64,000 nucleotides of DNA. Source: Planctomycetia bacterium. GTDB taxonomy: Bacteria; Planctomycetota; Planctomycetia; Gemmatales; HRBIN36. The notes under the pieces are model-generated. The model did not search any database. It had not been told where the DNA came from and saw only the letters and a program-made list of their open reading frames with translations. The translations under genes and the position numbers were made by a program. Numbering within the stretch: the first letter of the stretch is position 1; each line of letters starts with the position of its first letter. The stretch lies in the NCBI GenBank assembly GCA_016795155.1, contig JAEUIE010000029.1:129212-193211 (forward strand), in the 5' to 3' direction. Positions 1 through 64,000 of the stretch are shown one piece after another.

Positions 1-1095
1 AAGCTCGTTGTAGTACGTTCGATGCGGCAGTCTGCAGGCGGTCACCCCGCTGGTTCCATGCAACTGCTTTCAGGCGACCCCGACACTCGCGATAAGCCCA
101 AGCCCAAATACCCCGACTGGATGACTGTTGCCAACTACATGCTGGGCCAGCAAGGCCCCCGGCAGAATCCGCTACCTTCCTATGTCGGCCTCAATCCGCC
201 TCTTGAATACAACGGCCCCGCTTACCTGGGTGATTCGTACTCACCGTTTGTCGTCTCGGGTGATCCCAACGCCCCTACTTTCTCTGTACCCAATATTGGC
301 TTGACCAATGCTGACGAAGTGCAACGGCTAGGTCGACGTTCTTCGCTCCGTCAGAAGCTTGACACCCTGGAACGCAGTTTCGATCATGCCCGGGAACTGG
401 CTGCACTTGATGAGTTTGAATCGCAGGCCATGACCTTGCTGACGAACCCACAGACCAAGGTTGCCTTTGATCTGAACCGTGAAGACCCCCGGACCCGAGA
501 CCGTTACGGCCGCAACGCCTGGGGACAGCAACTATTACTGGCCCGACGACTGGTGGAAGCAGGCGTTGATGTGCTGACAACCAGCCTCAGCGGCCCGCTC
601 TGTGGACGAGTAGGCAACTGGGACGATCATGCCGTCAACCAGCATGTGTTCGATGCCATGAAGTTCCGCTCGCCGGCTTACGATCAGGCCGTATCCGCTC
701 TGATCGAGGACATTTACTTGCGTGGGTTGGATAAGCGAGTGCTGGTCGTCGTCACAGGTGAATTCGGGCGCACTCCCAAGATCAGCTACGCCCCCAGCAC
801 CGGAGCAGGCGATGCCAGCGCACCGGCAGGCACCACCCAACCAGGTCGCGACCATTGGCCTGCAGGGTTCTCCAATATCTGGGCAGGTGGAGGCATCTCG
901 ACCGGCCGCTTTGTTGGGGCCACCGATAAGCGAGGCGAAAATGCCATCGATCGTGTCTGCGGACCAGGCGATTTCCTCGCCACCATCTACCACCACCTCG
1001 GCATCGACTACGCCAAGACGATGATCAAAGACTTCAACGGTCGCCCCACACCCATCGTTGATCATGGCAAAGCGATTCCCGAATTGATCGGCTAG
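1..1095 (+). CDS. DUF1501 domain protein, 5'-truncated by the window edge
   Basis: The frame is open from nt 1. It has the motifs VVTGEFGRTPKI and GRDHWPAGFS typical of the DUF1501 (sulfatase-like) family. At 357+ aa it is shorter than the three full-length paralogs in this window. Confidence 0.85.
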   Translation, partial: KLVVVRSMRQSAGGHPAGSMQLLSGDPDTRDKPKPKYPDWMTVANYMLGQQGPRQNPLPSYVGLNPPLEYNGPAYLGDSYSPFVVSGDPNAPTFSVPNIGLTNADEVQRLGRRSSLRQKLDTLERSFDHARELAALDEFESQAMTLLTNPQTKVAFDLNREDPRTRDRYGRNAWGQQLLLARRLVEAGVDVLTTSLSGPLCGRVGNWDDHAVNQHVFDAMKFRSPAYDQAVSALIEDIYLRGLDKRVLVVVTGEFGRTPKISYAPSTGAGDASAPAGTTQPGRDHWPAGFSNIWAGGGISTGRFVGATDKRGENAIDRVCGPGDFLATIYHHLGIDYAKTMIKDFNGRPTPIVDHGKAIPELIG

Positions 1096-1117
1096 CTAGC
1101 TTGCCGTGCCGCAGACC

Positions 1118-4100
1118 TCATGGTTTAGCTGGTGCGTCACTGATGGCATGAATGGTATTGTGAATCGTGCCAACGATGGCACGTCCGTCGGTTCCTTTCA
1201 GACGATACTTGATCTCCATGCCCCAGGTGGGTGCCAGGTCTTTACTCTCCAGGCGCACCGTTTTCCCATCGGGCAGAAGCACAGCTTTCGATATCATCAG
1301 GGCATGTTCGTTGAGATGCTTCGAGCCATAATTTTTGCTGCGAAGTAGACCCCAGACAGTGACTTCGTAGTTCTTGATATCAGCTGCACTGGATGGATCG
1401 ATCGGATCAGTGAAGGTCACTTCCACTCCACCCGACCTGGCCTTCAGACCAACAGGCAAGTCGGCAGGCTTTTCGGTATATCGAACCCGATAGAAGCCGC
1501 CTGAGCCAGTCTGATTCCCCGCCCAGGCGAACATGCCCAGGGTATAAAGCTGGCCATCGACAGGATGAAATCTGCCACGCATGATGCCTGTCGGAAACGG
1601 CGGCAAAGGCAGCGAGCACATGCCACCTTGTACCTGTCCATTCACTTTCTCATGAGGCACGACGTAGATCTTCCCATGCCCGTAGGAGATATTCAGCAGC
1701 GAACCTGCAAGTGATCCCCACTTGTCACTGTTCACCCACAGCAACTCAGCCGGCGAACGATCAAAGTTGTTCGTGATCCAGCAGAGTGGCTGCTTCATGG
1801 CAGAGTTGGAGGTTTCGGTGATGTCCGTGTATCCCCACATGTTGCCATAGAACCCACTTTTCTCCACCAGGTTGATACGGTTCTTCGGCGTCCAGAATCC
1901 TTCCTGATCGGTGACGAAGAAGGTGCCATCGGGATTCAAGCACACGCCATTGGCTGCCCGGAAGCCGGTCGCGAGTATCTCCGTCGTGGAGCCGTCCTTG
2001 CTCACTTTCAGAAGCGTACCATGGTGAGGAACGAGTGCAGGCAGTGCATGACGACCACTCTTGGCGTAGTAGAAGTTGCCTTCCGGATCGGTCTGCAAGC
2101 CCATGGCAAACTCATGGAAATGCTCGGTCACCTGATGATCGTTATTGAAGCACTCGTAGTAATCCATCTCGGCATCGTTGTTTAGATCGTGCAGCCGCAC
2201 GATTTGATCGCGACAGCAGACATAGATATTCCCCTCGCGCAGCTTCAGGCCAAGTGGCTGAAAGAGCCCAGTTGCGATGCGCTGCCAGGTTAGCCCACTA
2301 GCTGGTTGATCGAACCCGGTGACCATCCAGACATCGCCATCCCAGGAGCAGACTGCTGCCCGTTTACCATCGGGAAAGAAGTCGAACCCCGTCAGTCGCA
2401 ATTGAGCGTTCCATGGGTTCTTTTCTGGAAGTACGAAGGTATCGACTGCAAACGGCCCATCGTTCTTGCCTAGCGTTGTCATCGTTTTCAGAATCTCTGG
2501 CCAACGCTTCGGCCCACCTTCAGTGAGTAGTTTCAAGGAACTTGGGGCAGTGCTGGCATAGCCATCAAGCATCTGCTGGGTGGTCTTAGCCATCAGGAGC
2601 TTGATGCGCATCGTTGTTGTCGAGACAGGTATCTTGAGCAGCGTGAAGCCATCTCGCTTGATGAGCGATGCCTGGGCATCACCCACCACCTTTACTGCAA
2701 TATCGGCTGGCGCGATCCGAGCTAACAGTTCTTTGGAGGATGGACCGATTTCCAGCGTACGAGTATAGATCACTGTGGCTGGTTGTTTGGCATCCGTCTC
2801 TACACCGAACGACTCGAATACACTGGCACCACCAACGGTGTATGAGAGGATCGTTTGATTGCCGAACTGGTAGGTGCCCCGGTACTGCGCCCACGATTTC
2901 GGTAGTGGCCCATAAGGCTTGCCATCGCGACCAGTGAGGCGTGGATCGTCGAAACTACCCGTTTCAGGATTGGCCCAACCGGGACCGACTGGATTCACCA
3001 CCTGAACATCGCCCATCAGCTTGGGATGGACTTGATGCTGACCGTTGAAGTGGATGCCTTTCCAGTCAATAAATCCGTTGCCACTCCAGGCCGCTGCGAA
3101 TCGCATGGTGTCGTGATCAAAGAGCGCCCAGCGGTTGCCTCGTGATACACCACCCGGTCCTGCATCAAGCCGTACAGCAATACCCTTGTAGGCGATGTTC
3201 GGTCCCGTCCCACTAACTTCGTAAGTGTTCATCAGGCTGGGGCCGTAGTCCATGGTCACCCATGGTTCCACCGTTGCCGCCGGCGGACCGAAGATTGTTC
3301 CCTTCGGAAGTTTCTCTAGGTAACCCTGATCAATGCTCGCATATTGAGACTTGTTGTCATTCTTGAGATACGTTTCGCGGAGGTAGTGGATGACATCATA
3401 CTTCTGTCGAGGCACCATCCACGTTTGCGGGGCCATCATGCCATAGCCGTGGGTGAGCGTTTGATACAGGCTGTAGGGGTCGCTGCCGTTCTTGAACTTG
3501 TCGACAGCAAATCGTAGCGATGTTGGCATGGAGCCGAAGGCATCCTTGGTTCCATGACAGTTGGCACAAACACGGGTATAGATGGCTTCGCCTCGGCGAA
3601 ATGCTTTCTCATCCAGTGAGCGGAGGAACCCGGCATGATTGATCTCCTTCTCATACTCGGGAATCACGAGTGCCGTCTGGGCAGGCCGCAGTTCACTGGC
3701 ACGACGAGGCCCTTGTTTTGCGATTTCGATGAGGTACTTCGCCAGGTCCAGAAACTGCTGCCTGTCTGAAAGCAGATTGACCAGACCATCGGGCATCAGC
3801 GATTGCTGGCTGATCTTGCGCTCGTCGATCTCAGCACTGGCAACCTGGATCTGTTTACCCTGCGCTGCCGGGTCGATGAGGGTAATGTCGCCGTTCTTGT
3901 CACTCACGAAGAGGCCCGTGTGGGTTCGGCCATCGCGGGTGGTGATGGTGACCGTTTCGTACCCCTTTCTGATAACCTTCGATGGTGCAAGCACGGATTC
4001 AATGAGATGCTCTGCGGTTCCATCCTTCCCGATTTTGGCAAGGTCTGGCCCCAGTTGAGTTCCTGCTTGGGCATCGTGGCATTTGGCACAAGTGAGAAAC

Positions 4101-4276
4101 GGCTGGAAGAACAATACTGCTCCACGGGCTGCATCGCCACGAGACTTAACGTCATTGATCAGGCTGGAGAGGGGTTCCTTGCTCAGTTTCTGCTGCAGCG
4201 TGGGCTGATCATCGACATGTACCAGAGAAGTGGAATACAGCATCAAGCTAACGACAAACAGCCTTCCCATGTGCAT
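1118..4276 (-). CDS. Large secreted c-type heme-binding protein (PVC-type heme-binding / membrane-bound dehydrogenase-like)
   Basis: 1052-aa ORF with an N-terminal signal-like segment and two CxxCH heme motifs (CAKCHD, CANCHG). The long beta-rich C-terminal region resembles planctomycete dehydrogenase-domain proteins. Confidence 0.75.
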   Translation of the reverse strand: MHMGRLFVVSLMLYSTSLVHVDDQPTLQQKLSKEPLSSLINDVKSRGDAARGAVLFFQPFLTCAKCHDAQAGTQLGPDLAKIGKDGTAEHLIESVLAPSKVIRKGYETVTITTRDGRTHTGLFVSDKNGDITLIDPAAQGKQIQVASAEIDERKISQQSLMPDGLVNLLSDRQQFLDLAKYLIEIAKQGPRRASELRPAQTALVIPEYEKEINHAGFLRSLDEKAFRRGEAIYTRVCANCHGTKDAFGSMPTSLRFAVDKFKNGSDPYSLYQTLTHGYGMMAPQTWMVPRQKYDVIHYLRETYLKNDNKSQYASIDQGYLEKLPKGTIFGPPAATVEPWVTMDYGPSLMNTYEVSGTGPNIAYKGIAVRLDAGPGGVSRGNRWALFDHDTMRFAAAWSGNGFIDWKGIHFNGQHQVHPKLMGDVQVVNPVGPGWANPETGSFDDPRLTGRDGKPYGPLPKSWAQYRGTYQFGNQTILSYTVGGASVFESFGVETDAKQPATVIYTRTLEIGPSSKELLARIAPADIAVKVVGDAQASLIKRDGFTLLKIPVSTTTMRIKLLMAKTTQQMLDGYASTAPSSLKLLTEGGPKRWPEILKTMTTLGKNDGPFAVDTFVLPEKNPWNAQLRLTGFDFFPDGKRAAVCSWDGDVWMVTGFDQPASGLTWQRIATGLFQPLGLKLREGNIYVCCRDQIVRLHDLNNDAEMDYYECFNNDHQVTEHFHEFAMGLQTDPEGNFYYAKSGRHALPALVPHHGTLLKVSKDGSTTEILATGFRAANGVCLNPDGTFFVTDQEGFWTPKNRINLVEKSGFYGNMWGYTDITETSNSAMKQPLCWITNNFDRSPAELLWVNSDKWGSLAGSLLNISYGHGKIYVVPHEKVNGQVQGGMCSLPLPPFPTGIMRGRFHPVDGQLYTLGMFAWAGNQTGSGGFYRVRYTEKPADLPVGLKARSGGVEVTFTDPIDPSSAADIKNYEVTVWGLLRSKNYGSKHLNEHALMISKAVLLPDGKTVRLESKDLAPTWGMEIKYRLKGTDGRAIVGTIHNTIHAISDAPAKP

Positions 4277-4568
4277 TCATTTCTCCGAATCAGCCCTGGT
4301 GCATGTCTTAAGTTAAAGATGCTAATCTATCCTTTAGATAGTATCCAGCGCTTTCATGCAAAGGATCATACTACCCTGACCATCACCAATGTTCGCACAT
4401 GGCATCACTGTGAAAACAGGACAGCTGAGACGAGCCTGTTCATTTATCGCTACTCATCTAGTAGCCAGTGGCATCCTACGTGAAAATCAGGGTCATCCAA
4501 TGGATATGAATGGACATGATGATCATTGGGTTTGATTACCTCTCTTCTCTCCTTATCCCAGAGAATTA

Positions 4569-5198
4569 TCAATCTTCCTCATCTTCCTTCATCTTCATCA
4601 ACCAGATTGCCCGAATGGTTTTCAGTTTCCTTTCGATGGAACGCACCGATCTACCGAGTTGCTGAGCCATTTCCTCATTGGAGTAACCTTCCAGTCGAAG
4701 CAAAGCAACCTGGGAGAGTTCCTTATCGCGCAATGCTGCAAATAGTCGTTCGCACTCTTCAGTGAAGATCGCAGCTAAGTCAGGCTCGACCTGTTTGCCA
4801 GGCATCACATCTGGGCTGCCCGGTGAAGATTCATTTGAATTGAAGAACACCGATTCGCCACGAACGGCATCGCCACCCCGTTTCTGAGCATGAATCCGTC
4901 GAAGGTGATCAACAGTTTTCCGTTTAGTCAGTACACGAAGGATGAGCCACAGATCGCTCCGATCATTCAACTGGACAAACCTTCCCTCAGCTGCCCCTCG
5001 AAAGAAACTGTTCATAACACTCAGTGCAATATCTTCTTCATCTCTGACACGACGAGCCCGCGCCTGCAGTTGTTGTCTGGACGCCACCATCAATTGATCA
5101 AAATACCTGTTCCAGAGTTCCTGTTCTGCAGCCTGATCACGACCTTGCTTGATCTTCTCCAGTAAATCGACCATGGAATCTCTGTTTATCTGATCCAT
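4569..5198 (-). CDS. ECF-type RNA polymerase sigma factor (planctomycete/verrucomicrobial ECF-like subfamily)
   Basis: 209 aa. The N-terminus LLEKIKQGRDQAAEQELWNRYFDQL and the C-terminal HTH EGYSNEEMAQQLGRSVRSIERKL are typical region 2 and region 4 signatures. Confidence 0.85.
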   Translation of the reverse strand: MDQINRDSMVDLLEKIKQGRDQAAEQELWNRYFDQLMVASRQQLQARARRVRDEEDIALSVMNSFFRGAAEGRFVQLNDRSDLWLILRVLTKRKTVDHLRRIHAQKRGGDAVRGESVFFNSNESSPGSPDVMPGKQVEPDLAAIFTEECERLFAALRDKELSQVALLRLEGYSNEEMAQQLGRSVRSIERKLKTIRAIWLMKMKEDEED

Positions 5199-5417
5199 TG
5201 GATTACCGTGTATGATTCAAGCTTAAGGCAGAAAAGATAATTTAATTTAGTGGGGAAGCAAGCCATGAAAGACAATTCAGTTGTGGACAATCTCCATGCT
5301 ACTGCTTGATCGCCAATAACCTCCATGGTAACAATATGGGATTTACTGGGCCAAAAGCAGATGAGATCACGGTGTTGTCCACCAGAACTTGCCCTGAAAT
5401 TCTGAATTGAGGCAACT

Positions 5418-7577
5418 ATGGCAGTGCGTATACATGTGGCAGCAACCGTGGCTACTGAAAAGGAAATCAGGAATGTCTTCCGCGAAATACTTGGAGATGT
5501 ATTTGAAAAAATCAGGATTGAATCGACGCCGCCTTGGAGCTTTTTCACTGCCAATGATTGGGGTGTGGATCGTGCCAATTTGATCCAAGGGCTCGAAAAG
5601 CTACACCACACAGGATTGCTAGCTACAACGGAAGACGCATCGCGCTGGCATCTCACGCTTATGCAGCCACGCCAGCCACCACTCAGATTTCTGCACGAAT
5701 TCTATATCTTCCGCAGGGAATGTGATCCGCAGCAGAATGTGGAACCATCTGAGGAGGAAGAAATCGATCCTCGCCTGGCATTTCTCCAGCCAGATCCAGA
5801 CCCCCAGCCAAGTCGTCCCTGGTCACCATTTGATCAGGTTGCAAATTCCTATGCCGAGATGGGCGCGCCAATTGCTGATGCCTTTCTTGACTCAGTTCAA
5901 CACATGACCTATGGCCAGGCTGTCAATGCATTTCGACTTTACGAAGCCAATCGTTTGGCTGATGCGTTTACACAGGCAGGCTTGGCTATTGATAGGCAGC
6001 CTCTGCTCGATGCCTTGCTTTGGAAATCCACCACGGACCGGGAAGACGATGCGGATATAGGTAATCTTCCTCGGGTTCTTCTCGCATTGGGCCTGCACGG
6101 ATCCATAGCTGATTTTTTTAAAAATCCCGACCCTGTTGAGCTGGAAGATTCGGAACAGACTGCAGAATCTGCCAAGGCGGGTAATCCATACGGCAGCGAT
6201 GAATTCATCTCGCAAGCCATCAAGGCTACAGAATCCTGTTCGTTGCTGCCTGTTAAAAACGGCCCGCTCGAATGCGAGTTTGTCGACATTCCATTACTGG
6301 ATTTCATCAAGGATTCTCTCACAGTTGGCTCTCAGCCCTTCTCAGTTTTGACACTAATCTTCCCGTCTCCCACAGATCCCACACAACTGGAGGTTCCAAT
6401 ATCCCACTGCACCGACATTGAAGTCCGACCCTGTCCGCAAGGCTGGCAGATCGGTTTGAAAACACTCGATTATTTTGCTCCAGAGTCAGAGGAATCAGCA
6501 TGGAGAGAAGATCTGCTGAGAACGTACCTGGGCGAACCACTAGCTGCGATCTTACGTTCTCCACCTGATGGAAGCCATCTTGATTACCGTACAGGCCATC
6601 CCGATTATCCCAGCACACAATTACGCTTCTCAGGACCTGTTGCACAGGGTAAATGGCTGATCGAATCAGCCTGGCCAGCCGTAGACCGGGATACCCTGCA
6701 GGAGGTTCTGGATCTCGCGCGAAATCGGGAGGATGAGGAATGGGTTCTGCGTGATGAGGCGGAAGCTGATGCCATCATGCATGCCGTGTCTCGCGATGGT
6801 TATCTCTACAACATGGAAGTTCAACGCAATGGCAATCATATTATTTGTGAGCTGGATATCGGCAATCTGGCTGTGTTGATGATGCGTCATCGTTACAGTC
6901 ACATCTGGGATTTCAAGCCTGTTCTGGAGTTTGTTGAACAGCAATACAACAGACGCCGAAAAGAAGAACAGAAAATGCGGCGAGCACTCGTCAAAAATCG
7001 GAAGGATCGCTCGCCGCCCATAGACAAATCAAAGGTTATCTACCGAGGCAAGGCCAGTACCTACTGGAAATCGGATATGGCCAGTTGGACGGTGCTGGAA
7101 GCTGCTCCTCGCAAAGCCTTCGAAGCGGCCTTAGCCGAACTCGGTTTCAAGTGGATAGGAGATTTCGTCTGTAAAAAGCTGCGTGACTATGTGCTACGTT
7201 ATTTTCTCAGCGAGGATAAGCAAACCTATGCGATAATCACTGCCTCTGCCATGGGTTACCTGTCCTTCGAATTCGTCAGCCACTTTGAGAATGATGCACA
7301 TCTGACCACATCGAACTCGTGGATTGCCTCCAGCCATCCTGAAATCGAAATGTATGCCCAGGTTCATCCTGAGTTAAAACCGAAAGAACTCTTTGAAAAA
7401 CATAAGTGGGGCATCAACCGATTTCTTACTCACAAGAACACGCAACCAGTACGCTACTCAGAGGAACTTTCCGTTCTATGTGAACTATTCGATTCCATTC
7501 TCATCAAAACAGCAACCATAGAGAACGACCTGAATACGGTGGATCCCGTCAGCATGGAGGAAGATTCAGAGGAGTGA
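5418..7577 (+). CDS. Hypothetical acidic cytoplasmic protein, no recognisable domain
   Basis: Uninterrupted 719-aa ORF, too long to be chance. No signal peptide, TM segment or motif that I can assign. It is divergent from the ECF sigma gene. Confidence 0.7.
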   Translation: MAVRIHVAATVATEKEIRNVFREILGDVFEKIRIESTPPWSFFTANDWGVDRANLIQGLEKLHHTGLLATTEDASRWHLTLMQPRQPPLRFLHEFYIFRRECDPQQNVEPSEEEEIDPRLAFLQPDPDPQPSRPWSPFDQVANSYAEMGAPIADAFLDSVQHMTYGQAVNAFRLYEANRLADAFTQAGLAIDRQPLLDALLWKSTTDREDDADIGNLPRVLLALGLHGSIADFFKNPDPVELEDSEQTAESAKAGNPYGSDEFISQAIKATESCSLLPVKNGPLECEFVDIPLLDFIKDSLTVGSQPFSVLTLIFPSPTDPTQLEVPISHCTDIEVRPCPQGWQIGLKTLDYFAPESEESAWREDLLRTYLGEPLAAILRSPPDGSHLDYRTGHPDYPSTQLRFSGPVAQGKWLIESAWPAVDRDTLQEVLDLARNREDEEWVLRDEAEADAIMHAVSRDGYLYNMEVQRNGNHIICELDIGNLAVLMMRHRYSHIWDFKPVLEFVEQQYNRRRKEEQKMRRALVKNRKDRSPPIDKSKVIYRGKASTYWKSDMASWTVLEAAPRKAFEAALAELGFKWIGDFVCKKLRDYVLRYFLSEDKQTYAIITASAMGYLSFEFVSHFENDAHLTTSNSWIASSHPEIEMYAQVHPELKPKELFEKHKWGINRFLTHKNTQPVRYSEELSVLCELFDSILIKTATIENDLNTVDPVSMEEDSEE

Positions 7578-7661
7578 ATTCTGCTGCGCAGAATAGTGGC
7601 AGGTTTGTTGTGATGGCCCATCACTCAGTAACTCTCATAGTCTAGCTCAACAATCAACGGA

Positions 7662-8081
7662 TTATTTCAGCAAGAACCAGACTAGTAGCGAGATCAGCAG
7701 AACAATTGCAACCCAGAAAAAGTAGGTTATCCCATGCCAAGAGGCGCTTTCCTTCCCCGGTATATATGATGGCGGGCCATACATGACACGCAATTCTGAA
7801 TCATCTTCAGATAACTTCTGCGTCCATTTCTTGCGGTCCTCGTCTTGCTTATCTTCCATTGCAGATTTTCTATCATCAGGTTCACCCTCCTGATCAAGGT
7901 CGATTCGGCTGGGTCCATACATCACGCGTCCAAGTTTTTGTAAGGCTGACTGATTTCCGGGTGGTGTGGAGTTCGAACTATCCAAGGATGCTTTGCAGTG
8001 CGGGCATGAATCTTCTCCTACTCGATAATGCTGACCACACTTTGGACATGACTTAAGAGAATCATCTTTTTGAGGGAACAT
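7662..8081 (-). CDS. Zinc-ribbon protein with a C-terminal transmembrane anchor and two RVMYGP repeats
   Basis: 139 aa. It has CPKCG...CPHC near the N-terminus and a hydrophobic tail YFFWVAIVLLISLLVWFLL. Its start overlaps the end of the upstream radical SAM gene by 20 nt. Confidence 0.6.
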   Translation of the reverse strand: MFPQKDDSLKSCPKCGQHYRVGEDSCPHCKASLDSSNSTPPGNQSALQKLGRVMYGPSRIDLDQEGEPDDRKSAMEDKQDEDRKKWTQKLSEDDSELRVMYGPPSYIPGKESASWHGITYFFWVAIVLLISLLVWFLLK

Positions 8082-9213
8082 GTGATGCCTCCCTTGTTCC
8101 AGCAGGTTCCACTACGATGCTGAAGATTCCATGATCGAATGGGACACCTGGAGCAGGACTGATCCTGACCAGTCTTTCCTGCAGTCCCTGCTTCTGGTGT
8201 TGTAATGCACGATAGTGACAATAAGGATTATTGCCTGCCTTACCGAAAAGTACATGGCTGGTCCAAGTACAGCCGGCTCGGCAAACGTCGGCATAATAAC
8301 AATCTCGACAAAAACCCCACAGGTCGGCCATGCTGCGTTCCTGAATGACACGTAAAGCCGGTTCACGCAGGAGTTCTTTCAATGATTTTTCCCGCAAGCT
8401 GCCACCAGCATAAGGAGTGGTAGGAAGGGAAGGGCACCCTTTGAGCGTTCCATCTGCCTCAATACCTAATGTCTGCTCACCTGCCTGGCAACCATCCCAA
8501 TATCCGTTTCCAGAAGCCCCACCGCGGAGTATTTGTTCAAAGGGGCCAAAGTAACCAATGTTGTTGCCCGGAACAAATCGAACGCCGGATTGAACACAAC
8601 GTTGTTTCAAGGCAACAAGTCGGGGAAAGAGGTTTAGCAAATCATAAGGCTGCAGCAACCAGTCAGAGTGATCGGCAGCACGTCCCATGGCAACTGTTAA
8701 CTGCACCCCCCATGCCCAAATATGCTGCTCCAGTAATACATCAAGCAGACTTTCCAGGTCAGGCAGTGAAAGATGGTTGATCTGTGTATTGACGGAAACC
8801 TTAACTCCTTCACGGTGCAGATGATCCAATGCTGACAGGGCGGCCTGGTAACTGCCCGTCATCCCCCGCTGCAGATCATGGGCACTCTGTAATCCATCCA
8901 TCGATACTGCAACGCTGACTATTCCCGCTTGCTTGATTCGTCTTGCCAAATCTGCATCCAGACCGCGACCACCAGTCACCATCGAACAATACATGCCATG
9001 CTCGCTGATCGCGCGGGCGATACATTCCCAGTCTTGTCGCAGGTATGCTTCGCCTCCGATCAGTGCCACTTCACGAACATCGCACTCACCCAGTTGTTGC
9101 ACAACACGTAATGCTTCTTCTGTCGTCAGTTCCCGTTGTCTGACCTTGCCTGCCCGTGAGCCACAATGACCGCACGCCAGGTTACAGCGAAGTGTTAACT
9201 CCCAGACCACCAT
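8062..9213 (-). CDS. Radical SAM enzyme with a SPASM-type C-terminal Cys-rich domain
   Basis: It has the CNLACGHC (CxxxCxxC) motif at residues 10-17, and C-terminal clusters GCPSLP and CRDCYYADVCRAGCTW typical of SPASM auxiliary Fe-S domains. Confidence 0.85.
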   Translation of the reverse strand: MVVWELTLRCNLACGHCGSRAGKVRQRELTTEEALRVVQQLGECDVREVALIGGEAYLRQDWECIARAISEHGMYCSMVTGGRGLDADLARRIKQAGIVSVAVSMDGLQSAHDLQRGMTGSYQAALSALDHLHREGVKVSVNTQINHLSLPDLESLLDVLLEQHIWAWGVQLTVAMGRAADHSDWLLQPYDLLNLFPRLVALKQRCVQSGVRFVPGNNIGYFGPFEQILRGGASGNGYWDGCQAGEQTLGIEADGTLKGCPSLPTTPYAGGSLREKSLKELLREPALRVIQERSMADLWGFCRDCYYADVCRAGCTWTSHVLFGKAGNNPYCHYRALQHQKQGLQERLVRISPAPGVPFDHGIFSIVVEPAGTREASHVPSKR

Positions 9214-9421
9214 GTTGAAACGTGAAATGATAGGCTTGATGGTGCACCAGCATGACAGAGGTATTTCATGAATCAGATTATCGATCAGGCAAGCTTATCC
9301 GGATTTCTCTCTGAAGTAAACGATTCGATAAGAACAGTGAGCCACTGATGCTCGCTGTGTGAATTCCCAGCACGCTACTGTACAATGGTCGAGAACAAGT
9401 CCATAACGCATTTACCAGCAG

Positions 9422-10525
9422 CTACGAAACATCAACTACTCTTTTGCCCAGAACACTCATCCTCGGAGAAACGCCCAGGCCTGGTTTGGATGTGGTAGTC
9501 ATGAACCCCTGCTGGCGCTGAGGTGCACCTTCAGCCGTGCTGACCGTAACATAGCTGTTGAAATCGGTGCTCGTGAAGCGGAACTCCTCCGGTGTGCTGT
9601 GGGCCAGATGAGCAATCGCAGCCGTGGTAATGTCACCTCCCCAACTGTCTTCCAGTGTCATGGCAATTCCCATGCTCACACAGAGATCGCGTGCCTGCTT
9701 CGTTTTCGTCAGTCCGCCCAGTTTGCTGATCTTCAGATTGACCACATCCATGGCCAGGTCGCTCCGGGCACGGAGAAGCATGTCCAGGCTGTCAACATTT
9801 TCATCCAACACAAACGGGTGGGTGCAGTTTCGCCGCACCGCCAGGCACTCTTCATAGCTCAGGCAAGGCTGTTCGATGTAGACATCTACATCTACAACCG
9901 CACGCACCACCCGCATTGCCTCATGCTGTTTCCAGCCGGTGTTGGCATCAGCAACCAATCGATCCGTGGGGAGCAGCATCGCTCGGACCGCACGGATACG
10001 TTCGATATCCACATCAGGGTCGCCGCCCACTTTGAGTTGAAATCGAGTGTAGCCTTCAGCACGGTAGCCTGCCACTTTCTTCGCCATATCCTCAGGCGAT
10101 TCCTGCGAAATGGCACGGTAGAGTCGAATCCTGTCACCAAAACGACCTCCCATCAACACGCAGACAGGCAATCCGGTAGCCTGGCCAAGAATATCCCAAC
10201 AGGCAATATCAATGCCTGATTTCACATAAGAATGGCCCTTAAGGGCTGCATCCATCCGATCATTCAGCTTAGCCAGTTCCCGTGGATCGAACCCCAATAC
10301 ATGGGGAGCCAGTTCTCGCAGACCTGCTCGCACTCCTTCGGCATAAGCGGGCAGATAGAAAGGCCCCAGTGGGCAGACTTCGCCGTAACCGATCAGGCCG
10401 GTATCGGTTTCCACGCCAACAATGGTGCTGTCAAACACCGATACCGATTTGCCACCCGACCACTTGTAAGTTCCCTCATGCAGAGGCAATTCCACGCGGT
10501 GGGCAAAAATGCGTTTTATTTTCAT
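9422..10525 (-). CDS. Enolase-superfamily enzyme (mandelate racemase / muconate lactonizing family)
   Basis: 367 aa from ATG 10525 ([11 protein letters not shown]). The track ORF starts 15 codons earlier. The pattern is characteristic of MR/MLE: capping domain, then barrel ([29 protein letters not shown]). Confidence 0.85.
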
Positions 10526-10695
10526 GATGACATCATTCAACAGGGATAAATTGAACCAGTGTTCTAGCAAGTTTCGTTATACATGATCAATTACTTTCTT
10601 GCCGGTAAAAAATGATTCTGCAACATCGGTATGATAATGCTTGTCAATCACTCTCAACTTGAACAGTATGTACTCCATAACATTCGGAGTCTGAT

Positions 10696-12948
10696 ATGCT
10701 TCGCTGCCCCTCGTTTCTATTATTGCTGCTGGCTGTAACACCATTGGCTGCCCAGCAGCAGACTGCCAAGCAGTCCCGTCTCACAGTTGATCGCATCTTT
10801 GCTTCAGATGAATTTCGCACCGAAGCAGTGCCGATTGATAAGTGGCTGCCTGGGGGTGCATACCTGTCACTGCAGCCTTCGAAAGCACATACTTCAGGAA
10901 GGGATATCGTGCGTACCGATGTCCAAGGCCAGAGCGAGGTTTTGGTCCCTGCCGATAAACTCATACCGCCTCAATCTAAAGAACCTCTCAACATTGAAGC
11001 GTTCGAATTCTCGAAAGACTTCGATCTGGTGCTGATCTACACCAACTCTGCCCGCGTCTGGCGCACCAATACCCGAGGCGACTACTGGACCTTCCGTCGA
11101 TCTACCGGAAAACTCACCAGACTCGGTGGCGATACCAAGCCTTCCACCATGATGTTTGCCAAACTATCCCCCGATGGCGCTACTGTCGGCTACGTCCGGG
11201 ATAACAATCTCTACGTCGAACCTGCGGAAGGCGGTATACCAACCAGACTAACCAGCGATGGTTCCAGCGACATTATCAACGGCACCTTCGATTGGGTGTA
11301 TGAAGAAGAATTCTTCTGCAGAGTCGGCTGGCGATTCAGCCCAGACAGCAAGCAGATTGCCTACTGGCAACTCAATACCCGCGATGTCAAAACCTTCACC
11401 CTGGTAGATAACACCGCAGGCAAGTACCAGACGATGAAGACATTTGCGTATCCGAAAACAGGGGAGCGTAATGCATCCTGCCGTATCGGCGTAGTAGCAG
11501 TGCAGGGGGGTGATACCCGATGGATGCAGATTCCCGGCGATACCAGTACGGATTTCTATCTTCCTCGCATGGAATGGGCAGGCAATTCGCAGGAACTGGT
11601 GATTCGCCGGATCAATCGCCTGCAGAATGCCGTTGATGTCATGCTGGCTGATGTCGCTACGTGTTCGGTCAAAACCATTCTCACTGAACGTGACAGCACC
11701 TGGGTCGATATTCATGATGATGCTTTGCAATGGATGGAGAACGGGAAGGCATTCACCTGGATCAGTGAACGGGATGGCTGGCGGCATCTCTACATCGTTT
11801 CACGCGATGGAAGCAACCAGCGATGCATCACACCAGGCGAATACGATGTGATCAAGCTTCTCCATGTCGATGAAAAAGCTGGCTGGGTTTACTTCTACGC
11901 TTCACCCGAAAATCCAACGCAACATTATCTTTACCGCACATCATTCTCCGGTACCGGCAAACCCGAACGGCTCACACCCGCCAATCAACCAGGTTGGCAT
12001 GATTACGATATCTCTGAGGATGGCACTACCGCGTTGCACACCTATTCCTCATTTGGTAAGCCGCCCCGCGTGGAAGTGATCACACTGCCTGAGCATAAAG
12101 TTGCCCGAACGCTGGCAACCAATGACAAGCTCCGAGAAAAACTCGCACAACTCGAACGGACCCCTACGGAATTTTTCCGCACCGAGATTGGAGAGGGAAT
12201 CAAACTCGATGGCTGGATGATCAAACCTGCTAACTTTGATTCGTCAAAGAAATATCCCCTGATGTTTCATGTTTATGGTGAACCCTGGGGGCAGACGGTT
12301 ACCGACCGTTGGGGTGGAGGCCAGTACCTCTGGCACCTGATGCTGGCACAGCAAGGCTATGTGGTGGCTTGTGTCGATAACCGCGGAACGCCTTGCCCGC
12401 GTGGCCGTGACTGGCGCAAAAGTGTCTATCGAAAAATTGGCACACTCGCTTCGCACGATCAGTCAGTTGCTGCCCGCGAACTGCTCATGCGACCCTGGCT
12501 CGATGCGGACCGTGTTGGCGTTTGGGGTTGGAGTGGCGGCGGCTCGATGACGCTGAACCTGATGTTTCGGCATCCCGAAATTTATCGCACTGGTATGGCC
12601 GTGGCGCCAGTCCCGGACATGCGCCTGTACGACACCATTTATCAGGAACGATATATGGGCTTGCCGAAAGAGAATGCCGAAGACTACTTACAAGGCTCAC
12701 CCATCACCCACGCTGCAGGCCTGAAAGGCAACCTTTTGATCGTACATGGCACAGGCGATGATAACTGCCATTACCAGGGGACAGAAAAACTGCTTGATAA
12801 ACTCATTGAACTGAACAAGGCATTCACAGTCATGCCCTATCCCAACCGCTCTCACTCCATTCATGAAAGAAAAAACACCACCAGGCATCTTTACACGTTG
12901 CTCACTCGCTTTCTCAATGAACACCTGCCTGCCGGACCCAAACCGTGA
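10696..12948 (+). CDS. S9B family serine peptidase (dipeptidyl-peptidase IV-like)
   Basis: 750 aa with a signal peptide and an N-terminal DPP-IV beta-propeller-like region. The C-terminal hydrolase has the nucleophile elbow GVWGWSGGGSM plus HGTGDDNCHYQ and NRSHSI. Confidence 0.9.
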   Translation: MLRCPSFLLLLLAVTPLAAQQQTAKQSRLTVDRIFASDEFRTEAVPIDKWLPGGAYLSLQPSKAHTSGRDIVRTDVQGQSEVLVPADKLIPPQSKEPLNIEAFEFSKDFDLVLIYTNSARVWRTNTRGDYWTFRRSTGKLTRLGGDTKPSTMMFAKLSPDGATVGYVRDNNLYVEPAEGGIPTRLTSDGSSDIINGTFDWVYEEEFFCRVGWRFSPDSKQIAYWQLNTRDVKTFTLVDNTAGKYQTMKTFAYPKTGERNASCRIGVVAVQGGDTRWMQIPGDTSTDFYLPRMEWAGNSQELVIRRINRLQNAVDVMLADVATCSVKTILTERDSTWVDIHDDALQWMENGKAFTWISERDGWRHLYIVSRDGSNQRCITPGEYDVIKLLHVDEKAGWVYFYASPENPTQHYLYRTSFSGTGKPERLTPANQPGWHDYDISEDGTTALHTYSSFGKPPRVEVITLPEHKVARTLATNDKLREKLAQLERTPTEFFRTEIGEGIKLDGWMIKPANFDSSKKYPLMFHVYGEPWGQTVTDRWGGGQYLWHLMLAQQGYVVACVDNRGTPCPRGRDWRKSVYRKIGTLASHDQSVAARELLMRPWLDADRVGVWGWSGGGSMTLNLMFRHPEIYRTGMAVAPVPDMRLYDTIYQERYMGLPKENAEDYLQGSPITHAAGLKGNLLIVHGTGDDNCHYQGTEKLLDKLIELNKAFTVMPYPNRSHSIHERKNTTRHLYTLLTRFLNEHLPAGPKP

Positions 12949-13071
12949 GTCAGTAAATACAAGTTAGCCAAAATAGGTAATCCCACGTCTGAAAATAAAA
13001 TTAACTTTAAGTTACAACCATATCAGGGGTTGGTACGTCTCAACCTTTGACAACAGAACGGTACTCAGATT

Positions 13072-16000
13072 ATGTTGAGAGATATCACTTTCCAGAGAAA
13101 TACCATGCGAAACCGGATCATACTCTCTGTTACACTACTGGTGTGCCTTCTCGGTATTCTGTTTGCATGGAACCGGTCAATACACATGGATCAGAAGCAA
13201 CGCGATGCCCAGTGGGCCAAAGTAAATGATGCCATCAACAAGGGGTTGCCTCAATCAGCCATCAAGGAAATCGAACCGATCATCAAGTCAGCTATCGACG
13301 AAAAGGCTTATCCCGAAGCCATCAAGGCCATCGCCAAGAAAATCGCCTACGAGGCCATGGTCCAGGGAAACAAGCCTGAAGAACGCATTACACGGATGAA
13401 GGCTGAAATAGCCAAAGCGCCCGACGAAATGAAGCCGGTGATGGAATCAGTGCTGGCCCAATGGTACTGGCATTATTTTCTTCAGAATCGCTGGCGGTTC
13501 ATGCAGCGAACCGCAACAGCAGCAGCCCCTTCAGAAGACTTTACCACCTGGGATCTGTCCCGCTTATTCAAGGAAATCGACAGCCAGTTTACCAAAGCAC
13601 TGAGCCATGAAGAAAAACTCAAAAAGATTCCCATTAAGGATTATGACTCTCTGATCGATAAAGGAACGCTACCCGATAGCTATCGGCCAACGCTCTACGA
13701 TTTCCTCGCCTTTGACGCATTGAACTTTTATGGCTCCGGCGAGTTGGCAGCAGCCAAGGCTGAGGATGCGTTTGAATTTGAGGCGAACAGTCCAGTGCTC
13801 GGCAGTCGTGAAGCATTCCTGACTTGGAAGCCCGATACATCAGATGCCGATTCTCCCAAGCTGAAAGCCATCCAGCTCTACCAGAAGTTGCTTCAGATCC
13901 ATCAGAATGATGATGACGGTTCAGCCCTGTTGGATGCTGATTTGCATCGTTTGCGCTTCGGGTTTGCACACGCTTTTGGAGAAGAGAAGAACGCACTCTA
14001 CAAGAAAGCATTGAAACAGTTTGCCGATGAAAACAAACAGCATGAACTCAGCGCCCTGGCTTTGGCTACCCTGGCCGGTGTGTACCAGTCCGAAAACAAA
14101 CTGGTCGAAGCACGCGAGGTTGCAATTCAGGGAAAGAATCAGTTCCCGCAAAGTCAGGGAGGTATCAACTGTCATAACATCGTCGTGGCTATTGAGCAGC
14201 CTCATTACCAGGTGCAGATTGAGCGAGTGTGGGCCAATCCGCTGGCCAAGCTGCATGTCGAATACAAGAATCTGACCAGACTCTATTTCCGCATTTACCA
14301 GGCTGACTGGGAAAAGCAGTTGAAGAGAAACGTCCACAGCCACCCCTCGCAGATGGATGATAACCAACGCAGTGAAATGCTTGGGCATAAGCCCGTTGCG
14401 GAATGGTCAGTCGATCTGCCAGCAACGGAAGATTACCAGCAACGAAGCGAAGAAGTAACGCCACCAGACAACCTGCCAGCCGGGTTTTATTTTGTCGTTG
14501 CCTGTCCAGATAACCGATTTAAGATCAACGGCCTGCCTCTTACGCAATCCCATTTCTGGGTCAGTGATCTGGCGCTGGTTCTCCGGCAGGAACACTATCG
14601 CGGCAGGCTTGAAGGGTTTGTCCTCAACTCGAACACCGGCGAACCGATTGTCGGTGCCAGAGTCACTCCTTACGTCCGCAATTATCAACAGAACCGGTTG
14701 GATGTTGGTGCCGAACTGACCACCGACAAGAACGGCCTCTTTCAGTACACCGGTCCGAGTAATCAGCCTGTCATCTTCCTTGCCAAGTCAAACGGCCATG
14801 CCATCTCCAACGATAACGAGATGCACAGACAGGGCGGCGGCCAGATTCAGCAGGCATTTGAACAGGTGATCTTCTTCACGGATCGTTCTCTCTATCGTCC
14901 CGGACAGCCTATTCGGTTCAAAGGCATCGCGCTCCGGGGTGACAATGAAAAACTGAACTATCAGACGCTGGCAAATCGAACCATCACGGTTCAGTTCAAC
15001 GATCCCAACGGCAAGGAAATCAGCAAGCTGCAACTGGTGACGAACCAGGTAGGTTCATTCAGCGGCTCTTTCACTGCACCCCGCGACCGCTTGATGGGAC
15101 AAATGATGATCCAAGCCACAGGCCCGCATGGCTCGTCACACTTCAATGTGGAAGAATACAAACGACCCAAGTTTGAAGTGACCGTAGATGCTCCGAAGGA
15201 TTCACCCAAACTCAACGATGCCGTCAAACTCACCGGCAAGGCCATGGGCTATTCCGGTGCCGCGGTGAGCAATGCCAAGCTTCGTTATCGTATTACCAGA
15301 CAGGTACGTTTCCCTGCCTGGTGGGGCTATTACTACTGGTGGCGGATGCCTCCCAATCTCGGTGCTGCCCAGGAAATTGCTCACGGAACTGCAACCACCG
15401 AACCAGATGGCACATTCTCCATCACTTTCACTGCCAAGCCCGATCCAACAGTCGCTGAGAAGGATGAACCGGTCTTCACCTATTCTGCATCGGTCGATGT
15501 CACCGATACTACAGGTGAAACCCGTAGCGGTTCACGTTCTCTGCAGGTAGGCTACACCGCCTTGCAGGCCAGTCTCACCGCTAACGAGTGGCAAACTTCG
15601 AGCGAACCCGTCAAATTGAAAATTGGCACCAGTACCATCGATGGCCAGGGCACAACAGCCAAAGGCAGCCTCAAGGTGTATCAGTTGAAGCAGCCTGAAA
15701 AAGTAATGCGTGCAGGGCTATTTGGTCGCCCTAGCCCCCGGCCAATCCGACGTGCACCGGGTCGGCCGCAACCCGCCACCTCGACACAGCCCACGCCCGA
15801 TCCTGCCGATCCACGCACCTGGGAACTGGGCGAACAGGTTGCAACATCCGAGTTTACCACGACTGATAAAGGGGAATTGGAATCACCAGTCAAACTGGGT
15901 GTTGGCATCTACCGGGCCATGCTCGAAACGCAGGATCGGTTCGGCAAACCGGTGAAAGCCATGCTGCAGTTCCAGGTCGTTGACCCAAGTGCCATTAAAC

Positions 16001-19000
16001 TTGCCCTGAAAATCCCCCATTTCTTTGCCGCCCCGAAATGGCAACTCGAACCGGGCGAGGAATTCTCCGCGCTCTGGGGCACCGGCTACGATTCAGGCAA
16101 AGCCTACGTCGAAATTGAACATCGCCAGAACATCATTTCCAGCTTCTGGACCAGTGGCGACAAGACGCAGCAACTCATCAAACAGGCCGTTAACGAACAG
16201 ATGCGGGGCGGCTTCAATGTCCGCGTGACCTATGTCCGTGAAAACCGTGTCTACACCGAATCACGCCATGTCGATGTGCCCTGGTCGAACAAGGAGCTGA
16301 AGGTAAAGTGGGAACACTTCGTCTCGAAGCTCGAACCGGGGAAAAAGGAAACCTGGACAGCAGTCATCACCGGTCCCGATGCGAAGAAAGCTGTCGCAGA
16401 GATGGCAGCAGCCTGCTACGACGCTTCGCTTGATGCCTATCTGCCTCACCATTGGCAGCAGGCCATCAACGTTTTCTATCAGGATCGTTCCTACTGGAGC
16501 CAGCAGTTCCAGAATTATCAGTTGCAGATGCATCATTACGTCGGCATGTTCCCACACCAATACCGGTCTGGAGATTTCCGCTATCGAGCATACCCGCAGG
16601 ATATCACCGTCAACTTGTGGCAATATGGTTACCTGGAAGCCGGACAAGTCATGCGTGTTTCAAGTGGACGGATGGCACCAGGGTCGCCAGCGCCTGCAAT
16701 GCGTGCAGTTGCAGCAGGTATAGCGGAAGGCAAAGCCGATTCTGCCATGAGTTGGGGCGCCGAAAGGATGAACGAAAAATTCGACAAGCGAGTGCCAGGC
16801 GAACCTGTAGCCCCATCGGTAGGCCCAAATCTTGAAAATGTTGCTACCCGTACCAACCTCAACGAAACTGCTTTCTTCTTTCCACATCTGCTGGCTGACG
16901 AAAATGGCACGGTGAAGCTCGAATTCACGATGCCCGAAGCGCTTACCAAGTGGAAATTCATGGGCTTCGCACACGATAAGGAACTGAAGTCAGGCTATCT
17001 CGAAGATACTGTCGTCACTGCCAAAGATCTGATGGTGCAGCCCAACCCGCCTCGCTTCCTCCGCGAAGGCGACATCCTCGAATTCACCGTCAAGGTAAGC
17101 AACCAGTCTGCCACCCGTCAGGCCGGCAAAGTGCGTTTGACCCTGACCGATTCCCGCACCGGCAAATCCATTGATGCTGATCTGGGCAACAAAGACCTCG
17201 ATCAGGCATTCGATATTGCATCGAAGGAATCACGCAGCTTCTCCTGGAAGTTGTCCGTGCCCGATAACCTCGGCCCCATCACCTACAAGGCTGTCGGCGC
17301 TACCGACAGACTTTCCGATGGCGAAGAAGGCATGCTGCCGGTCCTTTCCAGACGAGTACTGGTTCAGGAATCGCTGCCTCTACCGATTCGTGGCAAACAG
17401 GACAAAATATTAAACTTCACGAAACTCCTCGAATCAGGCAAGTCGAATACCCTCCAGCATCAGTCACTCACTGTACAGATGGTTTCCAACCCATCGTGGT
17501 ATGCTGTCATGGCATTGCCTTACCTGATGGAATACCCTCACGAATGTTCCGAGCAGACCTTTAATCGCTTCTATGCCAACAGTCTGGCCAGACACATTGC
17601 CCTCTCAGATGCTCGCATCCGTAAAGTCTTCGACCAGTGGAAGAACACTCCAGCTCTCGATAGTCCGCTCGAAAAGAACCAGGACCTTAAAGCGGTGATG
17701 ATCGAGGAAACTCCCTGGCTCCGGCAGGCCAACAAGGAAAGCGAATCTCGTCGCAATGTCGGCATTCTCTTCGACGATAACCGTTTGCAGGATGAGATGA
17801 ACCGAGCGTTCCGCAAACTCTCCGAACTGCAGAACGCCACCGGCGCCTGGAGCTGGTTCCCCGGCGGTCCGGATAGCGAATACATCACGCTCTACATCAC
17901 CACCGGCTTTGGCCGCATGCGGCATTTGGGGCTGAAGCCCGATATGGCGCCAGCCCTCAAATCGCTCAACCGCCTGGACGCCTGGATGGATCGCATGTAT
18001 CGCGATATTCTCCGTCACGATGCTGCTAACAAAGACAAGAACCATCTCACCTCGACCGTGGCACTCTATCTCTATGGGCGCAGCTTTTTCGTCGAAGACC
18101 AAAAGGTGGCAGACCCGTACAAGGAAGCCTTCAACTACTGGCTGGCCCAGGCAAAAAAATACTGGTTGCAACTAGCCAACCGCCAATCGCAGGCTCACCT
18201 GGCTATAGCTCTCAAACGCTGGGGCGACAGGGAAACACCGCAAGCTATCATGAACTCGATCAAGGAACGCTCGGTCACCAATGAGGAACTGGGCCGCTTC
18301 TGGCGCGACACCGAACTCAGTTACTGGTGGTATCACGCACCCATCGAAACCCAGGCACTCATGATTGAAGCCTTTGATGAAGTGATGAACGATGCTCAGG
18401 CAGTAGAAGACTGCAAAGTCTGGTTACTTAAGCAGAAGCAGACACAAAACTGGAAGACGACCAAGTCTACCGCCGATGCCGTTTACAGCCTTCTGCTCCG
18501 AGGCGACAACCTGCTTGCATCCGATGCTTTGGTAGAAATGTCCCTGGCTGGCACTGCCATCAAGCCGGAGAAAGTGGAAGCAGGCACCGGCTTCTATGAA
18601 CAGAAGTTTGTCCGTGGCGAAGTCAAACCTGAATTCGGCAAAATCGAACTCAAGAAGACAGACGCCGGCGTTGCCTGGGGCAGCATCCACTGGCAATACC
18701 TGGAAGACATCAGCAAGGTAACACCACACGAAGGCACGCCTCTGAAACTGCAGAAGCAGTTGTTCAAACGCACCTACACCAAAAAAGGACCAGTGCTCGA
18801 AGCGGTGCAGGGGACTGTCAGCGTAGGCGATGAAATCGTCGTCCGTATCGTGCTCCGAACCGATCGCGACATGGAGTTTGTCCACATGAAGGATCATCGA
18901 GGCAGCGGCACCGAACCCACTAATGTCCTTAGCCAGTATAAGTACCAGGATGGCCTGGGATACTATGAATCAACCAAAGACACTGCCAGCCACTTCTTCA

Positions 19001-19152
19001 TCGACTACCTGCCCAAGGGTACCTATGTCTTTGAATACGCTGTTCGTGTCCAGCATCAGGGTAAATACCCTACCGGCATGGCACACATCGAATGCATGTA
19101 TGCTCCAGAGTTCAACAGCCATTCGGAAAGCATCATGCTGGAGGTGAAGTAA
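13072..19152 (+). CDS. Alpha-2-macroglobulin family protein with a thioester-type CSEQ motif
   Basis: 2026-aa ORF with an alternative start at 13105 (MRNRIILSVTLLVCLL signal anchor). Repeated MG-like beta domains. YPHECSEQTF, with CSEQ at 17545..17556, matches the CxEQ thioester motif. Confidence 0.85.
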   Translation: MLRDITFQRNTMRNRIILSVTLLVCLLGILFAWNRSIHMDQKQRDAQWAKVNDAINKGLPQSAIKEIEPIIKSAIDEKAYPEAIKAIAKKIAYEAMVQGNKPEERITRMKAEIAKAPDEMKPVMESVLAQWYWHYFLQNRWRFMQRTATAAAPSEDFTTWDLSRLFKEIDSQFTKALSHEEKLKKIPIKDYDSLIDKGTLPDSYRPTLYDFLAFDALNFYGSGELAAAKAEDAFEFEANSPVLGSREAFLTWKPDTSDADSPKLKAIQLYQKLLQIHQNDDDGSALLDADLHRLRFGFAHAFGEEKNALYKKALKQFADENKQHELSALALATLAGVYQSENKLVEAREVAIQGKNQFPQSQGGINCHNIVVAIEQPHYQVQIERVWANPLAKLHVEYKNLTRLYFRIYQADWEKQLKRNVHSHPSQMDDNQRSEMLGHKPVAEWSVDLPATEDYQQRSEEVTPPDNLPAGFYFVVACPDNRFKINGLPLTQSHFWVSDLALVLRQEHYRGRLEGFVLNSNTGEPIVGARVTPYVRNYQQNRLDVGAELTTDKNGLFQYTGPSNQPVIFLAKSNGHAISNDNEMHRQGGGQIQQAFEQVIFFTDRSLYRPGQPIRFKGIALRGDNEKLNYQTLANRTITVQFNDPNGKEISKLQLVTNQVGSFSGSFTAPRDRLMGQMMIQATGPHGSSHFNVEEYKRPKFEVTVDAPKDSPKLNDAVKLTGKAMGYSGAAVSNAKLRYRITRQVRFPAWWGYYYWWRMPPNLGAAQEIAHGTATTEPDGTFSITFTAKPDPTVAEKDEPVFTYSASVDVTDTTGETRSGSRSLQVGYTALQASLTANEWQTSSEPVKLKIGTSTIDGQGTTAKGSLKVYQLKQPEKVMRAGLFGRPSPRPIRRAPGRPQPATSTQPTPDPADPRTWELGEQVATSEFTTTDKGELESPVKLGVGIYRAMLETQDRFGKPVKAMLQFQVVDPSAIKLALKIPHFFAAPKWQLEPGEEFSALWGTGYDSGKAYVEIEHRQNIISSFWTSGDKTQQLIKQAVNEQMRGGFNVRVTYVRENRVYTESRHVDVPWSNKELKVKWEHFVSKLEPGKKETWTAVITGPDAKKAVAEMAAACYDASLDAYLPHHWQQAINVFYQDRSYWSQQFQNYQLQMHHYVGMFPHQYRSGDFRYRAYPQDITVNLWQYGYLEAGQVMRVSSGRMAPGSPAPAMRAVAAGIAEGKADSAMSWGAERMNEKFDKRVPGEPVAPSVGPNLENVATRTNLNETAFFFPHLLADENGTVKLEFTMPEALTKWKFMGFAHDKELKSGYLEDTVVTAKDLMVQPNPPRFLREGDILEFTVKVSNQSATRQAGKVRLTLTDSRTGKSIDADLGNKDLDQAFDIASKESRSFSWKLSVPDNLGPITYKAVGATDRLSDGEEGMLPVLSRRVLVQESLPLPIRGKQDKILNFTKLLESGKSNTLQHQSLTVQMVSNPSWYAVMALPYLMEYPHECSEQTFNRFYANSLARHIALSDARIRKVFDQWKNTPALDSPLEKNQDLKAVMIEETPWLRQANKESESRRNVGILFDDNRLQDEMNRAFRKLSELQNATGAWSWFPGGPDSEYITLYITTGFGRMRHLGLKPDMAPALKSLNRLDAWMDRMYRDILRHDAANKDKNHLTSTVALYLYGRSFFVEDQKVADPYKEAFNYWLAQAKKYWLQLANRQSQAHLAIALKRWGDRETPQAIMNSIKERSVTNEELGRFWRDTELSYWWYHAPIETQALMIEAFDEVMNDAQAVEDCKVWLLKQKQTQNWKTTKSTADAVYSLLLRGDNLLASDALVEMSLAGTAIKPEKVEAGTGFYEQKFVRGEVKPEFGKIELKKTDAGVAWGSIHWQYLEDISKVTPHEGTPLKLQKQLFKRTYTKKGPVLEAVQGTVSVGDEIVVRIVLRTDRDMEFVHMKDHRGSGTEPTNVLSQYKYQDGLGYYESTKDTASHFFIDYLPKGTYVFEYAVRVQHQGKYPTGMAHIECMYAPEFNSHSESIMLEVK

Positions 19153-19288
19153 GGCATTTTATTCAGCTTTCACTTTGGGAATCACCACTACTCCGGTCAG
19201 TGTTTTTGCTGCCCCGGAATAGTTCTGGCACGCTTCAAAACAGTTGAGATGGGATTGTGTAAAGACCTGTATGAAGTATAATTCAATC

Positions 19289-19516
19289 ATGTCTGCCAAG
19301 TTCCTTCGAGGTCTGTTGATTTTTGCCATCCTGCACATGCATGTGCCGGCATGTCGACTGCATGCTTGCTGTCAGGCGATTCCATCGAACGAAACCAGCA
19401 ACAAGACAGAAACTGGTTGTGATTGTTGTCAACATGAAAGTTCTGAACCAGACGAGACTGCTCCAGTCTGTCCTGTGCATCGCCATCAGAACACAAAGAA
19501 GTTTTATCCGGGTTAA
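19289..19516 (+). CDS. Possible small secreted Cys/His-rich protein
   Basis: 75 aa from ATG 19289. It has a hydrophobic N-terminus FLRGLLIFAIL, then ACRLHACC, GCDCCQHE and CPVHRH. There is no family assignment and it is short, so coding status is uncertain. Confidence 0.3.
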   Translation: MSAKFLRGLLIFAILHMHVPACRLHACCQAIPSNETSNKTETGCDCCQHESSEPDETAPVCPVHRHQNTKKFYPG

Positions 19517-19545
19517 GCGCGTCAAACGAAACTCTTAAGTTGTGC

Positions 19546-19575
19546 CAGGGTCATTCGGAGTACCGAATAACCCTG
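19546..19575. repeat. REP-like palindromic element, copy 1 (CAGGGTcATTCGG-AGTA-CCGAATaACCCTG)
   Basis: Imperfect hairpin lying between convergent genes. A related copy is at 38116..38142. Confidence 0.5.
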
Positions 19576-19592
19576 CCACAATTGACCGACTT

Positions 19593-20522
19593 CTACTTCA
19601 GCTTCAGCGTCGCATTGGTCTCTTCTTTATTTTTCAAGTAAGCATATTCCGCAGTGAGTTTTTCTCCGCTGGTTTTTTCGAATTGCTGAGTCAGCATGAT
19701 ACCGTTGGCCTTCGGTGCACCTTGCGATTTCCAGCCCATCGCTGTCAGCTTCTTTTCAAACCAGGATGCAATTTCCTGCGAGTTGCCTTTGGTTACAGCA
19801 AATAGCTGGGCAGGCGAATCGCTGACAGTGACCAGGCGAGCCTCCGTTGGTGCAGGAAGTTCAAAAGGCAGCAATCGGGTCATGTACGAAACATTAGTCT
19901 TCTTGTCTCGAGAACCAGCGTAAATGCCAACGTCGAGTTTGATTGCGTTCTTTCGGAAAATTTGGGTACTGCCCGCCATGCCGTAAGGTTCCCATTGGTC
20001 CTTGATCAGAGCATCACGTACTTCTTTCCTGGCGTCTTCAATTGACGATTCAACTGCATATACCATGGAGGATTGCGCACCAATCAGCTTCTTGCCCGTC
20101 TTGGGTACGTACAACTTACTCACATCCAGGTTGCCCTGATTCGTCATCACGACTTTGATAACTTTGCCATCCTTTCCGCTTGCTTCAAAAACGGTTACCG
20201 CCAGTGAATAACCATTTCTGGTAAAAGTAGCCGAACACGATTTGGGACTCAGAAAAGGAGGATTAGCTGTATCCTTCCAGCCACGGTCAGCTAATTCCTT
20301 CTGGATAAACCCAAACACTTCCTTGGCATCTTCGGTGGCTGGCAGTTCATACATCTGCGTCGCCACTGATCTGATAATAGTTCCAGCTGCCTTGCTATGC
20401 ATTGGCACGGTTCGCAGATCAAGCAGCTTGGCTGCTTCTTCCACGGTGGCCAATGATGCCTCCTGTGCCACAGTCAATTGAGGGATTAAACAAAGAACCA
20501 GACTCCATAGCAAACGGGACAT
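19593..20522 (-). CDS. Hypothetical secreted protein
   Basis: 309 aa with the signal peptide MSRLLWSLVLCLIPQLTVAQE. No recognised domain. Confidence 0.6.
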   Translation of the reverse strand: MSRLLWSLVLCLIPQLTVAQEASLATVEEAAKLLDLRTVPMHSKAAGTIIRSVATQMYELPATEDAKEVFGFIQKELADRGWKDTANPPFLSPKSCSATFTRNGYSLAVTVFEASGKDGKVIKVVMTNQGNLDVSKLYVPKTGKKLIGAQSSMVYAVESSIEDARKEVRDALIKDQWEPYGMAGSTQIFRKNAIKLDVGIYAGSRDKKTNVSYMTRLLPFELPAPTEARLVTVSDSPAQLFAVTKGNSQEIASWFEKKLTAMGWKSQGAPKANGIMLTQQFEKTSGEKLTAEYAYLKNKEETNATLKLK

Positions 20523-20565
20523 TTGAGCTCCTTGGTTTCAGTACCTACGTTTACGGGTTGGGGTA

Positions 20566-21519
20566 TCACTTAACCTTGCTGATTGACAACAGGTTGATCA
20601 GTTCAGGTTCTGCTTTCGGGTCATTCAGCAACGACACGCTGATTTTATCATGGGAGAGATGATCCTTCGACAGGTTCAAGGTATGTCGCACTGCAAGTTG
20701 ATTATCAAGCTGGGTGATGACATAGCCCTGAATCCTGCTCTTATCAGATCTCTGCCATTCGCTGCCGACCCTTTGCCAGGTAATGCTGCGAGTCCATTGG
20801 CTAGTAATAATACCGGCTTTCAGTACCTTTTGTCCGTTTCCTTCCTTGCTCCACTTCTCCTGAAGCAGTTGTAGCAGTGCGGCTCGATCTGAATTCCGAT
20901 ATTCATCGGGTGGCGGAGTATTGCCTGCGATGATGTCGTTTCGCATAGTCGCAGCGAGGGAGTTCACTTCGCTGCGGATTTTTATCAACTCGGCTTTGAG
21001 TCTGGCCAGTTCTCGGTTTTCCGGGTCGAGTGCTTCCAGTGCAAGCAGCATCTGCTCTGCTTTGATAAAGCCAAGTTGGATGTCGTTCCCGGGTTTGAAA
21101 TAAGCTGGTGCCTTGTATTCCACTCCTCGCTTTGCACCATCCAAGATACGAATCAGCAAAGCATCGATTTCGGGAACCGATGCAAACATCCCGGCATAAC
21201 GCTCATACTCTTTCAGTTCTCTGGAAGCATAATTCCAGGCAGTGGAAAGATCGCTCCACGGCCTCTGGTTGGTACGCATCTGGACACCATACTTTTTGCC
21301 CAGTTCATCTATATTGAGACGGTACTGTCGCAACACGCGCAAGTTTTCCAAATGCTTTTCAGGCTGGGATGCAATGGTCTCAGGCCGCTGTAGTGCATTG
21401 CCGATCTCTTTGAGCCGTGCAGCATGATCAAGAATAGCTTGATCATTTTCCTGTGCCCATAACTGGGTGGAACCAATCCAGCAAAACATCACGACAAGTA
21501 GAGAACGTCGAGTCATCAC
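20566..21519 (-). CDS. Hypothetical secreted protein
   Basis: 317 aa with the signal peptide MMTRRSLLVVMFCWIGSTQLWAQE. Helical-looking, with no recognised domain. Confidence 0.6.
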   Translation of the reverse strand: MMTRRSLLVVMFCWIGSTQLWAQENDQAILDHAARLKEIGNALQRPETIASQPEKHLENLRVLRQYRLNIDELGKKYGVQMRTNQRPWSDLSTAWNYASRELKEYERYAGMFASVPEIDALLIRILDGAKRGVEYKAPAYFKPGNDIQLGFIKAEQMLLALEALDPENRELARLKAELIKIRSEVNSLAATMRNDIIAGNTPPPDEYRNSDRAALLQLLQEKWSKEGNGQKVLKAGIITSQWTRSITWQRVGSEWQRSDKSRIQGYVITQLDNQLAVRHTLNLSKDHLSHDKISVSLLNDPKAEPELINLLSISKVK

Positions 21520-21666
21520 GCACTCCCAGAAGAAATCGTTACATCAGGTATCCATCGCTATCCGATTTCTTTCAGAAAATTCCTGATTAGCACTATTTCT
21601 GAAAGATTGCCTGGCTTTCCATATATTCCTGTTTTGAGATTAGCTGACCGCAAGCTATAGTCAGGT

Positions 21667-23838
21667 ATGGAATTACGTTGCCCAGTAATGAACATTAATC
21701 AAGTGCCCAGGCGGAGAGGATTCGTCCTGATTATCCTCTCAGTTATCTTCGGGCTGATTGGGCACGCTGCAAGCTTCACACAGGACAAGCCACGCAGCCA
21801 GCCTTCACTCAGCCAGCAGGTTCAGGGCATCATCAACCAGCATTGTCTGGCCTGTCACCTGGAAACCAAATCCAAAGCAGGACTGCGGCTGGATAAGCTC
21901 ACCACCGAGGTGACATCTGTCAAACACGGAGTGCTCGCGCCCGGCAATGCCGATGCCAGCCTGCTCTACCAGCGCATCATCAGCGCTAATGATCAGGAAC
22001 GCATGCCTCCCGAAAAGCCTGCACTCTCTAAAGCGGAAGCGGATACCATCAGGCAATGGATTCTCGCTCTGGAAAAAGGTAGCATCTCGTCGAATACTTC
22101 CGGCAAGCCGGTACCCTGGTCTTATCAACCCATTTCAAAACCCGGCATCCCGAAAGTTCGCCAGGCTGAATGGGTCTGCTCCCCCATCGATGCCTTCATC
22201 CTTGCCAGGCTGGAACAGAAGGGTATTACCCCGTCACCCGTTGCAGACCGTCTAATCTTAATGCGTCGGCTCTATCTCGATCTGCTCGGCTTGCTGCCCA
22301 CACCGGAAGAAGTTCAAGCCTACCGGGAGGATAATCGGCCTGATGCCTATGAAAAACTCGTTGATCGACTTCTTGCTTCCAAACACTTTGGCGAGAAGTG
22401 GGGCAGGGCCTGGCTTGATCTCGCCCGCTATGCCGATAGCGATGGCTACGAACACGATGAACCGCGCCCGCATGCCTATCACTTTCGCGACTGGGTGATC
22501 AAAGCCTTCAATCAGGATATGCCCTTTGATCAGTTCACCCTGGAGCAACTCGCGGGAGATTTATTGCCTGCTCCCACCGAATCGCAATGGATTGCCAGCG
22601 GTTTCCATCGCCAGACCATGCGGCATAACACCGCTGAAATGTTCGCGGAAGATTTTCGGATCACCACGGTCAAGGATCGGGTCAGCACCACCGGCATGGT
22701 CTGGCTCGGCATGACCATTGGCTGCGCAGAATGTCACGATCACAAGTACGATCCCGTTTCACAAGAAGATTACTACCGGCTTTATGCAGTTTTCAACGAT
22801 GCCCAGGAACGTGTGGTCGGACTTTCCGAAGACAAGCAGATTGCCACGTTCGAGCACATCACTCGCGATGCTTTTCTGCATCAGCGAGGCAACCCTGCCA
22901 TGCCCGGCCCGAAGATGCGGCCTGGTATACCAGCAGCATTACCTGCATGGAAGCCTGCGGACAAACACGCCACCCGGCTCGATCTGGCCCGCTGGCTGGT
23001 GCAGAAAGACAATCCGCTCACACCCCGCGTGGAAGTCAACCGCATCTGGAAACAACTCTTCGGCAGCGGTCTGGTGACCTCACCTGATGACTTCGGTAAC
23101 CACGGACAATCACCCAGTCATCCCGAACTCCTCGACTGGCTTGCTCTTGAACTACGTGATAATGGATGGAAACGCAAGCCGATCATCAGGAAGATGGTAC
23201 TCTCTTCCACCTATCGTCAGAGTTCCCATATCCGACCTGAACTGAAACAGCTTGATCCGCTGAATCGCTTGCTGGCCAGGCAGAATCGTTTTCCACTCGA
23301 TGCGGAAAACATTTACGATATCTCGCTGCAGGTGGCTGGCATGCTGCAATTGGAAGAAATCGGCGGGCCATCTTTTCAGCCACCTCTCCCGACACAACTC
23401 GAATTGAACCTGATCAAAAATAATCGACTGATGGAAACTTCAGAAACGTATGATCGCTACCGCCGGGGTATCTACCTGCAGGTGCAGCGTACTTACCAGC
23501 ATCCGTTTCTGGCAACTTTCCATGCTCCCGACAGCAGTATCAGTTGTGCCATGCGGGAACAGGCACGTACCCCGGCACAGGCTCTCATGATGCTGAACGA
23601 TCCTATTTTCCAGGAATGCTGTGAGCAACTCCAGAACCGGATCAGGGAACATGCCGATGCACCGGAACAACGCATTCGATTCGGGTTCAAACTCTGTCTG
23701 GGGCGGGAGCCTGTAAAACAGGAAGTCGCAATCCTCCTCGATCTGGTAAAGCGACTGGAAAAAAGCATGGCTGATGCACCCTGGCTTGGCTTCGCCAGTG
23801 TGCTGCTGAATCTGGAAGGATTTACCACGCGGGAATGA
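21667..23838 (+). CDS. PSCyt / DUF1549 / DUF1553 protein (planctomycete cytochrome-c-domain family)
   Basis: It has CLACHLETKSKAGLRLD (PSCyt-like CxxCH) and CAECHDHKYDPVSQEDYY (DUF1553 hallmark). It overlaps the downstream DUF1501 gene by 4 nt. Confidence 0.9.
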   Translation: MELRCPVMNINQVPRRRGFVLIILSVIFGLIGHAASFTQDKPRSQPSLSQQVQGIINQHCLACHLETKSKAGLRLDKLTTEVTSVKHGVLAPGNADASLLYQRIISANDQERMPPEKPALSKAEADTIRQWILALEKGSISSNTSGKPVPWSYQPISKPGIPKVRQAEWVCSPIDAFILARLEQKGITPSPVADRLILMRRLYLDLLGLLPTPEEVQAYREDNRPDAYEKLVDRLLASKHFGEKWGRAWLDLARYADSDGYEHDEPRPHAYHFRDWVIKAFNQDMPFDQFTLEQLAGDLLPAPTESQWIASGFHRQTMRHNTAEMFAEDFRITTVKDRVSTTGMVWLGMTIGCAECHDHKYDPVSQEDYYRLYAVFNDAQERVVGLSEDKQIATFEHITRDAFLHQRGNPAMPGPKMRPGIPAALPAWKPADKHATRLDLARWLVQKDNPLTPRVEVNRIWKQLFGSGLVTSPDDFGNHGQSPSHPELLDWLALELRDNGWKRKPIIRKMVLSSTYRQSSHIRPELKQLDPLNRLLARQNRFPLDAENIYDISLQVAGMLQLEEIGGPSFQPPLPTQLELNLIKNNRLMETSETYDRYRRGIYLQVQRTYQHPFLATFHAPDSSISCAMREQARTPAQALMMLNDPIFQECCEQLQNRIREHADAPEQRIRFGFKLCLGREPVKQEVAILLDLVKRLEKSMADAPWLGFASVLLNLEGFTTRE

Positions 23839-25247
23839 GCATGCAATCCTGGCCAACATCACTGAATCGCCGAAGCTACCTGCAAAGTGCTGCCGGGTTT
23901 CTGGGCATGGTTTCGCTCGCCACACTGCTGGAAGCCGAGGAAAAACCTGGCACGGAGTTGAAACCTCACTTCCCCGCCAAAGCCAAAAACTGCATCTATA
24001 TCTTCCTGGCAGGTGGCACCAGCCAGGTGGATTTGTTTGATCCCAAGACCAAACTCAACGACCTGCACGGCAAACCGGTCCCTGCCTCCATGGTCGATGG
24101 CGTACGTTTTGCCTTTACCGATCCGAAGAAATCATTTCTGATGCGTTCCCCCTTTGCCTTCAAAAAGTGGGGCAAGTGCGGAGCGGAAATCTCGGAACTG
24201 CTGCCCCATATTGCGGACAGTGCTGATGACATCGCGATCATTCGGTCTATGCATCATCATGCCTTCGCCCACGCACAGGCTGAACTGTTCACGCTCACTG
24301 GTCGGGATCAGGCAGGACACCCCACCAACGGGGCCTGGCTGAGCTATGGCTTGGGCAACAGTTCTCAGGAACTTCCTGCCTATGTCACACTGGTGACTGG
24401 TGCTGCACCGGTGGCACGTTCCTTAACCTGGGGTGCCGGGTACCTGCCTGCTTCCCATGCCGGCGTGCTGTTCCGCAACGAAGGCGAACCCATCTTGAAC
24501 TTGGGCAACATGCCAGGTGTTTCCCGCGAGGCTCGTCGAGAGCAACTCGATGCCCTGGCCAAACTCGATCAGATGCAGAAGGAACGCACCGGCGATCAGT
24601 CCATTGATGCCCGCATCGCCAACTATGAACTCGCCTTTCGCATGCAGCGATCCGCACCCGAATTGACCGATTACCGTCAGGAATCGCAAGCCACCCGCGA
24701 AGCCTACGGCACACAGCGTTCGGGAGATGAAGGCCACTTCGCCCGCAACTGTCTGCTCGCCCGCAGACTCGTGGAACGGGGCGTGAGGTTTGTTTCCATC
24801 CTACACCGCAAGTGGGATCATCATAAAGATCTGAACGAATTCTATCCGGGCGTGTGCCGGGAAATCGATCAGCCCATCGGCGCCCTGCTGAAAGACTTGA
24901 AAACCCGTGGTCTGCTCGATTCAACGCTGGTGGTCTTTGCTACCGAGTTTGGCCGGACGCCGTTTACCGAAAATGTCGCCCCCGGCCCGCACGCAGGCCG
25001 CGATCATCATCCGTTTGCCTACAGCCAGTGGGTGGCCGGTGGCGGCGTGCGAGGCGGTATCACCCTCGGCAGCACCGATGAATTGGGCTGGAAAATCGAG
25101 CAGGATCCCGTTCACCTGCATGATTTTCATGCCACGCTGCTGCACCTGTTCGGCTTCGACCATACCCGGCTTACGTATCTGTTTCGTGGGCTCAATCATC
25201 GCCTGACTGACCAGGGAGGCAAACTGGTCAACTCGCTTCTCCTTTGA
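23835..25247 (+). CDS. DUF1501 domain protein with a Tat-like signal
   Basis: It has RRSYLQSAAGFLGMVSLATL, then FATEFGRTPF and GRDHHPFAY. This is the canonical partner of DUF1553 proteins. Confidence 0.9.
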   Translation: MSMQSWPTSLNRRSYLQSAAGFLGMVSLATLLEAEEKPGTELKPHFPAKAKNCIYIFLAGGTSQVDLFDPKTKLNDLHGKPVPASMVDGVRFAFTDPKKSFLMRSPFAFKKWGKCGAEISELLPHIADSADDIAIIRSMHHHAFAHAQAELFTLTGRDQAGHPTNGAWLSYGLGNSSQELPAYVTLVTGAAPVARSLTWGAGYLPASHAGVLFRNEGEPILNLGNMPGVSREARREQLDALAKLDQMQKERTGDQSIDARIANYELAFRMQRSAPELTDYRQESQATREAYGTQRSGDEGHFARNCLLARRLVERGVRFVSILHRKWDHHKDLNEFYPGVCREIDQPIGALLKDLKTRGLLDSTLVVFATEFGRTPFTENVAPGPHAGRDHHPFAYSQWVAGGGVRGGITLGSTDELGWKIEQDPVHLHDFHATLLHLFGFDHTRLTYLFRGLNHRLTDQGGKLVNSLLL

Positions 25248-25259
25248 TGGAATTTCTGC

Positions 25260-26492
25260 ATGATGGTACGCTTCCTGTTCTGCTTCCTGGCATGGGGACT
25301 TTCTTTCAGTTCGATGCTCCATGCTGATGATTGGCCCGTCTTCCGCGGGCCAACACAGGGGCACGCAACTGGTTCCTTGCCGCTGGAATGGAGCGAAGAG
25401 AAAAACATCGTCTGGTCTGCTGAGATTCCAGGCAAAGGCTGGTCTTCACCCGTGGTTGCAGCAAGTAAGGTGGCGCTCACCACCGCTGCCGACCCTGACG
25501 ATGGCGATGGCTACTCGCTGCGCTGCCTGTACCTGAACGCCCAGACAGGTGAGATCCTCTGGAATGTCGAAGTCTTCAAGCAGCCCAGTGACGCACCTGC
25601 CATACACAATAAAAACAGCCACGCCAGCCCCACGCCGATTATCGCGGGTAACCGCATCATCGTGCATTTCGGCCATCAGGGCACCGCTGCCCTCGATACC
25701 ACGGGGAAAATTCTCTGGCGTAATCAGGAACACCGCTATAAGCCGGTGCATGGCAATGGAGGCACGCCGTTGCTCGTGCAGGATGTCGTTATCTTTTCCT
25801 GTGATGGCGATGACAAACAAATGGTAGTCGGCCTCGATGTAAGCACCGGCAAAACACGATGGAAAACAGATCGCAACGCCTCGCCCGGCAGACTATTTTC
25901 CTTCGGTACCCCGCTGGCGATCAAGGTGAAAGACCAGGTACAGGTCGTCTCAGCAGGCAGTGACGTGGTCATGTCGCTTGATCCGCTCACCGGTCAGGAA
26001 CTCTGGCGATTCAAATACACCGGCTATTCACAGACTCCACAGCCTGTAGCAGGCAATGGCCTCATCTATGTCTGTACCGGCTTCGATACTCCCAAACTGC
26101 TCGCCATCCGCACCGATGGAAAAGGCGATGTGACCAAAACGCATCTGGCCTGGGAAGCCACACGCAATATGCCACTGACTCCCACGCCAGTGCTCGAAGG
26201 AAACACACTGCATGTGTTGTCTGATAACGGTATACTCAGTGCTCTCGATGCAGCAACTGGTCAATACCGTGGTCAACAACGCTTGAATGGTAACTTCTCT
26301 GCTTCGCCACTGCTGGCTAATCAGCATCTCTACTGTCTCAATGAAAATGGTACCTGCTATGTCATTCGCACAGGCGAAAAATATCAGGAAAAAGCAAAAA
26401 ACACACTTCCCGGACAAACCCTCGCATCTCCGGCGGCCAGCCAGGGTATGCTGTTCATACGCACCGAGAACATGCTCTATGGAATCAAATAA
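25260..26492 (+). CDS. PQQ-like beta-propeller repeat protein (BamB-like family)
   Basis: 410 aa with a signal peptide, then DDWPVFRGP and repeated W/G propeller blades. Confidence 0.8.
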   Translation: MMVRFLFCFLAWGLSFSSMLHADDWPVFRGPTQGHATGSLPLEWSEEKNIVWSAEIPGKGWSSPVVAASKVALTTAADPDDGDGYSLRCLYLNAQTGEILWNVEVFKQPSDAPAIHNKNSHASPTPIIAGNRIIVHFGHQGTAALDTTGKILWRNQEHRYKPVHGNGGTPLLVQDVVIFSCDGDDKQMVVGLDVSTGKTRWKTDRNASPGRLFSFGTPLAIKVKDQVQVVSAGSDVVMSLDPLTGQELWRFKYTGYSQTPQPVAGNGLIYVCTGFDTPKLLAIRTDGKGDVTKTHLAWEATRNMPLTPTPVLEGNTLHVLSDNGILSALDAATGQYRGQQRLNGNFSASPLLANQHLYCLNENGTCYVIRTGEKYQEKAKNTLPGQTLASPAASQGMLFIRTENMLYGIK

Positions 26493-26513
26493 CCTCAAAT
26501 ACTGAGCTATGTT

Positions 26514-29500
26514 TTGATTGTGATGGCCATGTCATCAAGTTCATCCATGAAAGCGCACATCTCTACACCGCCCGAGAAGCCTCGCCGGCAATCAGCCTGG
26601 AAAATCTGGCTCGCTTCGTTCGCTTTCCTGGCACTCTTCTGGCTCGGCATACGCTACATTTACAGCTACTTCAACACGATGATTGACCATTCCACCCGGA
26701 ACACCGGCTTCCAGGTGGAACAGGCTGCAGCACCTGTCGTACTGCTTCTGGAACCAGTTAACGAAGTGGGAAATGGGCCGACAAAAACAGTTTCACCTGC
26801 AACTACTGCACACCAGTCTGTACGTATGCCTTCCAAGCCGAAACAGTCGCCTCATCGCCTGGCTCCAGAAATGCTGCTGCTGCACACCGTGGGAGGTGAT
26901 ATCCTTCTGGCACTCTATCCCGATGTTGCACCCAAAACCGTGAAACAGATACTGACATGGGCCAGGCTTGGCGTTTTCGACACCACCCATTTCAGCCGGC
27001 TTGAACCAGGTTTTGTGCTGCAGACATCACTGGCAGAGGATCGGATCATACCGTTCACGCCAGCACAGCAGCAGAGCCTGGGCACCATTCCCGGCGAGTT
27101 CAGTACCACGCTGAAACACCGCAAAGGCGTCCTCTCCATGGGCCGCGACGATGGCAAACCCGATAGTGCCCGAACCTCCTTCTCCATTCTCCTGGGCGAT
27201 GCACCCCATCTTGATGGGCAGTATACTATCTTCGGCGAAGTCGAAGCAGGTATGGAAGTTGTTGAGCGTTTGTGCACCGCGCCGCGGGTCGATGGCAGCA
27301 ATGCTCCCGAAACCAGGCTCACCATTCTCAATGTGCAGGTGGTGCATCAGGATGAACTATCGCTGGTGAAAATGGAGCAGCCCGTCGAGTTGGCGATCCT
27401 GCAGCAGCAGGTCTGGCCCCGCCAGGCTGTACTCGCCTCTGCTGCAACCATTCTGAAAAAGCACTGCTGGAAATGTCACGGTGGAGAATCCACCAAAGGC
27501 CAACTCGATCTGACCTGTTCAACCGGTTTGAAAGCAGGGGGAGAACATGGCCCGGTCTTTCTCCCCAACGATCCACTCAAAAGCGCTTTGCTTCATCGAC
27601 TTACTGCAGATGATGATCAGCGCATGCCTCCCAAAGGCCCAACACTGCATGCCGAGGAAATCCGCATTCTGACAGAATGGCTGAACCACGGTGCAGAGTA
27701 TCCACCAGACTATGCACTTCGCAAACAGCAGGCCTCCGCACCAGACCATGCTCTTCTCATCGCCAGCCACTGGTTCTTCCAGCCCTTGTCGGCAGTTAAA
27801 GCGCCAGACATCAAGCAAGCTGACTGGAAACGCAACGATACCGATGCCTTCATCCTCAGCAAACTCGAGAGCAGAAAACTGTCCCCCGCACCTGATGCTT
27901 CTGCACCCGTTCTTCGCCGTCGCCTGGCGTACACCTTGACCGGCTTGCCGCCCGCCGCCGATCAACAGGGGACCCACGAGCAACAGGTGGAACAACTCCT
28001 GAAGAGCAGCCACTATGGCGAACACATGGCCCGCATGTGGCTCGATCTTGTTCGTTTTGCCGAGAGCGATGGCTACGAAGACGATAACAACCGCCCGGAA
28101 GCCTATCACTATCGCGATTTCCTCATTCGGGCATTCAACGATGACTTGCCATTCGACCAGTTCCTGCGCTGGCAGCTTGCAGGCGATGAACTTGCCCCGC
28201 TGCAATCCGACGCCCGCGCTGCCACTGGCTTCCTGGCGGCTGGTCCGTTTCAGACTTTCTTTGCCAAGAAGAAGGATCGTTACGATGAACTCGATGACAT
28301 CGTTACCACCAGCAGCGTTGCCTTCATGGGCATGACCGTTGGCTGTGCCCGCTGCCACGATCACAAGCATGATCCTGTCACCCAGCACGAATACTATCGC
28401 ATGGTCAGCGTGTTCCACGGCAGTCGTCGAAAAGTCGATTATCTCGATACCGAAGCCGGGCGAATGTATGACCAGCAGCGGGAACCCCTCGCCAAACTGC
28501 TGCAAGAGTTTGCTGATCTCACCGCACCGGCACGTGAAAAAGTAAGGCATCAGAAAATCGCTGCATTGATGATTGAACCTCGTGAAAAAGCGGTCTTGAA
28601 GTTGCCGCACGATCCGGACAACGGCTTTCAGGTAAGCTTACTCAGGCGCTACGATTATCTGCTGCAGGTCACTACCGATGAAGCCAGGCAGGCCTGCGAG
28701 GAACAGCATGCAGCGGCCTGGGATGAACTGGCACAGAAAATTCAGGAAGAAGAAAGCAAACTGCCCCCGGCACCCGCCAAGGGGCTGATCTACCTCGGCA
28801 GCAGGACAGAACCTGCCAGCTTTCTTGATCGTGGCGATCCCGACCGTGCCCGGCACACGGTACCGCCCGGTTTTCTGACAGCGCTGACACCTTCTCGCCC
28901 AGTCTGGCAACAGGCAACCTGGCAGGCCTGGGGTATATCTCCACGATCCGCTTTGGCCAACTGGCTTACCGATACCGATGCCGGGGCAGGGCATCAGGTT
29001 GCCCGCGTCATCGTCAACCGCCTCTGGCAAATGCACTTCGGGGTCGGCCTGGTCAAAACCGCCAACGATTTCGGCATCACCGGCACCCCGCCAACACATC
29101 CCGAACTGCTCGATTACCTTGCCCGGCAACTGATCCAGAATGGCTGGAAACTCAAACCGATTCATCAACTCATCGTCACGAGCCACACCTGGCAGTTGAG
29201 CCAGCTGCCCAGTGAAGAGCTGAAAAAAGCTGATCCGGATAACATGCTCTATGGTCGGCGAATCATGCAACGGCTCACTGCTGAAGAAGTGCGCGATTCC
29301 ATCCTGATGCTGACTGGGCAACTCAATCGCGAACTGTTTGGCCCCAGCATCAAACCTGCTATTCCTGCCGAGGCGATTTTCGCCACCGCCCCCAAGCATG
29401 GCGAGGTCTGGCCTGCTGTCGTTCCTGAACAACCCGATGTCTGGCGACGCAGTCTTTACATTTACCGCAAGCGATCTAACCCTGTCCCGTTCCTGCAGCT

Positions 29501-29837
29501 TTTCGATGCCCCCGATGCAGCCAGCAGTTGTGCCTGCCGGGTATCTTCAACTACCCCCACCCAGTCGCTGGCGCTGTTCAATAATCCCTTCATCCGCCAT
29601 CAAGCCCGGCATGCTGCCCGCCAGGCACTCGAGAAAACAGCCATCAATCCTGCGGAAGCGGTTCGGCTGGTCTATCGCCAGTTATTGAGCCGGGAAGTAA
29701 CCACGGTTGAGTTGCAGCGGGTACTGCAGTTTATCAGATCGCGTGAACCAATCAGTTCCTCGGTCGCTCTCGAAGAGGCTATGACAGATATCTGTCACAC
29801 CCTCTTCATGACCAATGAATTTCTTTATGTGGAGTAG
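26514..29837 (+). CDS. Fusion protein: cyclophilin-type PPIase domain + PSCyt + DUF1549 + DUF1553
   Basis: TTG start in the track, with ATGs at 26523 and 26529. It has a TM anchor. The cyclophilin-like block is HTVGGDILLALYPDVAPKTVKQIL...FSRLEPGFVLQ...GVLSMGR...FSILLGDAPHLDGQYTIFGEVEAGMEVVERL. This is followed by CWKCHGGESTKGQLDL and CARCHDHKHDPVTQHEYY. Confidence 0.85.
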   Translation: MIVMAMSSSSSMKAHISTPPEKPRRQSAWKIWLASFAFLALFWLGIRYIYSYFNTMIDHSTRNTGFQVEQAAAPVVLLLEPVNEVGNGPTKTVSPATTAHQSVRMPSKPKQSPHRLAPEMLLLHTVGGDILLALYPDVAPKTVKQILTWARLGVFDTTHFSRLEPGFVLQTSLAEDRIIPFTPAQQQSLGTIPGEFSTTLKHRKGVLSMGRDDGKPDSARTSFSILLGDAPHLDGQYTIFGEVEAGMEVVERLCTAPRVDGSNAPETRLTILNVQVVHQDELSLVKMEQPVELAILQQQVWPRQAVLASAATILKKHCWKCHGGESTKGQLDLTCSTGLKAGGEHGPVFLPNDPLKSALLHRLTADDDQRMPPKGPTLHAEEIRILTEWLNHGAEYPPDYALRKQQASAPDHALLIASHWFFQPLSAVKAPDIKQADWKRNDTDAFILSKLESRKLSPAPDASAPVLRRRLAYTLTGLPPAADQQGTHEQQVEQLLKSSHYGEHMARMWLDLVRFAESDGYEDDNNRPEAYHYRDFLIRAFNDDLPFDQFLRWQLAGDELAPLQSDARAATGFLAAGPFQTFFAKKKDRYDELDDIVTTSSVAFMGMTVGCARCHDHKHDPVTQHEYYRMVSVFHGSRRKVDYLDTEAGRMYDQQREPLAKLLQEFADLTAPAREKVRHQKIAALMIEPREKAVLKLPHDPDNGFQVSLLRRYDYLLQVTTDEARQACEEQHAAAWDELAQKIQEEESKLPPAPAKGLIYLGSRTEPASFLDRGDPDRARHTVPPGFLTALTPSRPVWQQATWQAWGISPRSALANWLTDTDAGAGHQVARVIVNRLWQMHFGVGLVKTANDFGITGTPPTHPELLDYLARQLIQNGWKLKPIHQLIVTSHTWQLSQLPSEELKKADPDNMLYGRRIMQRLTAEEVRDSILMLTGQLNRELFGPSIKPAIPAEAIFATAPKHGEVWPAVVPEQPDVWRRSLYIYRKRSNPVPFLQLFDAPDAASSCACRVSSTTPTQSLALFNNPFIRHQARHAARQALEKTAINPAEAVRLVYRQLLSREVTTVELQRVLQFIRSREPISSSVALEEAMTDICHTLFMTNEFLYVE

Positions 29838-29843
29838 TCTGCC

Positions 29844-31217
29844 ATGATGACTGCTACTCGACGAACATTTCTGAAACAGGCCGGAGGCGGGCTGGGCATG
29901 CTCGGCCTGGCCGATCTGCTCCATCTTCAGGCACAGGAGAAGAAGCCTCATCATACTCCCAAAGCCAAAAGCATTATCTGGCTCTACATGTATGGTGCTC
30001 CCAGCGGCATGGATACGTTTGATTACAAGCCCGAACTGCAGAAACGCGATGGCGAAAGGCTGCCCAATCCGCCGGAAGTGCTCTTTGGCAACCCCGGTCC
30101 GCTGATGAAGTCACCCTTCCAGTTCAAGCAGTATGGGCAGACAGGCCGCTGGGTCTCGGAACTCTTCCCCCACCTGGCTCAGCAAGTCGATCAATTGACC
30201 TTCCTGAAGGGTTGCACTGCCGATTCCAACAACCATGCCCCCGCCTGCCTGCAGATGAACACTGGCATCACCCGTGTTGGTCACCCCAGCGCCGGCGCCT
30301 GGGTCACTTATGGCCTGGGCAGCGCCAACCAGAACCTGCCGGGATACATCGTGATGTATGATCATCGCAGTGTACCAGTCGCTGGCCCGCCTAACTGGGG
30401 CAGTGGCTTTCTGCCCGCCCGTTATCAGGGCGTGACGTTCCGTCCTAGTGATACACCATTGCTCTACTCACAACGTCTGCCTGAGGTGAGCGAAAACCGG
30501 CAGCGGGCACAACTCGATCTGCTCCGCGATTTGAATCAGCATCACCTGCAATCGCAGAGTGCCGAGTCAGCGGCTGAACTCGAAGCCCGCATCGCCAGCT
30601 ATGAACTCGCTTTCCGGATGCAGATGGAGGCTCCACAGGTGGTAGACCTGAGTAAGGAAACCGCAGCAACGCGAGAGCTTTATGGCATGGACAGCGATAA
30701 GACCAAACCGTTTGGTTCACAACTGCTGATTGCCCGCAGACTGGTCGAGCAGGGCGTTCGCTTCATTCAGATTTACAGCGGCGGTACTCGTCTGAACTGG
30801 GATGCTCATCAGGATCTGGAAAAGAACCACCGCCAACTCTGCGAAGAAACGGATAAACCGATTGCAGGCTTATTGACCGATTTGCGAAAGCGTGGATTAC
30901 TTGAGAGCACGCTGGTGATCTGGGGCGCTGAGTTTGGCCGCATGCCCATGTCGCAGGATGGCAACGGCCGCGATCACAACCCGCATGGTTTCCTTACCTG
31001 GATGTGTGGCGGCGGCACCAGACCAGGCGTTTCGCATGGTGAAACCGATGACTTTGGCCACCGGGCCATCGCCGGTAAAACCACCGTCCCCGATTTCCAT
31101 GCTACACTTCTGCACCTTCTCGGCCTCGATCACCTCAGACTCACCTACCGCCACCAGGGTCGCGATATGCGTCTGACCGATGTTTCCGGCAAAGTCATCA
31201 GAGAAGTGCTGGCGTGA
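29844..31217 (+). CDS. DUF1501 domain protein with a Tat-like signal
   Basis: It has TRRTFLKQAGGGLGMLGLADL, then GAEFGRMPMSQ and GRDHNPHGF. Confidence 0.9.
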   Translation: MMTATRRTFLKQAGGGLGMLGLADLLHLQAQEKKPHHTPKAKSIIWLYMYGAPSGMDTFDYKPELQKRDGERLPNPPEVLFGNPGPLMKSPFQFKQYGQTGRWVSELFPHLAQQVDQLTFLKGCTADSNNHAPACLQMNTGITRVGHPSAGAWVTYGLGSANQNLPGYIVMYDHRSVPVAGPPNWGSGFLPARYQGVTFRPSDTPLLYSQRLPEVSENRQRAQLDLLRDLNQHHLQSQSAESAAELEARIASYELAFRMQMEAPQVVDLSKETAATRELYGMDSDKTKPFGSQLLIARRLVEQGVRFIQIYSGGTRLNWDAHQDLEKNHRQLCEETDKPIAGLLTDLRKRGLLESTLVIWGAEFGRMPMSQDGNGRDHNPHGFLTWMCGGGTRPGVSHGETDDFGHRAIAGKTTVPDFHATLLHLLGLDHLRLTYRHQGRDMRLTDVSGKVIREVLA

Positions 31218-31230
31218 CTAAGGCTGCTGC

Positions 31231-32613
31231 CTATTTCCCCATCGCCCGTTTGATCGAAGCAGTCACCTCTTCCCGCAGTGTTGCAGAATAGCCTGCATGG
31301 ATGTCAACCAGTTTGCCTTGCGGATCAATCACCAGCAGCGTGGGGTAACCAAACGTACAGGTCAGCAGTGGATGGTGTTTCTCCGATTGTTTCATGACCT
31401 TGTTGAAATCAAGGTTGGGATAATTCAATTTAAACCGGCGGATAACCAATCGGGCATCCTCGGGATTTTCATCAATATTCACTCCGATTATGACCACGGG
31501 CTGATTTTTGAAGTCAGACGCCAGCTCGTTGACCTGAGGCATCGCCCGCAAGCACCACAGGCAGCCTCGGTACCAGAAATCAAGAATGACTACTTTGCCC
31601 TTGAGCGATTCCGAGGAATAGGTCTGACCTTCGAAATCCCGTGCTTCCCACGCGGGCACCGGTTTGCCGATCAGTTCTGACCAGCGTTGGGCATCCTGTG
31701 TGACCCACCGAACATAATTCTTTCCATTCTTGATGCCATTTTCCACCTGCCCCACATAGCCGGGAATGGTAAAATCCGCCTTGGCTTTTTCCCAGCGTGC
31801 AGCCATGGCTTCCATCATCTTTTTGGCTTCTTCCACTGGTTTCTGTCGTGCTGAGACATAGTTTTTCAGGTTGTCATCCTTCAAGGTGAAGTACAGATCA
31901 CTTTCCCGGATGATTTGCTGCAGCCGATCTGCCGGATGCACGTGCCGTTTCTTCAGTAGCACCGTGTAGGTTGCATTCGTGCTGGAACTGTGCTGGTAAG
32001 GCACATGATCAGGATCATCGCAGGGTTTGCGCTTGCCTGTAATCGAAGTAATGCAGCCCTGTGCAGGATCGAAGGTGTAATCGAAGGTGCCCATCGCATC
32101 GTAGATCGTAAGGATGCCGCCCGTTCGCTCTTCTCGAAACAGGTACTTATCGCCGGTGGAGGGCAGGACTGTAAACCGCGAAGTGACACTGTCGCGAGGC
32201 AGTTTCATAATCCACTCTTTTTCACCCGGGCCAGCCAGCGGTGGCAGAAGCAATGGCATGAAGGAATTCAGCGGTTCGGATTCCTGCTTCACCCGGCCAT
32301 CGGGGAAAAGATCAACTCGGCGACTTTCATGTTGGATGTTCGGTTCAGTTCCCATCTGCGAGAGAAGGACCACCTGATAACTTCCGTCCGGGTTCTTCTT
32401 CAGCACGTAAATCTGCCAGGCGGTGTGATGCTCCCTGGCCTGCTGTTTGTTCTTTTCATCCGCGGGAATCTGGTAGGTTGCCTGGTAGTTCAGTTCCAGC
32501 CCTGGTTCGAGCTTGTACTGAGGCGTTTCAACTGGAAAACTGCAGACGGCAAGCATCAGAAGGAGCATCGATATGACCCTGGCTTCCTGATAGAGGAACA
32601 ATGCATCGTACAA
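31231..32613 (-). CDS. Secreted protein with a C-terminal TlpA/redoxin-like thioredoxin-fold domain
   Basis: 460 aa. The C-terminal block is KVVILDFWYRGCLWCLRAMPQ (CxxC) followed by VIIGVNIDE. The N-terminal ~300 aa are unassigned. Confidence 0.7.
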   Translation of the reverse strand: MYDALFLYQEARVISMLLLMLAVCSFPVETPQYKLEPGLELNYQATYQIPADEKNKQQAREHHTAWQIYVLKKNPDGSYQVVLLSQMGTEPNIQHESRRVDLFPDGRVKQESEPLNSFMPLLLPPLAGPGEKEWIMKLPRDSVTSRFTVLPSTGDKYLFREERTGGILTIYDAMGTFDYTFDPAQGCITSITGKRKPCDDPDHVPYQHSSSTNATYTVLLKKRHVHPADRLQQIIRESDLYFTLKDDNLKNYVSARQKPVEEAKKMMEAMAARWEKAKADFTIPGYVGQVENGIKNGKNYVRWVTQDAQRWSELIGKPVPAWEARDFEGQTYSSESLKGKVVILDFWYRGCLWCLRAMPQVNELASDFKNQPVVIIGVNIDENPEDARLVIRRFKLNYPNLDFNKVMKQSEKHHPLLTCTFGYPTLLVIDPQGKLVDIHAGYSATLREEVTASIKRAMGK

Positions 32614-32667
32614 TCTGTTGTTCCATCAATCAACGGATTTGTGGAAAGGTCAAAACGCCGTCAAACT

Positions 32668-33462
32668 TCACTCAATCCCCGTCCGCGGAAACCACGGAAA
32701 AAAACTGCTGGTGCGTCGGCAATAGGCATCATAAGACGGGCGGCTTTGTCGCAGCGTCTGTTCCAGCAGCGTCACGCCCGAAACCCGCATTAGTAGAATC
32801 GACATGATCACCGGCCCGATGACTGTCCACCAGACGAACTCGGCAACTCCAGCCAGGCTGATGAAGTAAAAGCCCCACCAGGCCAGAAAATCACCAAAGT
32901 AGTTGGGATGTCTGGTGTATTTCCACAATCCCCGATCCATCACCTCCTGATTGTTTTCCCGTGTCGCCAGAAAACGGGCCAGTTGATAATCGCCCACCGT
33001 TTCAAAAAGAAAACCGATCAACCACAACACGACTCCGATGATATGCAGAACAGACCACTCTGGGGATGCATGAAAAATACCAAACTGCACCGGCAACGAG
33101 ACTATCCAGATGAGCAGCGCCTGCAGACCAAACACGATCCAGAGACTGGAATAGACAAATGTCTGGCCCCGATGTTCCCGCATGGCTCGGTAACGCTTGT
33201 CTTCCGGCTTGTTGTGATTTCGCCATAAGAGATAGAGGCTCAGCCGCAACCCCCAAAGCGTCACCAGGACAGGCAGCAGCCAGCGATTGATGCCTTCGTG
33301 TGAAGTACACCATGCTGAGCACCAGCTGATCAGCACAAACCCCATGCCCCAGGCAATGTCAACAATAGCGACGTTGCGAAGGGGGATGCTCATCAGCCAG
33401 AACAGAAACAGCCAGCCGGAAACCAGTAACGCATTGATCAACAGCAGGCTGGGTAATTCCAT
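32668..33462 (-). CDS. DUF1295 family integral membrane protein (steroid-reductase/ICMT-like fold)
   Basis: 264 aa, multi-TM, with the motif YTRHPNYFGDFLAWWGFY. Confidence 0.8.
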   Translation of the reverse strand: MELPSLLLINALLVSGWLFLFWLMSIPLRNVAIVDIAWGMGFVLISWCSAWCTSHEGINRWLLPVLVTLWGLRLSLYLLWRNHNKPEDKRYRAMREHRGQTFVYSSLWIVFGLQALLIWIVSLPVQFGIFHASPEWSVLHIIGVVLWLIGFLFETVGDYQLARFLATRENNQEVMDRGLWKYTRHPNYFGDFLAWWGFYFISLAGVAEFVWWTVIGPVIMSILLMRVSGVTLLEQTLRQSRPSYDAYCRRTSSFFPWFPRTGIE

Positions 33463-33497
33463 GAGATGATATCCCTGCAGTCAGAATGCTATGCAAC

Positions 33498-34553
33498 CTA
33501 CCGTTTCTCAAACAGATAATGAGCAACCCACCACTGGTTGCCCGACTGGTAGCCGAACGTTTCTGCACACGCCATGAAGAACATGCGCCACCGCTGCAGC
33601 CACAACCTGGCTTGTGCCTGGCCATAAGTCTGTTCCAGAATCGGCATCACCTCGGAATGACGCTGATCGAGGTTTTGCAGCCAGGCATCGCTGGTGCGCT
33701 GGTAATGCGTGCCACTCCATCGCCAGTGGCGCAGCAGACGCAGATCATCCTGATAGTACACAAACAGATGATCGCTTGGCATCATGCCGCCCGTGAAGAA
33801 ATAATCGGTTATCCAGTCTTTCGGCCCATGGCTTTCATACAGCGCAGGCTGTTGAGCCTGGCAGAAGACATGGATAAACACCTTGCCAGCCTCGTTCAAC
33901 CAATGCGACAACTGGTGAAACAGTTGCTGATGGTTGCGGAGATGCTCAAACATCTCAACCGAAACAATGCGGTCGAAGCTCTGATCCAGACGAAGATCGT
34001 TGATATCCGAGCAGATCACAGTCAGATTGGTCAGCCCGCGCGCTTCGGCAGTTTCCTCGATGTACTTTTTCTGAGTTCGCGAATGCGAGACAACAGTAAT
34101 CTGGCTGCGTGGATAATGTTCAGCCATCCATAGTGACAGCGAACCCCAGCCGCAGCCAAGTTCCAGGATCGACTGCCCATCTGCCAGTTCGGCCCGTTCA
34201 CAAGTGATCTGCAAGGCCAGCGCCTCGGCTTCATCCAGTGTTGTTGTGGAGGCATTCCAGAAACAACTGCTGTATTTGCGGTGTTTTCCGAGCACCCAGC
34301 GAAAGAACTCGGTGGGCACTTCATAATGCTGCTGGTTGGATTCGACAGGCGCCGCTGCCAGCGGGCTGGACCTGCACATCTGCAAAAACTCGTTGAACTC
34401 CTCCTGCAGCTTTTCACAGGAACTCTGCTCAATCTGTTGCAACCTTTTGCCGGCAACGCGGCGAATCCCCCAGCGGATCAGAAAATCAGGCAGCCAGCCT
34501 GTTTCTGCCAGTTTCAGTCCGGTGCGAAACAGCGTGCTCACTGCTTGACCCAC
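33498..34553 (-). CDS. SAM-dependent methyltransferase, cyclopropane-fatty-acyl-phospholipid synthase family (paralog 2)
   Basis: SAM motif ILELGCGWGSLSLWMAE, with CFA/mycolic-acid-synthase-like architecture. Confidence 0.85.
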   Translation of the reverse strand: MGQAVSTLFRTGLKLAETGWLPDFLIRWGIRRVAGKRLQQIEQSSCEKLQEEFNEFLQMCRSSPLAAAPVESNQQHYEVPTEFFRWVLGKHRKYSSCFWNASTTTLDEAEALALQITCERAELADGQSILELGCGWGSLSLWMAEHYPRSQITVVSHSRTQKKYIEETAEARGLTNLTVICSDINDLRLDQSFDRIVSVEMFEHLRNHQQLFHQLSHWLNEAGKVFIHVFCQAQQPALYESHGPKDWITDYFFTGGMMPSDHLFVYYQDDLRLLRHWRWSGTHYQRTSDAWLQNLDQRHSEVMPILEQTYGQAQARLWLQRWRMFFMACAETFGYQSGNQWWVAHYLFEKR

Positions 34554-35851
34554 TCAATCTGGACGAGCCCGGCGGCCCGTTCGTGAAAGACCGCTTCGCA
34601 ACTGGCAAGATAGAAATCCCACATGCGGATGAACCGCTCATCAAAGCCGAGTTGCCTGACTTCCGCAAGCTGGGCATGAAAGCGCTTCCGCCATTCTCGG
34701 AGAGTCAAGACATAGCTCGGAGTGTAATCCTGCAGTTGCACCATGCGCAGGCGGGTCGCTGCTCCCACAGCATGCTGTAACTGGGCGATGGAGGGAAGAA
34801 AACTGCCGGGGAAAATATACCGTTGAATGAAATCAACGGATCGGGCGTAGACTGCTTCACGTTGTTCCGGAATGACAATTGCCTGGATGACCATGCGTCC
34901 GCCCGGCTTGAGCAGACGATCACAGCAGCGGAAATAATCGACCAGATACTTCTGGCCAACCGCTTCAATCATTTCGATGGAAACCAGTTTGTCGAAAGAA
35001 CCCCGCAAGTCACGATAATCCTGCTGCAGCAGTTTGATGCGATCTTCCAGACCTGCTTCACGTATACGTTGTGACGCAAACTGATGCTGTGCACTGGAAA
35101 TCGTTGTCGTGGTAACACGGCAACCTGTCTCGCGTGCAGCATGGATCGCCATGCCACCCCAGCCTGTTCCGATCTCCAGCAAGTGATCATTAGATTCCAG
35201 TTGCAGCTTACGGCACATCTTGCGAAGTTTGTTCCTTGAGGCATCTTCCAGCGTCATATCCGGCTCGTCATAGCAGGCACTGGAGTACATCATGGTACTG
35301 TCCAGGAACAAGGCGAAAAACTGATTGCTCAGATCATAATGTCCGGCAATGTTCTTCCTGCTGCCTTTTCTGGAATTGAAGCGGAGGCTTTCGAGCAGTT
35401 TCTGCAGGCGATTGAACCACCAGGCTGAGCCGGTGTCCATGGCATTGATGGTATCGAAAATGCGTGAAAACAGACACAGCGTTTTGAACAGGTCCGGTGT
35501 CGTCCACTTGCCTTGCAGATACGCTTCGCAGGCACCCAGACTTCCCTGCCAGACCATCATGCGATACAGACTGGGATCATGCACGGTGATGGAACCAACA
35601 TGGCTGGCACGCAACGGGTTGCCGAGCTCATGCTGGCCATCGCCATCCTGGAAGATCAATGCCAGATCGCCGGGCAACTGATCAAATAGTCGCACGATGC
35701 GATGGCGCAGTTGCCTTTCATACCAGCTTACCGGCTTGATGTTGCCGGTTGCCTGGCTGATGCTTGTTGGGCGTGAAAGCTGTCCGGGGCTGTTGAGCGT
35801 AGTCATATTCTGGATACCAGTATCCTTTATTTCATTATACCGATGTCCCAT
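34538..35851 (-). CDS. Cyclopropane-fatty-acyl-phospholipid synthase family methyltransferase (paralog 1)
   Basis: 437 aa with the SAM motif LLEIGTGWGGMAIHAA, plus FDKLVSIEMIEAVG and IFPGSFLPS typical of Cfa. Confidence 0.85.
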   Translation of the reverse strand: MGHRYNEIKDTGIQNMTTLNSPGQLSRPTSISQATGNIKPVSWYERQLRHRIVRLFDQLPGDLALIFQDGDGQHELGNPLRASHVGSITVHDPSLYRMMVWQGSLGACEAYLQGKWTTPDLFKTLCLFSRIFDTINAMDTGSAWWFNRLQKLLESLRFNSRKGSRKNIAGHYDLSNQFFALFLDSTMMYSSACYDEPDMTLEDASRNKLRKMCRKLQLESNDHLLEIGTGWGGMAIHAARETGCRVTTTTISSAQHQFASQRIREAGLEDRIKLLQQDYRDLRGSFDKLVSIEMIEAVGQKYLVDYFRCCDRLLKPGGRMVIQAIVIPEQREAVYARSVDFIQRYIFPGSFLPSIAQLQHAVGAATRLRMVQLQDYTPSYVLTLREWRKRFHAQLAEVRQLGFDERFIRMWDFYLASCEAVFHERAAGLVQIEWVKQ

Positions 35852-36668
35852 GGGGTGTGATTCGCTCTATTTCACTTTTTGGATGTGGATAATAAGGCGT
35901 CTTTTTCAGCCACAACTTGAGCGCCTGCCAGTAGATAGCGGTAATAACAGATGCTGTCATGCACGGGAACCGCAGCAGGGTCTGCATAAGGTTAGTCGAA
36001 GTAATTGGCTTCTTCTGCAGCAAAAGCCTGGCATCAAACATTTTTTCGCTTTCACGCAGCAGAGCGACATCAACCGACAGTTCCCGGCCGGGCATTGAAA
36101 AATTCCAGCGGTAATTCAGCTCCATCGGCATAAAGGGGGAAACATGAAAATCCTTCGCATGCTCATAGCTGATACGTGCTGTTTCTCCGAAATGGGTACC
36201 TGTCTGCTGCGGAATGACATAGCAGTGTCGTTCGCCCCAGGGTGTATTGTTGATTTCCGCTACCACTGCCTGCAGTTCCGTACCTGTATCATCATAGCAG
36301 TAGTAGTAACTCACCGGGTTCATCACATAACCAAAATACCGCAGTTGGGTTAGCAGGCGGATCGGGCCTTCTACCTTGATGCCGGTCTGCATCAGTACCA
36401 GTTCCCGCACGCAATCGGCCAGGGGACGAGTCGGATCACCCAGGTGATCGCGACGGCGAAACCATGCCAGCGAAGGCCATCGCGTCGACCAGGCCCACTG
36501 GGTGCGGAATACCACGTCCAGTTCATCCAGGTCCAGATACATCATGAACAACTGATACTGAAAGCGATGTACGTGCGGCTGATAACGGGCATGCTGAACC
36601 ACGCCGCGGTAAATGCAACTGTTCAGAGACTTGGCGGAAGATTTCATACCGGATAATATCCTGCCCAT
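35835..36668 (-). CDS. DUF1365 family protein
   Basis: The N-terminus YRGVVQHARYQPHVHRFQYQLFMMYLDLDEL matches the DUF1365 signature. It overlaps both neighbours. Confidence 0.85.
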   Translation of the reverse strand: MGRILSGMKSSAKSLNSCIYRGVVQHARYQPHVHRFQYQLFMMYLDLDELDVVFRTQWAWSTRWPSLAWFRRRDHLGDPTRPLADCVRELVLMQTGIKVEGPIRLLTQLRYFGYVMNPVSYYYCYDDTGTELQAVVAEINNTPWGERHCYVIPQQTGTHFGETARISYEHAKDFHVSPFMPMELNYRWNFSMPGRELSVDVALLRESEKMFDARLLLQKKPITSTNLMQTLLRFPCMTASVITAIYWQALKLWLKKTPYYPHPKSEIERITPHGTSV

Positions 36669-37957
36669 GCCCCTTCAGTTTCTCTGCTGGAAACCGGCAT
36701 GATCGTCTGCACAGGAACTTCATGACCTGCAAACGCTTCACATACAGTCAGGGCGCTGACCACACCCGCTTCGTGAAAACCGTTGCCCCAGTAAGCTCCG
36801 CAGAAAGAGGTCCGGTGTTGCCGGATCACCTCGCGATGCCGACTCTGGGCCTCGCTCCGTTGCAGGTTAAACTGCGGGTGATCGTAATGCAATCGGGTAA
36901 TCATCTTCTTCTGATCAATTTTCTCATCCTGATTGAGAGAAACGCAATACTGCTCGCTGGTTTTCAGGCCCTGCAGCCGGTTCATATGGTACGTCACCCG
37001 TGCACACGGGGCAGGGGTGGCATCAATGCTGGCATTCCACGATGCCCACGCCCGGCGGTTGCGAGGCAGCACGCTGGTATCGGTGTGCAGTGTGACTGCA
37101 TTGGAAGTATATGGGAATGCACCGAGCAACTCACGTTCCACCGGCCTCGCATCGTTCCCAAGAATCCGCAGTGCCTGGTCGCTATGACACGCAAAGATCA
37201 CTTCATCAAATACTTCACTGCCCGCACGAGACTGAATGCGAACTTCATGAGCCAACCGCCTGACACTCTGCACCGGACAGGAAACACGTATCTGATTTGC
37301 AAAAGGCTGAATCAGTTTCTTGACATATTGATGTGATCCACCTTGAATGACATGCCAGCCCGGCTGACCCAGCAGCTTGTGCATCCCGTGGTGCAGGTAA
37401 AATTCCAGTATGAACCGCATGGGAAACCGGTCAATAGTTTCCTGCGGACACGACCACAGAGCAACACTGATGGGATAGAGAAAATTCCGTGTGAACGATC
37501 TGGAATAACGCTGGCTTTCAAGAAACTCGCGAACCGTCACCTGCTGACTCAGGGTATTTCCCAGGGTGGCAACCTGTCGATTGAAGCGGAGGATATCACG
37601 CAGCATCTGGTAAAACGCCGGTTTCACCAGATTCCTGCGCTGGGCAAACAGATCATTGACTGATGCCGTGCTGTATTCCAGCCCGGTTGCATCACAGCGT
37701 CCGCTGAAACTCATTGAAGTAGGCTGGCTCGTAACGCCGAGTTCGTCAAGCAATCTGCAGAAATGGGGATAATTCTCCCGGTTGAACACGATGAACCCCG
37801 TATCCACCTCATGCCCTGCAGGCGTCTTGATCGTGTGCGTATGCCCGCCGATGTAATCATTTGCTTCAAAGAGGGTGACATGGTGTTGCTGATGCAATCG
37901 ATAGGCACAGACAAGCCCCGAAATTCCCGATCCAATTATCGCAAGTCGCAAGTGCAA
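36644..37957 (-). CDS. NAD/FAD-binding oxidoreductase (amine-oxidase-like, COG2907 type)
   Basis: TTG start in the track. It has the dinucleotide fold LAIIGSGISGLVCAY...VTLFEANDYIGGHTHT. Confidence 0.85.
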   Translation of the reverse strand: MHLRLAIIGSGISGLVCAYRLHQQHHVTLFEANDYIGGHTHTIKTPAGHEVDTGFIVFNRENYPHFCRLLDELGVTSQPTSMSFSGRCDATGLEYSTASVNDLFAQRRNLVKPAFYQMLRDILRFNRQVATLGNTLSQQVTVREFLESQRYSRSFTRNFLYPISVALWSCPQETIDRFPMRFILEFYLHHGMHKLLGQPGWHVIQGGSHQYVKKLIQPFANQIRVSCPVQSVRRLAHEVRIQSRAGSEVFDEVIFACHSDQALRILGNDARPVERELLGAFPYTSNAVTLHTDTSVLPRNRRAWASWNASIDATPAPCARVTYHMNRLQGLKTSEQYCVSLNQDEKIDQKKMITRLHYDHPQFNLQRSEAQSRHREVIRQHRTSFCGAYWGNGFHEAGVVSALTVCEAFAGHEVPVQTIMPVSSRETEGAWAGYYPV

Positions 37958-38115
37958 CTCCTGTCAGCCAAAGACATTGATGAAGTCAGATATTCGTCTG
38001 GTACATAGACCTGGATGCACTTGGAAGTATCTAGTGCAATCTGGAATGATGAGGGAGGGTATGCAAGAATTCTTGTGTGGACTTGTGGGTACAAGCAATT
38101 ATTGTACATCAGCCT

Positions 38116-38142
38116 AGGTCATTCGGGGTGCCGAACAACCCC
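38116..38142. repeat. REP-like palindromic element, copy 2 (AGGTCATTCGG-GGTG-CCGAACAACCCC)
   Basis: It is related to 19546..19575, sharing GGTCATTCGG..CCGAA.AACCC. It sits just after the anti-sigma stop codon and may act as a terminator or insulator. Confidence 0.5.
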
Positions 38143-38165
38143 ACTGTCTGAAAACCAGATTTCAA

Positions 38166-38963
38166 TTACTTCGAAACCGAAGCCATAAACACAATCTTTT
38201 CGCGTTTGGATACCATCACGCCACCAGGCTGTTCCACGGTGATGGCAAACAACTCAGGCTTGGTTACCTTCAGATTCGCCTTGATGGGGATAATCAATTC
38301 GCCATCCTTGTTCACATCAAATACGCCACCATCAGTCGGATTTTCCTTGGAGAAAGGTTTGGAATCGAAAATCCAGAGCTGATATTGCGATTTACCGGGA
38401 TCGTTTACTGGCATGCCCCGAAGTTTCATGTAGCCTGTCTGTAGATTGTCATCCCAGAGCACTTCACCGGCGATCTGCTTCTTCTCATCACCGGGACCAG
38501 CCTGCCCTCTCACTTCCAGGGCGCCCTTTTGCTTCAAGTTGAGGTAAGCTGACTCGTTACTGATATCAGGCTTGGGGATGAAGAATGCTACCAGGAGTGT
38601 TGCTGCAGCCACCCAGCCTGCGTAACCCAGAGCCTGCGACCATTTCAATCGCGAGCCAGTCATCGGTTTGCCGACGGCAGTGACCATCGGTTCCACACGC
38701 TTGCGCTGCGAGTTATCTGCAGCGATCGCTTCACCCTGCGTCTGAAGTTTGCTCAGCAGGTGAGCAGGAATGGGGTCATGCTCGGTGGTTGAGTAAGCCA
38801 TATCGAGTGCAGCAGCGGTGAGTTCAAAACTTTCCTGACTGAGATCAGGGTGGTGTTGAAGCAGGCAGTCAATCCCGGCCTGTTCGGCAGGATCAGCACC
38901 CTGCAAAGCCCGGTCAGCCAGCAGTGCCTGTATATGTTCCAGAGGAGTGTATTTTTCTTGCAT
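38166..38963 (-). CDS. Membrane anti-sigma factor, RskA-like
   Basis: 265 aa with a cytoplasmic N-domain, a single TM (WVAAATLLVAFFI) and a C-terminal block YQLWIFDSKPF...GGVFDV resembling the RskA extracytoplasmic domain. It starts 2 nt after the sigma stop codon. Confidence 0.7.
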   Translation of the reverse strand: MQEKYTPLEHIQALLADRALQGADPAEQAGIDCLLQHHPDLSQESFELTAAALDMAYSTTEHDPIPAHLLSKLQTQGEAIAADNSQRKRVEPMVTAVGKPMTGSRLKWSQALGYAGWVAAATLLVAFFIPKPDISNESAYLNLKQKGALEVRGQAGPGDEKKQIAGEVLWDDNLQTGYMKLRGMPVNDPGKSQYQLWIFDSKPFSKENPTDGGVFDVNKDGELIIPIKANLKVTKPELFAITVEQPGGVMVSKREKIVFMASVSK

Positions 38964-38965
38964 GG

Positions 38966-39619
38966 TTAAAGCCCTCCCGCCAGAGCAGGGTTAGGCAAAG
39001 GGGAAAGCATGCCAGCGCGGTGCATTCCCAGAAGTTCTCTCAATCGCATCAAGCCTCGCCGGGCATGGGTTTTCACCGTTCCCAGCGGCAATCCGGTTGA
39101 CAGGGCAATCTGTTCATGGGTCATCCCATGATAAACGGCCAGTTTCAGTACCTCTTGTTGTTCGGGACGTAATTCCGACAAGGCAGCAATGGCCTTGGCT
39201 GCTTCATCCGCGATTTCCATTCTCGTGCTCACCGAACCTGATTGTGGCTCGGGGACCGATTCGGGTAGTGTCACATGTTCTGCCCGGCGACCCAGTTTCC
39301 GCCGACGATCAATCAACCGACGTCGAGCTACCATCGTGATAAACGTTGCTTCACTGGATAATGCCGAGTTGTATCGATCTGCGTTTTTCCACAGTTCAAC
39401 AAAGATGTCCTGGACGGCGTCTTCCGCTTCAGTCGCATCGCCCAGAAAGCGGCGGGCCAGCGACCACACCATTCCACCATAACGCGAAAGACACTCTGCC
39501 ACTGCAGATTGTTCTCCTCGGGCTATTCGTGGAAGTAACGGATTGACTACCATCCAGGTCTGGTTCCGTACAGGTTGGGTTAACGTGAAAGACGAGCATT
39601 GCTGCCAGGCAAGATGCAC
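38966..39619 (-). CDS. ECF sigma factor (SigK-like by context)
   Basis: Region 2 is EDAVQDIFVELWKNADRY and region 4 is GMTHEQIALSTGLPLGTVKTHARRGL. The true start may be ATG 39553. Confidence 0.85.
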   Translation of the reverse strand: MHLAWQQCSSFTLTQPVRNQTWMVVNPLLPRIARGEQSAVAECLSRYGGMVWSLARRFLGDATEAEDAVQDIFVELWKNADRYNSALSSEATFITMVARRRLIDRRRKLGRRAEHVTLPESVPEPQSGSVSTRMEIADEAAKAIAALSELRPEQQEVLKLAVYHGMTHEQIALSTGLPLGTVKTHARRGLMRLRELLGMHRAGMLSPLPNPALAGGL

Positions 39620-39857
39620 GTACAGTCACTCATTATATTCAACCTATTGAAGAACACAGATTCAAAATTGACAAATTCCAGACTCAATTGTTGACTCTCA
39701 AAAACATTCTGCAAAATCGTTACTCGAATTGAATCCGATATCCTCCCTCTCCCGTACAAGGCTCCTGTAGGAAGTACGATCGGCTTCCTGCAACTGACAT
39801 ATTGAAAGGTGATGGCATGGTGCCAGCACCACATCGTTTACATCAAGGATAACAAGC

Positions 39858-40343
39858 ATGATTCGTTACACCATTGGTATGCTGGCTTTAGGCCTGATTG
39901 TTGCAACTACTGTTGCTGCTGCTCGCGTCGACAATGAGACTATCGTAGCTACTGCTGCTGGCAACAAGAATTTCAGCACACTGGTCGCTGCTGTCAAAGC
40001 TGCTGAACTCGTCGATGTTCTTAATAGTGATGGCCCATTCACAGTCTTCGCCCCCACTAACGCTGCTTTCGAAAAGCTGGGTGAAGATACGATCAAGGCC
40101 GTTCTCGCTGATAAGCCCAAGCTGACTGGCATTCTTAAAGCACACGTTGTCAAAGGCAATGTCATGGCCGCTGACGTCGTCAAACTCGATGGCGAAATGG
40201 TTGAAACCCTCAATGGCAAGTTCCCCATCAAGGTCAAAGATGGTCAGGTCTGGATTGGTGACGCCAAGGTTGTTAAGACCGATATCAAGTGCCGCAACGG
40301 CGTCATTCACGTAATTGACACTGTAATTCTGCCCAAGAGCTAA
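39858..40343 (+). CDS. Secreted fasciclin (FAS1) domain protein
   Basis: 161 aa with a signal peptide, plus [14 protein letters not shown] and [12 protein letters not shown] (FAS1 H1/H2 motifs). Confidence 0.9.
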
Positions 40344-40358
40344 TCAAACTGTTCTTCA

Positions 40359-40391
40359 GAAATCCAGCTTCAACTGTGAAGCTGGATTTTC
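40359..40391 (+). terminator. Intrinsic terminator-like hairpin after the fasciclin gene
   Basis: 13-bp perfect stem AAATCCAGCTTCA/TGAAGCTGGATTT, a 4-nt loop, and a T run at the 3' side. Confidence 0.6.
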
Positions 40392-40430
40392 TGCATTATC
40401 GGAATCCGATTTACCTGAAAGTATTCAGCT

Positions 40431-41693
40431 ATGTATCGACGACTTGGCTGTTGTTTTTTCTGCATGTTTTTAACAATATCAAGTGCGATGACCCAGGAAC
40501 CTGCGACCTGGCCGCAGTGGCGTGGTCCCACTCGTGATGGCATGGCTTCGGGTAACTTTACCTGGCCTGATACTCTGCAGGGCAACGTACTTGAAAAACT
40601 CTGGCGGGTTGAACTGGGGCCAAGTTACTCTGGCCCAATCATTGCTGGAGAGAAGGTCTTTATCACCGAGACACTGAATAAGAAGACCGAAACAACCCGT
40701 GCTCTCGACAGAAAAACAGGCAAGATTCTCTGGTCGCGGGAATGGGCAGGAGCCATGACGGTTCCCTTTTTTGCACGTGCCAATGGCGACTGGATTCGCA
40801 GTACACCCACCCTTGACGGTGACTCTCTCTATGTAGCTGGCATGCGCGATGTGCTGGTCTGTCTTGATGTCAACACTGGTAGCGAACGCTGGCGAGTTGA
40901 TTTTGTCAAGGAATTGAATACTCCATTGCCTGACTTCGGCTTCGTTTGTTCTCCACTCGTTGTAGGCGATCATGTTTACGTGCAGGCAGGCGGTGGCTTC
41001 GTCAAACTCGAGAAAAAAACCGGAAAAATCCTCTGGCGCACGCTCCAGGATGGCGGTGGCATGATGGGTAGCGCCTTCTCATCGCCCATCTTCTGTACGC
41101 TGAATCAAAAGCCTCAGTTGCTGGTACAGACACGTACCAAACTGGCATCGGTGGAGCCGGAGACCGGCAAAGTCAATTGGTCACAGGAAATCCCCGCTTT
41201 CCGAGGCATGAATATCCTGCCACCTACACTGGTGGGTGATGCGATCTTCACCGCGAGTCATTCAGGCGGAGCTTTTCTGTTTCGTGCCGCTGCCAGCAAC
41301 AATGCCGTTCAGGAAGTCTGGAAAAAACGATATGAAGGATACATGTCTTCACCAATCGTTATTGGTGATTACGCTTATCTGCACATGAAAAACCAGCGCT
41401 TCAGTTGCATTGATATTAAAACCGGCAATCCGACCTGGACGACCACCAAGACATTTGGCAAATACTGGAGCATGGTCGCCGCCAAGGACAAAATGCTGGC
41501 TCTCGATGAACGGGGCGATCTGCTGCTCATCAAGGCAAACCCGGAAAAGTTTGAACTGCTCGATACTCGAAAGGTATCTGAACAGGAATGCTGGGCCCAT
41601 CTGGCTGTCTGCGGTGATGAAATCTATATTCGCGATCTCCAGGGTATTACCGCCTATCGCTGGAAATCGCCTACCGCAGCAGCAAGCAAATGA
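40431..41693 (+). CDS. PQQ-like beta-propeller repeat protein (BamB-like family)
   Basis: 420 aa with a signal peptide and WPQWRGPTRDG followed by propeller repeats. It is a paralog-like relative of 25260..26492. Confidence 0.8.
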   Translation: MYRRLGCCFFCMFLTISSAMTQEPATWPQWRGPTRDGMASGNFTWPDTLQGNVLEKLWRVELGPSYSGPIIAGEKVFITETLNKKTETTRALDRKTGKILWSREWAGAMTVPFFARANGDWIRSTPTLDGDSLYVAGMRDVLVCLDVNTGSERWRVDFVKELNTPLPDFGFVCSPLVVGDHVYVQAGGGFVKLEKKTGKILWRTLQDGGGMMGSAFSSPIFCTLNQKPQLLVQTRTKLASVEPETGKVNWSQEIPAFRGMNILPPTLVGDAIFTASHSGGAFLFRAAASNNAVQEVWKKRYEGYMSSPIVIGDYAYLHMKNQRFSCIDIKTGNPTWTTTKTFGKYWSMVAAKDKMLALDERGDLLLIKANPEKFELLDTRKVSEQECWAHLAVCGDEIYIRDLQGITAYRWKSPTAAASK

Positions 41694-42607
41694 TTCGCCT
41701 GGGCTTATGCTGTTGTTTCTCTGATGAGCCTATACGCTTCTCCACGACAACTGCTGCTGCCATCAGTCGACTGGCACGCCAGGCGGCACTGGAGAAACTG
41801 GGCAATCTGGCTCTTGCTAATGCCCACTCACTGATCGCCGCTCTCAGCTATTGCAGCGAAAATGGAATCGGTTGTTTCCGTGTGCTGAGCCAGATACTTC
41901 CACTCAAAACACATCCGACACATGGTTATGAAATTGCCGATCTCCCGCAGGGCAAGGAGATCAAATTGCTGTTTCTGCAGGCTGGTGCTTTCGCAGGTAA
42001 GTTGGGCATCAGAACCTGCTTTCATCCCGATCAGTTCGTCGTTCTGAACTCGCCTAAACCCGAAGTGGTGAATGCTTCCATTCGTGAACTGGAATACCAG
42101 GCTGAAGTAGCAGAGTGGATTGGCGCTGATGTCATCAACATTCACGGCGGCGGTGCGTTTGGCGACAAGCCCAGGGCGCTCGATGCATTCGCCCAATGCC
42201 TGCAGCGACTTTCCCCTGCAGTCAGAAAACGCTTAACTCTGGAGAACGATGACAGGATCTATTCTCCTTCTGACCTTCTGCCTCTGTGTCAGTCGTATCA
42301 GATTCCACTCGTGTACGATGTTCATCACCATCGCTGTCACCCCGATAACCTACGTGTGGAGGAGGCTACCAAACAGGCGATTGCCACCTGGAATCGGGAA
42401 CCCTTGTTCCACATTTCCTCACCCTGTGAAGGATGGAAGGGACCAAAGCCACAGCGCCATCACGACTATATCAACATCAGCGATTTTCCTCGCTGCTGGC
42501 TGAAACATAACCTGACCGTTGAAGTGGAAGCCCGTGCCAAGGAGAAAGCTGTTCTGAAATTAAGCAGCCAGCTTACTGTGAGGAAAATCCAAGTCGCTAC
42601 TCACTGA
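41690..42607 (+). CDS. uvsE: UV damage endonuclease
   Basis: The N-terminus MIRLGLCC...EPIRF and TIM-barrel His/Glu pattern (NIHGGG, LENDD, DVHHH) are typical of UvdE/UvsE. Confidence 0.85.
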   Translation: MIRLGLCCCFSDEPIRFSTTTAAAISRLARQAALEKLGNLALANAHSLIAALSYCSENGIGCFRVLSQILPLKTHPTHGYEIADLPQGKEIKLLFLQAGAFAGKLGIRTCFHPDQFVVLNSPKPEVVNASIRELEYQAEVAEWIGADVINIHGGGAFGDKPRALDAFAQCLQRLSPAVRKRLTLENDDRIYSPSDLLPLCQSYQIPLVYDVHHHRCHPDNLRVEEATKQAIATWNREPLFHISSPCEGWKGPKPQRHHDYINISDFPRCWLKHNLTVEVEARAKEKAVLKLSSQLTVRKIQVATH

Positions 42608-43143
42608 CTGCGTCGCAATGCCAACATAATATCTGTTACCGTAGGGCGGTCTGACGGATCAGTACTGCGATGGGCATAGATTAACTTACGAGATCGGTCG
42701 ACGATAAAGTCGCCACCCAGTTGCAGCAAATCTTCCTGCTTCACTGGTCGCCTGATTCTCCAGCCACGGAACATGTGGGAAAAATAACTGCCGAGCACTT
42801 TGGGAGATAAGAACATCCAGACGCTGCCTGGCTGCAACCCCAGTGCCTTGTAAGTCATTCGTTCCGGGTCACATACTACAGGAAACGGCTTTGGATTATC
42901 TTCGAGCCAGACTATTAAGTTCTGTGGTTTGCTTTGCGTTACGACGATCAACTTTGCGCCGAGTGAACGAATCTCTTCCAGATGTTTCTGCACCTCGCCG
43001 AGGTGTGCCTGGCAGAGGATTCACATCAGATGGCGAAAGTATATTAGCAGAGCTGATCCGGGGGACAACTGCGATATGGTTACCTGTGTTCCATCAGGTT
43101 GATGAAATACGAGGTCAGTTACCATGTCTCCCAGTTTGATCAT
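42601..43143 (-). CDS. Peroxiredoxin-like (AhpC/TSA_2, PRXL2/SelU-like) protein; candidate selenoprotein with in-frame TGA at 43021..43023 (UxxC)
   Basis: The track shows only the C-terminal 130 aa, from GTG 42993. The same frame continues upstream through one TGA to ATG 43143. This gives MIKLGDMVTDLVFHQPDGTQVTISQLSPGSALLIYFRHLM-U-ILCQAHLGEVQKHLEEI..., where the TGA replaces the first Cys of the family's RHxxCxxC motif. Confidence 0.6.
42978..43012 (-). other. Candidate bacterial SECIS-like hairpin downstream of TGA 43021..43023
   Basis: On the minus strand the upper stem is CACCUC/GAGGUG (43005..42991) with a GGC loop, starting 15 nt after the UGA. A possible lower stem is CCAG (43012..43009) / CUGG (42981..42978). 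Confidence 0.3.
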
Positions 43144-43215
43144 ATCAGTGTTCTACAGCTTTAGTTGCTGCTGCAGGGGGGACTGGATGGGTTTCGATGA
43201 CCGGATTCTCGACAG

Positions 43216-43229
43216 GCCGCGACCGCGGC
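43216..43229 (-). other. GC-rich hairpin with a GGUC loop, 17 nt downstream of TGA 43247..43249 (candidate SECIS-like element)
   Basis: On the minus strand the sequence is GCCGC-GGUC-GCGGC. The loop sequence is the same as I recall for the apical loop of the E. coli fdhF SECIS. Confidence 0.3.
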
Positions 43230-43246
43230 GTACATGCTCCACTCAG

Positions 43247-43390
43247 TCAGGTCTGAACACCCATGCTCGGCAGTATCCAGAGTTGCAGGGCAAAGTAAGC
43301 ACCGATTAATCCAGCCAGCATCAGCAGGTCCATCATCGGATTTTTCCGTTTGGGAGTTATCGTTGTGTTCTGATCAGGTGAAGTATCCAT
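43247..43390 (-). CDS. Small single-pass membrane protein (47 aa to the TGA; 81 aa if the TGA is decoded)
   Basis: ATG 43390. The sequence is MDTSPDQNTTITPKRKNPMMDLLMLAGLIGAYFALQLWILPSMGVQT, then TGA. It is too short for the track. It lies 17 nt after the upstream gene, and the read-through frame ends 1 nt before the Prx-like ATG. Confidence 0.35.
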   Translation of the reverse strand: MDTSPDQNTTITPKRKNPMMDLLMLAGLIGAYFALQLWILPSMGVQT

Positions 43391-43407
43391 CGTTTTGCTT
43401 CCTGAGA

Positions 43408-43938
43408 TTATTTTCTTGGTTGCTCGGGTGCTGCATGATTCTTGCGTACTTCAGCATGCCCGTTTTTAACGAAGAGGCTTACTACATCTGCGTGAGCCTC
43501 AATCAGCCTGGCAGTAAACGGATCATCAGAAGTTTCAATCACCTTTACACCTTTTTCCGTTTTTTCCACAGACATCGTTATTTTAGAACTATTTCGAAAG
43601 ACAGCGGCGAACAGTGGATCACGCAGGTGAATGCCACGTCCTTCCTTAACGCGACGATGCATCGCTTCCACATGCTCTTTAATTTTTTCGGCAACCTGGG
43701 GCTTGGTGGATTCAGTAATTGTCTCAACGCCGTTTTTCCGTTTTGTAACATCCCGCGTAATTTCGGTGTGATGAGATAGAAGGAATTGAAAATCTTCCTG
43801 ATCTTTTTTCATCCGTTCATCTTTCCGACCTTGTCTGGGCATTCCTTCGGATGTCGGCCCTAGTGCTAGGGTCGCTGTATGAGCACCCAGGAACAGCATA
43901 CAGGTAGTCGTCACGGATAATGCCATCGTTCTTCGCAT
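43408..43938 (-). CDS. Hypothetical secreted protein, first gene of the Prx-like operon
   Basis: 176 aa with the signal peptide MRRTMALSVTTTCMLFLGAHTATLALG. Charged and His-containing, with no family assigned. Confidence 0.6.
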   Translation of the reverse strand: MRRTMALSVTTTCMLFLGAHTATLALGPTSEGMPRQGRKDERMKKDQEDFQFLLSHHTEITRDVTKRKNGVETITESTKPQVAEKIKEHVEAMHRRVKEGRGIHLRDPLFAAVFRNSSKITMSVEKTEKGVKVIETSDDPFTARLIEAHADVVSLFVKNGHAEVRKNHAAPEQPRK

Positions 43939-43970
43939 GTTTGAATCCTCGTTGGTATCTTCCGCAGCGT

Positions 43971-43998
43971 TGATCCAGTTACCTGGTAAAAGTTACAA
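43971..43998 (-). promoter_or_regulatory. Candidate ECF-type promoter for the 43938..42601 operon (TGTAAC-N15-GGATCAA)
   Basis: The minus strand reads TGTAACTTTTACCAGGTAACTGGATCAA. It matches 20 of 28 positions of the divergent motif at 44018..44045, with identical block spacing. Confidence 0.4.
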
Positions 43999-44017
43999 GT
44001 GATTTCGGGAAACGCGC

Positions 44018-44045
44018 TGTAACCTTTTTCCGTATACGGGATCAA
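44018..44045 (+). promoter_or_regulatory. Candidate ECF-type promoter for the rhodanese-sigma-antisigma operon (TGTAAC-N15-GGATCAA)
   Basis: The plus strand reads TGTAACCTTTTTCCGTATACGGGATCAA, ending 46 nt upstream of ATG 44092. The AAC-containing -35-like block followed by a T run is typical of ECF promoters. Confidence 0.4.
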
Positions 44046-44091
44046 AAGTTCTGCATCAGACAGGTGCTGATGGAAAATTCCAATCAGGAGG

Positions 44092-44487
44092 ATGGTAATG
44101 CGTTACCTCTGTAGTTGTGCAATCTTGTTCCTAAGTCTGACAGGTACCAGTCGAGCGGGTGATCATACCAAGGATTCTTTGCAGACCGTCAAGCAGGGAG
44201 TAGCATCCCAGAAAGCATTGCTGGTTGATGTCCGTGAAAACGATGAATGGAAAGAGGGACATATCAAGGGGGCAAAGCATCTGCCTTTATCACAACTGCA
44301 GAAGGGCGTGAATAAGGAACAACTGAAGCAGGTCCTGCCTGAAGGCAAAATCATCTATCTGTACTGTGCTGCCGGTGGTCGGTGCCTGAAAGCTGCTGAC
44401 TTGCTGAAGAAACAGGGAATAGACGTCAGAGCACTCAAGCCAGGTTACGAAGCTTTGGTTCGTGCCGGTTTTGAGAATGCACCCTAG
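44092..44487 (+). CDS. Secreted single-domain rhodanese (sulfurtransferase)
   Basis: 131 aa with a signal peptide. It has LVDVRENDEWKEGHIKGAKHLP and the active-site loop YCAAGGRC. Confidence 0.85.
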   Translation: MVMRYLCSCAILFLSLTGTSRAGDHTKDSLQTVKQGVASQKALLVDVRENDEWKEGHIKGAKHLPLSQLQKGVNKEQLKQVLPEGKIIYLYCAAGGRCLKAADLLKKQGIDVRALKPGYEALVRAGFENAP

Positions 44488-44541
44488 TATCCGGTGGGAG
44501 GTTCGGCTATGCTGATAGCGTTTCCTTCGTGATTCAGGATC

Positions 44542-45195
44542 ATGCAACTTGATCAGCCACATGCTGGTGCCACCGAATCAACCGATGAGTGCCTGTCTTT
44601 GCTCAGGCAGGCACAAACGGGTGATTTCTCGGCCTTCGGACAATTGATCAATCAATTGCAGCATCGGGTCTACGGCTTGGCCTATCGCATGCTGGGAGAA
44701 ACACATGATGCCGAAGATATCACACAGCAAACGTTCCTGAGCCTGATCGAACATCTGGATAGTTTTCGAGGCGAATCCCGCGTGAGCACCTGGGTGATGC
44801 GAATCGCTGCCAATCATGCCTTGAAGCTACTTCGTAAAAGGAGAGGTTTGCCGGTGGAGCCTTCAGGCGGCATGCCTCATCCGGAGTTTATTGCGCCCTG
44901 GCGTGAGCAACCGGGTGTGCTGGCGGAACAGGCCGAAACCAGCAAACTGATTCATGAGGCCCTGCGCGAAATCAACTCCGGCTTACGGGAAGTATTCGTG
45001 CTTCGCGATATAGAAGGATTTTCAGTGAAGGAATCAGCAGAGCTACTGGGGATCAGTGAGGCTAATGTTAAAGTTCGCCTGCTCCGAGCCAGATTGTCAC
45101 TGCGTGAACGATTGACTGCAGTTCTGGGCGATCAGGCATTGCGTGTCATACCTGATCATCAACATCATGCTGCAAACACAGGTTACGCATCATGA
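44542..45195 (+). CDS. ECF sigma factor
   Basis: Region 2 is AEDITQQTFLSLIEHLDSFRGESRVSTWVMRIAANHAL and region 4 is GFSVKESAELLGISEANVKVRLLRARL. It has a 4-nt overlap with the anti-sigma gene. Confidence 0.85.
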   Translation: MQLDQPHAGATESTDECLSLLRQAQTGDFSAFGQLINQLQHRVYGLAYRMLGETHDAEDITQQTFLSLIEHLDSFRGESRVSTWVMRIAANHALKLLRKRRGLPVEPSGGMPHPEFIAPWREQPGVLAEQAETSKLIHEALREINSGLREVFVLRDIEGFSVKESAELLGISEANVKVRLLRARLSLRERLTAVLGDQALRVIPDHQHHAANTGYAS

Positions 45196-45464
45196 ACGAG
45201 CATACACATCAAGGCATGTCCTGCGACGAGTTATTGAAAGCGCTCAATGATTATGTTGATAACGATTCGCTTTCAGCTGCCTGCCAGGCATTTGCTGAAC
45301 ATCTGGCGGGTTGTAATCCCTGTCAGATTGTCGTCGATAACATCCGAAACACCATTAAGTTGTTTCAGAATGGCAAGCCATACCCCATTCCGCCAGAATT
45401 CGCAAAACGGCTCAATGCTGCCCTGGCCAGTCGCTGGCGTGAGAAATTTCATGCAGCAAGATGA
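45192..45464 (+). CDS. Soluble zinc-binding anti-sigma factor (ZAS, RsrA-like)
   Basis: 90 aa with no TM segment. It has the HxxxCxxC motif (HLAGCNPC) plus an N-terminal Cys (MSCDELL), and it is translationally coupled to the sigma gene. Confidence 0.7.
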   Translation: MNEHTHQGMSCDELLKALNDYVDNDSLSAACQAFAEHLAGCNPCQIVVDNIRNTIKLFQNGKPYPIPPEFAKRLNAALASRWREKFHAAR

Positions 45465-45527
45465 TCTGTTCGATTGCACATATTCATCTTCAACAGTTGA
45501 TAATCAGAATCGGGAAGGGTAACAGAT

Positions 45528-45917
45528 ATGCCAGGCGAAAACAGCAACCTACTCGATGATATTCGCGTTCCCCTGGCGGCGGAACGCACCTTGCTCGCCT
45601 GGATTCGCACTGGCTTGGCCATGATGGGCTTCGGCTTCGTCGTCGCACGTTTCGGTGTATTTCTCCGCGAACTGCATCCCGCTGATCATGCCCAGCATCC
45701 GGAGTACAGCAAGTCGCTCTATATCGGTGCCGGCATGGTTATTCTGGGCATTGCCATCAACCTCCTGGCCGCCGTTGGGCACTTCAGGCTGCTGCGACGA
45801 TTGGAAAAAGGATTCACGTACAAGCCGTCACTCTTTTCACTGGTGATGGTGATTGCCCTGTGCGTTGCCATCATCGGTATCGTCATGACCGTGCATCTGC
45901 TCGGCATGACAGGCTGA
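45528..45917 (+). CDS. DUF202 (YidH-like) membrane protein
   Basis: 129 aa with LAAERTLLAWIRTGLAMMGFG and three hydrophobic segments. Confidence 0.7.
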   Translation: MPGENSNLLDDIRVPLAAERTLLAWIRTGLAMMGFGFVVARFGVFLRELHPADHAQHPEYSKSLYIGAGMVILGIAINLLAAVGHFRLLRRLEKGFTYKPSLFSLVMVIALCVAIIGIVMTVHLLGMTG

Positions 45918-45946
45918 CAACTCTAACTCTCCCGAGGGCTGTTCAC

Positions 45947-47353
45947 ATGTTTTTCCGACAACGCTTCATTCCTGGGCTGGCGATCTATTCCTACCTGATC
46001 GGCGATGAAAAGACTCGCGAATGTGCCGTCATCGACCCGGCACGTGATATCGATGCCTACTTTCAGATGGCTCACGAAGAAGGTATGCAGATCAATCACA
46101 TTCTCGAAACCCATGTTCATGCTGACTATGTTTCCGGCTCCGTCGAAGTCAAACACCGCACCGGTGGCAAAGCACAGATCCATGCCTCAGGCATGGGTGG
46201 CAAAGAATGGACACCACCCTATGCCGATCATGTGGTTAAGGATGGCGATGAAGTTGTCATGGGTTCCATTCGCATTAAAGCAATGCACACACCAGGGCAC
46301 ACACCAGAACATCTGGTCTGGCTGGTATTCGATCACACGCGCAGCCAGGATACTCCCTGGATGATGTTCTCCGGCGATTTCCTGTTTGTGGGTGATGTAG
46401 GCCGTCCCGATTTGCTCGGCGAAGAAGCCCGCAAACAACTCGCCAGCCAGCTCTACCAGAGCGTCTTCAAAACAATGCCTGCACTGGCAGACTTCACCGA
46501 GTTCTATCCTGGTCACGGTGCTGGTTCACTCTGTGGCAAAGCTCTCGGCACACGAGGCTCATCGACGCTCGGCTTCGAACGCCGTTTCAACGATGCTTTG
46601 AAAACATCGACCGAACAGGCCTGGATCAACCAGTTGCTCGAAGGCATGCCCACTGCGCCGCCTTACTTTCTCAAGATGAAAGCGGTCAATGCTGCCGGGC
46701 CGCAGGTACTGGGACACGAATGGCCCGGCCAACGCCGCTTGTCTGCCAAACAGTTTCAAATGCAGACCAGCAAAGGTGGATTGGTACTTGATCTGCGCAG
46801 CAAGGAAGCCTTTGCAGCGGCACATATTCCCAATGCCCTCAGCATTCCGCTGGCCAGTAATGTATCCTCGTGGGCAGGCTGGGTGGTCCCCTACGATCAG
46901 CCTCTGTACCTGGTGATGGAAGACATGAACAAAGTGCAGGAAGCCATCACACACCTGATCCGCATCGGGTTTGATAATATCCAAGGCACACTCGATGGTG
47001 GCATGGAAGCCTGGGAAAACGCAGGCCTGCCTGTAGCTACCTTATCCGTCCAAAGCGTTCACGATCTGCATCGACAACTGAAAAGCAAGGCTGGCGAGTT
47101 GACCGTGCTCGATGTCCGAACTCCTCGCGAATGGCAAAGCGGGCACATCGAAGGCGCACAGCACATTCATGCTGGCCTGTTGCAGAAGAATATCAATTCG
47201 ATTAATCGCAAGAAACCGGTTGCAGTGGTGTGTGGCACAGGCTACCGTGGTTCCATCGCAGGTTCCATTCTGCTTCGGGAAGGTTTGACCAACGTCACCA
47301 ATGTGCTAGGTGGCATGACAGCTTGGAAAGCTGCGGAGTTACCTGTCGTCTGA
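45947..47353 (+). CDS. MBL-fold metallo-hydrolase fused to two rhodanese domains (CstB/Blh-like persulfide dioxygenase-sulfurtransferase candidate)
   Basis: ATG 45947 (MFFRQRFIPG); the track ORF starts earlier. It has the metal motif ETHVHADYVSG and HTPGHTPEH. The C-terminal rhodanese has the active loop VVCGTGYRGS. Confidence 0.85.
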   Translation: MFFRQRFIPGLAIYSYLIGDEKTRECAVIDPARDIDAYFQMAHEEGMQINHILETHVHADYVSGSVEVKHRTGGKAQIHASGMGGKEWTPPYADHVVKDGDEVVMGSIRIKAMHTPGHTPEHLVWLVFDHTRSQDTPWMMFSGDFLFVGDVGRPDLLGEEARKQLASQLYQSVFKTMPALADFTEFYPGHGAGSLCGKALGTRGSSTLGFERRFNDALKTSTEQAWINQLLEGMPTAPPYFLKMKAVNAAGPQVLGHEWPGQRRLSAKQFQMQTSKGGLVLDLRSKEAFAAAHIPNALSIPLASNVSSWAGWVVPYDQPLYLVMEDMNKVQEAITHLIRIGFDNIQGTLDGGMEAWENAGLPVATLSVQSVHDLHRQLKSKAGELTVLDVRTPREWQSGHIEGAQHIHAGLLQKNINSINRKKPVAVVCGTGYRGSIAGSILLREGLTNVTNVLGGMTAWKAAELPVV

Positions 47354-47355
47354 AC

Positions 47356-48114
47356 TCAACTCTGCTGACTCAGGAGCTTGTTCCCTGCTTGTTCTTTCAG
47401 CATCACGCCGCTGTATTGTGCTTCACGCATGCGAATGGCCAGTTCCATGATCCGTTCAGCGGCTACTGCTGTTGGAATACCTTGGGCATGAATATTGGAT
47501 ATCAGGTTCCGCTGGGCATCGGTATGTCCTGCTTGTGGCCGGTATGCCAGGTAGGCGGAGAGAGAATCAGCATGAGCAAGCCCAGGGCGTTCGCCTATCA
47601 GCAATATTACCAATTCAGGGTTGAGTAGTCGGCCTATCTCGCTCATGATGCCTACTCTGCAGAAGCGAATGCAGAATGGTTTGCCTACTGACCAGGACAG
47701 GTCTTTTGCCTTGTCATGGAGAAGATCCAGCAGTTCAACTCCATGATGAATCACTGCTGCTGCTGATAGTCCATCCCCCAGAACAATCTGCAATGTGGGC
47801 GAGTTGGTACATTCTTTCTTGATGGTTTCTTGCGATTCGACATCGAATACCCTGCCGCGATCAGGTCGCATCAGGTATTCAGTTCGTGAACGTACCTGCG
47901 TAGTTACTCCGAACAATCCCCACCGTTGAAGACGCTCTTCGCCAATATCTCGTTTCAGATCGATGAACTGGTAAACCGCATCGCGTGCTGCAGCATGATC
48001 AGCACGCAGTTTCAATGCGGTGGCAGTTCGATATCCCAGTCCTGCACGGCCTGTGAATAACCGGGCTGAAGTGCATTGTAGCGTCTGATCAACTTCATCC
48101 AGTTCATGAGGCAT
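47356..48114 (-). CDS. eutC: Ethanolamine ammonia-lyase light subunit
   Basis: It aligns by eye with E. coli EutC (TGRAG...R, ISDGLS-like GDGLSAAAV, LLIGERPGL, ISNIH). Start chosen at ATG 48114, because the longer track ORF would overlap the permease gene by 80 nt. Confidence 0.85.
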   Translation of the reverse strand: MPHELDEVDQTLQCTSARLFTGRAGLGYRTATALKLRADHAAARDAVYQFIDLKRDIGEERLQRWGLFGVTTQVRSRTEYLMRPDRGRVFDVESQETIKKECTNSPTLQIVLGDGLSAAAVIHHGVELLDLLHDKAKDLSWSVGKPFCIRFCRVGIMSEIGRLLNPELVILLIGERPGLAHADSLSAYLAYRPQAGHTDAQRNLISNIHAQGIPTAVAAERIMELAIRMREAQYSGVMLKEQAGNKLLSQQS

Positions 48115-48130
48115 TACTTGGTTCGCGGCT

Positions 48131-49696
48131 TCATTCACTGGTTGTTCCCCTTGCTTCAACCGGCACATGTGTGGGCTCGTGAACAGCCACCTCGGCTGCA
48201 GTAATCGCATCCCGCTGTTGCTGAGTCAGTACTCCCACTGGTGGTCCGGGAAAATGATGGCGTGCAGCAAAGAACCAGTAGGCTCCCAGAAACAGCAGTA
48301 CACCGGGTACAACGATCGCTGCCTTATCATTTGGCGGCTGCATGCCAATGACGATAAGCCCGACGCACCACAAAATACTTACTAGCGCCAACGGTTTGAA
48401 CCAGCTTCCCAGATGCCAGGGGCCGAGAGTTTTCCAACGGTTACCAAGTGCGAGCATGCCAAGCACCGTGGGAAGAACATACGAAATGTAAAGGAAGATG
48501 ACACACACTGCGGTGATGGTCGAATAAATCGGTGTGTATGCCGTGAACCCGACTGCAACGGTTGCCACCAGCCAGATGGCAATTGCAGGCGTGCGAAATC
48601 GTGGCGAAACTGTGCGGATGGCTGATGAAAAGGGCAAACCACCATCACGTGCAAAGGCAAACGTCATTCTTGATGCCGAAGTTACTGTAGCCAATCCGCA
48701 TAAATATTGCGCAATCGTGATCCCGACACATAGCCAAGTTGCCAATGCAGAAGGCAACGCTTTCAAAAGCGTTCCGAAAAAGATCTTATCCCCTTGCTCA
48801 ATCGCCTGTGCTGGATCTTTCATGGCAAGAACCACAGCTATCAACATCACCCAGCCAAATAAGCCGGATACCAGCACCGAACGAACAATACCCCGAGGCA
48901 CATTTCGTGCTGCTCCAATCGTTTCTTCCGAAGCATGGGCCGATGCATCAAAGCCCGTGATGGTATATGCAGGCAACAGTAAGCCCAAGGCGAACAGCCA
49001 CAACTGCGATTCCGATTTCGGCCAGACCGGTGCATCTGCAGGCTGACCACTCATATTCGAGAAAGTAAACAGTCTGGAAACATCCCAGGTATCGCAACTG
49101 AAAAGCAGACAGGCGGTCAGTGCCAGTGAGATGATCAGTATCCAGTAGCCGCTGAAATCAGTCAGTATTCTGGTCACCCGCATGCCGAGGTGATTGAAAA
49201 CAGTCTGGGTGAGGGTGATGGCCAGGACGAGCGATAATTGAATCATGGGAGTGCAGGGCACTTCAGGCCAGAATGCTCCAAACATGAATTGAACGGTTCC
49301 AACATTAATCGCTGCCAGCACCGTGACCAGCCCAGCCAGGTTGAACCAGGCGGTCAGCCAACCCCAACCCCTTCCACCTAGAATGGCTGCCCAGTGATAG
49401 AGACCACCTGCTGTCGGGAAGGCTGATGCAATTTGACCCATGGTTAACGCCACAGCGAGCGAGAACAGACACGCCAGGGGCCAGCCAATACCTATCGCTG
49501 CTCCACCCACGCTGCCATAGCCGATATGGAATGAAGTCAGTCCGCCTGCCAGGATGCAGATGATCGACAAAGAGATTGCAAAGTTGGAAAAGCCATTCAG
49601 GCACCGCGCCAGTTCCTGAGCATATCCCAGTCGGTGCAGTATCTGAATATCCTCAGTAATTGTTGAAGAGGTCTTTTCTGGCGAAGAATTCTCCAT
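48131..49696 (-). CDS. APC-superfamily amino acid/amine permease
   Basis: 521 aa with about 12 hydrophobic segments and GQIASAFPTAGGLYHW, typical of APC permeases. It is located between eutB and eutC. Confidence 0.85.
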   Translation of the reverse strand: MENSSPEKTSSTITEDIQILHRLGYAQELARCLNGFSNFAISLSIICILAGGLTSFHIGYGSVGGAAIGIGWPLACLFSLAVALTMGQIASAFPTAGGLYHWAAILGGRGWGWLTAWFNLAGLVTVLAAINVGTVQFMFGAFWPEVPCTPMIQLSLVLAITLTQTVFNHLGMRVTRILTDFSGYWILIISLALTACLLFSCDTWDVSRLFTFSNMSGQPADAPVWPKSESQLWLFALGLLLPAYTITGFDASAHASEETIGAARNVPRGIVRSVLVSGLFGWVMLIAVVLAMKDPAQAIEQGDKIFFGTLLKALPSALATWLCVGITIAQYLCGLATVTSASRMTFAFARDGGLPFSSAIRTVSPRFRTPAIAIWLVATVAVGFTAYTPIYSTITAVCVIFLYISYVLPTVLGMLALGNRWKTLGPWHLGSWFKPLALVSILWCVGLIVIGMQPPNDKAAIVVPGVLLFLGAYWFFAARHHFPGPPVGVLTQQQRDAITAAEVAVHEPTHVPVEARGTTSE

Positions 49697-49709
49697 GCAC
49701 TTTTCCAGG

Positions 49710-51116
49710 TCAGAGTTTCAGTAATGTGTTGAACGATTGAAGTAACAACGGACGTGAATCAGTTGTCAATGGTGCCAGTCGGCCTTCTTGATAGATGCCT
49801 TGTGCTTCAAGCCAATTGTGAAATTCTGGGGCAGGCCGTAGCTGCAGCAGATCACGCACTTGCGCTGCATCATGATAACTGGTCGATTGATAATTCAACA
49901 TGATATCATCAGCACAGGGCACGCCCATGAAGTAATTGCAGCCCGCCAGCGCCAGCAGCATCATCAGGTTGTCAGCTGAGTTCTGATCTGCTTCCGCGTG
50001 ATTGGTGTAACAGACATCAACTCCCATGGGCAATCCCAGCAGTTTGCCCATGAAGTGATCTTCCAGGCCTGCCCGGATAATCTGTCTTTCATCGAACAGA
50101 TATTCAGGCCCGATAAATCCGACCACGCTGTTGACCAGAAACGGATCAAACAAGCGGGCAAGTCCATAGGCACGCGCTTCAAGCGTTAACTGATCGATGC
50201 CATGATGTGCATCAGCAGAGAGTGCGCTGCCCTGGCCGGTTTCAAAATACATCACTTGCTTGCCCAGCCAGGGGCCAGGCCTGTTTTGATGTGATTCCTG
50301 TGTACGTTGCTGCCCTTCGCGTAACATTTCCACAGTGATTCCGAAGCTTGCATTGGCGGCCTGTGTGCCCGCAATTGATTGAAAGAGCAGGTCCACCGGT
50401 GCGCCTTGCTCCAGGCATGCCAGTTGTGTTGTGATATGAGCCAGGCAGCACGCTTGTGTTGGAATGGCATAGTGAGAAATCAAGCGATCCAGTCCATGCA
50501 ATATGCTGGAAACCGTTTCTTTCGAATCAGTAGCCGGGTTGACGCCAATCACTGCATCGCCACAACCAAAGAGTAGTCCATCCAATGCTGAAAGCAGGAT
50601 TCCTTTGAGGTCATCCATGGGGTGATTGGGTTGTACACGGATACCTAGAACGCCATGCTCCCCCATCGTGTTTCGCAGGCGAGTCACGATACGAATCTTC
50701 GAGCTGACAGCAACCAGTTCCTGGTTAGACATCAACTTGGCAACAGCAGCAGCCATCTCCGGAGTAATTGCCCATGCTACCTCTTGCAGCTTCTGTGGCT
50801 CAGGGATCGATTCCAGCAGCCACTCTCGAAACTGACCCACTGTCAGGCTGCAGATTTCTGCAAAACGATTCTGATCATGGCTTTCCAGTATCAATCGAGA
50901 GACATCATCCCGATCAGGATCAATCACAGGCTGATCTGCGATTTCTTTCAGTGTTACATCCGACAAGGCACATTTGGCTGCAACTCGTTCCTGCTCGCTG
51001 CCTGCTGCCAGCCCTGCCAACTCATCGCCTGACTTGCGTTCATTGGCTTTGGCCAACAGCTCAGCGAGCGTGGCAAAGACAAACCGTTCTTGACGAACAA
51101 CATGGGAATAAGGCAT
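49710..51116 (-). CDS. eutB: Ethanolamine ammonia-lyase heavy subunit
   Basis: 468 aa, with size and sequence character matching EutB (FATLAELLAKANERKSGDELAG..., MGVDVCYTNH). Confidence 0.9.
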   Translation of the reverse strand: MPYSHVVRQERFVFATLAELLAKANERKSGDELAGLAAGSEQERVAAKCALSDVTLKEIADQPVIDPDRDDVSRLILESHDQNRFAEICSLTVGQFREWLLESIPEPQKLQEVAWAITPEMAAAVAKLMSNQELVAVSSKIRIVTRLRNTMGEHGVLGIRVQPNHPMDDLKGILLSALDGLLFGCGDAVIGVNPATDSKETVSSILHGLDRLISHYAIPTQACCLAHITTQLACLEQGAPVDLLFQSIAGTQAANASFGITVEMLREGQQRTQESHQNRPGPWLGKQVMYFETGQGSALSADAHHGIDQLTLEARAYGLARLFDPFLVNSVVGFIGPEYLFDERQIIRAGLEDHFMGKLLGLPMGVDVCYTNHAEADQNSADNLMMLLALAGCNYFMGVPCADDIMLNYQSTSYHDAAQVRDLLQLRPAPEFHNWLEAQGIYQEGRLAPLTTDSRPLLLQSFNTLLKL

Positions 51117-51258
51117 GTGGCAATGGAATAGACAGCAGTGTTCGTACCCAGTGTAACCAGAATTAGCTGTTACTGTTAACCCGATTAGCTGAAATCAAAT
51201 TGCTTTTTGACGACTCGATGGGTTTCATAGCATAGTGATAACTGTGGAGTTACATATT

Positions 51259-51999
51259 ATGAGCCAACCAACGCAGATCACTTTCGATCAACAGGGTGCG
51301 GTAGGTCACCTCGTTCTGAACCGACCCGATAAACGAAATGCCCAGACTCTGCAGATGTGGCGGGAACTTGCCGAGCTTGGCCAGCAACTCAGCACCAATC
51401 CCGGCGAACTGAAAGTCATCGTCGTCAGCGGGGCAGGGGGCTGCTTCTCCAGCGGCGTCGATACCTCCATCTTCACCACCGGCGAGCTGCTCTCCGGCAA
51501 TGTCGATGGCAGAGAAATACAGGCTGCCTTCTCCTGGCTGCGCTCCGATCGCTTCATCACCATTGCTGCCATCGAGAAATATGCCATTGGCGCCGGCCTG
51601 GAGATTGCCCTCTGGTGCGATATGCGATTGGCCGCCGAAGGCTCCATATTCGCTTTGCCTGAAGTAGAGTTCGGCATCATCCCCGATCTGGGTGGCTGTT
51701 CGCTGTTACCCGAAATCGTGGGCTATGGCCGCGCGATGGATTTGATCACCACCGCGAGAAAAATCGACGCTCAGGAAGCCCTCCGCTGGGGATTGCTCAA
51801 TGAAGTAGTTCCCAGTGCTGAACTGCAACAACGTGTAGATGTCTTGGTATCAGTGTTACTGAAACGCTCCGCCACGGTACTCCGGGGCGCCAAACGAGCC
51901 ACCCTGGCAACAGTACCCGATACCAGCAAGTCGCTGGGCGTATCCCTCGAAGTCATCCGTGGCTGCTTGATCGAGTTAGCGAACAGGATGAAAAGATGA
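51259..51999 (+). CDS. Enoyl-CoA hydratase/isomerase (crotonase) family protein
   Basis: ATG 51259; the track start is GTG 51235. It has VVSGAGGCFSSGVD and AIGAGLEIALWCDMRLA, which are oxyanion-hole motifs. Confidence 0.85.
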   Translation: MSQPTQITFDQQGAVGHLVLNRPDKRNAQTLQMWRELAELGQQLSTNPGELKVIVVSGAGGCFSSGVDTSIFTTGELLSGNVDGREIQAAFSWLRSDRFITIAAIEKYAIGAGLEIALWCDMRLAAEGSIFALPEVEFGIIPDLGGCSLLPEIVGYGRAMDLITTARKIDAQEALRWGLLNEVVPSAELQQRVDVLVSVLLKRSATVLRGAKRATLATVPDTSKSLGVSLEVIRGCLIELANRMKR

Positions 52000-52041
52000 C
52001 TTAGTTCAGTATTCCATTTCAGAATCTTTAAGGCGACAAAA

Positions 52042-52080
52042 AAGCAGCGAAGACCGAAAGTCTCCGCTGCTTATTTTTTT
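52042..52080. terminator. Bidirectional intrinsic terminator between convergent genes
   Basis: The stem is AAGCAGCG...CGCTGCTT with an inner GAC/GTC pairing. It is flanked by an A run (ACAAAAAA) and a T run (ATTTTTTT). Confidence 0.65.
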
Positions 52081-52090
52081 GTTCACTCTA

Positions 52091-52900
52091 TCAGGCAGCA
52101 ATTACTATCTTGCGACGGCGATAAAGGTTAAAGCCACCCAGGCAGATCATGCCCATACCAGCCAACACTACGCCAGCAGGAACGGGGACTTGAATGATGA
52201 AATTAGGATTCGTATCCCAGTAAATCTGATCTTGCCCAAGACGGTAATTCTTAGAACCATTGCTGTTCAGCTTATATGCATCCAAACCATGAATGTAATA
52301 ATTATTGAGGTAACCAGTGCCAGCATAGTAAGCAGCTAAATCGTTACCATACCCGGCAAGAATGGTAGTTGCTCCACTGATTAGATTATTGACATCCGAT
52401 ACAGCCAGACCACCAGGTATGTTCGCAAGTGGATTAATTAACCTCCAGATGGCGCCTTGTACAGAAGCCCAACCGTTAGTTGGGGTACCAGCATCATTGT
52501 AGTCATCACCTGTTCCAAATTTGTTACCATTTAAAACTTCATTGACCAGCACAGAGATCCTGCGTGCCGTCAATAACCCCATAGGCCCATTAGGAGTAGG
52601 GAGATTGGTTATATCATCCGTGGTGGTATACCAACCTGGATCAAGGATGGTGGTTGCAAGACTGATACAAAAAGTTTCAACCCGTCCACTACCTCCGTAA
52701 TTTCCATAGGTAGGTAGAGTCGGTGATCCACCAATTTGAGTAAAAGTGTATTTTCCTGCTGTCCCTACCTGACCTTGAACGCTTCTATGGTCCAAGTGCA
52801 CGTCACCTGCAGTCACATACGAGCTACTGATTAAAAAACCAGTAATCAGCAGAAGGCTTCTCAACCCTCCTGCACTCCATCCTCGAGCTTGCATAGCCAT
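52091..52900 (-). CDS. PEP-CTERM-type sorting-signal protein, secreted
   Basis: 269 aa with a signal peptide. The C-terminus VPVPAGVVLAGMGMICLGGFNLYRRRK is a PEP-CTERM-like motif, TM and basic tail. Its GC is lower than in the flanking genes. Confidence 0.65.
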   Translation of the reverse strand: MAMQARGWSAGGLRSLLLITGFLISSSYVTAGDVHLDHRSVQGQVGTAGKYTFTQIGGSPTLPTYGNYGGSGRVETFCISLATTILDPGWYTTTDDITNLPTPNGPMGLLTARRISVLVNEVLNGNKFGTGDDYNDAGTPTNGWASVQGAIWRLINPLANIPGGLAVSDVNNLISGATTILAGYGNDLAAYYAGTGYLNNYYIHGLDAYKLNSNGSKNYRLGQDQIYWDTNPNFIIQVPVPAGVVLAGMGMICLGGFNLYRRRKIVIAA

Positions 52901-53081
52901 CTCCTCTTGTTGTCTAAGAGTGTGTGGTTTTAGGCGATGTCACAAATTTACTGGCTTGAACCTACACAGTCAAACTTTTTCCGGAAAATTATTTTTGACT
53001 TCTTCTGATTATGAACTATGCATTTCAGGCTAATTGAACCTTTTACGAAGTCCTCAAAAAATGAGATTTAATGAGTCGTTC

Positions 53082-53780
53082 TCAACGAGGCAGCAATAAC
53101 ACAGCATTGTGACTGAACTGCGCGGTTTCTACATGTCCCGACTGCTTTTTATCCGCTGTGATCATATGCATATGAATGTTGGAATCATGATGCGTAAAAA
53201 CACCATGATGGCTGTCTGAGTAGAAGCCGAGCACTTGGCAGGCTGTTTTCTCCAGTGTGAATTTCACCTTGATAGCCTCATGTTTGGCTGGCGTGTGCGG
53301 ACTGTCATCGGTTTTGTTGACGATGTGAAACTGCAACTTGCCGGGCGTATCCCGGATTAGGAAAGGGAAAGGTCGATTCACCTGAATGCCCTGTTCCGCT
53401 GCGATTTTCCCCAGCCATGCTTCGAAAGTTTTTTCGTCGTTGACGGACTTCGGAAAAGGAATGGACTTCCATTCCTTCACGCTTGCATACACCAGGAAAC
53501 AGGCTTTGTGGTTGAGCGTTTCGCTGATGCTGATCTTCCTCTTATCAATCGAGGAAATGGAAGGAGTACTATCCCAGATGGTGACTTCGCCACGCAGATT
53601 TTCCAGCGGCCCCAATGCATACAGATGAGGCATCCTGGCCAGTTTCTGCAACTCGATAGTGCCAGTCAGGTCGCCTTCACGCATCACCTTGCGCATCTCG
53701 CCAACGTGATGCACTTCATAACCGGAGGTGCGGCTATCCTGCAGGAATACTGTCACTATTGAAAACAAGAGGAATGCCAT
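53082..53780 (-). CDS. Alpha-acetolactate decarboxylase-like protein with an N-terminal signal/anchor
   Basis: The C-terminal block VLGFYSDSHHGVFTHHDSNIHMHMITADKKQSGHVETAQF resembles the ALDC block IGFYTP...PGFHLHFIT.D...GGHVL. The N-terminal GDLTG...LGPLENLRGEVTIWD resembles the ALDC G.G....LDGE pattern. Confidence 0.55.
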   Translation of the reverse strand: MAFLLFSIVTVFLQDSRTSGYEVHHVGEMRKVMREGDLTGTIELQKLARMPHLYALGPLENLRGEVTIWDSTPSISSIDKRKISISETLNHKACFLVYASVKEWKSIPFPKSVNDEKTFEAWLGKIAAEQGIQVNRPFPFLIRDTPGKLQFHIVNKTDDSPHTPAKHEAIKVKFTLEKTACQVLGFYSDSHHGVFTHHDSNIHMHMITADKKQSGHVETAQFSHNAVLLLPR

Positions 53781-53824
53781 TCTGTATCCTTACTCGCGGG
53801 GTATAGATCAACCTGTGAAGATTG

Positions 53825-53856
53825 TAGTCATCTCGCTCCGCGAGATGACACGGTGA
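53825..53856. repeat. Left terminal inverted repeat / palindromic element (TAGTCATCTCGCTCCGCGAGATGACACGGTGA)
   Basis: It contains the 10-bp-stem hairpin GTCATCTCGC-TCC-GCGAGATGAC. The reverse complement of 54437..54468 matches at 30 of 32 positions. Confidence 0.7.
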
Positions 53857-53992
53857 CTTGTGCCCGTCTCGATACTTCCGATTCAACTGTAGACTTTTAT
53901 AGAGAGGCGATGTCGCTCATTGTTGTGTCATCCCTCGGAGTAGGCTGACTTTTGTTCAGTGATTTATCTGGCATGTCACTGGAACAATGCTG

Positions 53993-54433
53993 CTACTGAA
54001 TATTATCGTAAAACGGATCGGCCATTTCATGCAATTCCTGATCTCGTTCTTTTGTAATCATGTATGTATCCAAGTGTTCGTTTGAATTGAACATATTGCT
54101 AAAAGTGATTCCAATTAATTCCTCTACCAAATTTGAATCTGTACTTTCACCGAGGAAAATGCACAAGGCTATATTTACTCCGGATCCGTCGTCATAATCG
54201 ACTCTTGCAAGATAGGCACGACACTTGATGCTGTGCTTTGAGAATAGGTGAGCTATTTTGCTTGTAAATACTGTTTCGGCTACACCTTCCTGCGGGCCAA
54301 GAAATCTTACATGCCGTGCCTCGAAGTCAAAAAGATTATCGTCCCTATGTCCAAATTGATTCATGCTATCACTCATTTGGTCGCAGGTATCAACAGGTCT
54401 CCGGAGACCTGCATTCAAAACGCGTGTAAACAC
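53993..54433 (-). CDS. Hypothetical small cytoplasmic protein in a low-GC, repeat-flanked cassette
   Basis: 146-aa ORF, with a likely start at ATG 54376 (MSDSMNQFG...). Acidic, with no recognised domain. Confidence 0.5.
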   Translation of the reverse strand: MFTRVLNAGLRRPVDTCDQMSDSMNQFGHRDDNLFDFEARHVRFLGPQEGVAETVFTSKIAHLFSKHSIKCRAYLARVDYDDGSGVNIALCIFLGESTDSNLVEELIGITFSNMFNSNEHLDTYMITKERDQELHEMADPFYDNIQ

Positions 54434-54436
54434 TCA

Positions 54437-54468
54437 TCGCCGTGTCATCTCTCGGAGCGAGATGACTA
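54437..54468. repeat. Right terminal inverted repeat (inverted copy of 53825..53856)
   Basis: Its reverse complement, TAGTCATCTCGCTCCGAGAGATGACACGGCGA, differs from the left copy at 2 of 32 positions. It abuts the DUF1501 stop codon. Confidence 0.7.
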
Positions 54469-55911
54469 CTAAAACAACTCCTTTACCGGCTTGCCAATCT
54501 CAATAATCGGCCGCGGTCTCCCCGTGTTATCCAGATAGGTCGCATCGAGTGGCACTCCCATGTACTGGTAGATGGTTGCGGCCAGGTCGCCGGGGGTTAC
54601 CGGATTGCTCTTGATAGCTCCACCGTCGTGTTCTGTCTCACCAATCACTTGTCCATGCCGCAAGCCGCCTCCTGCCAAGCACATGGATGCAACTACAGGC
54701 CAATGGTCGCGCCCATCGGTACTTTCCTGCGTACCCATGATTGGAGTGCGGCCAAACTCGCCCATCGCAATTACCAGCACATCATCGAGCAGATCGTGGG
54801 CTTTCAAATCGCTGACTAGCGTCGTCAGCAGATGATCAAATAAAGGCAAAAGCGGCTTGAGTCCCTTACTAATGCCTCCATACGGCGGAATATTGTCGCC
54901 ATGCGTATCCCACGTGCCCGAAGCGGAATGGTAACTCAAATCGAGCGTGACAAAGGCAACCCCAGCCTGCACCAGTCGACGAGCGAGCAGTGCCTGCTGG
55001 CACCAGAGATGTTTGCCGTACTGCTCGCGAACTTTGGCAGGCTCCAGATCGAGATTGAACGCGGCTCGTGCCTTGCCGCCCAGCACCAGTTCCACCGCCT
55101 GCTGCTGATAGCGATCCATCGCACTCATGGCCCCACTATCATCAATCTCCCTGCGAAGCACATCTAGCTGTTGCGACAAACTCAGCCGCTGCGTCATGTC
55201 CGCCGTAGTAATCCCCTTCGCTCCTCGAAACAGATTAGCCTGCGTTACCTTGCCGGAATCTTTGCCCACATCTGTATAGATAGGCAGACTCGCTGCCAGG
55301 TTGCCGGGGAACGGATCAAACTCCATGCCGAGGTAGCCGCCGAAGGCAACATGCGACCGTGATTTGTGAAACGAAACATATGCAGGCATCCCCGGTGCAT
55401 TGGCCCCGCGATACTTCGAAATAATCGAACCGATAGCAGGATAAAGATGCCCGACCGGGTTCAAGCGAGGCTCCGCTTCCAGGTGCCCGGTCTGAAACAC
55501 GCGGTTTGGTTCGTGATTGCTGTTGCGAGCATCCACCGAGCGGATCAGCGTGAAGTGATCCATCATCGCCGCCTGTTTAGGCAGATGTTCGCAGATGAAT
55601 ACGCCGGGCACATTGGTGCGGATGACGCCGAACGGCCCACGGTTCTGCAGTGGCCGCGTCGGTTTGGGATCCCACGTATCAATGTGGCTGGGGCCACCCG
55701 TCATCCAGAGCAGTATGACACTTTTCTGCCCTGGACTGCGTTTGCCCTTTTCGATGGCTTGTGCCCGGTGCTGCAACAATCCTGGTACCGTCAATCCACC
55801 CAAGCCGGCTAAACCTGCCTTCAGAAAATTCCGCCGGGTGGAATACGTCAACCCTTCCCGCGTATGGGGATCGAACAACCCGAAAGCATGACCATGCTGA
55901 TGCATAACCAA
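54469..55911 (-). CDS. DUF1501 domain protein with a Tat-like signal
   Basis: It has TRRNFLKAGLAGLGGLTVPGLL, then AMGEFGRTPIMG and GRDHWPVVAS. Confidence 0.9.
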   Translation of the reverse strand: MVMHQHGHAFGLFDPHTREGLTYSTRRNFLKAGLAGLGGLTVPGLLQHRAQAIEKGKRSPGQKSVILLWMTGGPSHIDTWDPKPTRPLQNRGPFGVIRTNVPGVFICEHLPKQAAMMDHFTLIRSVDARNSNHEPNRVFQTGHLEAEPRLNPVGHLYPAIGSIISKYRGANAPGMPAYVSFHKSRSHVAFGGYLGMEFDPFPGNLAASLPIYTDVGKDSGKVTQANLFRGAKGITTADMTQRLSLSQQLDVLRREIDDSGAMSAMDRYQQQAVELVLGGKARAAFNLDLEPAKVREQYGKHLWCQQALLARRLVQAGVAFVTLDLSYHSASGTWDTHGDNIPPYGGISKGLKPLLPLFDHLLTTLVSDLKAHDLLDDVLVIAMGEFGRTPIMGTQESTDGRDHWPVVASMCLAGGGLRHGQVIGETEHDGGAIKSNPVTPGDLAATIYQYMGVPLDATYLDNTGRPRPIIEIGKPVKELF

Positions 55912-56043
55912 TCAAGGCGGGAAAACTGGCAGGGAAGTATGCAAGCTTACACGAGGTAAGCATTGAATGCAACAAACTGTTGCTTTGTTATCGGTGGGAT
56001 GGCAGACTCTGTTGTTCCAGTTGAAGCCGATGGAAGCCCGAAA

Positions 56044-57444
56044 ATGCGAATGATTTCCCTGGTTATCATGCTGCTCCTTTTGCAAACCGTGCAGAGTGGG
56101 GAACCCACAAGGCCTAACATCCTCTTCCTCTTCGCCGACGATCAGCGGGCCGATACCATTGCAGCCCTGGGCAACAGGCATATCAAAACACCGAACCTCG
56201 ATCGGCTGGTGCAGCGAGGCATCAGTTTTGATCAGGCCTACATGCAGGGAGGCATGCATGGCGCCACCTGCATTCCGTCCCGTGCCATGCTGCTTTCCGG
56301 CAGGTCACTCTTTCACATCGATGAACGTCTGAAACAACATCCGACCTGGCCCTATGCCTTCGGGCAGGCAGGATACACCACATTCATCACCGGCAAATGG
56401 CACAACAACGCTGATTCCATCCCGTTCAGTTTTCAGCAGGCCCGTTCCATCTTTGCAGGCGGCATGACTAATCCCTTGCAGGCAAAGCTCATTCATCTGG
56501 AACAGGGAAAAATGACAGCGCCTCAGTTGGCACCCAAACACGCCTGCGAAGTCTTTGCCGATGAAGCTATCCGGTTCATTTCACAGCATCAGGGTAGTCC
56601 GTTTCTCTGCTATGTGCCCTTCGATGCACCTCATGATCCGCACATCGTGCCCGATGATTTTCCAGTTCACTATGATCCCGCCAGCCTGCCAGTACCTGCC
56701 AACTTTCTTCCTCAGCATCCCTTTGATAATGGGGAAATGGTGGTGCGTGATGAAAAGCTGTTACCTTGGCCACGCACACCACAGCAGATCAGGGAGATGC
56801 TGGCAGAGTACTATCGCTATGTTTCGCATCTCGATGCCCAGGTAGGTCGCATTCTCGATGCTCTCGAAAAATCGCCTCACGCATCCAACACCATTGTGGT
56901 ATTCGCTGCTGATTCCGGCGTAGCCCGTGGCAGCCACGGGCTGATCGGCAAGCAGAACCTCTACGAGCATTCCATTCGCGTGCCACTTATCATCACCGGT
57001 CCGGGGATTGCCACCGGCCAGCAAACGCAGGCTATGTGCTATCTTTTCGATGTGTTTCCCACCCTGGGCGAACTCTGTCGGGTGAAAGCACCTTTCACCA
57101 GCCAGGGCATATCACTGTTATCGGTACTGCGTGATCCCAGGCAAAGTGCTCGCTCAGAATTACTCTTCGCCTACCGCCAGTATCAACGTGCCATCAGGCA
57201 GGGACAATGGAAACTCATCCGCTATCCAAAGGTCAATATCATTCAACTGTTCAATCTTCAAACCGATTCTGATGAAAAACACAATCTGTCGCTGCAACCT
57301 GAGCAGGCAGTGCGTGTTGCCGGTATGTCAGCACAATTAGCCAGGCTGCAGAAAGCGTTCGATGACAAAGAACCTTTGCAGGTTGAAAAGCCTCTGCCTG
57401 CAGCATGGTCTCCTCTTGTACCTGGAAATGCCAACAGGAAATAA
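56044..57444 (+). CDS. Sulfatase (arylsulfatase A family, Cys-type)
   Basis: ATG 56044 gives the signal peptide MRMISLVIMLLLLQTVQSG. It has PNILFLFADDQRAD and the formylglycine motif CIPSR at 56269..56283. Confidence 0.9.
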   Translation: MRMISLVIMLLLLQTVQSGEPTRPNILFLFADDQRADTIAALGNRHIKTPNLDRLVQRGISFDQAYMQGGMHGATCIPSRAMLLSGRSLFHIDERLKQHPTWPYAFGQAGYTTFITGKWHNNADSIPFSFQQARSIFAGGMTNPLQAKLIHLEQGKMTAPQLAPKHACEVFADEAIRFISQHQGSPFLCYVPFDAPHDPHIVPDDFPVHYDPASLPVPANFLPQHPFDNGEMVVRDEKLLPWPRTPQQIREMLAEYYRYVSHLDAQVGRILDALEKSPHASNTIVVFAADSGVARGSHGLIGKQNLYEHSIRVPLIITGPGIATGQQTQAMCYLFDVFPTLGELCRVKAPFTSQGISLLSVLRDPRQSARSELLFAYRQYQRAIRQGQWKLIRYPKVNIIQLFNLQTDSDEKHNLSLQPEQAVRVAGMSAQLARLQKAFDDKEPLQVEKPLPAAWSPLVPGNANRK

Positions 57445-57525
57445 GATCCGAATGCGCTAACTCATTGTCATGATGTGCCTGCTTGGAATCAATCAGCGAT
57501 TCAGCCTGGCAGTAAACTGAATGGC

Positions 57526-59955
57526 TTAACTACTTCCCAACCTCTCCAGCGCCTGGCTTACTTCATACTTTTGCGGATGATCGAACATGTTGGCGCTGTG
57601 GTAGTGCTTCTTCGCTTGGGCAAGCTGTCCCAGGCCTTCAGCACATTGGCCCAGCTTGTAATGCGTATCCGCACCGCTCTTGGTCGATTGACTGAAAGAC
57701 TTGAAACATTCCATTGCTTCCGCGAAACGTTGCTCCTTCAGATAAAAATCACCCAGAATTCTGCTGGCTAAATACCACTGTTCCAGATCATCACCGCTCG
57801 GCTTGTTCTGCGTTCCCAAATGATAAGCATATTCCAGAGCTTTTACGCCATTTTCGCTTTGCCCCATTCGCAGGAAACAGCGGCCGATGAGCGCCCAGCC
57901 TGCTACCCGTTCTGGAGCGATGGCGGTCAAGAGCTCCGAAAGATGCTTAGCCCATTCATACTGTTCGACTCCGGAGTTCTTGGCATCGAGAATTTCACGC
58001 GACTTTTTCAGCAGATACGACTGGTCGATCAACTTGCCAAGCTTTTCCCGATGTGCATTAATGTCATCCGGCGTGAGCGAAATGTAGCAACGATCTCTCC
58101 GTTCCAAGTACTGCGGATTCTTGGCATCGTAGAGCAGGCACTGCTCGTTGTAATGCATCGTCTGAACGACGTTGCCTTGCTTTTCGTACAGCTCAGCAAT
58201 CATGCGCAGCGTATCAGCACCACTTTGCGGTGCTTCGCTCGCCAGGATCAGGTTTTCCAAGGCATCATCCAGCCTGCCTTCATGATAGGCCTGCTCACCC
58301 ATCTGCTTGACCGTGGCAAAATAGGCCACCTTACTCTCTTCGCTCATTTCTTTCACACCGAGTAGTTTAGTCCAGGCTTTCACTTCGTTTTGAGCCTGCT
58401 TGAGCAGGGCAGGGTCATCGTGCTTCATAGCAGCATCAGCTGCCAGCTTCCATACCGCCGGTGCATGTTTCGGCTGGCCACGAACCGCAATCGCCAGTAG
58501 CTCCACGCCTCGACGATACGCTGTGGGAAGATCGAGTCGTTCCACCCCCATTTCATAAACGTACTTGTGATCGAAATCGCTGGCCTGCTGGGTGGGCGAA
58601 TCGCCTGCTTCGCGGTTGTAATCCGCCAGGGTAATATCGTTGTACAGTCGCGCTTTGAGTTGTTTCACATCGGTAGCGTCAGGATTTTCCCTGGATGCCT
58701 TCTCGGTCACCGCAATCGCAGTCATCAACTGTCCGGAGATCAGCAGCGGATCACCCACTCGTTTGCGCAGCTCATCATGCTGCATCAGAGCAAGTTGCCA
58801 TGCGGGAAGGAGTATGCCATCTCGGCTGGTCTGTTCATCCGGGCCAAATTGGCTGGCATCCAGCAGTTCTCGAAGTACTGTCGCTGCTTTGTCGTATTCA
58901 CGGGCATGAGTGTGTGCCACCGCCCGGTAATAAAAAACGGCAGGCCGCAGCGCGGGCTTCTGCACCAGTACCAGATCGAGCAACTGTTTGGCTTCCGCAA
59001 TCTGTTCAGCCGTGGGGGCATCGGCAAACAGTAAATCACGTGCTCGCTGCAGGCACAGATCAAAATCAATCAGCTTGAGCAGCCGTTCATCCTGATGCAC
59101 TTGTCGCAGGTCAATCTGCCGATGCACTTTCCAGAGCTCCTGCCTGGCCAGCCGGTGTTGCGGCGAAAAATGGAGTGCTCGCCGGAATGAAGTCAGGGCT
59201 TCTGCCGTGGCACCCTGTTTTGCATGCCCCATGCCTCTAAGCAATGCTTTGAATGCCTGCATATCCTTGAGCAGATAATGGGTGTAACCCAGATATATCA
59301 CCGTAGGCAACAGAATCGCCATGATCTGGAATGACGGCCCAACGAGCACCAGTAGGGCTATTCCCAGCAACGCACACACCAGACCGATTTCAATCTCGGT
59401 TTCTTCGGTTCGACCAGCGATCGTCAGCAGATAGAGCAGGGGCACTGCGAGCAGCAGATGCACGCCCAGAGTTATTGGGCTGGTGCCCTCGCCCAGACTC
59501 CACCCCTGCTTGCCCCAGTACATGTAGAGAAACACGGTGCCACTGATCACCAGCGCCCCAATAATGATGCGTCGCACCAGTTTCTGTGGAATCAGCCGTA
59601 AAGCAATCAGCAGGCAGCCCATGCCGACACCAACTGCCAGTGCAATACTCAAATCGAGGAACGACCAGTAGGAAAAAACCAATGTGATCAGCAGTACACC
59701 CGTAAGCAACCCAGCCAGCACACCCACATAGATCATGCGTGGGTATTCCAGCATCAGGTAGATGAGGTACTGTGGCCACGAAGTCCTGGGCTTAATCTTC
59801 TGCAAGGCCGCCTGCCTGGCAGCCAGCACGAACGCAACAATGAGTCCCAGCAGCATCAGACCGAGAACTATCAGTGTCGCTGGTATCTTGTTATGCCAGC
59901 CAAGGCAGCCCAGAATGCTCAGGGTCAGACCTTTAGTGAGGTATTCAAATAACAT
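57526..59955 (-). CDS. Polytopic membrane protein with a large TPR-repeat domain
   Basis: 809 aa. The N-terminal ~240 aa contain several hydrophobic helices, and the remainder is helical repeats with a TPR-like A/Y/L pattern. Confidence 0.75.
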   Translation of the reverse strand: MLFEYLTKGLTLSILGCLGWHNKIPATLIVLGLMLLGLIVAFVLAARQAALQKIKPRTSWPQYLIYLMLEYPRMIYVGVLAGLLTGVLLITLVFSYWSFLDLSIALAVGVGMGCLLIALRLIPQKLVRRIIIGALVISGTVFLYMYWGKQGWSLGEGTSPITLGVHLLLAVPLLYLLTIAGRTEETEIEIGLVCALLGIALLVLVGPSFQIMAILLPTVIYLGYTHYLLKDMQAFKALLRGMGHAKQGATAEALTSFRRALHFSPQHRLARQELWKVHRQIDLRQVHQDERLLKLIDFDLCLQRARDLLFADAPTAEQIAEAKQLLDLVLVQKPALRPAVFYYRAVAHTHAREYDKAATVLRELLDASQFGPDEQTSRDGILLPAWQLALMQHDELRKRVGDPLLISGQLMTAIAVTEKASRENPDATDVKQLKARLYNDITLADYNREAGDSPTQQASDFDHKYVYEMGVERLDLPTAYRRGVELLAIAVRGQPKHAPAVWKLAADAAMKHDDPALLKQAQNEVKAWTKLLGVKEMSEESKVAYFATVKQMGEQAYHEGRLDDALENLILASEAPQSGADTLRMIAELYEKQGNVVQTMHYNEQCLLYDAKNPQYLERRDRCYISLTPDDINAHREKLGKLIDQSYLLKKSREILDAKNSGVEQYEWAKHLSELLTAIAPERVAGWALIGRCFLRMGQSENGVKALEYAYHLGTQNKPSGDDLEQWYLASRILGDFYLKEQRFAEAMECFKSFSQSTKSGADTHYKLGQCAEGLGQLAQAKKHYHSANMFDHPQKYEVSQALERLGSS

Positions 59956-60143
59956 GCGACTATTTTAGAAGCTGCGCGCGAGAAACCAGCAGCGTTAGAA
60001 ACCTATCGAAGAATTTCACACTTGGGAAATGATTCTCGATGAGCCGGATGCCACGCTTTGCGTGTCTTCACGCTAACCGTGCCTTTTCATGGAATAGTTA
60101 CACCTGATGCAAAATGAGAAACCAAATCAAACTTTAAGTTCTC

Positions 60144-61199
60144 CTAAAACCGTAAGCTCAACGCTGCATTGATTATCAATCCCGACCCCAGATTAATACG
60201 GTCATAGTTGCGATCATCAAAGTTTCTACCGTTGAAATAAAAACGGTTAAACGCATAGCCTGCACCAAGTTCAGCAAACACTCGATCGAACAGTTGATAC
60301 CGCACACCACCGGTGACAGACATCTCGTAATAGAACAGCCGTTCGCGCCAGTCGCTGCGATCATCCAGAAACCAGCTTTCATTGATCCATTGCCAGCGGG
60401 CAAACAGCGAAACCTTTTCCGCCAACTGATACATCGCCTGCGTTCGGAAATTGCGAACCGGCATCCAGTTCGCCTCCAGCGTCCAGTCTTGTGTAGGCCG
60501 ATAGGTAACACTAAAAGGGATACCCAGGTTCAGCGACCAATGTTCGTTAGGTTGCCACTGATACGCAATGCCCGGAACCGGAAATCGTAATTCGCTCATC
60601 GGTGCGTAAAAGACTGAGAACAGCCATGCTGAGGTATCACTCTGCGGAACGCGCAGAAATGCCATCACGTTGGCATTCACATCCCGGCTCTGTGTGAATG
60701 GTTCGTCACTGGCTATCGTCACGCCACCCATCAGGCCCAGCATCCAGCCATCTTCCAGCTTCCGCATATACATGGTGCTCAGTCGAATGTTCCACAATGA
60801 TTCAGGAAATGCTCGTCCCGAATCAGGGAAAACGGCAGAACCCTGAAAAAGATGATTCTGCACACCGCCACTGAGAATCACCGAGTTAATATCATCGCGA
60901 TAGATCGGTGCACCCAGTCGAAGCTGCTGCCGGATGAATCCCAGTTCCGTGTTCTGCCCATCAACTTGTGCCAGCGGCTGATATTGAAGAAAATAACCAG
61001 GCCCACCTTCGTTGCCGCCAGGCCGCATAAATCCCAGATCGCGTTGTTGCGCAGTAGTGTCCCGCGTTTCTCTCTCGAAAACATTCACCGGCTGATAGGT
61101 TGGCGACACTTCATTCTGCACCGACTTGATCTCTTCCTGTGACCAGGCATGAGAAGGCAACGAAAGCAGACAAATGAAGCATATTCTGATGCTCTGCAT
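60144..61199 (-). CDS. Putative outer-membrane beta-barrel protein
   Basis: Start chosen at ATG 61199 (MQSIRICFICLLSLPSHAWSQEE signal). It has alternating hydrophobic beta-strand patterns and a C-terminal Phe (ALSLRF). The longer track ORF would overlap the divergent gene. Confidence 0.5.
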   Translation of the reverse strand: MQSIRICFICLLSLPSHAWSQEEIKSVQNEVSPTYQPVNVFERETRDTTAQQRDLGFMRPGGNEGGPGYFLQYQPLAQVDGQNTELGFIRQQLRLGAPIYRDDINSVILSGGVQNHLFQGSAVFPDSGRAFPESLWNIRLSTMYMRKLEDGWMLGLMGGVTIASDEPFTQSRDVNANVMAFLRVPQSDTSAWLFSVFYAPMSELRFPVPGIAYQWQPNEHWSLNLGIPFSVTYRPTQDWTLEANWMPVRNFRTQAMYQLAEKVSLFARWQWINESWFLDDRSDWRERLFYYEMSVTGGVRYQLFDRVFAELGAGYAFNRFYFNGRNFDDRNYDRINLGSGLIINAALSLRF

Positions 61200-61411
61200 G
61201 GAGTAACTCAGCCGCAGGTAGTTCGTTGGGGCCAGATACTCCAACGAGAACACTTTGGCAAGCAGAAGTAGTAGTGAATTCAACGCATCTCTTAAATCTT
61301 CATGAAACCAGCCAGTTTTCTGGACAAACCTATAGACTCCTAAATTTTTAGGTGTAGACTTCTCCCACAGGAACTTACCCATTTTGTCACCTTGATACAA
61401 GGAACACCTCC

Positions 61412-62014
61412 ATGCGTACCTGCATCGCGTTGCTGAGTCTCTTATTCGCAAGCATTTCGTCTCTGGATGCTCAGGAAATAAAACTCAATGCACCGCAATT
61501 CGCTTTGCTCATTAACGAGGCTGCAGTGAAAGAGTTGAAACTCACTGCAGATCAGCAGAAACAGATTGATGACATATTTGGCGACATGGTTCAGACTGTC
61601 GAAGGCGAGAAAAGACTCATCGTGCGTGGCCAGGTGGATTTGGAGGAAGTTGAAAAAGATGTTCTCAAAGTATTGAACGACACTCAGCGCAAACGCCTGC
61701 GACAAGCCTGGATCCAACTCAACGGTCCGATGGCATTGACTGACACAACCCTGGCCAAAGATGTCGGCCTCAAGGAAGAACAATCCAAAAAGATCACTGA
61801 AGCGGTCACCAACATGAATGACGCCATGCGCGATGTCTTCCACCAATCAGAAGGCGATCAGGAAAAAATGCGCGAAGGCGTAGTTAGGCTTCGCAAGAAC
61901 GCTGCCAACGACATCGAAGCCATGCTGACCCCAGATCAGAAAAAGAAACTCGAGTCACTCAAAGGCGCTAAAATCGAAGGACTGAAGAAGGAAGATAAGA
62001 AGAAGAGTAAGTAA
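61412..62014 (+). CDS. Periplasmic LTXXQ-repeat protein (Spy/CpxP-like)
   Basis: It has a signal peptide and four LTxxQ-like repeats (LTADQQKQI, LNDTQRKRL, LKEEQSKKI, LTPDQKKKL), with a Lys-rich tail. Confidence 0.55.
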   Translation: MRTCIALLSLLFASISSLDAQEIKLNAPQFALLINEAAVKELKLTADQQKQIDDIFGDMVQTVEGEKRLIVRGQVDLEEVEKDVLKVLNDTQRKRLRQAWIQLNGPMALTDTTLAKDVGLKEEQSKKITEAVTNMNDAMRDVFHQSEGDQEKMREGVVRLRKNAANDIEAMLTPDQKKKLESLKGAKIEGLKKEDKKKSK

Positions 62015-62021
62015 ACGACAC

Positions 62022-62054
62022 GGGCCATGCTGAATGCGTGGCCCTTTTTTTTTT
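62022..62054 (+). terminator. Intrinsic terminator
   Basis: The stem is GGGCCA...TGGCCC (62022..62044), followed by a T10 run (62045..62054). Confidence 0.75.
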
Positions 62055-62106
62055 CGTTTCCAAAGGATTCACCGACTTTGTACCAGGTCCAACAGGGCCT
62101 GGTGAA

Positions 62107-63024
62107 CTACCCTTTCTGTATCCAGTCGAAAAAACCCAGACGATCCAACCCCGTACGCAACTGATTCATCTGCACCTGATCCAGCGCAACATTCGGCAAG
62201 CGTGGTGGACCGACCTCTACCCCCAGAAAGCCCATGACCGCCTTGGCGGCACCCATGTAACCAAACCCGGCCAGCAACTCGATCAACTGCACCGAGCGAA
62301 ACTGTTCCCGGCGGGCTGTTTCCAGATCACCACGTTCAAACGCTGCCATCATGCGATGATAGATCGGCGCAGCAAAGTTATAACTGCTGCCCACGCCGCC
62401 CACCGCTCCCAGCGACAGTGCCGCCAGCAGATACTCGTCCACGCCCCAGGGGATGTCATACCGGCCATGCTCCACCTGCAGGCAGTTCTGGTATGCCATC
62501 AGATCCGGGTTGGTGAACTTGATGCCTGCCAGGTTTGGGATACGCTCGGTAGCCAGGCGAAGAAAATCCGACATCGGGAACGATACACCAGTCAGCACGG
62601 GTATGTCGTAAAAGTAGAAAGGCGTCTGCGGCGCTGCATCAGCAAACTCTGCACAGCAGGCAATCAGTGTATCCAGCGACTTCGGTTTGAAATAACTGGG
62701 GGATAAGGCTGCGATGGCGGAGGCGCCCAGCGTCTGTGCCTGGGCAGCCAGCATACGGGCATCGGCCAGGCAATTCGCTCCCACATGAACAATCAATCGC
62801 TGTCCGGTGCTGCGGACTACTTCGCTCCATCGCTGGGCCAGTGCCAATCGCTCCACCACCGTCAAGGAATGGCTTTCCCCCGTGGTGCCACCAATAAAGA
62901 CCGATTTGATTCCCAGTTGTAACAGAAACTCAGCCTGCTTTTCGATGATGCTGAGATTCAACTCACCACTGGCACTCATGGGCGTATGTGTGGCTGCCAC
63001 CAGTCCCGTCAGCTTCGTAGTCAT
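62107..63024 (-). CDS. DHDPS/NAL family lyase, N-acetylneuraminate-lyase-like
   Basis: LTGLVAATHTPMSASGELNLSII...VFIGGTTGESHSLTVVERL...IVHVGANCLADARMLAAQAQTLGASAIAALSPSYFKP closely parallels eukaryotic/bacterial NPL/NanA blocks. Confidence 0.7.
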   Translation of the reverse strand: MTTKLTGLVAATHTPMSASGELNLSIIEKQAEFLLQLGIKSVFIGGTTGESHSLTVVERLALAQRWSEVVRSTGQRLIVHVGANCLADARMLAAQAQTLGASAIAALSPSYFKPKSLDTLIACCAEFADAAPQTPFYFYDIPVLTGVSFPMSDFLRLATERIPNLAGIKFTNPDLMAYQNCLQVEHGRYDIPWGVDEYLLAALSLGAVGGVGSSYNFAAPIYHRMMAAFERGDLETARREQFRSVQLIELLAGFGYMGAAKAVMGFLGVEVGPPRLPNVALDQVQMNQLRTGLDRLGFFDWIQKG

Positions 63025-63056
63025 GCAGTTGTTCGCTCTTTCGGTGTAAATGCCAG

Positions 63057-64000
63057 TTACAAATCCTTCCGCGGACGGATCAGAAGTACCAGTACAATCG
63101 AAACGATAGCAGTGCTGGCAAACGCTCCGAAGATCACATTCAGCGGAACCTGCCGGTCATGCAAAATGCCAAATCCCCAGTCGGCCACTCCACCCATGCT
63201 GATACTGACAAAGTTCATGATGCCATAACCGGTCGCCCGCAACTCAGGCCGCACAATCTGCGAGAGGATAGGCATGTTGTTGCAGTCGAAAAAGCCCCAG
63301 CCTATGCCAAACAGAATGAGAAACAGGATCGCCATAGTTAACGTACCTGCATTTCCCACACCAAAGATGGCGGGCACAATCAGGCACATGCCGATGGCGC
63401 TGACATAAATCCGGCCACGCTGGCTGGTCTTCATCCAGCGATCGGCAAGCCAACCCCCAGCCACCACGCCCAGGATCGCTGCCAGTTGCCAGGGCAGCGT
63501 GGCAGCTACCCCTGCCTGTCCCTGAGGGATTGAAAAACGCTTCAGAAGAATGGCAGGCATCCAGTCGCGCACCACCCACCCCGCCATCGCTGGCAGTGTG
63601 AAGTAGAGAACCAGCAGGATAAACGAAAAGGAAGACAACAACTCCCGGACTGCATGGAACGGCGAAAGGCGTGGCATGGATGGTTGTTCCTGTGCCTGAC
63701 GCGGTTCCCGCAGCAGCAAAACCAGTGGAACGGCATACAGCATCCCGACGATGCCGCAAACGGTGAACACCATCCGCCAACCTATGTTGGGATCAGCCGC
63801 TGCATAACCGCCGAACCCACCCACGATTACGCCAAGGTAGATCGCCAACTGGTGTAGCCCGACAGCGCGTGAACGTGTATGGCCGGTGTGATGATCGGTA
63901 ATCAAGGCAAGTGCCGCAGGAATATAGAATGCTTCACTGATACCCATTAGGGAGCGTGCCCAGAGCAGTTCCTGATAGGTGGTCACCTGTCCCGTCCACC
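63057..64000 (-). CDS. MFS transporter, 5'-truncated by the window edge
   Basis: Multiple TM helices with an MFS-like loop pattern. 309+ aa is too short for a full MFS protein, and the frame stays open to the window end. Confidence 0.8.
   Translation of the reverse strand, partial: WTGQVTTYQELLWARSLMGISEAFYIPAALALITDHHTGHTRSRAVGLHQLAIYLGVIVGGFGGYAAADPNIGWRMVFTVCGIVGMLYAVPLVLLLREPRQAQEQPSMPRLSPFHAVRELLSSFSFILLVLYFTLPAMAGWVVRDWMPAILLKRFSIPQGQAGVAATLPWQLAAILGVVAGGWLADRWMKTSQRGRIYVSAIGMCLIVPAIFGVGNAGTLTMAILFLILFGIGWGFFDCNNMPILSQIVRPELRATGYGIMNFVSISMGGVADWGFGILHDRQVPLNVIFGAFASTAIVSIVLVLLIRPRKDL

Follow-up and report, generated by a model that had tools for sequence, protein, structure and literature searches.

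Bacterial peroxiredoxin-like (Prx-like) selenoproteins with a UxxC redox box are an established class, described from 2005 onwards (Zhang, Fomenko and Gladyshev 2005, PMC1088965; Zhang and Gladyshev 2008, PMC2398784). The class is defined by a Prx-type fold in which C/U-x-x-C replaces the T/S-x-x-C motif of the canonical peroxiredoxins, and it has been described as never experimentally characterized (PMC4989117). Eukaryotic selenoprotein L (SelL), according to the summaries of Shchedrina et al. 2007 given in PMC4989117 and PMC3316567, contains two selenocysteines (Sec) in a UxxU box, where they form a diselenide, and has a single SECIS element in the 3'-UTR. The gene analyzed here lies on the minus strand of a stretch of DNA of 64 kb (the window) and has the following in common with the published Prx-like UxxC proteins: a Prx-like thioredoxin fold, a thioredoxin-type box that replaces T/S-x-x-C, Sec in the place of the first Cys of that box, a small hairpin with a G in its loop that follows the UGA inside the ORF, and the existence of homologs with Cys. 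It is very probably a genuine, if unremarkable, selenoprotein gene, encoding a Prx-like protein of 180 residues, of which the standard gene callers return a fragment of 130 residues that lacks the active site. Since UxxC Prx-like selenoproteins were described as early as 2005, the gene adds a member to a known class and amounts to an annotation fix; the existing knowledge of Sec decoding and of selenoprotein families is not changed by it. The published families derive mostly from marine metagenomes and Deltaproteobacteria, whereas the subfamily of the window gene, as sampled here, is concentrated in soil and freshwater MAGs of Gemmatales and Isosphaerales (Planctomycetota) and, unlike those families, carries a C-terminal AhpC-TSA_2 module with a QLGGDF motif that is invariant within the subfamily. 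With SelL, as portrayed in the summaries mentioned above, the window protein shares its Prx-like nature and a Sec in a thioredoxin-type redox box, but the box reads U-I-L-C, i.e. UxxC and not the UxxU of the diselenide, and the hairpin is of the bacterial type, within the ORF, instead of in the 3'-UTR.

The standard list of ORFs contains, at this locus, a minus-strand frame of 130 aa that starts with GTG (42601..42993) and that is devoid of any CxxC-type motif, in agreement with the original prediction. Translation of the minus strand over 42601..43143 gives MIKLGDMVTDLVFHQPDGTQVTISQLSPGSALLIYFRHLM * ILCQAHLGEV..., with one internal stop only: the frame runs from an ATG at 43143 through 40 codons to a TGA (43023..43021) and then through another 139 codons, exactly, to the base, as had been predicted. 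The whole selenoprotein CDS (42601..43143, minus strand) therefore comprises 180 codons, including that of Sec41, and a terminal TGA (42603..42601). The proposed true start is the ATG at 43141..43143, as its first residues, M-I-K-L-G-D, match the N-termini of the full-length homologs in the alignment; this start is supported also by the frame upstream of the internal TGA, which is free of stops and conserved among the homologs, and tblastn matches to homologs cover residues 1-180 of the full-length CDS. The segment dropped by the standard annotation (residues 2-40, 43024..43140, minus strand) includes LLIYFRHLM, the central beta-strand running up to the active site. There, the redox box U41-I-L-C44 is written TGA ATC CTC TGC (43012..43023, minus strand), in which the first codon (43021..43023, minus strand) is the proposed Sec41 codon.

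The read-through protein matched the NCBIfam profile NF040769, 'SelL-related redox protein', with 161.3 bits (cutoff 120), whereby residues 9-173 fell on profile positions 4-170 of 173 (165 of the 173 positions matched). It also matched Pfam PF13911, AhpC-TSA_2, with 65.9 bits over residues 54-160 (gathering threshold 27; 5e-18), a domain also found in PRXL2/SelU-type proteins, as well as the Pfam domains AhpC-TSA (4e-13) and Redoxin. The AhpC-TSA_2 domain of the fold proposed originally was thus confirmed by Pfam, and the closest curated family is that of the SelL-related redox proteins. Several of the homologs already bear this name at NCBI, although the name itself was not found in the literature searched; NCBI records that carry it (P0027, P0032) are shortened forms of 140-145 aa in which the Sec codon is not annotated.

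A structural view was obtained from an AlphaFold2 model of P0007, a Cys-form homolog that served as stand-in (pLDDT 93.6). In this model the Sec-equivalent residue, Cys42, is located between a strand (32-36) and the CxxC helix (43-54), and a Foldseek search with it retrieved the BCP/PrxQ peroxiredoxins as nearest PDB folds (TM 0.65-0.80); the identity to solved Prx structures was 14-18%. The window protein shares its overall fold with the AhpC/TSA, BCP/PrxQ and AhpE peroxiredoxins, which carry TxxC or TxxU. The stretch U41-I-L-C was aligned with WCGVC of 2ls5 and with T-G-I-C of Mycobacterium tuberculosis AhpE, and in the latter alignment U41 falls on the Thr of TxxC and C44 on the peroxidatic Cys. 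The protein consequently has the C/U-x-x-C box on a Prx-type fold that characterizes the Prx-like class, and not the T/S-x-x-C motif of the canonical peroxiredoxins, the Thr position being taken by Sec (by Cys in homologs). Because Sec41 occupies that Thr position, the catalytic layout is thioredoxin-like (CxxC), unlike that of the canonical peroxiredoxins. The earlier placement of the TGA at the catalytic Cys accordingly holds if a CxxC box of the thioredoxin type is meant, in which the TGA falls on the first Cys; the peroxidatic Cys of the canonical peroxiredoxins has its counterpart in C44 and not in U41.

The site could be read in a set of 83 homologous genes, mostly from Gemmatales Planctomycetota. 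The codon was TGA in 78 of them (including the window gene) and TGC or TGT in the other five, and was never TAA or TAG. For the 78 GTDB species loci the count was 76 TGA and two TGC, and three further Cys forms, found outside these loci, had TGC or TGT. All five Cys forms (P0007, P0012, P0015, L035 and L075) show CxxC where the window has U41, so that the alignment check at residue 41 that had been proposed for this gene came out in its favor, and a Cys is present at position +3 in all 78 Sec forms. The genes of the Sec forms are themselves ended by TGA (42), TAA (19) or TAG (17); the occurrence of TGA as the internal stop in 78 of 78, compared with the mixed terminators of the same genes, has a probability of about 1e-21. 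Upstream of the TGA, not a single stop was found in the 30 preceding codons across the 78 homologs, the segment LLxIFLRHLx was strongly conserved, and 72% of the residues identical to those of the window were written with different codons. Judging from these comparisons, the region upstream of the TGA is coding and under selection at the protein level.

These counts bear directly on the possibility that a Cys codon (TGC/TGT) was mutated or miscalled to TGA, so that the gene would be a nonsense pseudogene, or intact and simply misread. Such a change takes only one base, Cys forms do exist among the homologs, and a frameshift is present in L032 and L071, two of the related loci. Nevertheless, the same codon is TGA in 76 of the 78 species-level genomes, the protein identity to the TGA-carrying homologs being just 34-59%, which is the reverse of the pattern that the original prediction had associated with a pseudogene (relatives with TGC and this strain alone with TGA). 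Moreover, the frame ahead of the TGA contains no stop and is conserved, with diverged synonymous sites, TAA and TAG never occur at the site, and a decaying gene would not be expected to hold a paired hairpin through biased choice of synonymous codons (see below). On this comparative evidence a pseudogene or sequencing error is effectively refuted.

Alternatively, the TGA could be a real stop and the 130-aa protein that starts with the GTG at 42993 the true product, perhaps together with a separate small ORF of 40 codons upstream. GTG is a legal start codon, and the annotation of NCBI, JGI and Logan gives a model of this kind for about 90% of the homologs. The product would, however, be without strands 1-3 and without the entire redox box of the thioredoxin fold, and the GTG (42991..42993, minus strand) is a conserved Val codon inside HLGEV, namely that of Val51, of which the three bases are also the last three of the hairpin stem. 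The 'starts' given for the homologs vary arbitrarily (e.g. M-x-C, V-A-H, M-Q-Q), a real stop would be expected to drift among TGA, TAA and TAG, and the first 40 residues can be aligned both to Prx-fold proteins and to the full-length Cys homologs. We therefore consider this explanation highly improbable, if slightly less so than the previous one, and prefer the full-length reading frame with Sec at position 41.

In the SECIS of the Escherichia coli fdhF type, a hairpin within the ORF, located soon after the UGA and with a G in the apical loop, marks a Sec UGA as distinct from a stop UGA. The hairpin CACCTC-GGC-GAGGTG that had been noticed 15 nt past the TGA is indeed present in the sequence (42991..43005, minus strand), with the stem halves CACCUC (43005..43000) and GAGGUG (42996..42991) and the loop GGC (42999..42997), and doubles as the codons for H47-L-G-E-V51. 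It resembles the fdhF-type element in its position inside the ORF, shortly past the UGA, and in the G of its apical loop, but is much shorter (a stem of 6-7 bp and a loop of 3 nt), has no evident bulged U and starts its stem 15 nt after the UGA; binding of SelB is putative here. In the homolog set the helix measures 6-7 bp, the loop reads GGN or GUN and the start lies 15 nt after the UGA. The free energy of the 15-nt core is -6.7 kcal/mol. Single-sequence folding of 42960..43030 did not give a stability significantly above that of shuffled sequences (z = -1.15), and the case for the hairpin therefore rests on comparative data.

The sequence CACCUC-GGN-GAGGUG is maintained by a strongly skewed choice of synonymous codons (p 1e-10 to 1e-30), although its conservation is partly confounded with that of the peptide HLGEV: CTC is used for Leu in 66 of 75 cases (background 28%), GTG for Val in 74 of 76 (36%), GAG for Glu in 65 of 66 (50%) and CAC for His in 71 of 78 (59%). 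Among 76 distinct sequences 93% of the cells of a 7-bp helix were paired, against 35-59% in slid controls, where it should be noted that the sequences are phylogenetically related and such counts of cells make the independent events look more numerous than they are. The covariation score was 0.179, compared with 0.062 after shuffling (0 of 500 shuffles reached it) and at most 0.069 in the slid controls. The seventh, closing pair covaries freely (C-G 29, G-C 26, U-A 4, A-U 1), and is an A.C mismatch in the window itself. A compensatory double change from C-G to U-A was found in one of the loci (L085), and neither the hairpin nor the HLGEV peptide survives in four of the five Cys forms. RNAalifold predicted no consensus structure for the alignment, despite the 93% of cells that pair by explicit count, and Rfam gave no relevant match to the region at either gathering or permissive thresholds. 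By its compensatory changes and synonymous skew, the stem-loop, with a G in a small apical loop shortly after the UGA, is conserved at the RNA level. A lower stem (CCAG/CUGG) suggested for the same element did not turn out to be a conserved feature: of 76 homologs, only 8 form all four of its pairs in register.

The full-length frame would also be compatible with near-cognate or suppressor reading of the UGA as Cys or Trp, or with a recent loss of the Sec machinery that leaves the gene converting or decaying. In line with this, no Sec machinery was found within the 64-kb window: NCBIfam searches on ten size-matched ORFs yielded no selA, selB or selD, and neither the window nor 60 related loci gave a tRNA-Sec with ARAGORN. 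Furthermore, two JGI metagenome homologs were called with W at the site by the JGI pipelines. The DNA of both reads TGA there, and these calls stem from faulty gene prediction on short contigs. They had also raised the option of a global reassignment of TGA (code 4 or 25), which was rejected: TGA is the terminator of this gene and of 22 of the 40 long frames in the window, and as an ordinary stop in the window it leaves no room for either code. Against non-Sec read-through stand the G-loop hairpin conserved at SECIS distance, a hallmark of SelB-dependent decoding, and the fact that the TGA and the hairpin of the window are both intact. Complete sets of Sec-insertion genes have moreover been reported for the host lineages, with G. 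obscuriglobus and I. pallida holding full sets (PMC4807772), and selA, selB, selC and selD are presumably encoded in the present genome as well. We regard read-through without Sec as improbable, albeit the least improbable of the three alternatives.

Very probably, then, the minus-strand CDS 43143..42601 encodes a thioredoxin-fold Prx-like (SelL-related) oxidoreductase with the box Sec41-Ile-Leu-Cys44, in which the UGA is decoded as Sec by means of the hairpin. The central claim of the original prediction, a Sec-decoded UxxC gene of the peroxiredoxin-like type that is shortened by ORF calling, is in this respect supported by the alignment of the homologs, the conservation of the TGA, the hairpin and the protein-level selection upstream. 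During translation the UGA at 43023..43021 would be passed over as a stop, the 6-bp hairpin with its G-starting triloop, 15 nt downstream within the CDS, acting as a bacterial SECIS that would bring SelB, loaded with GTP and Sec-tRNA(Sec), to the translating ribosome for the insertion of Sec. The gene's own terminator UGA (42603..42601), which is without such a hairpin, would be read as a stop. Sec41, located at the N-terminus of helix 1, would be the attacking residue of a box of the thioredoxin CxxC type and most likely alternates between the selenolate/thiol state and a selenenylsulfide (Se-S) bond with Cys44, a cycle that could reduce a disulfide or peroxide-type substrate.

The significance of the gene is mainly a matter of annotation. 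About 90 of the 99 database homologs are 120-145 aa long and cover just some 72% of the query, and a few entries wrongly show Trp where Sec belongs. The 130-aa fragment is on record as protein MBL8823256.1. The shortening of these genes in the databases is systematic and leaves out the active site; with its correction many proteomes of the Planctomycetota regain a redox-active selenoprotein, and their genomes are marked as Sec users. The compact, well-sampled and covarying SECIS (6-7 bp, G-starting triloop, 15 nt) should in addition be useful for the training of bacterial SECIS predictors. A more far-reaching reading, which we put forward tentatively and think rather less likely than its opposite, is that the Gemmatales-centred subfamily is almost obligately Sec-dependent and, at the same time, that the HLGEV peptide is conserved mainly through the RNA, by virtue of the SECIS in its codons. 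TGA was found at about 94% of the 83 sites, mostly in species-level genomes, and the carriers are for the most part aerobic Planctomycetota of soil and freshwater. Should this reading be true, the subfamily would be a clean natural case of an RNA element that dictates protein sequence, most public Gemmatales proteomes would miss one selenoprotein, and Sec use in the phylum would be under-counted.

In the surroundings of the gene, an unfiltered scan of the window for other selenoprotein genes produced noise, and after a motif filter was applied only the target remained as a clean site of the thioredoxin type in a real coding frame, no second selenoprotein gene being found in the window. A scan for sigma-70 promoters upstream of the gene gave no match, a result that is uninformative for Planctomycetota. 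Clustering of conserved neighbors, which was contaminated by spurious antisense ORFs of the high-GC genomes, placed next to the homolog a CCP_MauG gene (11 loci) and an ECF sigma factor (five loci), numbers that are too weak for a pathway assignment. The carriers of the gene include the cultured Gemmata algarum JC673 (L022) and Gemmata sp. IIL30, which could serve as hosts for the study of the Prx-like class.

We read the minus strand of 42500..43300 and translated 42601..43143, which reproduced the predicted arrangement in a single frame: an ATG start codon (43143..43141), an N-terminal stretch of 40 codons from this start (MIKLGDMVTDLVFHQPDGTQVTISQLSPGSALLIYFRHLM), an in-frame TGA at codon 41 (43023..43021), and then 139 codons beginning with ILCQAHLGEV and closed by the terminator TGA 42603..42601. 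The palindrome CACCTC-GGC-GAGGTG begins 15 nt past the in-frame TGA (43005..42991, minus strand), at the place given for the hairpin CACCUC-GGC-GAGGUG. The mechanical ORF listing holds only 42601..42993 (130 aa, GTG start), as had been noted, and the GTG "start" consists of the final three bases of the palindrome; it is really the codon of Val51, internal to the full-length gene.

Among 5.8 billion proteins searched, 99 homologs were found, some 90 of which measure 120-145 aa with ~72% query coverage and are thus cut at the same place. Five calls were full-length: in three, the TGA column holds the first Cys of a CxxC, and in two, both from JGI (P0003 and P0011), it holds Trp. The DNA behind both of the latter reads TGA at the site (L084 247-249 and L085 800-802), and the Trp is therefore a gene-caller artefact; since JGI gene calling reads the Sec TGA as Trp, public databases contain 'full-length' entries that show a false W in the active site. 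The original prediction of a UxxC selenoprotein shortened by ORF calling is supported by the conserved TGA, the Cys in the Cys homologs and the like truncation of ~90/99 homologs.

In a species-level scan (one genome per GTDB species) we recovered 80 loci, almost all from Gemmatales, Gemmataceae or Isosphaeraceae and other Planctomycetota, with a few from MAGs labelled Bacillota, Dehalococcoidia or Acidimicrobiales. Of the 78 readable sequences (window included; two frameshifted loci and one cut by a contig end were left out), 76 have TGA at the site and 2 have TGC; together with the metagenome loci, there are 78 sequences in the TGA form and 5 in the Cys form. Neither TAA nor TAG ever occurs as the internal stop; the terminators of the same genes are TGA (42), TAA (19) and TAG (17), and under these frequencies an invariant TGA has P ~1e-21. 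The 30 codons upstream of the TGA contain zero stops in 78/78 Sec forms, the strand LLxIFLRHLx in this part is strongly conserved among them, and 72% of the upstream residues identical to the window use different codons; judged by these sequences, the segment behaves as coding sequence. A pseudogene or a sequencing error at the TGA is excluded, as the TGA, the upstream frame and the hairpin are conserved across species. The 130-aa ORF product is an implausible candidate for the genuine protein. Neither the central strand nor the redox box would be part of it, its supposed start codon encodes an internal Val that is conserved, and one would not expect a true stop to be TGA in every case. Two loci (L032 and L071, around 3000-3540) have a frameshift that separates their N-terminal portion from the QLGGDF motif, which may reflect assembly errors or true pseudogenes; one derives from a nanopore-based assembly.

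Sequence conservation by itself proves little for the hairpin because it overlies the conserved peptide H-L-G-E-V, and three tests (codon choice, compensatory change and the state of the Cys forms) served to tell RNA-level from protein-level constraint. For the first, synonymous choice at the four stem codons was set against the way these amino acids are encoded in the remainder of the genes. The stem prefers CTC for Leu (66/75 vs a background of 28%, p 1e-27), GTG for Val (74/76 vs 36%, p 4e-30), GAG for Glu (65/66 vs 50%, p 8e-19) and CAC for His (71/78 vs 59%, p 2e-10). In a gap-free alignment of the 78 Sec forms, 93.2% of cells in the helix (columns 18-24 and 28-34) are paired vs 35-59% with the 3' strand slid, and the covariation score of the helix is 0.179 vs 0.062 ± 0.010 for shuffled alignments (reached in 0/500 shuffles; slid controls ≤0.069). 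The innermost pair changes from C-G to G-C in 5 sequences (CUG...CAG), and pair 21-31 is U-G in 5 and U-A in 1 (L085). In the closing pair, the wobble base of the Ala codon just before H-L-G-E-V joins the first base of the codon just after this peptide; the pair is C-G in 29, G-C in 26, U-A in 4 and A-U in 1, and judging from the alignment, protein constraint cannot explain such free swapping. The hairpin is broken or absent in 4/5 Cys forms (peptides HVAEV, HVAEV, HLSDL and HLVDV in L081, L082, L083 and L075, respectively), L035 alone retaining it, and H-L-G-E-V may be kept in the Sec forms owing to the RNA rather than the protein. Pairing, covariation, synonymous skew and the loss in most Cys forms together uphold the hairpin 3' of the TGA as a conserved element; the proposed lower stem CCAG/CUGG forms in 8/76 loci and is not conserved. 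The hairpin core is small (-6.7 kcal/mol), the window sequence has a mismatched A.C at the seventh pair, the local fold of that sequence is not significant alone (z = -1.15 vs shuffles), and RNAalifold returned no consensus structure for the homolog alignment. As the aligned sequences are related, all cell counts overstate the number of independent events.

A standard bacterial selenoprotein gene is the best-supported reading. At codon 41, the downstream hairpin would recruit SelB and Sec-tRNA(Sec), which would recode the UGA to Sec, and the terminal UGA, without a hairpin, would halt translation; Sec41 and Cys44 would form a thioredoxin-type redox pair whose cycle probably passes through a selenenylsulfide. 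No tRNA was found in the 64-kb window, no SelA, SelB or SelD among its size-matched ORFs, and no tRNA-Sec beside 60 homolog loci. An indirect argument for the machinery is that, were it missing, the TGA, the hairpin and the upstream frame would not have stayed intact. At lineage level, full Sec-insertion gene sets have been reported for Gemmata obscuriglobus and Isosphaera pallida (PMC4807772), in whose clades the TGA form is concentrated. Read-through of the UGA as a non-Sec residue, or a recent loss of the Sec machinery, is disfavoured by the intact SECIS and the normal TGA usage in the window. Genetic-code reassignment is ruled out because TGA works there as an ordinary stop, ending 22/40 long open frames and the selenoprotein gene itself.

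With residue 41 entered as Cys, the 180-aa product matched the Pfam families AhpC-TSA_2 (5e-18, residues 54-160), AhpC-TSA (4e-13, residues 5-104) and Redoxin, and almost the entire profile of NCBIfam NF040769 ('SelL-related redox protein'; 161.3 bits vs a curated cutoff of 120). The PDB sequence search gave no close relative (top match E = 0.0035). The WCGVC box of thioredoxin-like 2ls5 aligned with U-I-L-C, while M. tuberculosis AhpE (T-G-I-C) has its conserved Thr opposite residue 41 and its peroxidatic Cys opposite Cys44. For P0007, a genuine full-length Cys homolog with 49% identity, AlphaFold2 gave a confident model (pLDDT 93.6, pTM 0.88). In this model Cys42, the Sec equivalent, lies after strand 32-36 and where helix 43-54 starts, which is where a thioredoxin fold classically has its CxxC. 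The nearest solved folds found by Foldseek are BCP/PrxQ-type peroxiredoxins (TM 0.65-0.80, identity 14-18%), and family matches and fold agree with the class termed 'Prx-like' in literature. Elsewhere in the window, a 460-aa protein carries a C-terminal ResA/TlpA-like thioredoxin domain (31231-32613, minus strand).

Catalogues have included UxxC Prx-like selenoproteins since 2005-2008, a 2026 review of prokaryotic selenoproteomes lists them, and NCBI already has a curated HMM for the subfamily (NF040769); the gene is no surprise for a specialist. Modestly new are the almost wholly Sec-encoding state of the subfamily across Gemmatales, the public records that are cut down or carry Trp at the site (NCBIfam-named ones included), and a compact SECIS with clean covariation inside the codons of a conserved peptide.

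The gene neighbourhood offers weak hints to function. A co-directional di-haem cytochrome c peroxidase gene (Pfam CCP_MauG, 5e-50) lies ~0.5 kb downstream in 11 of ~80 loci (e.g. L049 3640-5389) and weakly hints at a peroxide-related role; it is absent from the window. There, a UV-damage endonuclease gene (41690-42607, plus strand; Pfam UvdE, 4.8e-63) and the selenoprotein gene are convergent, with a 7 nt overlap of the 3' ends (42601-42607). Starting 264 nt upstream of the selenoprotein gene, also on the minus strand, is an ORF of 176 aa (43408-43938) whose N-terminus resembles a signal peptide and which matches nothing in Pfam. Just upstream, the opposite (plus) strand carries a cluster with an apparent link to sulfur or redox stress (44092-47353). 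It encodes a rhodanese, a DUF202 membrane protein, a metallo-beta-lactamase-fold protein bearing two rhodanese domains (45860-47353), and an ECF sigma factor (44542-45195) paired with a zf-HC2 anti-sigma (45192-45464). In 4 further loci, too, the selenoprotein homolog has an ECF sigma factor nearby. The window also contains the ethanolamine ammonia-lyase genes eutC and eutB (47356-51116, minus strand) and a giant ORF of 2026 aa (13072-19152, plus strand).

Follow-up and report, generated by a model that had tools for sequence, protein, structure and literature searches.

Predicted divergent ECF-type promoters, very probably read by the adjacent sigma factor, at a rhodanese and selenoprotein locus of the Planctomycetota

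ECF sigma factors are usually autoregulated and recognise an AAC-containing -35 element, which is followed by a T-rich spacer. The promoter of group ECF12, with SigH-RshA of C. glutamicum and SigR-RsrA of Streptomyces, reads GGAAT-N18-GTT; in group ECF16 the anti-sigma factor is a multi-pass membrane protein of the NrsF/DUF1109 type, and RsiW of B. subtilis is membrane-anchored and removed by regulated proteolysis. In C. glutamicum, sigH-rshA is read from housekeeping promoters; a further, SigH-dependent promoter serves only rshA and shuts the response down (PMC3489674). ECF16 sigma factors recognise tGTAACc-N16-CGAA, with transcription starts mapped for Bradyrhizobium EcfF (6 bp past the -10 box) and Brucella BcrS; they autoregulate, drive a divergent or neighbouring target operon and are induced by the oxidants H2O2 and HOCl (PMC3420878, PMC8315932). 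A -35 box TGTAAC is also known from SigX of B. subtilis, there combined with the -10 box CGWC (PMC12153292). The literature search returned no paper on an ECF/ZAS/rhodanese system in Planctomycetes, and the main text of the 2021 ECF re-classification makes no mention of rhodanese or GTAAC (PMC7826278).

The locus presented here is part of a window of 64,000 nucleotides (C19:129212-193211 of the assembly), the whole stretch of DNA that was analysed. With ECF12 it shares the combination of an ECF sigma factor and a small soluble ZAS anti-sigma factor, sigma-dependent promoters (here predicted) at the locus which feed back on sigma and/or anti-sigma factor, and a regulon in which thiol-redox genes (e.g., those of thioredoxin and redoxins) abound. 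Differences lie in the promoter, TGTAAC-N16-(G/C)ATC, which is unlike that of ECF12, in the phylum, Planctomycetota, in the targets, here sulfur proteins of the periplasm or membrane together with selenoproteins, and in the sigma factor itself, whose closest solved structure is SigW (5wuq, E 4e-22) and which is more distant from M. tuberculosis SigH (E 6e-12). The ZAS protein reaches 26.1 bits against the RsrA equivalog model TIGR03988, below its cut-off of 62.5. Since neither this model nor the ECF12 promoter is matched, the system would work like SigR-RsrA and SigH-RshA without being a member of that group. The ECF16 systems (Caulobacter SigF, Bradyrhizobium EcfF-OsrA, Brucella BcrS-AbcS) have a -35 box TGTAAC(c) and a spacer length identical to those found here, and have autoregulation (here predicted) together with a divergent or neighbouring target operon in common with this locus; their -10 box, however, is CGAA instead of G(G/C)ATC, and the anti-sigma factor here is a soluble zf-HC2 protein and not a membrane protein. 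B. subtilis SigX likewise shares TGTAAC and differs in the -10 box, and RsiW is a ZAS protein like the anti-sigma factor here, which unlike RsiW lacks a membrane segment. The box G(G/C)ATC is a variant in which only the TC core is shared. The logic of the proposed circuit, in which an ECF sigma factor would regulate itself, drive a divergent operon and also act on a promoter of its anti-sigma gene, is already textbook knowledge, and the most interesting content is to be found in the genes controlled rather than in the promoters themselves.

Exact pattern search of the window for TGTAAC-N15-GGATCAA gave two matches in the divergent intergenic region. The plus-strand copy at 44018-44045 reads TGTAACCTTTTTCCGTATACGGGATCAA and agrees with the initial annotation of this DNA, made from the sequence by eye of a model. 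The minus-strand copy reads TGTAACTTTTACCAGGTAACTGGATCAA; its sequence had been given correctly and its position one base off, at 43998..43971 instead of 43970-43997, and as a consequence the TGTAAC hexamers are 20 nt apart, not 19. The region around both copies was resolved into the following features:

44018..44045, plus strand: predicted ECF-type promoter P(+), an exact match to the motif, with boxes invariant in alignment A2
44018-44024 and 44039-44045, plus strand: -35 box TGTAAC(C) and -10 box GGATC(AA) of P(+)
about 44050-44052, plus strand: predicted transcription start of P(+)
44049..44077, plus strand: imperfect hairpin where the P(+) transcript is predicted to begin (11-nt arms, 82% complementary, 7-nt loop)
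43998..44017, no strand: spacer of 20 nt between the divergent -35 hexamers in back-to-back layout
43970..43997, minus strand: predicted ECF-type promoter P(-), an exact match to the motif
43997->43992 and 43976->43970, minus strand: -35 box TGTAAC and -10 box GGATC(AA) of P(-)
about 43965-43963, minus strand: predicted transcription start of P(-)

A repeat search described the two copies as an inverted repeat with 28-nt arms, 20 nt apart and 71% complementary, which equals the 20 of 28 matching positions counted beforehand. The gap from start codon to start codon measures 153 nt (43939-44091), as annotated, if the rhodanese begins at ATG 44092, and 159 nt with ATG 44098, which is the better spaced start behind AGGAGG at 44086-44091. 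From the end of the motif to the first start it is 46 or 52 nt on the P(+) side, depending on the ATG, and 31 nt on the P(-) side (start at 43938), close to the 30-50 nt estimated earlier. Sigma-70-type promoters and terminators were no more frequent in the region than in shuffled sequences, and no known RNA family was detected within 42400-45600. The hairpin at 44049-44077 on the plus strand may be a stabilising 5' stem-loop of the rhodanese-sigma transcript.

Were the resemblance of the two copies a product of chance or of neutral local duplication and without function, nothing beyond the small size of the motif could be cited in favour. None of 100 shuffles of the window contained TGTAAC-N15-GGATCAA, and the whole assembly (5,277,399 bp in 68 contigs) holds exactly these two copies, at a chance expectation of about 0.16 (uniform model, 13 fixed bases, both strands); moreover, the motif is conserved across families in which the flanking DNA has diverged. 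We consider this explanation practically negligible.

Downstream of P(+) the following genes are encoded:

44098..44487 (alternative ATG 44092), plus strand: secreted single-domain rhodanese, first gene of P(+) (Pfam PF00581, E 2.9e-17)
44542..45195, plus strand: ECF (group 4) sigma factor with Sigma70_r2 and r4_2, proposed reader of both promoters
45192..45464, plus strand: soluble, zinc-binding ZAS anti-sigma factor of 90 aa (zf-HC2, 27.8 bits at a cut-off of 22.2)
45528..45917, plus strand: DUF202 membrane protein (Pfam PF02656), possible read-through member of the P(+) operon
45947..47353, plus strand: persulfide-dioxygenase-like protein of metallo-beta-lactamase (MBL) fold with two rhodanese domains (Pfam Lactamase_B and two Rhodanese), possible read-through member

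Downstream of P(-) are located:

43408..43938, minus strand: sec176, uncharacterised secreted protein of 176 aa with two alpha-beta-beta-alpha repeats, first gene of P(-)
43145..43390, minus strand: small membrane ORF with in-frame TGA at 43249->43247, read-through product of 81 aa containing T-U-LSGAC
about 43229->43216, minus strand: hairpin downstream of the TGA of the small ORF
42601..43143, minus strand: SelL-related, Prx-like UxxC selenoprotein, last gene of the P(-) operon (NCBIfam NF040769, 161 bits at a cut-off of 120)

The rhodanese possesses a signal-peptide-like N-terminus. With 217 aa and sigma-70 regions 2 and 4 only (PF04542, E 2.1e-18; PF08281, E 1.8e-14; TIGR02937, 115.7 bits at a cut-off of 42.9), the sigma factor has the composition and the length of about 200 aa that define ECF (group 4). 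The start of the ZAS gene overlaps the sigma stop by 4 nt, and its product, in which no hydrophobic segment was found in the sequence, carries C11, H37, C41 and C44 (read from the sequence), i.e., the H-x3-C-x2-C pattern with an upstream Cys or His that characterises a class I ZAS protein adjoining its sigma gene. As in an autoregulated operon, the cognate motif lies upstream of the transcription unit of the sigma gene, P(+) being situated 46-52 nt before the rhodanese, and the gap of 54 nt between rhodanese and sigma gene contains no predicted terminator. The arrangement of P(+), rhodanese and sigma gene was encountered in six other genomes, and a P(+)-equivalent site is present upstream of rhodanese, sigma and ZAS genes in G004, G003, G002, G031, G027 and G020.

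The initial annotation had assigned five genes to the P(+) operon, of which rhodanese, sigma and ZAS were corroborated, whereas comparative support for DUF202 and MBL-rhodanese was not obtained. The DUF202 gene follows the ZAS gene after 63 nt and the MBL-rhodanese gene begins after a same-strand gap of 29 nt, with no terminator predicted in either; these gaps permit, and do not prove, read-through from P(+), to which both genes possibly belong. Apart from the window's genome, a DUF202 gene near the sigma gene was detected only in G020, and the nearest homologues of MBL-rhodanese and DUF202 in the congeners G002 and G004 (39-41% identity) are located elsewhere without a motif, for which reason the two were rejected as regulon members. 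As they stand together beside the sigma gene in this genome only and their homologues are motif-less, the case for membership comes down to the 63- and 29-nt gaps.

Orthologues of the sigma factor, delimited by E <= 4e-59 and HMMER identities of 52-77%, are present in 15 of 40 relatives, these 15 loci coming from related Gemmatales genomes; the hits following these 15 have E >= 3e-31, and about 12.6 kb was taken around each orthologous gene where the contig allowed. The pattern TGTAAC-N14-17-[GC]ATC occurs 20 times in these loci (53.5 kb), in 14 of the 15, compared with a single occurrence, in one locus, among 14 paralogous ECF loci (49.4 kb). A control with the pattern reversed had no match in either set. 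Both the proposal that the adjacent ECF sigma factor drives its own and the divergent operon and the expectation that the motif recurs in orthologous regions are supported by these counts. G037 has a sigma orthologue with neither the motif nor an adjoining ZAS gene.

A consensus, TGTAAC(C)-N14/15-G(G/C)ATC, was drawn from 27 sites, a 28th match (G005, 14-nt spacer) being left out as doubtful. Positions left free in the search proved to be constrained, with C directly after TGTAAC in 21 sites and G directly before [GC]ATC in 26. AAC and [GC]ATC are separated by 16 nt in 20 sites and by 17 nt in the other seven, and each of the 27 sites is correctly oriented towards an ORF start 4-68 nt downstream. 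The sites accordingly have the usual form of ECF-type promoters, in which an AAC-containing -35 box is followed after 16-17 nt by a short -10 box whose core is (G)TC; against a reading as promoters stands the -10 core (G/C)ATC, which departs from the common ECF form CGT(C/A) and drifts between lineages. Alignment A2 covers the divergent intergenic region in four genomes. Its runs of invariant columns are confined to the boxes GATCC, GTTAC and TGTAACC, and the DNA outside the four boxes has diverged; the 17-nt spacer of G027 shifts the fourth box, GGATC, by one column in that genome. A T-rich spacer, mentioned in the initial annotation, was retrieved in the lower-GC genus of the window only and not in its high-GC relatives.

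A later test set, consisting of a 300-genome sample of the phylum and two MAG loci, was gathered after the motif had been defined. The sample contributed four further sigma orthologues from other families (HMMER identity 49-52%), all four with [T/C]GTAACC, 14 nt and GG(G/C)TC adjoining the sigma or the ZAS gene, and one of them, G253, with a back-to-back divergent pair. Between sigma and ZAS genes, the Planctomycetaceae MAG locus displays CGTAAC...GGATCAA and the Pirellulales MAG locus TGTAACC...GTCTC. With the -10 variants GGGTC, GGCTC, GGATC and GTCTC in these six distant loci, the -35 box is stable across the lineage, and the -10 box drifts around a core of G-(G/C)-N-T-C.

Gene arrangement around the motif varies. 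The back-to-back layout was observed in seven genomes of at least five genera (G000, G004, G003, G002, G020, G027, G253), with -35 hexamers 20-28 nt apart, and the gene order rhodanese-sigma-ZAS is kept in seven genomes. For P(-), an equivalent site stands at the head of the sec176 side in G004, G003, G002, G027 and G031, and in G020 one lies before each of the two sec176 copies; altogether, sec176 homologues are preceded by the motif in G002, G003, G004, G020, G027 and G031. The sec176 homologue behind the motif in G031 (L033, about 5007-5129, minus strand) is a 67-aa C-terminal piece, possibly left by truncation or decay. The sister genera g2, g3, g4 and g8 and the two MAG loci show no motif before the sigma gene and instead one in the short gap between sigma stop and ZAS start (loci L034, L035, L039, L040, L042-L045, L048, L049), three of them with another motif after the ZAS gene; a single copy between sigma and ZAS genes was recorded in G006, G010, G007, G017, G011, G013, G005 and G014. 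This position would place the anti-sigma factor, and not the sigma factor, under sigma control, and resembles the SigH-dependent promoter of C. glutamicum that drives only rshA (PMC3489674).

The same variation bears on another explanation, according to which a dimeric transcription factor controls both operons through the 28-nt inverted repeat as its operator, and the repeat is not a pair of promoters. In favour stands the imperfect inverted repeat that the two copies form in the window, with complementary arms at a distance of 20 nt. Many orthologous loci, however, contain a single directional copy (e.g., in the sigma-ZAS gap, or in G102-type loci), which led us to reject the operator; besides, the individual copy is not palindromic, only two short boxes at promoter-like spacing are conserved, and every copy faces a gene start. 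An operator is consequently very improbable.

It could further be assumed that the motifs are genuine ECF promoters which are read by a paralogous sigma factor instead of the adjacent one. The genome offers candidates, 54 ECF-like ones at first look together with two additional hits of E about 1e-21 to 1e-25, and TGTAAC-type -35 boxes are common to unrelated ECF groups (PMC3420878, PMC12153292). Yet the motif tracks the orthologue of the adjacent sigma factor through at least 20 genomes with differing gene orders, is essentially absent at the 14 paralogous ECF loci, and is missing beside homologues of the targets where the orthologue is missing, no motif having been found within 1.5 kb of the sec176 homologues in G022 and G025 or of the small-ORF homologues in five genomes, all without sigma orthologue. 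Where the sigma factor is encoded elsewhere, the full TGTAAC-N15-GGATC is found directly upstream of the small ORF in G011, and no motif near the small-ORF gene in three other genomes. A paralogous reader seems improbable, if somewhat less so than an operator, and the comparative evidence makes it highly likely that the ECF sigma factor at 44542-45195 reads both divergent ECF-type promoters.

Judged from the sequences, the promoter pair very probably constitutes a conventional stress switch for sulfur and thiol redox genes, selenoproteins included. In the resting state the soluble zinc-cysteine ZAS anti-sigma factor would sequester the sigma factor, and a cytoplasmic thiol-reactive signal (an oxidant, an electrophile, or reactive sulfur or selenium species) would free it. 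The holoenzyme would then recognise TGTAAC(C) and G(G/C)ATC, AAC and the core (G/C)ATC being separated by 16-17 nt, at both divergent promoters, and would initiate about 6-8 nt past each -10 box, near 44050 and 43964. P(+) is expected to transcribe rhodanese, sigma and ZAS genes, possibly continuing into DUF202 and MBL-rhodanese, and P(-) the sec176 gene, the small membrane (seleno)protein and the SelL-like selenoprotein, so that release of the sigma factor would induce both operons together. As P(+) would transcribe sigma and ZAS genes alike, the sigma factor and its inhibitor would both be under sigma control, with positive feedback via the sigma factor and negative feedback via the ZAS protein. 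That the signal is thiol, reactive sulfur or selenium stress is suggested by the solubility of the ZAS protein and by the thiol and sulfur theme of the targets. The Cys/His pattern of the ZAS protein, however, is common to non-redox ZAS proteins such as RsiW, and redox sensing is not readable from it, which is why we give a thiol-reactive signal an even chance.

For an uncharacterised ECF lineage of the Planctomycetota, a phylum in which to our knowledge almost no promoters have been defined, a testable promoter consensus, TGTAAC(C)-N14/15-G(G/C)ATC, and a small core regulon are thereby at hand. An RsrA-like soluble anti-sigma factor becomes linked to periplasmic sulfur-transfer proteins and selenoproteins, and two uncharacterised families, sec176 and the small TGA-containing membrane ORF, are flagged as co-regulated partners.

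The genome scan proposed in the initial annotation confirmed the exact motif as unique to this locus and added no further convincing site in the window's genome. There, the strict pattern has nine matches at about ten expected by chance; only the two local ones combine a position outside long ORFs with a gene start at most about 50 nt away, and a third match outside long ORFs (C63:59127) is 142 nt away from the next ORF. Allowing up to one mismatch gave 313 matches in this genome, 20 of them outside long ORFs with an ORF downstream and none convincing. Whole-genome scans of six relatives counted 3-7 forward matches per genome versus 0-2 for the reversed control, and outside the sigma loci nearly all matches were inside long ORFs, the exceptions concerning G004 (an SDR gene) and G031 (a secreted AhpC/TSA redoxin). 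The scans thus indicate a small and mostly local regulon. Pooled over the genomes, motif-headed genes encode rhodanese, sigma factor, ZAS protein, sec176, the small membrane ORF and SelL-like or AhpC-like redoxins, and further a YgaP-like membrane domain, thioredoxin, a ferritin-like protein and a methyltransferase as well as, by ORF reading, a DUF302-like protein and an efflux adaptor. Recurrent among them are rhodanese, the sigma/ZAS pair, sec176, the small membrane ORF and Prx-like redoxins, and the targets in other genomes (thioredoxin, YgaP-like domain, AhpC/TSA redoxin, ferritin-like protein, ZAS) fit one theme.

No Pfam or NCBIfam family matches sec176, which with 306 homologues at E <= 1e-5 represents a widespread planctomycete family and is present in nine of 41 genomes; none of the 306 has a functional name apart from one JGI label as 'ribosomal protein L25 (Ctc)'. 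Invariant His, Met and Glu residues are visible in alignment A1. The AlphaFold2 model is confident (pLDDT 86), and a Foldseek comparison of it with the PDB yielded nothing at E <= 0.001 (best E 0.054, query TM-score <= 0.28).

The small membrane ORF was found in 17 of 41 genomes, and the TGA lies inside the match in all 17, which argues that it probably encodes a so far unannotated family of small membrane selenoproteins. Past the TGA, the residues (L/M/A)(S/R/G)(G/R)(A/S/Q)C are conserved, in most cases with xPRS behind them. Some 20 nt beyond the TGA a hairpin with GGUC-type loop is conserved as well, with different stems at this position in G253 and G007. Its product is matched by no Pfam or NCBIfam model, and the only Cys-containing homologues found were truncated calls of 47 aa. 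Read-through would extend the small ORF to 43145 and so to within one base of the SelL-like start; the operon would then be tightly packed and probably contain two selenoproteins. The SelL-related gene has its in-frame TGA at 43023->43021 (minus strand) with the hairpin CACCTCGGCGAGGTG just downstream, both conserved in the congeners G004 and G002, and a tRNA-Sec is encoded in the window's genome (C13:90415-90512).

A more far-reaching interpretation can be put forward tentatively, and we hold it to be rather less probable than not being so: the sigma/ZAS pair might act as master switch for a compact module of envelope defence that depends on selenium and is specific to Planctomycetes, with two selenoproteins in one operon, one of them the previously unannotated small membrane family with a T-U-x4-C motif, and with the secreted His/Met/Glu-rich two-repeat protein sec176, which has no structural neighbour in the PDB. 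The inducing signal of such a module would be reactive sulfur or selenium species and not classical disulfide stress.

Beyond the phylum, a sigma/ZAS pair with 44% identity was noticed in a Chloroflexia MAG (L050, 4906-4931), with TGTAAC-N14-CGTC (or, read otherwise, TGTAAC-N17-CATC) directly upstream of the sigma gene, and the -35 specificity may accordingly extend beyond the Planctomycetota.
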